A DNA stretch of 46,363 nucleotides, counting the filler, from Catajapyx aquilonaris (lineage: Eukaryota), in assembly GCA_000934665.2 (NCBI GenBank). It is 2 parts of 2 records of this genome, joined end to end, with 100 filler letters (N's around TTAATTAATTAA, not from the genome) between each part and the next. Parts side by side here need not be neighbours in the genome. Positions count along the whole stretch, not along the records: positions 1 to 23,146 come from JYFJ02005730.1; 1 more part is not named here. One strand, written 5' to 3'. Shown piece after piece: positions 1 to 46,363 of this stretch. The notes beneath the pieces are model-generated. The model was not told the DNA's origin. It was given only the letters and a program-made list of their open reading frames with translations, and made no database searches. The first letter of the stretch is position 1, and each line of letters starts with the position of its first letter. The translations under genes were made by a program, and so were the position numbers.

Positions 1-702
1 ACTCGGGCACTGCCTTGTCTGGCCATGGTCCCTGCTGGTGGCAAGGGGTCCACTACAATATTATATATAATAAGATTACGCTTCTGCTCACCCTTCACAC
101 GGATGTGGAGACTTGACACGTCCACTCCTTGAACCATGGCTTGATCGAACAGAACTTCCTGACATTTCTGGAGGAAGGAGGGTCGACTGTTGTTGATGTA
201 CTCCTCTAGGTCATGCGGGAAGCGTCTGTGGACGCTGCTGATGGCTTCGGCTATGGTAGCGACTAGGTGGAACAGACTAGCGGTCTCCAGCGACTCCGGT
301 TGGAGGTAAACAGGCATGGCTGCAACACAACAAAAGCCTCGACATTATTTCAAAATAATGTCGAGGCTTTTGTTGTGTTGCAGCCATGCCTGTTTACCTC
401 CAACCCGAGTCGCTGGAGACCGCTAGTCTGTTCCACCTAGTCGCTACCATAGCCGAAGCCATCAGGAGTGTCCACAGACGCTTCCCGCATGACCTAGAGG
501 AGTACATCAACAACAGTCGACCCTCCTTCCTCCAGAAATGTCAGGAAGTTCTGTTCGATCAAGCCATGGTTCAAGGAGTGGACGTGTCAAGTCTCCACAT
601 CCGCGTGAAGGGTGAGCAGAAGCGTAATCTTATTATATATAATATTGTAGTGGACCCCTTGCCACCAGCAGGGACCATGGCCAGACAAGGCAGTGCCCGA
701 GT
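1..702. repeat. Near-perfect long palindrome (350-bp arms, 2-nt loop at 351-352); left arm runs off the window
   Basis: 1-350 is the reverse complement of 353-702 with 4 mismatches found by manual comparison; centre GACATTATTT-CA-AAATAATGTC. Confidence 0.97.
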
Positions 703-727
703 TCCAGAACACGTCAGTTCTCTCTAA
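386..727 (+). CDS. Unrecognised ORF/exon in the palindrome right arm (mirror copy starts at 317 on the minus strand)
   Basis: 113-aa ORF preceded by an acceptor-like TTTTGTTGTGTTGCAG. Possible 39-nt in-frame intron at 612-650 (GTGAG...TTGTAG). All 4 arm differences fall at third codon positions. No homolog recognised. Confidence 0.4.
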   Translation: MPVYLQPESLETASLFHLVATIAEAIRSVHRRFPHDLEEYINNSRPSFLQKCQEVLFDQAMVQGVDVSSLHIRVKGEQKRNLIIYNIVVDPLPPAGTMARQGSARVPEHVSSL

Positions 728-1084
728 CATTTTATTCTAGACCGAACACTATTCTTGTTGCTACACAACAATAACACAATGTGGCCAACAGGACCACTAC
801 AATATAATTATAATTGGCTAGGTGTGTTTGTGGGGTGGGAGGCATGGGTTTGCTTGGGGAGGGGGGTGTGGGCTACCAAAGGAGTCTTACATGTGTCGTA
901 CTCTCACCAGTGATCATCCCAACTTGAATATCAACATTTGCACTGAGCAAGGTGGGGCGATTTGCATGTTGGGTGTACCCATCATAATGATGACATATAT
1001 GGAGGGGGTCTCGCTTAAGAGGCCCAATCTTCCTTAGTATTATACTAGCCAACAGGACTGATATGGCCACATGTAGTTCACATG

Positions 1085-1479
1085 TAGGGCTACAACATAC
1101 GTGAAAACCAGCGAAAAATAAAGGTGTATAATTTTAAAAATTAAATGTTTAAAATTTGCAATTTCAATCTTTTTAACGCAAAAATTTAAAATTTTAAAAT
1201 TAACCATAGAATACGATTATATCAACCTTTCTGATGAGTAAATTGATATCAAAAGCACATCTGTCTCACGATTAGTTGCGGGGAAACAGCCAAAAGAAAA
1301 ATGGCTCTCAAAGAAAAGGCTCAAAATTACCACGCCCCAAAAAACGGGTAAAAATCAAAATATTTCAAAACGCTTTGGTACAATGTTTTAGCAGCGCTAG
1401 GTCACCATAACCTGTAAATATCATTCAAATCCGCCACATCAAGGGTACAAAGGGGGCCCCACTGACATGGAATGACCCC
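1085..1479. mobile_element. Probable right end of a DNA transposon (terminus reads GGGTCATTCCATGTCAG on minus); left boundary approximate
   Basis: AT-rich subterminal-like sequence ending CTGACATGGAATGACCCC, similar to the terminus CTGAAATGGAACCACCC ending at 27211. Confidence 0.4.
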
Positions 1480-1613
1480 TATTAGAAACACATAACTTTG
1501 TCAAATATATTGCTCAATTTTCATGAGACCAGTTTCATTTTGTTAGCTGCTTTAGGCGTGTATTCGCTTTGCGAGGTGCTAGGGCTCGGCACCTCCCCGT
1601 GGGGCCCCACTTG

Positions 1614-1761
1614 TGCTGTGGAACTGACATCTCCATAAGTTCAGTGCCTCTTATGGCACAGCTATGCACTAACGCCTATAGAGCCGTATAGAGCTGTAGG
1701 CGTTAGTGCATAGTTGTGCCATAAGAGGCGCTGGACTTATGGAGATGCGAGTTCCACAGCA
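1614..1761 (+). repeat. 68-bp-stem hairpin (small foldback or hairpin-RNA candidate)
   Basis: 1614-1681 pairs with 1694-1761: 62 Watson-Crick pairs, 4 G:T pairs, 2 mismatches, 12-nt loop. Confidence 0.9.
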
Positions 1762-2286
1762 GGATTCCATTGCACATATATTAGCACCACTGACGGAAGA
1801 GATAACGGCACACCTTTTTCTATTGCCCTGGGATAGAAGTGTCCCTGGGCTGGTTAAAACACACATTTCCGTCCCCACAGCTAATGTCGTACAAGCACAC
1901 ATTGTTTGTTCCCCTCTGGACCCACTTAAAGCTGGTGGGAGGGACATGGGATTGAACCCAGGGCATACTCAGCTGCAGTGAAATGAGTGTGGGTCACTAA
2001 GGGGGTTCAAGGTCACATGGCGCGGGGCCACCCAGAAGCGCGGGGCTCCGGGCGGTCGCCCGGACTGCCCACCCCTAAGGCCGGCTCTGATTCAGAGGCA
2101 ACATTATGGAATAATTTGGATCCTCATGCTGTATAACAAGATGAGAAATGTGATGTGGAAGTTTGTTGTCAAGTTTCCTTCTCTTTATTACCTTTGGAAA
2201 TGTTCAAGGTATCCTACAACAAATTACCAGATAATCATATGCAAGGGAGATGGGAATTCATTTCTAATGGATTTTCTTGGATATAT

Positions 2287-2891
2287 GAAGGGCTTGGGAG
2301 AAAAACCTGATAACCTCCAGTGAAAAATGCAAGTCTCGGCCTGACTTTTTTCCATGGAAACAAATGAAGCACGGAAGGTGTCCTCTGGTAGGGAGTACCT
2401 TCATCAGTATTCGTGAATTTTCTCCCACCTCCAGAGAGAGTCAGTCGCTGGCAGTCAGCCTGTGAGTGACCGAGGGTACTCGGCGCCCATTGAATTTTCA
2501 TTTCCCGCGAAAATGACGGAACAACTTCACCCGGGTACGACCCACGACTCGTCACCAGTCATGACAGTGTTCAGGAAGTCAGGGTCAGCGTGTGAGGAGA
2601 CCAGAATGTCCTGCGAGACTTGCAGCTCCGTCGGCATGTATCTTTGGCACGAATTGAACGTCTCAGGAGTAAAATGTGTTAACCGGCATGCGGCAGTGGG
2701 CTCATAGGCTGACTGCTGTGACTAGTGCTCTCTGCAGGCGGGGAAATATTCAGGAATACTCATGAAGGTACTCCACATCTACCCACAGATGGACACCCCC
2801 TGTGCTTCATTTGTTTCCTCTGAAAAAAATCAGACTGAGAACTTGTTGCAATTATCACTTTCGGTTATCAGGTTTTTCTCCCAAGCCCTCC
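2287..2891. mobile_element. Non-autonomous DNA transposon (MITE) with ~190-bp degenerate TIRs
   Basis: AGGGCTTGGGAGAAAAACCTGATAACC ... GGTTATCAGGTTTTTCTCCCAAGCCCT; ATAT on both flanks; arms pair inward to about 2466/2701. Confidence 0.85.
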
Positions 2892-3075
2892 ATATCACCC
2901 CGAACTGCTTGACTACCCTTTAGAGTCGCAGCATATTATGTTGCCCAATGCAGTTTATCACTTGAATTAATTATCATACCTCTGTGCCTATGTGTAGGAC
3001 AGAGAACCTTCGATAATTCAGGTTTTCATTTTTGCCGATACTTACTGCCATGTTTAATTTAATCACTTGCTCCAG

Positions 3076-3418
3076 GATGCTGCAAATTCTGCCAGTCTTG
3101 GTTGTGCTTACCGTGCCAAGCATACTCTGGTGGGGCCTGATTCCTGCTCTTTCCATGAAGCGACCAAATCAGCACCTGAATTTAAACTTGTGTGTACACC
3201 CAGCAAAGATGCAGCTCAGGTTGGTTGGCTCTTAACATGAACATGAAGGGTTAATATCCTTCACCCAAGTTTAACATCACTGATATGTTACCAAAGTATG
3301 AGCATCGAATTCATGGCTTTCTTTTCTCAATTCATTTCAGATCTACAATGCAATGGTGGTAAACTATAGACGTTTGGAGGAATTGGTTGTGAACGATAAA
3401 GCCTGCCAAAGATTCTAA
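3076..3418 (+). CDS. XYLB: Xylulose kinase (FGGY carbohydrate kinase family), last two coding exons 3076-3219 and 3341-3418
   Basis: Spliced translation DAANSASLGCAYRAKHTLVGPDSCSFHEATKSAPEFKLVCTPSKDAAQ|IYNAMVVNYRRLEELVVNDKACQRF* matches the recalled eukaryotic xylulokinase C-terminus (ANSAxxGxAYRAxH...P..A..Y......Y..LE). Canonical AG/GT sites, phase 0. Earlier exons were not found in 1-3075. Not in the supplied ORF track. Confidence 0.88.
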
Positions 3419-3954
3419 TTGTTCCCATTGAGTGCTTTGTGAGGATGCAATAACACTATCGTATTGATCAGAAGATTGCTTCTGGTCATCCTGTTACCTG
3501 CTAGCATAAGACACCTGGAAGGAGGTGTACAGGGTGGTGGTACTTATCATTCCTGGGTGCTTTGTCTTGCCAATGTGCATTTTCACACTTTTTTTATGTT
3601 TCTGGGTCAATTTCCCATTGCCTACCTGTGTTTGCGTTGAGCTTTAGCTGGAGCTTTGATATGAGCTCAAAACTTGTAGCTCCTAACAAAGTTAAAATTG
3701 TGTTAAAATCCCATTCATATGAATGCATTGAAATAGCTTTTCTGTTCTAAAAAACCAGTCACATTCTTGCACATGAGGTCTGTCTTGTTGAGGACCTACT
3801 TAGTGCTGGCTGCAGTTGAAAGTGATATTGTTACACTGCAACAAATGTTTATTTTTATAATGGTTGTGTTGTTCCCACTTAAAAAAAAAAATACACATCA
3901 AAACCATCAATGTTGGTGTAACAGTGTTACTGATATCAATGTATTTCTGATTAG

Positions 3955-4662
3955 TAGAGTCCGAATTTTTAGGCACGAAAAAACTCCGAAATAGGAACAA
4001 AAAAACCTTCAAATGGGCACTTAAATAGGCACAAAAAGTTTACTTTTTTGGGCATATGTAGGATTATTGTTACAGAAAATAAAAAAAGCCAGAATAATTT
4101 TATAGGCCTAAAGTATAAATATAAGGTCACAAACCAGAGCAAAAACCAAATAACAACAATAAACTGACAGAAAATCACAAAACTTGGGCAAAAGACACAG
4201 AGTGCAAGCAAGTATCACTTGCTCTGGACTCTACCGCTTATAGCCAGTTTCCACGTGCACCAGACTTGCACAATATGTTGCCAAATATTTTTCCAATCAG
4301 AGGAAAATTTAGACAAATATTTGGCATAAATACGTGTCACAGAAACATGATGCGTATTACTTCTGAACGATTTTGGTCTTTTCAGGAGCAGAAATGAATA
4401 CTCCTCAAAAAACCAAACATGCCTCTGAAGGAATAGGCCCAAAAAGTCCCGAAATTACTGCAAAAAGTTCAAAAACTATCCCAAAAAAGGCCAAATAGGC
4501 ATGAAAAGGCAAAATAGTTCCCAAAACCACGAAATATGCCATTTTAGGTCCTATAAAACATACATTTTCCACATCCTGCACTTGTGAAACGGATAGATCT
4601 CTTCACAAAACGATCCCAACTGTTCAGAAACTTAATAGGCATTTGCCTAAAAATCCGGACTA
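3955..4662. mobile_element. hAT-like MITE with 8-bp target-site duplication
   Basis: TIR TAGAGTCCGAATTTTTAGGCA / TGCCTAAAAATCCGGACTA; CTGATTAG on both flanks (3947-3954, 4663-4670); many internal AATAGGC/AGGCA subterminal motifs. Confidence 0.8.
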
Positions 4663-5583
4663 CTGATTAGTATGATTTATTGATCTGTCAGAAAGTAAGA
4701 CATTCTTGGGTTATAAAATGTTGAGAGAGTTAACCATCCCCAGAAAACTACATTGTAACATGATGACTGACCTCTCTTCCTTTTGAAGATGCAAGGTGCT
4801 AATGAATCCTAGGCTGTCCATATATTGCCAGGGAGCTGACTGTTGCTGCAATTGTTACATTGTACATCTCCAAGATGAGTAGGTCAAGCAGATGCTGTTG
4901 GTTAGGAAAATCATGGCTATGTGGCTCGCCATGGAGCAGAAAGCTGACGCAGAACTGCAGGCTCGGTGAGCTAGGTATCTCATGTGCGGCTTTTTCTGAC
5001 ACAACATGGTTGGTTGCCATCTTTCCTCCTCCTGTCTACTTCCCTCCTGGGCTGGCCCCCTCACCCTATCAATGCCAACCGGCCTAGTATAGACTACCCG
5101 ATCCAAAAGGCCTTAGCCAGGCCCGTTACAGGACCAGATCAGGACTGTCCAATGTAAGTGTAGCGACTGCATGGGAGTAACCCGGTGTGTCTTGTGTAGG
5201 TGGCCTTAGCTAGGCCGATTTTTCGCGATTTTTAGTCCCATATAAACATAGTGATCGAGAGAATCAATTGAAAGTCCTACCATGGGAGGAAAATTCTCTG
5301 TTCAACTTGGGGATCAAACTCAGGACCTCAGGTGGAGGAAGCCTGTGCCACTAGCCATTTGCACCAATCATCCCTACCAATATGTTTCATCATGTTGCAG
5401 TGTTTTTTTTTTCCTGGGGGGGAAGGGGGTGTTCTAACAAGAATATGTTAATAAAGTGAACATATGAAAATTAACATAATGGTTGATGTATGATTTCCTA
5501 TGACTGGATATTGTCATCATATACAGTATACTCCTGAACCGGTTTCCTCCATACACTACGGTGTTCGAGGGGAAATAAAACCA

Positions 5584-5659
<76 letters not shown>

Positions 5660-5660
5660 T
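5584..5660. repeat. (TTA)n microsatellite
   Basis: About 25 tandem TTA units. Confidence 0.97.
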
Positions 5661-6057
5661 ACACCCTTGAGGCCTTCTGGCCTATGTAGGGGGGAGATTT
5701 TTTCCACCATTTTCTGACTCTCCAGTGCTGGGATAGAGGGGGGGACAGTGGTGCAAGTGCAATGTCTCATGGTGGAGGACGTGTGCAGTCCCTCAGAGGG
5801 CTAGGTTGACAAGACGACCCTCTAGATGCGGGTCAGAGACCTCCCACAAACGCCGCACCTCCTCCAGTATGGGACAGGGATAGGAAAGGCAGGAAGCGGC
5901 TGTGGCCTTCTAATTTAGGAAACAACTCTGGTATTCACCTGGGGTGACCGTGGGAAACCACAGAAAACCACGGTCAGAGTTGCCGGCCTGGGGATTCGAT
6001 CCCTGGACCTCCCGATTCGCAGCCGGATACCAAATCCCCTCGGCTACTGCTGCTTCG

Positions 6058-6059
<2 letters not shown>
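5661..6059 (-). mobile_element. tRNA-headed SINE, family A head with a longer body, embedded in TTA arrays
   Basis: 5871-6059 closely matches 13863-14048 and 43673-43860 (GGAAGCGGCTGTGGCC...CCGTGGGAAACCACAGAAAA...GACCTCCCGATT...CTGCTTCGGT); B-box-like motif on minus. Confidence 0.85.

Positions 6060-6114
<55 letters not shown>
6059..6114. repeat. (TTA)n microsatellite
   Basis: About 18 tandem units. Confidence 0.95.
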
Positions 6115-6115
<1 letters not shown>

Positions 6116-6451
6116 TCCCCAACTGCATAAACACACATAAATATAATATTTAACTCTTAGTTTTGGAAAGATGCTGAGGAGAAATGAATGGTAAGGCATC
6201 AAGAAAGTAAAATCCCTTAGTAACACACTGCTATCAAAGAATTAGCTAACTTACTCTCATATGGTATTACAAGCTTATAACTATCAAGGGCAGCCCTCTT
6301 GAGAAGAAAAGAGACAGCAAAATTGTGAATCAGGTGTATGAATTAATAAAAGCAAGGGAATCATTGCTTTGTGGGAGCAAAATATTGGGCTAGCACTTCA
6401 GATATTGGGAATAAATAACTTACTGGGTATATGCTTTTGCTCCTACATTTA

Positions 6452-6576
6452 GGGCCGGTTTCACCGAGCTTGGTATATGATAAAACCAGGTTTCTTTAGG
6501 AAAATCCATACAAATAGATAGGGATTTTGAGAAATACCCTGGTTTTATCACATACTGAGCTCGGTGAAACCGGCCC
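6452..6576. mobile_element. PIF/Harbinger-like MITE
   Basis: ~38-bp TIR GGGCCGGTTTCACCGAGCT... / ...AGCTCGGTGAAACCGGCCC; flanks TTA and ATA. Confidence 0.85.
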
Positions 6577-6643
6577 ATAGTAGTGTGGGGGCTGCATGCT
6601 GGTAGCTGACTTCATTTCTGACAGATTATTACCATATAATGTA

Positions 6644-6855
6644 CACCCGCGAGCATAAAGATGGAGACGGCCGGCCCTCACCTTCGGCAGGCTGCTCTGT
6701 CAATCTCAACAATTACGGTATCAAATATACTGTCATAAATACACGAACACATGCCTGAAGCAGCAAACTCGGTCCAAAAAATAGTTCATTAATTTGAGTC
6801 TGATAAAAAAAGGTCAAAAAAGGGCCTGCCGTCTCCATCTTTATGTTCGCGGGGG
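6644..6855. mobile_element. TA-flanked MITE (Tc1/mariner type)
   Basis: 35-bp TIR CACCCGCGAGCATAAAGATGGAGACGGCCGGCCCT / AGGGCCTGCCGTCTCCATCTTTATGTTCGCGGGGG; TA on both sides. Confidence 0.85.
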
Positions 6856-6868
6856 TACCGTATTACCT

Positions 6869-7580
6869 CACTTAAAGCAGCAGCATGCCAGTGTAGTCAA
6901 GGTTTTTAGAAATGCACGAGCTGGTGGCTATACCGGCATGCTGGTCTAAGCGAGGTATGCCAGTATAAGGTTAGGTTTTCAACAGCATCATCACGAGCTC
7001 TGTGAAAATTATTATTACTCAAATGAATGCATTACACCATGTTATATGGTGTGGATACAGCCCAGGACACTTATACTTCTTGACACATCCCATAAGATTG
7101 TTAAGGGAAGCATACCTATCAGGATCAAGATCAGGATATTTCGTATGATGGGTTCGAATTTTATTATCTGAGTAACGAGGCTTCTCAGACAAATTGATAC
7201 GACTACACAAAATGATCCTCTGAATGCCAACTAGATCTGCAACCAGCAAACTGTTGAGCAAAAGGAAGAGCTGAAGGAAATTGCCTTGATCCTTTGTAAT
7301 GTTTAGGGGGCATTCCCCTCTCAGAGCAGGCCGAATATGGGATTGGTCACACTCTATGCCCTGTGAAACAGCATATTCTCACAGCCCTGTCTGCCTGTAC
7401 TCGCACATTATTCACTGTAACATTATTTTAGTGCAGTACCAGATGCGCTAAAAAAAATCAAATCAAAAAAAGGATCAGAATTATGGAAAGCTAACCCAAT
7501 TGTCGCAGCATGCTGGCTACTCCCGTGTTATCCCGGCATGCTGGTTGACCTCATTTTATACCGGCATGCCACTTTAAGTG
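6869..7580. mobile_element. Degenerate TIR element with CACT termini
   Basis: CACTTAAAG..GCATGCC at left, GGCATGCCACTTTAAGTG at right; repeated CCGGCATGCTGG motifs near both ends; no clear TSD. Confidence 0.45.
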
Positions 7581-7916
7581 ATGTAATACAGTACTGTAGT
7601 GTCCTGGCTACCAGGTTGTTGTCTGTTGCCCTGGTTGCCAGGACACTGATGTTGTTGATGTTTGATAAATGTTAGTTCTTGTTCTACCGTCCTCCTGGAC
7701 GGATGTGATGTACAGTACCTATTGTCCTGAATAGAAGTCCACAGTGGTGGTTTTACCCTTTCCCCGGCGTGTTTCCGTGTGTTATTTTGGTGGTGTCTCT
7801 TACGCCTCATCGTGAGGCACTACAGTACTAATAATTTATTGATTCAAATATTGGTATGTAGCTTGATTCCTGGCATACGTAAGTGATTAGTAGATATTGC
7901 ATGGAATTCAATATAT

Positions 7917-8341
7917 CAGGGTGTATCTGAACTCAGTGCCCCGACGTATATGACTGCCTTCCTAGCCACCAGAGGATCGATTTAAGTATAGGAGTCATTA
8001 TGTCTGGGCAGCCTCATTACTGAGATACACTCTTTAGCGATTTTTGCCTAATCGCTCCTTCTGACTTTTAAATTGAATTTTCTGGTGTAACTAGCCAAAG
8101 AGGCCTTACCACCTGTGGGCAACAAACCAACAAAGTCCGGCCCCCAGACCTTCCAGAGCCTTCTGACTGGGGGAGGGTTCGATGGGTGGCCTAACCGACA
8201 GGATATTTTGTACTACATGTTTGCGGCCAATTATCTCCGTAATGCGGCGGCCAAACATAATGACTCCTATATTTAAATCGATCCTCTGGTGGCTAGGAAG
8301 GCAGTCATATACGTCGGGGCACTGAGTTCAGGTACACCCTG
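7917..8341. mobile_element. Tc1/mariner-type MITE (CAGGGTG ends, ~110-bp TIRs)
   Basis: CAGGGTGTATCTGAACTCAGTGCCCCGACGTATATGACTGCC... mirrored by ...GGCAGTCATATACGTCGGGGCACTGAGTTCAGGTACACCCTG followed by TA. Confidence 0.92.
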
Positions 8342-8598
8342 TATTATTATGCTTTGCTCTGCTACCAAGTATAAGTGCAACAATGTCCTTGCCCTCTGCA
8401 TTGGCCATACCAAGCTTTGGTATGGCCAATGCAGAGGGCATCATTCTAATTTTCATCATTTGGAAAATAATGAGCTTCTCCATAAAGGAGTTTGTAGGAA
8501 AGTTGATGGTCACCATGCAGAGGCATTCCTACCCTGATCTCAGGATATTGCATCATCTTCATATGACACCAAGAGCTAATAACAGTTATTAGCTCTTG

Positions 8599-8780
8599 AT
8601 GGCCAGTTTTGAGCATCGTGCTATCATCAAATATCTCATTTTGAAGAAGGTGAGCACTGTGGATATTTATAAGGACATGTAAAAGACATTGAGGGGTGGT
8701 TGTCCATCATACCCAATGGTTATAAGATTGATTGCACACTTCAACTGTCGGAAAGAGAGCCTGGAAGGTGACCCCTGCAA
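8599..8780 (+). pseudogene. Decayed mariner transposase N-terminal HTH fragment
   Basis: MASFEHRAIIKYLILKKVSTVDIYKDM*KTLRGGCPSYPMVIRLIAHFNCRKESLEGDP resembles the mariner N-terminus (RAVIKFL...PSY.TV..W...F..G..SLEDDP); contains an in-frame stop. Confidence 0.8.
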
Positions 8781-9271
8781 CTTATATGACAGGAAAACAT
8801 CTCTTCTGTGGAGACCATGGTAATGGATGACAAGGAAGAGGACCTAAAACTACCTTGCGTGTTCTTCATTTTATGGCTCAAAAAATTACGTGCTTTTCGA
8901 AGGTAAAATCAAGGGTTTAAAAAATATATAAAACCTCTTTCTATACTGGCATGCCACTGTTGTCTGTCCATGATAATACAGTAACAGAACTTGTGTGTAC
9001 ACATGTCTCCTGATGCAGATGTGAGCTAAATTATGAAACACAGCATGTTTTAGGAAGTTAAAAGAATTCAACATATCAGCATTATTTGCAAGTGTTTTAT
9101 TACACATATATTTTGCACATTTGTTTGCAAGATTTTTTTCTCTTAGGATTTTATTATACAATGCAAGAAAAGCCCGAGCTGTTGGGGACTCATGTCCCCA
9201 ACGCTATAGAAGTAAACCATGTACATCAGGAGAATTGCATGAGAGAAGCATTAGGAGCATATCACCACAGC

Positions 9272-10309
9272 CTAGAAGCAGTAGGGGTAGTTGGGGCAGG
9301 TGGATGGATTGACATCTGCGGGATATCCGCTGGCCCTGTATCCCACTGGCCCTTCCACACCAGTTCCACAGAATGGGTAGTTGGGGCAGGTCGATGGGTT
9401 GACTCCATCAGGGTAACGCTGGCCATAACCCAGATGCAAGCTGTTGCTGACGATGGGCAGAGGCACGTTGTAAGAGCAGTAGGGATAGTTGGGGCATTGG
9501 GCAGGGGACACACCAGCAGGGTATTGGGTCTGGGCAACAGCCACTGCCACCAAGGCAAAAAGGACCACCTGAAAAATGGAATAATTCAAGATTAGTACAT
9601 TGTGGCAAATGTAATCACTATAGCAAAATAATAAATGTGCATATCAGTGACAGGTCAGCAGCAATCAGACATGGCACATGCAATAAGTTTGAAAGTTTCC
9701 TTCTGAGGTATCACATTAGAATCAAGTTTTCATTATAATAGAAAGCTTTTAAATGTTTGTCCAGCATGAGTCATGTAAGTGTTGCACAGGCTACACTGCT
9801 GAATAAGATCTGTTTTGCTAATTATTCTTATTGCACATATTTACTGTACTACTGTATTTAAACATTCTGCTATTGCCTGCATCAAATTCTTATTACATAG
9901 TGTAACGAGAAGTTTTAGTAGCAGTTACACTCGATATTCAAAGTGCATTTTTAGCACTATCACCAAAGTCCTACAATAGGTCATGAATGGAAGTGGTGAT
10001 TGGTTAGAAAATACAATCCACAGTTTCAAAGTTTTAGATGTCCTATGCCTGCCTATATCCCTCACCATCAGTTTAAAAAATGCCTTATGTAGCAATATAC
10101 TTCATTATAAGTATGGTGGATTTTAACAACTGTGTACTACAAACGGAATGTAAATAGTGTGGACACTCATGCTGTTTATGTTATGTATCCTCGATACGAA
10201 AATACCATGATAATTATCCCAACACTGATATTTTCCCTCCAAATTAACTAGCAAGGTGGACCAAAATTGACTCTCAACAATGGAAGCAAATACTTACGAA
10301 TTTGTACAT
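9272..10309 (-). CDS. CPCFC: CPCFC-family cuticular protein, 102 aa, exons 10309-10298 and 9568-9272
   Basis: Exon 1 ATGTACAAATTC|GTAAGT (MYKF) joins TTTTTCAG|GTGGTC in phase 0, giving signal peptide MYKFVVLFALVAVAVA-Q and three YPxxVxPxxCPNYP[YF]C repeats (C-X5-C). Confidence 0.95.
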
Positions 10310-10364
10310 GGTAGTAGGTGGATGTGTCAGGTTGGCTCTGAAATGAAGATCGGTGGAAGCTCAC

Positions 10365-10405
10365 TGACTGAATGCTGCTTCATCGTCAACTCCGAACTTT
10401 ATAGG
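10365..10405 (-). promoter_or_regulatory. TATA box and arthropod initiator of the CPCFC gene
   Basis: On minus: CTATAAA (10404-10398), then GCATTCAGTCAGT (TCAGT Inr) about 30-34 nt downstream and ~60 nt before the ATG. Confidence 0.75.
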
Positions 10406-13034
10406 AGCACGCATCTGAAGGTCACCATGGTGGCAGAAGAGTTGGTGCCAAAAACAATTCTGGTCCCGTCAGCCTTCTGGCTCCTCCTCCACTTGCTCTG
10501 TGTACAGCACTTCCCCAATCATCCCGATCGCTAATCAGCTCCCATAAAGGTTGCTGGACAATAAAATCATAAGCAATGTGTTAACGCCGACGATTTCCTC
10601 GGAAATAACAGCCATCAGATATCTAACGTATGTCATGGGATAGGTGCAGCTTCCTGTTGAATTTTCGCCGTTTCCATCACACTGAATTCATGTCTTTTGC
10701 TCTAATTTTTGACCTCTCGGAAATATAAACAACGATAAACAAGGCACAAAAAAAAATCGGTTGAACAGAGGTGATGACCATAAATGAAGAAGGCAGAGGT
10801 TCTTGATCGGAGGCCTTGATTAATATTCTTGCGCCTTCGTAGGTACGTGTGAAGTGTACATAACATCCCCGAGGGTTCCTTTACGGTAGGATCCCCATCA
10901 TGCCCCGGAGGCAGGGCGGGACCATCAGGGACGATCAAGGGAGGAGACACTTTTTGCAAGGCCCACCTTACCAGTTGGTCCTCTTCATTCATTGGCATAT
11001 GACATCGAGACAGCCTTCATCGCATTGCTAATTCGGCCCGATGTTCTGCTCTATTCGAGCATCTCAAATGTTTATCAAGAATCATATGCAAAACGTGTCC
11101 CTGAAATTATTGCAGGATACAAAAAAGGAACAAAGATACCGTTAAGTTTACTGATAAATATTACAGGGTGAATCACAACTCCAGGTCATGCAGTAGGTGT
11201 GATCTTTTCCATCCACATGCTATGTAACTCAAGAGTCCAATTAAAGAGACTTAAAAACAAAAGCTACTAATTGAAACCTTGTTGAAACTAACTTAAAAAA
11301 AATTCTGAGTGCACCATTGAACACAAAGAAGTCGGGCATGAAATGACTGCTATAGTGTCACTAATTTCATCATACAGGGAAGGGCGCAGTATTATAACCC
11401 GAGCAAGGTCGTTTACATGATGTGATGCGTATAGGAGACGAAGTAAGATGCAAACAGCATTCCTAAACGAAGGACGTTTATCCTGCCGACTGCACCTCCA
11501 GCTTCACTTGCCCCCAGGTTAGGGTGGAGATAAAGGACTGTCTGCCTCTTCCTCTATAAACAATAGGTGAAAAAACTCAAACGTGTGCTTCGTGTTCAAA
11601 TAAGCCAAAGCTGACCACAGCATTGGATCTTACAACGCCCATTACATGGCCAAGCTAACGTTTGCGTAATGGTCATTTTTTACTCTACTTGTCAGGAAGG
11701 TCAATGAGGTTTGCCTTGGTGACGGGGTATAGCGGTTCTTCACCTGTGTTTGGATTCAATTTTTGCACTTCAAGTGCCGATGGAGGGAGGTGTCTTGGGC
11801 GTGGTAGCAACATTTGTTTTTCATTCCGTGGTACAGTAATTTATGTAGATGTGACGGGATTTAACTATATGAATTACTGTATATTGCCTATTGTGTGGTT
11901 GTAGCCATGGGATAAGAAAAGCTAGGCCATGCTCAACTTTATGACTGACCAAATCAAAAGCCTGGGAAAGATAGAGGAAGGCTGCATGCAATTTTTATTT
12001 ACATTGGTTAATACAGGGTGGACGGAAAGTTTCGGACCCCCCCAGGTTTTTTAACCCTACTTTTCACAGCGTCTTTTCACATCTTTTAAAAGTTCACAAG
12101 CAGTTCTAATGTACACTATCTTTTGAAGGATAATCTTGAGAACATCTGAGCACCTTCGCTCTCGCAATTCCATTAATAACTTCGCCTCTGTGACTCATCT
12201 AAACATCCTATCTGTTTTGCGTTTATTTTGCTTGTTGCCTTGGAGGACACCTGGTCATATTCTGCGTCAGATCAGGTTTTTATGACCCTTTTCCATGAGT
12301 TTCCCTTCATGCAAATGTTGTGAACTCACTCCTGACCTTATTTTTCGCATTGGTCCATAACCTGGTCCAATAAAAATTTGAAAAGGAATGCATGAAATGG
12401 CGGACCCGGATGCATTACTTTCGAATTGGTACCATCACATTTGTTTCCATTTTTACTTTAAAATAATTTTTTGGTGCGAAAGTGTGATAGGAGAAAAAGG
12501 AGATACTGGGTGGATGCATACTGCATAGTAAGCATAGAGTCACCGCCACGAGGTCTATGATGCAGGCAACACTCACAAGATGAGAACATGAGGTTCCCAG
12601 GAGATAGAGCAAGTGACATAATTATGAGCCCAAGTCATGATGAGAACTATGAACATATAGCAATCAGACAAGATGACAGATTTTGGAAAATGAAGGGAAG
12701 GGCAGTCAGGTCGGAGAGAGAACCGTGGCCAGTCGATCCAGGCTGACCGGGAAGTTCGAGAGTTGGACAGCGATTGACCCGCAGGAGGTCAACGAGGACC
12801 CAGCAGAGGACCAACTAGGCATCCGGAGCAACACAGTGAGTAGAGGGAGCATACAGCAGAGAACCGGGGATATACAGTGTACCTACCAGGAATACCGTAG
12901 TGTAGCGTAGCCCACTTGTGAGTAAATCTGTGCCGCAAATAAAAGTATGTAACCATCCATATAGTGTGGCTTCCGGAATATATTCCCCAGTGAAGCTGCC
13001 ATGGCACCACGAGCTAATTGATTTAACTCACGAG

Positions 13035-13375
13035 CAGTGTCGGATTTACCCCCTCGGCCGCCCCTAGGCAGTTGAGATCCGCCCCCCAGTGCCGCTTCAA
13101 ATTTCAATTTCTTTTGTCGAGTTCTCTTCCTTCATTTCATTTTATTTTATACAAATTTTATATTCCAACTCTTTAAACTTATGGCCGCCCCCGCCCTTAG
13201 GCTTTCCTGCCTATAGTGGCAAATCCGGCAATGGGAACCCCCCGACGAAATTTTCGAATTTTTTTAATGATTTCGACTTTACTTCTTTATTGTAGCCTAT
13301 TTGAAAAATATTTATTGCAACTTGCAGCCGCCTCTAGGCAATTTCCAACTCTGCCCAATAGTAAATCCGGCGCTG
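13035..13375. mobile_element. hAT-like MITE
   Basis: TIR CAGTGTCGGATTTAC / GTAAATCCGGCGCTG with internal GCCGCCCCTAGGC-type repeats; TSD not evident. Confidence 0.65.
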
Positions 13376-13756
13376 CTTCCAGCAGTCGCGTAATTATTTA
13401 TTATTAATTTTTCTCATTGCGTCAACTCACGATTTATTGCGTTGTTCCGGCATGCTGTTGCTGTTCCCGTTACATAGACGGTGGACCGGGGTCCAAAATA
13501 CACAAAATAACCTATTGCCTATTCCTTTCTTTCGCCGTCTGTCATCGTCCCCTCTGCTCAGCTGAGCCCCCTTGGACCGTAGGAATAACACGTCGAATGG
13601 AATAGCGTCGAAGGAATAACGCCGACCGGAATAGTGTCGAATGAAATACGCCAAACGGAATAACTCACTCTCCCCCCACCTGAGGAGGGCCAACAGTAGG
13701 GCCTACAAACCACCGTGGTATAGGCCCACAATCGAACAGGCACTCCACACCTTATT

Positions 13757-14048
13757 AATAATAATAATTCGTACCCCGTGATAAGCCGGCGGCTCTTTAG
13801 GGGGGATTTTTTTTGTTTTGTTTTGTCTGGAACTCTTTGCTTTCGCTATTACTTAGCTTTTTTGGGATAGGATAGGGACGGAAGGAAGCGGCTGTGGCCT
13901 ATTTTTACGGAAACAACTCCGGAATTCTCCTGGAGGAACCGTGGGAAACCACAGAAAACCACAGTTAGAGTTGCCGGCACCGGGATTCGAACGCAGGACC
14001 TCCCGATTAGCAGTCGGACTCCTTAACCACTACACCAACTGCTTCGGT
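13757..14048 (-). mobile_element. tRNA-headed SINE, family A
   Basis: B-box GTTCGAATCC on minus; 14-bp TSD CTCCACAYCTTATT (13743-13756 / 14049-14062); short (TTA)n tail. Confidence 0.9.
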
Positions 14049-14278
14049 CTCCACATCTTATTGACAGCATTGGCCCCGAGAGCATAATAATGATAATGCC
14101 ACCATCAAAAAGTTGGACTTGTCTACGGCTACGCTGTGAGAAATTCCAGCTTGTGAAGTTCCTTGTTCATAAGAAGTGCGATATTTTCGTCAACTGCTTG
14201 ACTTTTACTTTAAATAAATTGTCTGAATGCCATATATTGGGGAAAATGTGAGCTCCGTTACACTGTCACTCTCATATA

Positions 14279-14539
14279 GGGGCCGTCCATAATCCGCGCG
14301 GACAGATTTTTTCACATTTTTACCTCCCCCCCTCCCCTTTGCGGACAGAAGCGGACAATTTCTTACCTCCCCCCCTAAAAATTGCGCGGACATGGCCTCC
14401 TTGACCCCCCCCCCCNTTTGAGGTTTATTGTCCGCGCGTACAACTGACTTCTACCCCCACCCCCCTGTACGGACAAAAGCGGACAAAGTGCAACCCCCCT
14501 CCCCCCCTTCACTTGTCCGCGCGGATTATGGACGGCCCC
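14279..14539. mobile_element. PIF/Harbinger-like MITE
   Basis: TIR GGGGCCGTCCATAATCCGCGCGGACA / TGTCCGCGCGGATTATGGACGGCCCC; 3-bp ATA on both flanks; internal GCGGACA and poly-C repeats. Confidence 0.9.
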
Positions 14540-15905
14540 ATAGTCACCCTGTTCATGTGAACTGTAGAGTATCATGTTCCTGCAAGCCTGATGCCCTTTT
14601 GCAGCGTCGTTTTGCATTACATTTTCCGGCTCATTTTGTAATGTCCGGGCGAACATGTGAAGTTTCTTTGGCCTATTATACCAGCGGCTGCGGTCTGAAA
14701 CCGCGACACGGGCCGTGCGAGTGCGACCTCAAGCCAGGTGGTGTGACTTACGGAATATATTCCGGAAGCCACACTATTGGTTCACGGCCGGCCGACCGAC
14801 CGACCGACCGTCCGACCCTGAGCCAAACGGTGTGGGTTCCGGAATCGCGCGTCATTTTGGGAGGCAGTGTTCCGGTCCAGGCGGGGTCCAGGGGTGCTCA
14901 GCTGTTGACCACGCCGCGCCGTTTACTACCGAGTTGGTAAGCGACACGAAGACGCGCGAAGACGTCACTCTCTGGCTACATCATATTGGGCGGACTTAGC
15001 AGCTGTTCACTGGTATAACTGCAGGAGCTAGATAGAGAAATGGTGAGGGCACTGGGTATTCGGCAGCCCGGTTGGCTCTGCCTTTTGCGGGAACCTGGAG
15101 GAAGAGTAGAGTAGCGGTTGCGGACCGCAGACGCATGTACTGTACCCGTACTGTACCATGTAGTACGAGCGAGTACGAGTATACAATATATTTGATGCAA
15201 TTTATTCGATGCAATTGCGATAATCACCAGTTCCTGTAAGACGCCGCTGCGCGATTTATGTCATCACAATCAAAAAAGCATTGCAAAAATTAATGAAATG
15301 TATAATTAATGTTTAGTGATATTTCTGGAGATATTTAATAAATATCTATGGATTTCTAGAAATAAGTTTAGGGATTTGTATTCTTCCATAACTGGCAACA
15401 GTGCTGGCGCCCATTCCACACCAGACGCCACATGCCACACCACTGCCCATTCCGTTGTCACACGATTCACGCTTCTGACCGTGATGCTGAGACTGATGCT
15501 GCAGTGATGCACCTTGTGGAAAGCTCCTCCACCTACTTCCGCTCGAAGTTTCATCCCTAGAGCTCCCACTGGTAGTCATATCCGCGCCACCTCTGGCGTT
15601 ATCCTTGGCCCTCCAACCGATAGAGCGTTTACCTGCCCCGGACAGAGACCGCCTGAACCTCAGGCTGACCCTGTCCGGCCCAGGCCCCAAGGCGACCGCC
15701 TCCTCCCCCGCGCACGGATGAGTCATTGCACAACGATTTCAAGCAAGAGTTTGTGCGGGGAAATAACAGCACCTCAGGAACGCTAGAAAACTGCACAGCG
15801 GAAGTGGACGAGAGAGGTCAGTTAGGTTTCTTTAATCATAGAGGTAATCCACATTTACCGGCTCTGTAGGTAGCGAACGTCCCCAAGTCAGCCGCAAAAG
15901 TCAAC

Positions 15906-18900
15906 ATGAAGGCCCATTCTCATACGCTTCCAGGCATGTCCAGCGGAACAAAATTTTTTCCAGAAACTTGCGACGATGTCCTAGGGGATGTTGTGAGCCC
16001 AGAGATACGCTCACAGATCCGTGCGGTACTTGCCCGGCATCCTGAAGGGATCACGTCGGACCAGCTCAAGCAGATGTACAAGGTGAGCCAGCTGAACTTT
16101 GGGTGCTGTGATGAACCTTTTAACATGTGTTTTCTCGATGCTTAGGAGATGTACAAGGTGGACCTTCCCCTTGCTGAGCTGGGCTGCGACACCATGCTGC
16201 AACTGGCTCGGCATCTGTCAGCTGTTGTAACCCTGCGCCATACAGTCGGACAGTCGGATTGGCTTCTCTTTGACAGCAACAGGAACTCACCATCGCAGAA
16301 CCTGCAAGCGCCTTGTAGCCAGCAAAACTCTCTTGTAGAGGAAGTGCAGGAGAGACCGGTAGCACATGCGGACAAGCTTGTGCAATGCATCCGGCAGTTT
16401 AAAAAAGGGCTGGCATACGAGGACGTGGGACAAGAGTTCAAGGTGAGATCATGATACAACCAGACTGCTAAGTGCTAATGTAATTGTATGCAGAAATTCA
16501 CTGGGGAGGAGCTCCAGATAAGCCCTCACACAACTCTGGAAAACATATTGGCAGGCATGAGACCTGATGTAGAGCTGCAGTACTCTTACACTGGACTCAG
16601 GGTCTTACCTGGCAGCAAGAAGAGGCAAAGTGTGAGTTGATGCTGCATGATCTCATTTCACAGAATAATTTCTTTTTAAAATGCAGTGTGCACCTACTGT
16701 GAGAAACACCAGAGAGGAGCCACAGCGTCAGGTTCGGTACGTCCCGCCGGACGTTGTGGCCATTGGCAATAAGTTCGTCTACGAGACCCTGCCAGGCTCT
16801 CAGACACCGGATGATCTGGTGATTGTTGACATTCAGGTGGTGGAGTACAAGTCACCTTATGTGATGTACTTTCACATCAAGGGTTGCCCCAAGTTCGAAG
16901 AAATGATGAATCGAATGGGGTACGTAGCTTCGAATAGTTTGATTGGACTAGTATTACATGGCTCCTGTTTGCAGGCAGTTTTATGAAGGACCAGATAGCA
17001 ATAAGTACATCATGCATGAATGCCAGATCGTGGTCGGCCGGATCTGTGCCGTTCCGTACAAGGGCGTGTGGCACCGAGGTGTGATCACGTCTAAAAAAGG
17101 TGATTCTATTGGGGTAAGTCTGGTTTGTAACTGACAATTTAGGTTTCTAAACCTGTTCTTTTCCAGATCAGGTACGTGGACTATGGGACTAAGGGTTTTG
17201 TTCATAGCGGGAAGGAAATCCGGCTGCTACGTCAGGAGTACTTCACTCTCCCGGCACAGGGAATCCAAGCCCGCCTCTGCGGCATCAAGCCCACGGAGGA
17301 GAAGTGGCAGCAGGGGCCCAGTCAGTTTCTGTGGGACTATGTCGACAGGCCACTGCAGCTGAAGGCTTGCAACATCTATAACAATTCTGAAGTGAGTGTG
17401 CATTACGTGTTTTATATAAGTTAATGACAGGCAATTTACATGTAACCTTGTTTCAATAGAGACGTGCTGCTGACGTGGTTTTGCTGGACGTGACTGGTGG
17501 AAGCTTGATATGCCTGAACGAGCTGATGATCGACATGGGGTTGGCCAAAGAGATTCCTGAGTGGAGACCAGTAATGCAACTTGTTCGCCCAGGGTAATGA
17601 ACATGAGAAACACAATTATTTTTCATTTTAATTCCAGGTATTTGATCAAACGAAGGCAGCTGTCTCTGCGGGACAGCCAGCTCCTGCCGTCCAAGCCTCA
17701 TCTCCAGACATGAAGCCACAGCAACCCACGTTGGCCCTGAATAGCCGCAACAGTGCAAGCCCAACTCCTGCTTGCAGCACCAGTACTTCCCCATCTTTGA
17801 ATCCTGCCCAGCCTGAAATGTTGCCTTGGACCCACATGGTGAAGAAGGTGAGCCATAGCATTGCAATTGCCACAAAGACGCCATGTGGAGCGTCAATAAG
17901 TGATCAGGCGGTGCCGTACCTCAGCCCAGATCCTTCCGTGGCTTTGAATGGGTGAGAGAACACGAATTGCGCTAGATCTAGCCCAAACTAATTGGTGTAT
18001 GCTGTTACAGGTGGGCAGGACTCCCTGCAGGCCAGCATGGAGGGGTCCATGCAGAGAGCGCAGCCAGCAGGAGCATGTTCTACCATGAGCCAAGATACGT
18101 CAAAACATTCCGTAAGTGCACATGACACATACAATTGAGGCGCTCAGAGGATGAACGGCATATCCCAACCGACCTCCAATTTTGAGATTGTAGTTCTGTT
18201 GTACTCTCCTGCCATCTACCTATCATGTGCTGAAGTACGGTACGAAATGAATTGGGATATATCAAAGCTCTCATGTTCCACTTGTAAAATTGGTCCGTAA
18301 TGGAAAAACCTATTGCCTTACAACACAAAAAGCCACTTATCTCAAAATGAACTCCAGTTGGGATGTGCCGTTCTTCCTCTGAACACCTCAATTGTAGTGG
18401 TGGCAGTTTCTCAAGTGATTTTCTTGTGGTTGACAGTACTTCCATCAGGAAAAAGCATTCACATGATCAATGTGAATGACGCGGCATATGTGACAGGGGC
18501 GGAGATCTCCGCACTCTTTGTTGAGTGGGGAGGCAGGGACCTGCTGGAGGAGATGATGAAGAAGCAGGGTGTGGACGTGCCCTGTATGCCAGTCTCTCGT
18601 AGCGAGAATCCAGTGCTGTTCAGACAAATGCACAGGTCAGCTTCAAAGCTACAGATCCAGCGTCATATATGAGTTCTGATATTTAACCAATGAACTTTGC
18701 AGGATGATGGTACCCGGTAGCTTCCACGTGGCTACCGAAGGTATAACAGATATGGTTATGCTGTACAGCATGTGGTACGTAGGGGAAATATTGACACATC
18801 TTAATCATCCAAGTGCTGAAGTAATTAAGGCCATGGAGGTGAGTTGGTCTGTTCGTTACTGTTTCCATGATCTACCATTAATTTTTTCACCACACCTTTC

Positions 18901-18953
18901 AGAACATCTCTGAGACATTTAACCACTTGGACGGATACTGGATGGGATACTGA
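15906..18953 (+). CDS. TDRD5: LOTUS(x2)-Tudor domain protein, TDRD5/tejas-like piRNA-pathway/nuage protein, ~706 aa, 12 exons
   Basis: Exons 15906-16082, 16146-16442, 16494-16631, 16687-16919, 16975-17113, 17167-17391, 17460-17570, 17638-17951, 18011-18111, 18437-18635, 18703-18838, 18903-18953 join with GT-AG sites in consistent phase (2121 nt, no internal stop). LOTUS1 EIRSQIRAVLARHPEGIT..LKQMYKEMY..DL..LGCDTMLQL; LOTUS2 LVQCIRQFKKGL..V..EFKKFTGEEL; extended Tudor GRICAVPYKGVWHRGVI..IRYVDYG..LPAQGIQARLCGIKP..CLNELMIDMGLA. True start codon and exact orthology are uncertain. Confidence 0.82.
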
Positions 18954-20196
18954 ACTAAAGGGTGCAGTTCCTACGTCAGAGTCTTGAGGTGACAATTCGT
19001 CCTGCATTTAATCATTTTTCTCTTAGTTCCTTTGTTTTTATCATGAGACATGAGCTGAGATTTTGCATGTTGATTTATAAGGAGTGATTAACTCCAGTGC
19101 GGAGTTTACTTTTTAAATATTTATGTTTATTCAGTTTCTATCTCACTCTAAATCTCACTGCCTGCTTAATTGGTCCAAGTTATAAATGGGAGTGAATTTG
19201 ATCTGTTGCCCCATAGGTGGGATGGGATAATCCTTGACTGTTAGTGTTAACTGACACCCATCATGAACTGAACTGCAGGAGCAATTCATTCACAAGTGAT
19301 TCATTGCCTCACAGTGGCAATCTGTGAAAAGCCTCACTTCTTTAATTTTTGTAAAATTGTAAATATAAGTAAGTGATTCCTTTACATAAGTACAACTATG
19401 CAAATACACCAAGTAATTTGGTTTTACCATGGCCCTCCAATGATTTTACCTGCTACATTCATGCAAGATGTATGCTGAGGGTGTTTTTTAAAATTCATGA
19501 TTGTGCTATATTCATTTTTTTAAACAAATCGAGGAGAAGTTGAAAACACCTTTTCACTTAATAATTCCGTAGTTTATGCTGCATCCAAGCCATTCGATGT
19601 TACTTTTTATAGTAGAATTCGGTTCAAAAAATCGCCTAATTGCTCGTAATGAAATTGAATGCTGTGTTATGTAAAATTCAGTAGGCTGACAGAATTGTAA
19701 AATTATTTCAGTAGAATTTGGTCCAAGGCAAATCAATTTTTACTGCTTAGCATCAATAGTAATGGGACAATTCCATTGGCTTAATTTCATTTTTTATTCT
19801 GTGACCAACAAATGCATTCTTAATTTTAATAACAGTTCTCGAAACAATGACAAAATAACAGAAACATATTGCAAGTTCCACTAGGTGGGATAATCCAGAA
19901 ACTGAGGAGCAGCTGTTTTGAATTGCCACCCTCCGTCCACTCCACATTTCAAAATCATCCTTTCCATTAGTGGTTGTATGGGGAGGGGGAATTGATTTCT
20001 GAGTCTGTGGTTCTTGAAGTGTTGTCTGAGGATTATCCAGGTAGACCATGAACTGTTTGAAAATTCCATTATTTCTTACACTGTTACTGCCAAATGAGAA
20101 GTTACTTATGAGAATAATGGCTGAAGTGGGCCACAGGAACTTATGCCCCACACTGGATGTGCTGCAGTCAAAGTTTGAGAACTACTGGCAAAAGTA

Positions 20197-21550
20197 CATG
20201 GGTTGTTTCATAAGTCATGGCACGTATTTTTTTATTCAAAAACGGTAACACATACAGAGATGACCTTTGCTGAGTTTTGAAGCTCCGGTGATTACAATTT
20301 GATCTGGCATATACAGGGTGATCCAGAAGTAAGTACCTATTTTTATTTCCTAATAACTTTCAAACGGGTACACCTACCGAAGTGAAACGGGGCACAAAAT
20401 GTGCGGGGATTCATAAGAATTTTTCTGGGGGACACTTCTTGCCGTTGTGGCAATGCTAGCCGTCGCAGCTTGACACTAATTGCCGTGGTGACGCTGCTAG
20501 CGGGGGAACCCCAGGGGAATCTCCAAAGAGCCAGCAATTTGGCATGAATACGCTTCACTGTCCTTGACTGCAGGGTGGCATTGACACCTCGTTCTCTGCG
20601 CCACCATCGCTGAACCTTGATGACACTGTCCCATACCTCCATACGGTTAGCGATGCACACACGGTCACTCACAGACAGTTGGTCCGACATTTTAGCCAAG
20701 CTTCCCCCGCTAGCAGCGTCACCACGGCAATTAGTGTCAAGCTGCGATGGCTAGCAGCGCCACAACGGCAAGAAGTGTCCCCCAGAAAAATTCTTATGAA
20801 TCCCCGCACATTTTGAGCCCTGTTTCACTTCGGTAGGTGTACCCGTTTGAAAGTTATTAGGAAATAAAAAGAGGTACCTACTTCTGGATCACCCTGTAGA
20901 TGTCACCCATATCGCAAGGACGCAGGGAAACAAAACGGGGATCATGACACCCCCCACCGCACCATCGCCCTAAGGCCTGACGCGCTTGGAACTGTTGGAC
21001 AATGCTTGCTGGACGCTTTGAGATGGACAGCACAGGAGCTTGCTTTCAAGTGTGGGACAAGTCAGAGCACTATGCTTAGGACTCTGAAAGACTGAAAGGT
21101 CTCAGGAAGTTGGCATCCTCACTGGTCCCTCGCCATCTCTTTGAGGTGCAAAAGAGCCACCATTTTGCCATTGCATGGAACTCGATCGCATTGAGAGTGA
21201 AGGTTTTTTCAAACGGTTTGTGGCGATGGATGACACATGGCTGTGGTCATAGTGCTCTGACTTGTCCCACACTCGAAAGCAAGCTCCAGTGTTGTCCATC
21301 ATCAAGTGTCCAGCATGCAGCGTCCAACAGCTCCAAGTGTGTCAAGCTCGGGCCTTCTTAGGGCGATGGTGCGGTGGGGGGGGTCACGATCCTATTTTGT
21401 TTCCCTGCCTCCCCTGTGATATGGGCGACATCTATGTGCCAGATCAAATTGTAATCGCCGGATCTTCAAAACTCAGCAAAGGTCATCTCTGTATGTGTTA
21501 CCAATTTTTGAATTAAAAAATACGCGCCATGACTTATTAAACAACCCACG
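20197..21550. mobile_element. Mariner-derived foldback MITE with ~295-bp arms; left arm interrupted by a nested MITE
   Basis: TA-CATGGGTTGTTTCATAAGTCATGGC ... GCCATGACTTATTAAACAACCCACG-TA. Internal relics: LLDALRWTAQELAFKCGTSQSTMLR, LVPRHL (WVPHEL-like) and FFKRFVAMDDTW (first catalytic D motif). Confidence 0.92.
20314..20896. mobile_element. Nested Tc1/mariner MITE (CAGGGTG ends, ~195-bp arms)
   Basis: TA-CAGGGTGATCCAGAAGT ... ACTTCTGGATCACCCTG-TA; removing it restores the host arm. The spacer on minus encodes MSDQLSVSDRVCIANRMEVWDSVIKVQRWWRRERG..., resembling a transposase N-terminal HTH. Confidence 0.93.
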
Positions 21551-22481
21551 TAATTCGGGTTGTACAGGATTTGTGGTTTTCAAGTGAGACAAAATAACTT
21601 CTAAAAGCTTTTGTGCAGGCAGCCATTGGGGATGGATTCGAACCTGTTTGAAGTTCACAATTGTCCAAGTAATCAATCACATTCACGTTATTAGTTTTCT
21701 GTTGTTTTATAAAAATGAATGAAGTGAGGTTTTTCTTGCCCTGCAACCTTAAGTGCATCATCCATGTTAAGTATAAGTGAGTTGCAGTCATGAATAGTGG
21801 CACCTATTTATGAGTGTGTCTTAGGTTAAGTTGAATCTTCACTGTCTTTTTGTTGAATTCAGAGTTGCATTTCAAATGTTCAAATAATTGTTTGCTGAAG
21901 GAAAAGACTGACTTTTTGTTTCATATGGGAATGGATGAAAGTTGTAGCAACAATGATAACCTGGCTTTTCCCAACCAAAGAGAGGGTGGAAAAAAAGAGT
22001 GCCTTTGCATAAATGCCATAATGAGCTCACTGCCTAACACAACAGAACCGTCCAGAACTTGCCACATGATTGTGCAGCTGAGTGCACAAATAAAATTCAG
22101 TGATGATAATAATCAAGGTAGAGGCAGTTGCAGATGTGCAGCTAGAGGAATTTTAGCATTTTAATTGGAGTTGTAGATCCAGCAGTTTTCACCACAAAGA
22201 TGAACCTTGAGCAGATGCTCTTACCAGGTTGCGAGACCTGCAGTGGGCATATAAAGTATTATTGTTTTGGATGGTTGCTCATAATAACTCGAGTACTTAA
22301 AAGTAATGGAGAAGAAAGAAATATGAGTATTATGCTGGACTTATTTCTACAAGTTGGGTCAAGCAGCCAGCTGCTTTGTACAGAAGATCAAAATTTCAGT
22401 GCGTATGCCATAACTGACAAGATTTGACACAGTGCTTCAACTGACATGAGTGTTACTTGCTGGGGCAATGAAAATGAAATA

Positions 22482-22737
22482 TCGTCGGCCGGGGATCAAA
22501 ACCTCGTAACTCCATTTTGCGCGAAAATGGACTTAACGTACCTCGTAAGTCCCTTTGCACAACTTTGCAATGGTGTACATGAATTCAACATCCTCATGAA
22601 AGGTAAGGTTTACGTTATGCTATACTGTAGGAATAATTGTCAGCATGAACAGAAAACATGATTTTACAAAATGTTTTTTGTCCCTCCTGTAAAATTTGGT
22701 CTTGAGGAGTTACGAGGTTTTGATCCCCGGCCGACGA
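22482..22737. mobile_element. TA-flanked MITE
   Basis: Perfect 31-bp TIR TCGTCGGCCGGGGATCAAAACCTCGTAACTC / GAGTTACGAGGTTTTGATCCCCGGCCGACGA; TA on both sides. Confidence 0.9.
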
Positions 22738-23146
22738 TATGTAATCACTCTGACTGTAGAGTACATAATGGATTTATTGTAATTGGCAAGCCACTTTTTA
22801 AATTTCCGCTAAATTTTTTTCAGTTATGGTGTATTTGTACTGGAAATAGATACATTTCTCTAGTTTTCCGTAATCACTTCTAGTGTGAGGCAATCGTATA
22901 AATTATGTTTTCCAACTATTTAACACCAGGAAGAAATTAGATGTTTCAGAAAGCAGAGCGCTCCCAAGTGTACAGTGTTGTGAAGAGTAATACCGTACAA
23001 GAGTGGTCTTGATATACTTGAGTTATCTATATTTTAGAAACTTCACATTGTACTTGCTCTGATCTGAAAATATTGGGACACCCCCAAAAAATGGAGTGGT
23101 GGGGTTATACACAGGATGTGATAAAAAGTTTCCATTAAGATTATCT

Positions 23147-23246
23147 NNNNNNNNNNNNNNNNNNNNNNNNNNNNNNNNNNNNNNNNNNNNTTAATTAATT
23201 AANNNNNNNNNNNNNNNNNNNNNNNNNNNNNNNNNNNNNNNNNNNN
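23147..23246. other. Artificial scaffolding linker (44 N + TTAATTAATTAA + 44 N)
   Basis: Exactly 100 bp; the 12-mer places stop codons in all six frames. Confidence 0.93.
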
Positions 23247-24394
23247 TTAGCTCCGCGTGTAGTTGAGATATTCTAGGTGAAAATATGGCAAAAAGCGAAA
23301 ACATGCATATTTCAAAAATTATTTTCTCAAAAAAGCCATTTTTAATTTTAATTTTTATTTTTTATTTTAAAGGGAAAGGCATGGTGTAAAATTACCTGGT
23401 GTCAAAACCCCGTATATATTTTTTATACGTGAGATATAAATTTTTGTAAAGTCACAACTTTTGTAATTGTGCTACAATATGCACACTTAAAATAAATATT
23501 TTCTCGAAGAAGCCATTTTGAATATTTAATCGCTATTTTTTGCATAACAAAGTAGCATGAGTTCGATTAGAAAATTATATCAAAATTCTGTATATATTTG
23601 TATTCAGTGAGATCCTGACAAGAGGAAGGTCCCTACTATAGACTAATGAAATTATTCGCACCAAAAGTTAGAGGCCTAGTCCATATCAATTCAGGCAGGC
23701 AAAGAGAAAATCTTACCTTCATAGTCTCAGATGTTTTTGAATTTAACATATGTTAAAATTCAGGCAAAGGTAAGAGAGCCGTATTTTTTTGTTTTGTTCA
23801 AAAAAATTCCTGGCCCGAGATACAGGCCGCCAAAGATGGCGCCTCGGGCGCCATATTTCTCACTTGGGATTATCGGCAAAATTTTGAAACGCTCTATCTC
23901 TGGAACGGTTGAAGATACTTTGTTGCAGGTTTTTATATTTGAAAGATGATATTCTTCCGATTAAAATGACATCCTCCGTTTGGAAATGTGTGTCCAAGTT
24001 CTCTTGCTGTAGCCTTTTGAATTTCTTTTTCGAAAAATCAAAGATATTTTTTTTTTCAAAAAAGGCAATCCCAAAAATTTTGATTTTCTGACTGTTGATT
24101 AGTACCATAGAGTACTACATTCCCTGAAAAGGAGAACTTCCACTTTTGAGTTTAACAGGTTTTATAAGCAATTGAAAATTTTGCCATGTACATTAACCAA
24201 TTTCCGTTACACATACTCACATATTGGTCTCATGAAATCAAACTCTAGTCTTATTTGCCATGGCATTTTAATTCTTAATAAATATAAGTTACAGATACAG
24301 CTTTCAAAGCCTACTAAAGTTTCCAAAATTTAATCTTTATTAATTTAATTTTTATTTTTTATTTTTTATTTTTTATTTTATTTAAATTTAAATC

Positions 24395-24722
24395 GGGGGA
24401 GGCGGAGTGGTGCTGCGGTAACGTATGCGCCCACGGATGTTAAGGTCCCGGGTTCGATCCCAGCCCGGGGACACCCCCTTCATCTCGTGCAGAGTTCATT
24501 GGGTCACCTCTGGCTTCGTTTCGGGTGGTATTTCCTACAGACTAAACCACCCGGGGGAGTTCGCTAAAAATGGCCACGATTAAGACATTGCACTGCACCT
24601 TGCACACCCCCTCCTGTCATCCTGCCCGTGGGCCCGGGCGCTTCAATAATTAGGTTCCAAATATGTACATCGTACAAATAAAGGTCCGTGCTATATGCCG
24701 AGAAGGCCAAGCACTACCCGGA

Positions 24723-24810
<88 letters not shown>
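24395..24810 (+). mobile_element. tRNA-headed SINE, family C, with long (TTA)n tail
   Basis: A-box-like TGGTGCTGCGG, B-box GGTTCGATCCC, tail 24724-24810, 15-bp TSD ATTTAAATTTAAATC (24380-24394 / 24811-24825). Confidence 0.9.
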
Positions 24811-24813
<3 letters not shown>

Positions 24814-24899
24814 TAAATTTAAATCTTTTAAGACCGTGATCAGCGGAATCCTCACATTAAGTGCTGTTGGACCACAAAGGATGGGTTGCAACTTCACCA

Positions 24900-25068
24900 T
24901 CTGCCGTCAGATGTAAGAAGACCGTAACTCGAAAACCACTAAGGGCGAAAGTCGCATGCGCGCCCTGCACTAATCCCCTCTGAGCCAGGGTGGATTAGTG
25001 CACGGCATGCATGCGACTTTCGCCCTTACTAGTTTTTGAGTTACGGTCTTCTTACAACTGACGGCAGA
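24900..25068. mobile_element. Small palindromic MITE (~78-bp arms)
   Basis: TCTGCCGTCAGATGTAAGAAGACCGTAACTC ... GAGTTACGGTCTTCTTACAACTGACGGCAGA. Confidence 0.85.
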
Positions 25069-25967
25069 CCTGTTGTTCACAATCAATAGGATCATTACCA
25101 CTGATATTTTCACATGAGTAGGGTGTGGATCGGTGTGGATCCTGGCCCCAGCCATCTTGTATCCAATCCAAATTAACCACGGAAGCTTAAACATGAACAT
25201 TGTTTATAAAACCTGTTAAACTCAAAAGTGGAAGCTCTCCTTTTCAGGGAATGTAGTACGCTATGGTACTAATCAACAGTCAGAAAATCAAAATTTTTGG
25301 GACTGCCTTTTTTGATTTTTTTTTTTAATTTTTCGAAAAATAAATTCAAAAGGCTACAGCAAGAGAACTTGGACACATATTTCCAAACGGAGGATATCAT
25401 TTTAATCGGAAGAATAGCATCTTTCAAACAAAAAAAACCCGCAACAAAGTATCTTTAACCGTTCCAGAGATAGAGCGTTTCAAAATTTTGCGGATAATCC
25501 CAAGTGAGAAATATGGCGCCCGAGGCGTCATATTTGGCGGCCTGTATCTCGGGCCAGGAATTTTTTTGAACAAAACAAAAAAATACGGGTCTCTTACCTT
25601 TGCCTGAATTTTAACATATGTTAAATTCAAAAACATCTGAGACTATGAAGGTAACCCCCCTGCCTGAATTGATACGGACTAGGCCTAGACTATATCAGTT
25701 CACGCATATTACCGGTACCGTAATATGCGAACAACTGTATACCCAAGTCTATGAGATAGGATACGGAGTGTTGCAACTGACGAAATATAAATAAATTTCA
25801 CTATTGTTATAATTCATTATGAGTTTATAACTTTAGAAGTAACTGGGTGTTGAAAGACACTAACGAAAGCAAAAATACCACTTTTCATAAATTTGTATCA
25901 TCAAGAATCTATACCAGGTTTTTATATTATTTTATGACAGAACCGGTCTTTCCTTTATGAAATATAA

Positions 25968-26236
25968 TAATAATGGATACCCCGTGATAGGCCCCTTGGG
26001 CCTCTTAGGCACTTAGGGGATCATCTTTTGAATAACAGACTTTAATCATTTGCCTGAAATGTGATGGATTTTGATAGTGGGAGGAAACGGGAGAACCCCG
26101 AGAAAACCCACGCGAACACGGAGAGAACCCATCGAACCTCTATCCACATAAGTATTCTCCGTCCGACCCGGGGATCGAACTCGGGACCTTAGAGGTGGAA
26201 GGCTGCGGCGCTAACCGCTCGGCCACCGTGTCGCCC
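25968..26236 (-). mobile_element. tRNA-headed SINE, family B (V-domain-like core)
   Basis: Head GGGCGACACGGTGGCCGAGCGGTTAGCG..GTTCGATCCC on minus; 16-bp TSD CCTTTATGAAATATAA (25952-25967 / 26237-26252); second copy at 45588-45853. Confidence 0.92.
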
Positions 26237-26595
26237 CCTTTATGAAATATAAAAGAATATTGCATATTTAAAATGGCGTTTTCCATATATTAATTTTTGG
26301 AATGTGCATGTTGTTGCATAGAAACAAAAATCGCCCCTGTGAGAAAAATTCGTATCTCACTGAATACAAATATATACCGAATTTTGATATAATTTTCTAA
26401 TCGAACTCATGCTACTTTGTTATGCAAAAAATAGCGATTAAATATTCAAAATGGCTTCGAGAAAATATTTATTTTAAGTGTGCATATTGTAGCACAATTA
26501 CAAAAGTTGTGACTTTACAAAAATTTATATCTCACGTATAAAAAATATATACGGGGTTTTGACACCAGGTAATTTTATACCATGCCTTTCCCTTT

Positions 26596-26627
<32 letters not shown>

Positions 26628-27349
26628 GGCTTTTTTGAGAAAATAATTTTTGAAATATGCATGTTTTCGCTTTTTGCCATATTTTCACCTAGAATATCTC
26701 AACTACACGCGGAGCTAACGAAGGTTTTATTTCATGACCTGGAGGGGGTCACCGAGTATATCACAAAATATAATCAGCACAACCGTCAAGTTTACCATAA
26801 CGGCGTAATAAATTCCGAAATATGCGCATTTTGACCAAAATATGCAAGATTGGTGATTTTTTTGCAGGTGACTGTACCATTAAATGAGGTAAATTTATGC
26901 ATTAAATGACAGTGTGTTATTCCAAAAGCACGAGTTTAAAATTTCACGTTGGTTCTCTGAACAGTTCCCGAGATATACTCATTGAAAGCAATGGAAGAAG
27001 CGGGAAAAAGTGCGTCTTCGCGTGATTGTGATTTTGGTACCCCTTCAAAGAAATATTAATATATCGATAACTAAATTTAATCTGGTAAAACTGATTGCTC
27101 CATAAGAGTTCAATTGGATGTGGGTTTTACATATATTTTTTTCAAAAAAAATCGATGACTATGACCTGACACCTTTTTTCACTCACTGGCTGATCTGAAA
27201 TGGAACCACCCTGTTGTATAGTCAGTTGTATAGTCAGTTGTATAGTCAGATAGTCTACTCTCTACTGCACAGGTATGCCGATGAGCAGCTGTACCGGTAT
27301 ACTACTGTATATGATTGTATATTTAGTATACACTGAAATCTATACATTC

Positions 27350-27464
27350 TCACCCTGGGTAACTTACCCAGCACCTGCTTACGTAGATCATTTTATACAC
27401 GTTGCCATGGGGAAAAAACAACAAGTGGGTAAGTTACCTAGGGTCACCCCACGAAAAGGGTTAA
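27350..27464. mobile_element. Degenerate piggyBac-like MITE
   Basis: ACCCTGGGTAACTTACCCA / TGGGTAAGTTACCTAGGGT inverted pair; right end AGGG-TTAA. Confidence 0.5.
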
Positions 27465-27724
27465 TAGGAGAGTGAGCAACTCCTCTGGAATAAACATCCG
27501 AGCATCCTCATTAGCCACCCAATAATAATCAGCAATGTTGTGACGTCCCGGAAACATTGTTTTGACAACAAGACGTACCCTAGCCTCGTGCATAAAAGTT
27601 TCGTACTTTACTTCCTCCCACTCACACCGTCAATGACGGCCACAATTACTATAACTCAATTATCTCCTTTATTAGGATGTTTTGCCAGGCACATCAATGC
27701 ACCTCATGCCGCAGGTACAGTCAA

Positions 27725-27902
27725 TTCCAGTAGTAAGGTAGCAGACACGAAGGCCAAGATAGCCTCCAAGGGAGGAGCGCCTCTCTTGGAGAGTGTGCAG
27801 TCATTTCCAGGAGTAAGGTAACATACCTGAAGCTCCATGAAAGGAGCGGGAGCGCATCTCTTGGAGGCTATTTTGACCTTCAGGTCTACTAGGGAACTGG
27901 AA
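27725..27902. mobile_element. Degenerate palindromic MITE
   Basis: GAAGGCCAAGATAGCCTCCAAG mirrored by CTTGGAGGCTATTTTGACCTTC. Confidence 0.55.
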
Positions 27903-28173
27903 AGCAGTCAATTGAACTGGTTACAGCCTCGTCGGAGTCCCCGGCTGGAGGAGAAGCGAAGCAATATGGTAAGGTTCAGTTTATCGGAATGCCATTTTTT
28001 CTCTATTGTCATTTACCATTATTTGTAGGAATGATGATGATGTATCGAGTGTTTGTTCATGTCAAACATTATTTTCATTGTCATCAAACTCATCATAGCC
28101 TTTTGCGTGTACCTGACCAGTCACTATAGGTTTGTCATGTCCGGTAAAACGAGATGGGAAGGTGTTGTGTGTA

Positions 28174-28319
28174 TTATCGGGTTCAAATACTTTTGGCCAC
28201 TTTATCCTGGTCTTGAAGCAACCCTTCACACACGGACACACACCTCCTTAACGTGGGGTCTGTACGAAGGGTTGCTTCAAGACCATGATAAAGTGGCCAA
28301 AAGTATTTGAACCCGATAG
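28174..28319. mobile_element. TA-flanked MITE (~55-bp TIRs)
   Basis: TATCGGGTTCAAATACTTTTGGCCACTTTATC.TGGTCTTGAAGCAACCCTTC and its mirror; TA on both sides. Confidence 0.9.
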
Positions 28320-28499
28320 TACATTACGTCAGTCATCGCTGGCTACCCCATGCTTGGGACAATGCCACGAAGAAACGAATGAAAAAAAGAGGTCTGCTAC
28401 CTTACTCCTGGAAATGACTCTACACTCTTATAGCCGAGTGTCCGCAATAATACTGTTCCGATCGCACACCCCCCATAACCCAGGCGACTCAAAGCTCTG

Positions 28500-40103
<11,604 letters not shown>

Positions 40104-40420
40104 GTGAGTGTGGAATGTGCATTTTTAACCAGATTGTTTCGTATTTGAGTGTTGTCCATAGGTTAGTAAGGGAAGGTTTGCAAAAATTATCATGACAAGA
40201 GTGTTCAGGGATAAATGTCATTGTATGATGTAATCAGGGGTAGTTTTAAATTATGAGTTCTGGCGAAAAAGAAATTGAATGGCATTCCTGACATGTAAGG
40301 GGATTTTCATGCGTGCATGAGATAGTGCCAATATATGCAAATAATATTTACAATCCATGTGACATAACTTGATAACCTCACTTCCAGAGTTGTAGTTGCT
40401 GGAGTGTAATTTAATAATTA

Positions 40421-41534
40421 CCCTATGCAACACGATATTTGTCCTTGGAAATTCATCTTCATATTCATGTTCCTTAGGTCACAAGTAACTCTTAATGGGC
40501 ATTCATTTTGTCTTTGATTAGTTTTTGACCTCAGGGCAGTAAAAAAACCAAAGTCCTCAAATATAGCAGTTTTTTCCCAATATAGCTGAATGTTGCTAAA
40601 CCATCTCGGATTTTTCTGAAAATAATCACAGCTGTACACACCTATGCCGTAACACTGCATATCAAGTGTGAGCCAAATTGCGAAATACCGTGGGGAGGGA
40701 AAAAATCGCGAAATTTTGAAAATGGGCCCTTTCTTGTATAATCTAATTTTGGTTATTGGAAATGGTCAAAACCCAATCAACATATACATCAAATGAAAGA
40801 GAAACGCGAGTAGAATGTGTCTCTTGAATTAGTTTTTTTGTTAAATGCACTCAGAAAAAACGTGTGGCATTTCATCAGTCACATGTCCAAGAATTTGGCT
40901 TCATTAAAATTAATGGTAATCTGGCAAACATCTATTATTTTCGCGCGAGCCATGCATGACCCATGATTGAAACTGAACATATTGAATCTTGTATGGGTCA
41001 CAACTCATGTCACCAAATATGGCTGTGCTTATGCAAATACATCACTAATTTTTTTGGGTCTAAACACTTGGACATGTTTTTCTGAGGGCATTTTACAAAA
41101 AACAAATTCCATAGGCTCATTCTACTCGCGTTTCTCTTCCATTTGATGTATATGTTGATTGGGTTTTGACCACCTCCAATAACGAAAAAAGATTATCCAA
41201 GAAAGGCCCCATTTTCAAAATTTCGCGACTTCTTCCCTCCCCACGGTACGGTATTTCGCAATTTGGCTCAAGCTTGTTATGCTATGTTACCACATAGGTG
41301 TGTACAGCTGTGATTATTTTCAGAAGAATCCGAGATGGTTTAGCAACATTTAAGCCCACTTGATTGGGAAAAAACTGCTATATTTGAGGATGTTGGTTTT
41401 ATGACTGCCCCGAGGTCAAAAACAAATCCAAGATCAAATGAATGCCCATTATGAGTTACTTGTGACCTAAGGAACACGAATATGACGATGAATTTCCATG
41501 GCCAAAAAAAAAAGTCAAATTTTGTTGAATAGTG
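40421..41534. mobile_element. Foldback MITE with ~450-bp arms in G-alpha-q intron 3; possibly piggyBac-like ends
   Basis: 40443-~40892 mirrors ~41067-41500 (e.g. GTTCCTTAGGTCACAAGTAACTC / GAGTTACTTGTGACCTAAGGAAC); ends ATTA-CCCTATGCAACA / TGTTGAATAGTG-TTAG. Confidence 0.9.
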
Positions 41535-41545
41535 TTAGTAATATA

Positions 41546-41709
41546 CTGTGTGACTCTAAAGTCAGGATACATGGGTATTTGGATTGAATTGTTGGTTTCC
41601 AGTTGTGCCAACTAGCAGATTGTTGACACTTAGAAAGGTTGAGTTGGCACAACTGGAAACCAACAATGCAATTCAATTACCTATGTATCCTGACTTTAGG
41701 GTCACCCTG
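41546..41709. mobile_element. Tc1/mariner-type MITE (~65-bp arms)
   Basis: TA-CTGTGTGACTCTAAAGTCAGGATACAT ... ATGTATCCTGACTTTAGGGTCACCCTG-TA. Confidence 0.88.
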
Positions 41710-42625
41710 TATAATAATATGGTGATGCATACAATACACCATTCATGGTTCACAATTCGATTTTCTGCTAGTTTCCTTTATTTTTAAGATAAAGTTGCCC
41801 AATTAAAATTTTTTAAGGACTTTCACGACATGTTCAGCATAAACTATGAGAGTCAGTGGGGCTCGTAAGGCTTGTCTTGTTCCTGATGCTTAGATTCATT
41901 ACGTGTGAGGTATTATTGCTCCATTTTCTTATTTTTGTTTTTATTTATTTTCATCTTTTGTCTAAGAAGAGGTGCTAAATGATCATAGCATGTAACCTTA
42001 TGTGAAAAAATTTACACATAGTAACCTGCATTTAGAGTTGGTCAAGTTTTAAAAGTCAGAAAATGAAGGAACAATTGGTTGACCTTTTGGTACATAACCA
42101 TTTTTACGCTGAGTTCGTGTTACTCAAAAGGGTTTAGGCCAGGTAAAATTAATTTAATGTTGTGGTAGCAATTTGTGAAGATATTAATTTTTCAGGTCCA
42201 CTTTGCAGATAATAATCATTGTCCATCATTACCTTCAAGAAATGGTGACAACCATTTTTTATTTTATTAATATGCTTGTTATAGTAGGGGAACTATTTTC
42301 TCCAGCAGGTTTTTATAATTGACATTGTGATAGATGACCATATGGTCTCTCATACAGTTACTTATGGCTGTGGTTGTAGTCCGTCCAACAAGGCATGGGT
42401 GGCAGACAACATCTGAATTCCAGCTAGCATCAACAAAAGCTGCACACAATTCCCGACAAGCCTCCTAGTCTCCCCCCCCCCCTCTCCCTACTTCCCCCCC
42501 AACGACCTTGACACCTATTGGCCTTTTCCTGGCGAACACCACAACTCACCCAACTCCATGGAGCAGGTGGAGCTGGTGTCACAGAATGTGGTGAAATCCC
42601 TTCTCTCAGTGCTCAAACCATCGCA

Positions 42626-42805
42626 TGGTATAACAGTTGAATCCGGGTATAACAGTTGAATCCGGATATAACAGCCTCGGCTATAACAGACTTTCGGTTA
42701 TAACAGACTCGACAGGCCAGTCCTGCCATACTTCCACAAGGCCCTGTGTAGTCTTACTCCTGATATTCACTCCTAACTTCACCTCATCTCGGCTATAACA
42801 GACCA
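42626..42805 (+). repeat. Repeated CGG.TATAACAG motifs (pogo/Tigger-like end relic)
   Basis: Six TATAACAG copies, including a tandem 20-mer TATAACAGTTGAATCCGG(G/A). Confidence 0.55.
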
Positions 42806-43203
42806 TTTTTTCCAGTGACTGCAATGCTGCGTTTATATGTGAGCAATTTGATCAGTACTGAGCGATGAAACCAATTGTTTGGGTGAAAGTAACAATTGTG
42901 TTTACTGGCAGTCGTTCGATTCGGCCAACAAAGCAAATAACAAAGGAACATAGCAGAATTGGCCCGTTCCTGCCTCTGCACCACTAGTATGTTTTCCGTC
43001 AGAGGGCAGTACGATAGCGTATAATTAACATGATCTTTGATCGATCATAGCTCTCAATCGAATACGTATTTCTTCAGACAAAAAACAACGAAATATATTT
43101 TAAAATGGGGACGATTTTTTACACGGGTTTTCAAAATGTAGGCTAGGAGGGTTTCCACCGAGTCCAAACATGGTTGTGAGATCATTTATTTTTATAAAAC
43201 ATT

Positions 43204-43280
43204 GGGGAGGTGGAATGGTGCTGCGGTAACGTAAGCACCCACAGATGTAAGTGTCCCGGGTTCAATACCAAGCCCGGGCA
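43204..43280 (+). mobile_element. Family C SINE head (body differs from the 24395 copy)
   Basis: GGGGAGGTGGAATGGTGCTGCGGTAACGTAAGCACCCACAGATGT..CCCGGGTTCAATACCAAGCCCGGG matches 24396-24469. Confidence 0.75.
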
Positions 43281-43545
43281 TTCCCGGTTGTGTTCTGGTT
43301 TTGTGCCTTTTAGAAGAAGGTAGTGATCTCCACTGCAGTATTCCGCACCTCCTATTCCTACTAGTTTCAAGCAGAACCGTATGAGGGGAGCAATTAACTC
43401 TGGCCTTGTTATACAACATTAACTAGTATTATGGATTCAAACAGAGAATGGTACTGATGATACAAACCTTTAATTGTTAATAAAATTTAATTAACAGTCG
43501 TTGTTGCTCATTGTGATGTCAGTAATGTTGTTTTGTTGAAGAAAT

Positions 43546-43550
<5 letters not shown>

Positions 43551-43601
<51 letters not shown>

Positions 43602-43860
43602 TCATACCCCGTTATCAGCCGGCGGCTCTTTAGGGGGGAGTTTTGTTTTGACTGCATTTTTACTTCGCTTTTGGGGATAGGATAGGGACGGAAGGAAGCG
43701 GCTGTGGCCAATTATTTTAGGAAACAACCCCGGCATTTACCTGGAGGGACCGTGGGAAACCACAGAAAATCACAGTTAGGGTTTCTGGCCCTGGGGATCA
43801 AACCCAAGACCTCCCGATTAGCAGTCGGATACCATATCCCCTCCGCCACCACTGCTTCGG
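43551..43860 (-). mobile_element. tRNA-headed SINE, family A, with microsatellite tail
   Basis: Perfect 20-bp TSD TTTTGTTGAAGAAATCATTA (43531-43550 / 43861-43880); colinear with 13757-14048. Confidence 0.93.
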
Positions 43861-44145
43861 TTTTGTTGAAGAAATCATTACATTAGTTTGAACAAATTTA
43901 AAAAAAGTATATGTTATAATTTTCATGAATGGAAACCTAGTGAATAGGAAGTTTTAAGCCGCATTTACATGTGAGCGATTTGATCCGCAATGTCATCGTA
44001 GAGTGATGAATCCAATTTACATTTTAGGCAGGTTTCACTGTAATAGCATTTGATGGTTGGACACGATGCTTTTGTGCTGGCTCACTGTCAGTAGGTGCTC
44101 TTGGGGCCATGGAGGAATTTAACTAGCCTTCTTCAAGTGGGTATA

Positions 44146-44572
44146 CAGGGTGAAGAAATTCTTGCGGACAATCGCCTGGTAGACTGATAGTACTCGCAAA
44201 ACTAATATAGGGATGTGTAATTAGCAATAGGTTTGGGCGCTGTTGCGTAGTTAATGCGCACAGCGCCTTTAAAGTTTCGTGATGTCACATTCACTCCACC
44301 AGTTTCAAAGAAACAAAAGTCAACTCGAGGACCTCCGAATAATCGGCCTTGGTCCCTTAATGCATCATCCATGATCCCGTCGGAGTAAGAATCCAGATGC
44401 AACACCGGTGCAGTTTGTCGTTGTTCACCTCATATTCTACCATGTGACACTCTACACTTTAATGGCGCATTAACTACGCAATCTACTACGCAACTACTTG
44501 CACACCCCTATATTAGTTTTGCGAGTACTATCAGTTTACCTGGTGATTGTCCGCGAGAATTCCTTCACCCTG
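44146..44572. mobile_element. Tc1/mariner-type MITE (CAGGGTG ends)
   Basis: TA-CAGGGTGAAGAAATTCTTGCGGACAATC ... GATTGTCCGCGAGAATTCCTTCACCCTG-TA; arms ~110 bp. Confidence 0.9.
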
Positions 44573-44997
44573 TATATTACATATTCCAGTAATATAACTC
44601 CATGGTATTTCCTGTACTGTGTTGCATTAATAAATGTAATGCCTTGCATTGGAGCAAGAAACTTATCAATCTAATGGTGACATCCCTTCTATAGAGAGCC
44701 TGTTCTTTTTGGTCAACCTAGTAGTCTGGTGCAGTATGAATGATATGCTGCAGAAAGATTGCTTTCCCCCCATCTCTCATATTGTACTGAATTTTAAAAA
44801 TTGAGATGAAAAGGTTTTTGACATGTATTCATATGTAAATACTACATTGGCTGGCAAGAAGAAAAGAGTGGGATTCCCCATGCAATCTGTATTATCTTAC
44901 AAACTTAAGAGCAGACTCCTTCTGACACAGTGACATAATAATATAATAATTAATTCCCCATAATAATAGCCTTGTCTGGAACGCTCCAGATGTTGCT

Positions 44998-45111
44998 GCC
45001 TGAAGAAGTAGTGCCATGACGAAAAAGGTGGCAGCACTCCCTTGGCGGCCTTTGGCGGCGGCCAAGGGAGTGCTGCCACCTTTTGGTCAGTACGGCACTA
45101 ATTCTTCAGGC
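44998..45111. mobile_element. Small palindromic element with a perfect 24-bp inner stem
   Basis: GCCTGAAGAAGTAGTGCC / GGCACTAATTCTTCAGGC outer arms; inner AAAAGGTGGCAGCACTCCCTTGGC / GCCAAGGGAGTGCTGCCACCTTTT. Confidence 0.8.
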
Positions 45112-45587
45112 CGCCGCTTTCCCTTCCCGCCAAAAGTCCTAACCACCACCTATTTCCTTTCCCGGCAATACAGGTCTGCCAACTGATTCAATCTGAGCCT
45201 CAGAATATTCAGAATGCTGTCATATACGCTGCTACTTTCAGCCCCACTTTCTAACTATGCCGCCATCTTGGATCCGGATCTAGCAACTTAGTATCATTTT
45301 CAGCGGATAGCTTAGCTTAGAGTAAACCATTGCGACTTATTTGGCGGCGTAGCATGAACCTCCCGGAGCAAGCAAACAAGATATCAGCGGTGGGATCAGC
45401 AGGGGATTGGAGGTTGGCAAAGCCACAATAACGTCCGTTGGCCTCCGCCGCCACAAGACGGACAGGACTGTAAATGTTGCGGATACGAAACCCACAATAA
45501 TCGCCCAGCTCCGCTTCCTCTCCGCATTACCTAAAAATATCCTGCAGGGCGATGAACCCTCCTGGCGGGGCCACAACAGATGACAGT

Positions 45588-45853
45588 GGAGATAATGGAT
45601 ACCCCATGATAAGCTTCCTTCAGCTTTTTAGGGGATCATCTTTTAATTGACCATCCTTAATCATTGCCTTTGCTGTGATGGATTTTGATTGTGAGAGGAA
45701 ACGGGAGAACCCCCGAGAAAACCCACGCGAACACGGAGAGAACCCATCAAAACTATATCCACATAAGCATATACTCTGTCCGATCCGGGGATCGAACTCG
45801 AGACCTTAGAGGTGAAAGGCTGCGGCGCTAACCACTCCGCCACAGTGTCGCCC
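45588..45853 (-). mobile_element. tRNA-headed SINE, family B (V-domain-like core)
   Basis: Colinear with 25968-26236; TSD AACAGATGACAGT (45575-45587 / 45857-45869). Confidence 0.9.
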
Positions 45854-46041
45854 AATAACAGATGACAGTATCATAAAGCCATACAGCATTATTACCTACA
45901 CAAAGGGCAACTCCATCCCTCATGTTGCCCCATCACTCAAATATGCCTGTATCAGCTATTATCAGCTATTATTATTAGCCTTAATCATAGCCTTCTGGAT
46001 CCGGATCCAAAAGTCTTACACTGTATGTTCATTGACATAAT

Positions 46042-46275
46042 GTCATCCCAGCCTATGCCATGACGATCAACAATAACTCGCCCGGCCAGATCAGCACGTT
46101 ATCATTTCCCTGGATGAACCTGTCTTCTTCCAATCATGGCCAGCTGCATGTGGCACTGTCCCGGTCTCGCAACCCAAGTCAGGTCAAAGTGTTCACTACT
46201 CCTACTGCTCAACACGGAACATTGCTCGCCAACAACAGAGTGTTTGCACACAATGTTGTATATCGGCAAGAGTAA
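46042..46275 (+). pseudogene. Decayed Helitron Pif1-like helicase C-terminal fragment
   Basis: VIPAYAMTINNNSPGQ...SNHGQLHVALSRSR...VKV...NVVYRQE resembles Helitron RepHel motifs AMTINKSQGQ, FSHGQLYVALSR and the terminal NVVY.E. Confidence 0.85.
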
Positions 46276-46363
46276 ATAATACAGAGTGACTGACTCCCTA
46301 TGCTGTTCCATACTGGCCGTGTGCTCATCTCTTTGGTGGAAGTGTCGCCTCCCCACGAGGGCG

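Follow-up and report, generated by a model that had tools for sequence, protein, structure and literature searches.

The window, by which we mean the whole 46,363-nt stretch of Catajapyx aquilonaris DNA analysed here, is a scaffolded sequence containing N runs, and its first 702 nucleotides form a near-perfect palindrome (Table 1). A repeat search of the window found two inverted arms of 350 nt each, 99% complementary and separated by 2 nt, while a base-by-base comparison of the arms returned exactly four mismatches, at left/right positions 99/604, 234/469, 237/466 and 297/406, corresponding to a divergence of 1.1%. Both parts of the original description, namely 350-bp arms around a 2-nt loop and four arm differences that all fall at third codon positions, three of them silent, were thereby reproduced. 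The outward-pointing ATGs at 386 (+) and 317 (−), the acceptor-like tract and the 39-mer at 612–650 are likewise present as claimed, as read from the sequence.

Inverted repeats are abundant in this DNA: 28 pairs of at least 40 nt lie within 3 kb of each other in the window. The inverted repeat at 1–702 is far beyond chance and is the longest among the 25 of these pairs that were listed. The left arm opens on the very first base of the window, so the figure of 350 nt reflects the window edge and not the true extent of the palindrome. With 4 mismatches in 350 nt, the arms lack the identity expected of copies from one molecule. Folding of 1–702 as RNA gave an essentially perfect structure with a minimum free energy of −742.8 kcal/mol, and an inverted repeat of this length could form an extended RNA duplex.

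Table 1. Features in and beside the palindrome at the start of the window
Feature	Position	Strand	Remarks
Left arm, inverted copy	1..350	−	Truncated by window start; carries the 4 alleles differing from the right arm; contains the ORF copy 317–3
ORF copy in left arm, 105 aa	317–3	−	Open-ended at window start; sequence reading
Palindrome centre (CA)	351..352	.	2 nt between arms; resemblance to the abundant family copy stops here
Right arm	353..702	+	Agrees with the family's majority sequence
Pyrimidine-rich acceptor-like tract TTTTGTTGTGTTGCAG, ending in AG	368..383	+	Mirror copy at 320–335 on the minus strand; sequence reading
Exon-like stretch, 228 nt	384..611	+	From AG at 382–383 to GTGAG at 612–616; contains all 4 arm differences; putative exon
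Orphan ORF, 113 aa	386..727	+	Stop-to-stop frame 359–727; sequence reading; relatives not found
39-mer taken as mini-intron	612..650	+	Last bases at the junction with a more abundant repeat
More abundant repeat module	646..808	+	23-nt inverted repeat near its ends, 639–661 / 786–808, 83% complementary
High-copy repeat flank	703..1500	+	Assigned from word depths; window alleles at 1282, 1334 and 1416 missing from nearly all run contigs

The open reading frame and its coding-like features

The peptides encoded by 386–727 and 317–3 differ at residue 27 alone (R/S). That all four arm differences lie at codon position 3, with three silent, is a pattern picked post hoc from a small sample (n = 4, perhaps 3 events), and its naive probability of 1/81 is to be read with this selection after the fact in mind. 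Two of the sites, 466 and 469, are only 3 nt apart and change AGG AGT into AGC AGC; if they arose in a single event, as their spacing suggests, the probability becomes about 1/27. The GC contents at codon positions 1, 2 and 3 (0.63, 0.37 and 0.58) are coding-like, and on these sequence features the stretch 384–611 may be a candidate exon, present or recent. The open frame of the arm is only moderately unusual: when the arm was shuffled 5000 times with its dinucleotides preserved, 139 of the shuffles reached its 114 open codons, as did 5 of the other 121 tiles of 350 nt in the window. The window contains 22 stop-to-stop frames of at least 120 aa.

No relative of the ORF emerged from the libraries searched. 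A Pfam profile search with the ORF peptide returned no family at E up to 10, and HMMER returned no hit at E up to 0.001 among 1,835,955,588 representative proteins. The word-indexed protein search proposed one candidate of similar length and 89 of greater length, none of which scored, and a search of a protein atlas gave no usable match. A single-sequence AlphaFold2 model of the ORF consisted of three helices and a beta hairpin at low confidence (pLDDT 62.1), and Foldseek found no match to this model at E up to 0.001. Among viral contigs, five pattern matches to the ORF were seen and none was confirmed.

Two sets of candidates were set aside. The only sequence matches in the PDB were three engineered protein A chains with E values of 0.0065 to 0.64, the best over 33 residues, and they were taken as chance. 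From 323 pattern matches in metagenomes, one locus (L001) alone passed tblastn, and it was rejected as a chance match: it covers only query residues 7–40 (34 residues), on a seeded 8-residue pattern, and it sits in a 308-aa frame of a prokaryote-like contig with long frames packed on both strands.

The expectation that the arms hold a recognisable gene was therefore not borne out in Pfam, the PDB, the protein atlas, the fold search or the representative proteins. The broader proposal, that the arms derive from a selected, intron-containing gene, was upheld in part: the coding-like GC, the third-position differences and the exon-like 384–611 speak for it, whereas the failure to find relatives and the doubtful intron status of the 39-mer (see below) speak against it.

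The arms belong to a high-copy repeat family

Parts of 1–1500 are contained in four runs of one sample (S1, 2014) and in a further, small run from a different study. We aligned to this interval the Logan contigs, as distinct from raw reads, of three S1 runs (X1, X2 and X3) and of the run from the other study (X5). Contigs fitting both arms were assigned to the right arm, and no X1–X3 contig was placed on 101–300. X5 provided only seven contigs, lying on 10–54 and parts of 823–1479 and none on the ORF part, a data set too small to weigh.

Word depth over 350–1500 was 200 to about 9000 (variant contigs, 8–40). The interval is thus a mosaic of high-copy dispersed repeats and not a gene pair, and the proposed fusion of two gene copies as a hairpin gives way, at word depths of 200–9000 over 350–1500, to a high-copy dispersed repeat. 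A second copy of 353–1500, sought within the window, was not found. The right arm represents the family majority: contigs with no other letter cover 350–479, 450–606, 450–665 and 577–665, and no alternative letter reaches 10% anywhere in 350–702 among the X1–X3 contigs. The left-arm alleles each remain below 10% among the family contigs. Contigs of depth 180–2000 match the arm at 99–100%, which shows that homologous copies of the arm sequence exist elsewhere, and in large number. In the flank to the right, at 1282, 1334 and 1416, all or nearly all X1–X3 contigs differ from the window, the window letters being private alleles or assembly errors in the repeat.

The sequence to the left of base 350 distinguishes the abundant family copy from the palindrome. 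In all three S1 runs, the contig carrying 350–430 or 350–479 extends leftward by 241–255 nt or more, with one sequence that is common to X1, X2 and X3 and unlike the left arm. The depth of the contig with this normal junction is 180 in X1 and 207 in X2 (135–207 across the runs), and the X1 record is 778 nt long, of which 130 nt lie on the window. Since the family contigs carry a different sequence to the left of 350, the repeat in its abundant form is not palindromic, and the homology breaks exactly at the centre. The loose end before 350, 30 letters in length, opens with GTGAG, some 64 nt upstream of the acceptor-like AG (382–383); judging from these 30 letters, the break point may therefore lie in a short intron of the repeat unit.

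A second boundary crosses the right arm at the 39-mer. Word depth climbs from about 700–2100 (bins 551–650) to about 2400–4600 (bins 651–750), and the jump at about 646 is mirrored at 57. Loose ends before 646 occur in X1 and X3, with a mirror-image junction at 67/636, and X5 contains only 10–54, the mirror of 649–693, within unrelated flanks. The depth jump and the loose ends indicate that the end of the 39-nt 'intron' is the start of a more abundant module. Contigs bridging 646 have a depth of about 700 in X3 and about 1250–1290 in X1 and X2, and most family copies thus join the two parts as the window does. A length of 39 nt is shorter than that of usual arthropod introns. The intron-like 39-mer is accordingly present at 612–650 as first described, but its status as an intron is doubtful, since its 3' end coincides with the repeat boundary at 646.

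Sequence across the turn

The centre exactly as assembled was present in the contigs of none of the three runs (X1, X2 and X3). Base 349 is uncovered by contigs in X1 and X3, where a single contig that reaches base 350 alone accounts for the bin means (3.61 and 2.7). In X2, a single contig with a depth of 7.8 covers base 349 and carries AGG inserted behind it. Its span follows from the bin mean, as (8.98 × 50 − 207.2)/7.8 gives 31 covered positions, 320–350, which suggests a k = 31 unitig running round a hairpin turn whose loop is a little longer and which departs from the assembled turn by 3 nt. As compared to the normal junction, the folded form amounts to at most about 4% of the depth (7.8 versus 207). 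Of the three runs, all from the same sample, a single one showed this variant turn, even though the depth of the normal junction is similar in each. Since contigs lose rare variants, the missing centre proves little.

Surroundings of the palindrome

The hairpin had been placed within an intron of a xylulose kinase gene. None of 532 stop-free frames of the window (150 + 150 + 148 + 84) matched the FGGY/xylulose kinase family; the scan comprised frames of at least 40 aa starting up to 10705, of at least 51 aa beyond that point and of 27–39 aa in 700–9000, so that exons below these lengths, or to the left of base 1, would escape it. With no FGGY match, this placement is unsupported.

At 23147–23246, the 100-nt gap consists of 44 N, TTAATTAATTAA and a further 44 N. 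The spacer has stops in six frames and looks like a scaffolding or linker convention rather than biology. The largest inverted repeat other than that at 1–702 is a diverged palindrome at 23247–26718, whose left arm begins at the first base after this gap. Its outer arms (23247–23613 / 26354–26718) are 97.8% alike, while its inner arms (23672–24172 / 25199–25686) are 91.8% alike around a shifted axis, and an 83-nt core of 89% encloses a 3-nt centre at 24983–24985. As it is diverged and carries indels, this palindrome is surely genomic. It demonstrates that palindromes with minute centres arise in this genome and are places where the assembly is prone to break.

Other long inverted repeats lie at 20192–21555, 40438–41506, 44142–44576 and 7910–8348, with arms of 83–204 nt that are 86–96% complementary, in a window that is unusually rich in such repeats. 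At 2274–2904, an imperfect inverted repeat of three blocks (82–85% complementary) with a core of about 290 nt has a MITE- or foldback-like look, and a hairpin at 1614–1761 has 68-nt arms, 91% complementary, around a 12-nt loop. The Rfam miRNA-precursor models that matched the centre of the palindrome and the 1614–1761 hairpin scored 24–49 bits against cut-offs of 57–107; these sub-threshold scores were taken as generic hairpin matches.

At the Rfam gathering score, the only matches in the window were two tRNAs, both far from the palindrome. These tRNA-like genes, found on the plus strand by ARAGORN at 32010–32087 (Ile-TAT) and 39444–39518 (Ser-GGA), score 50.8 and 48.5 bits in Rfam; they lie within a stretch at 32–40 kb that has a strong GC skew (0.19–0.31) and is interrupted by several N runs, and both may be repeats derived from tRNAs. 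A minus-strand frame at 9275–9643 contains three CPCFC cuticle-protein motifs (PF17223, E 8.4e-22, 77 bits against a cut-off of 25), an arthropod marker. Within 28638–46362, 2 of 148 frames match the G-protein alpha subunit family (PF00503), with a best E of 9.7e-18.

Origin of the palindrome

The locus is a fold-back palindrome of an ordinary, repeat-derived kind, or else an artefact of that form, with an orphan exon-like ORF. Its arms are repeat DNA, and the family copy has a different sequence upstream. Because the family copy continues differently beyond the centre, the hairpin is better explained by a break and fold-back within one repeat unit than by two fused gene copies. Our best explanation, to which we give about an even chance, is a young fold-back (head-to-head) inverted duplication, formed in the genome, of an internal piece of this high-copy dispersed repeat.

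The repeat unit would normally continue upstream of base 350. One copy may have broken within the intron-like stretch at about 350–352, and its 3' end could then have folded onto the strand to which it belongs, virtually without a loop and with scant homology or none, before being extended. The product would carry the same 350 nt or more outward in both directions, with its centre marking the break point. We infer both the snap-back and its occurrence in the genome rather than in the tube. Fold-back copying at DNA breaks is described as an established route to palindromes in the accessible parts of two reports (PMC11724301, PMC3834830). Since the copied piece carries the exon-like ORF of the repeat family, two 'genes' seem to point apart. 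The arm divergence of 1.1% marks the structure as young, and its end at the window start is put down to an assembly, or a window, that runs out within repeats. By default, such a fold-back palindrome would be inert.

The four differences between the arms, which a single-molecule chimera would not show, favour a genomic fold-back, as do the probable turn in X2 and the other small-loop palindromes of the window. Three points count against it: the assembled centre occurs in no X1–X3 contig and the sole bridging contig differs from it by 3 nt; the palindrome touches the window start, possibly a scaffold end; and differences at third positions in four of four cases are unexpected under neutral decay (1/81, or about 1/27).

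The same points bear on an alternative that we hold to be possible although somewhat unlikely, namely that a snap-back library chimera, or an assembler path turning within the collapsed high-copy repeat, became attached to the scaffold end. The four 'differences' would then be minor variants of other family copies drawn into one arm, and third-position differences are what the family polymorphism of a coding repeat would be expected to supply. A start at window base 1 and a position wholly within high-copy repeat DNA fit this account. So does the record of the turn: with the assembled centre absent from the contigs of all three runs, the variant found in one of them, at a depth of 7.8 versus 135–207, is consistent with duplicates of one chimeric molecule. 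The window alleles missing from the contigs at 1282, 1334 and 1416 further imply that the assembly is not faithful to these runs. The chemistry of a snap-back can also operate in the tube, and palindromic library artefacts are documented, as the accessible part of one report indicates (PMC3946424). On the other hand, each of the four left-arm alleles is below 10%, and four rare alleles in a row would be unusual for bubble popping. Diverged palindromes with 3-nt centres inside the scaffold argue that the genome really makes such structures, and the absence of the centre weighs little where contigs drop rare variants. A separate assembly effect concerns exact palindromes in de Bruijn graphs, to judge from the accessible part of a preprint on palindromic unitigs (10.1101/2022.01.20.477068); on that description, a turn whose centre is non-palindromic is left unexplained by it.

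In Drosophila, FB and Galileo are palindromic transposons of the foldback type. It is improbable that the hairpin is a copy of a comparable foldback- or MITE-like family, with long arms built from this repeat and the hairpin as its normal multi-copy form. The X2 turn (depth 7.8), which differs by 3 nt from the assembled one, together with the unrecovered private alleles of the window, could mean that more than one fold-back copy exists. However, the folded form reaches at most about 4% of the normal-junction depth (7.8 versus 207), no second copy lies within the window, and the arm is truncated by the window start, which places the outer ends and any target-site duplications out of view.

If the fold-back is real, it might also be transcribed, its duplex of more than 350 bp being diced to endo-siRNAs that silence the parent family, in the manner of a Drosophila hpRNA. 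By analogy, one could then picture a lineage-specific repeat family with an exon, policed by endo-siRNAs from a very young fold-back of its own, a newborn hpRNA at about 1% divergence outside Drosophila; we regard the siRNA reading as quite improbable, and grade this extended picture just as low. The essentially perfect fold (−742.8 kcal/mol for 1–702) and the many potential target copies (contigs of depth 180–2000 at 99–100%) agree with it. In the accessible part of a study of Drosophila hpRNAs (PMC10317233), the arms may come from genes or transposons, hp-ODox2 from BS2/Jockey being an example, and the features named are a primary transcript, Dicer-2-dependent small RNAs of 21–22 nt and a defined unit. 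Here, no host gene was found around the hairpin (none of 532 frames matched FGGY), a hairpin of such length hardly stands out among the many similar palindromes of the window (28 inverted pairs), and the hairpin might not exist in the genome in the first place.

Least probable is a head-to-head meeting of two independent copies of a protein-coding gene that is under selection and present in few copies: the third-position differences (4/4, with 3 silent), the coding-like positional GC and a moderately unusual open frame would suit it, but both copies end at the same base within 2–3 nt, inside an intron-like stretch, the depths run to hundreds and thousands, and no homologue was found in the libraries searched.

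On present evidence, the palindrome adds little biology. If real, the fold-back would be a further example of how readily this arthropod genome makes and tolerates near-perfect, almost loopless palindromes, which are raw material for hairpin RNAs. It also counsels caution, in that an edge-touching hairpin in a high-copy repeat with an orphan ORF should not be equated with a gene pair or an siRNA locus ahead of reads across the turn and small-RNA data.

Comparison with known palindromes

One close likeness is to the fold-back inversions of yeast and tumours. As far as the accessible parts of the reports go (PMC11724301, PMC3834830), these share with the present structure head-to-head copies, an almost absent spacer and a junction internal to normal sequence; in contrast, the substrate here is a single dispersed-repeat copy from the germ-line assembly of an arthropod, and the fold-back event is putative. 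Library palindromes (Star et al. 2014, PMC3946424) also resemble it in their reverse-complementary join, short interruption and, possibly, position at the edge of an assembled piece. Those treated in the accessible part of that report, however, are short structures at the ends of reads from degraded DNA, whereas the arms here are at least 350 nt long and non-identical.

As in Foldback- and MITE-like transposons, the arms make up nearly the whole structure, and the window is rich in such repeats; the abundant form of this repeat is nevertheless not palindromic, and the ends of an element are out of view here. Finally, with Drosophila hpRNAs such as hp-ODox2, as presented in the accessible part of the source (PMC10317233), the palindrome shares the long, near-perfect inverted repeat and the match of its arms to copies elsewhere in the genome, while it differs from them in having a 2-nt spacer in place of a loop.
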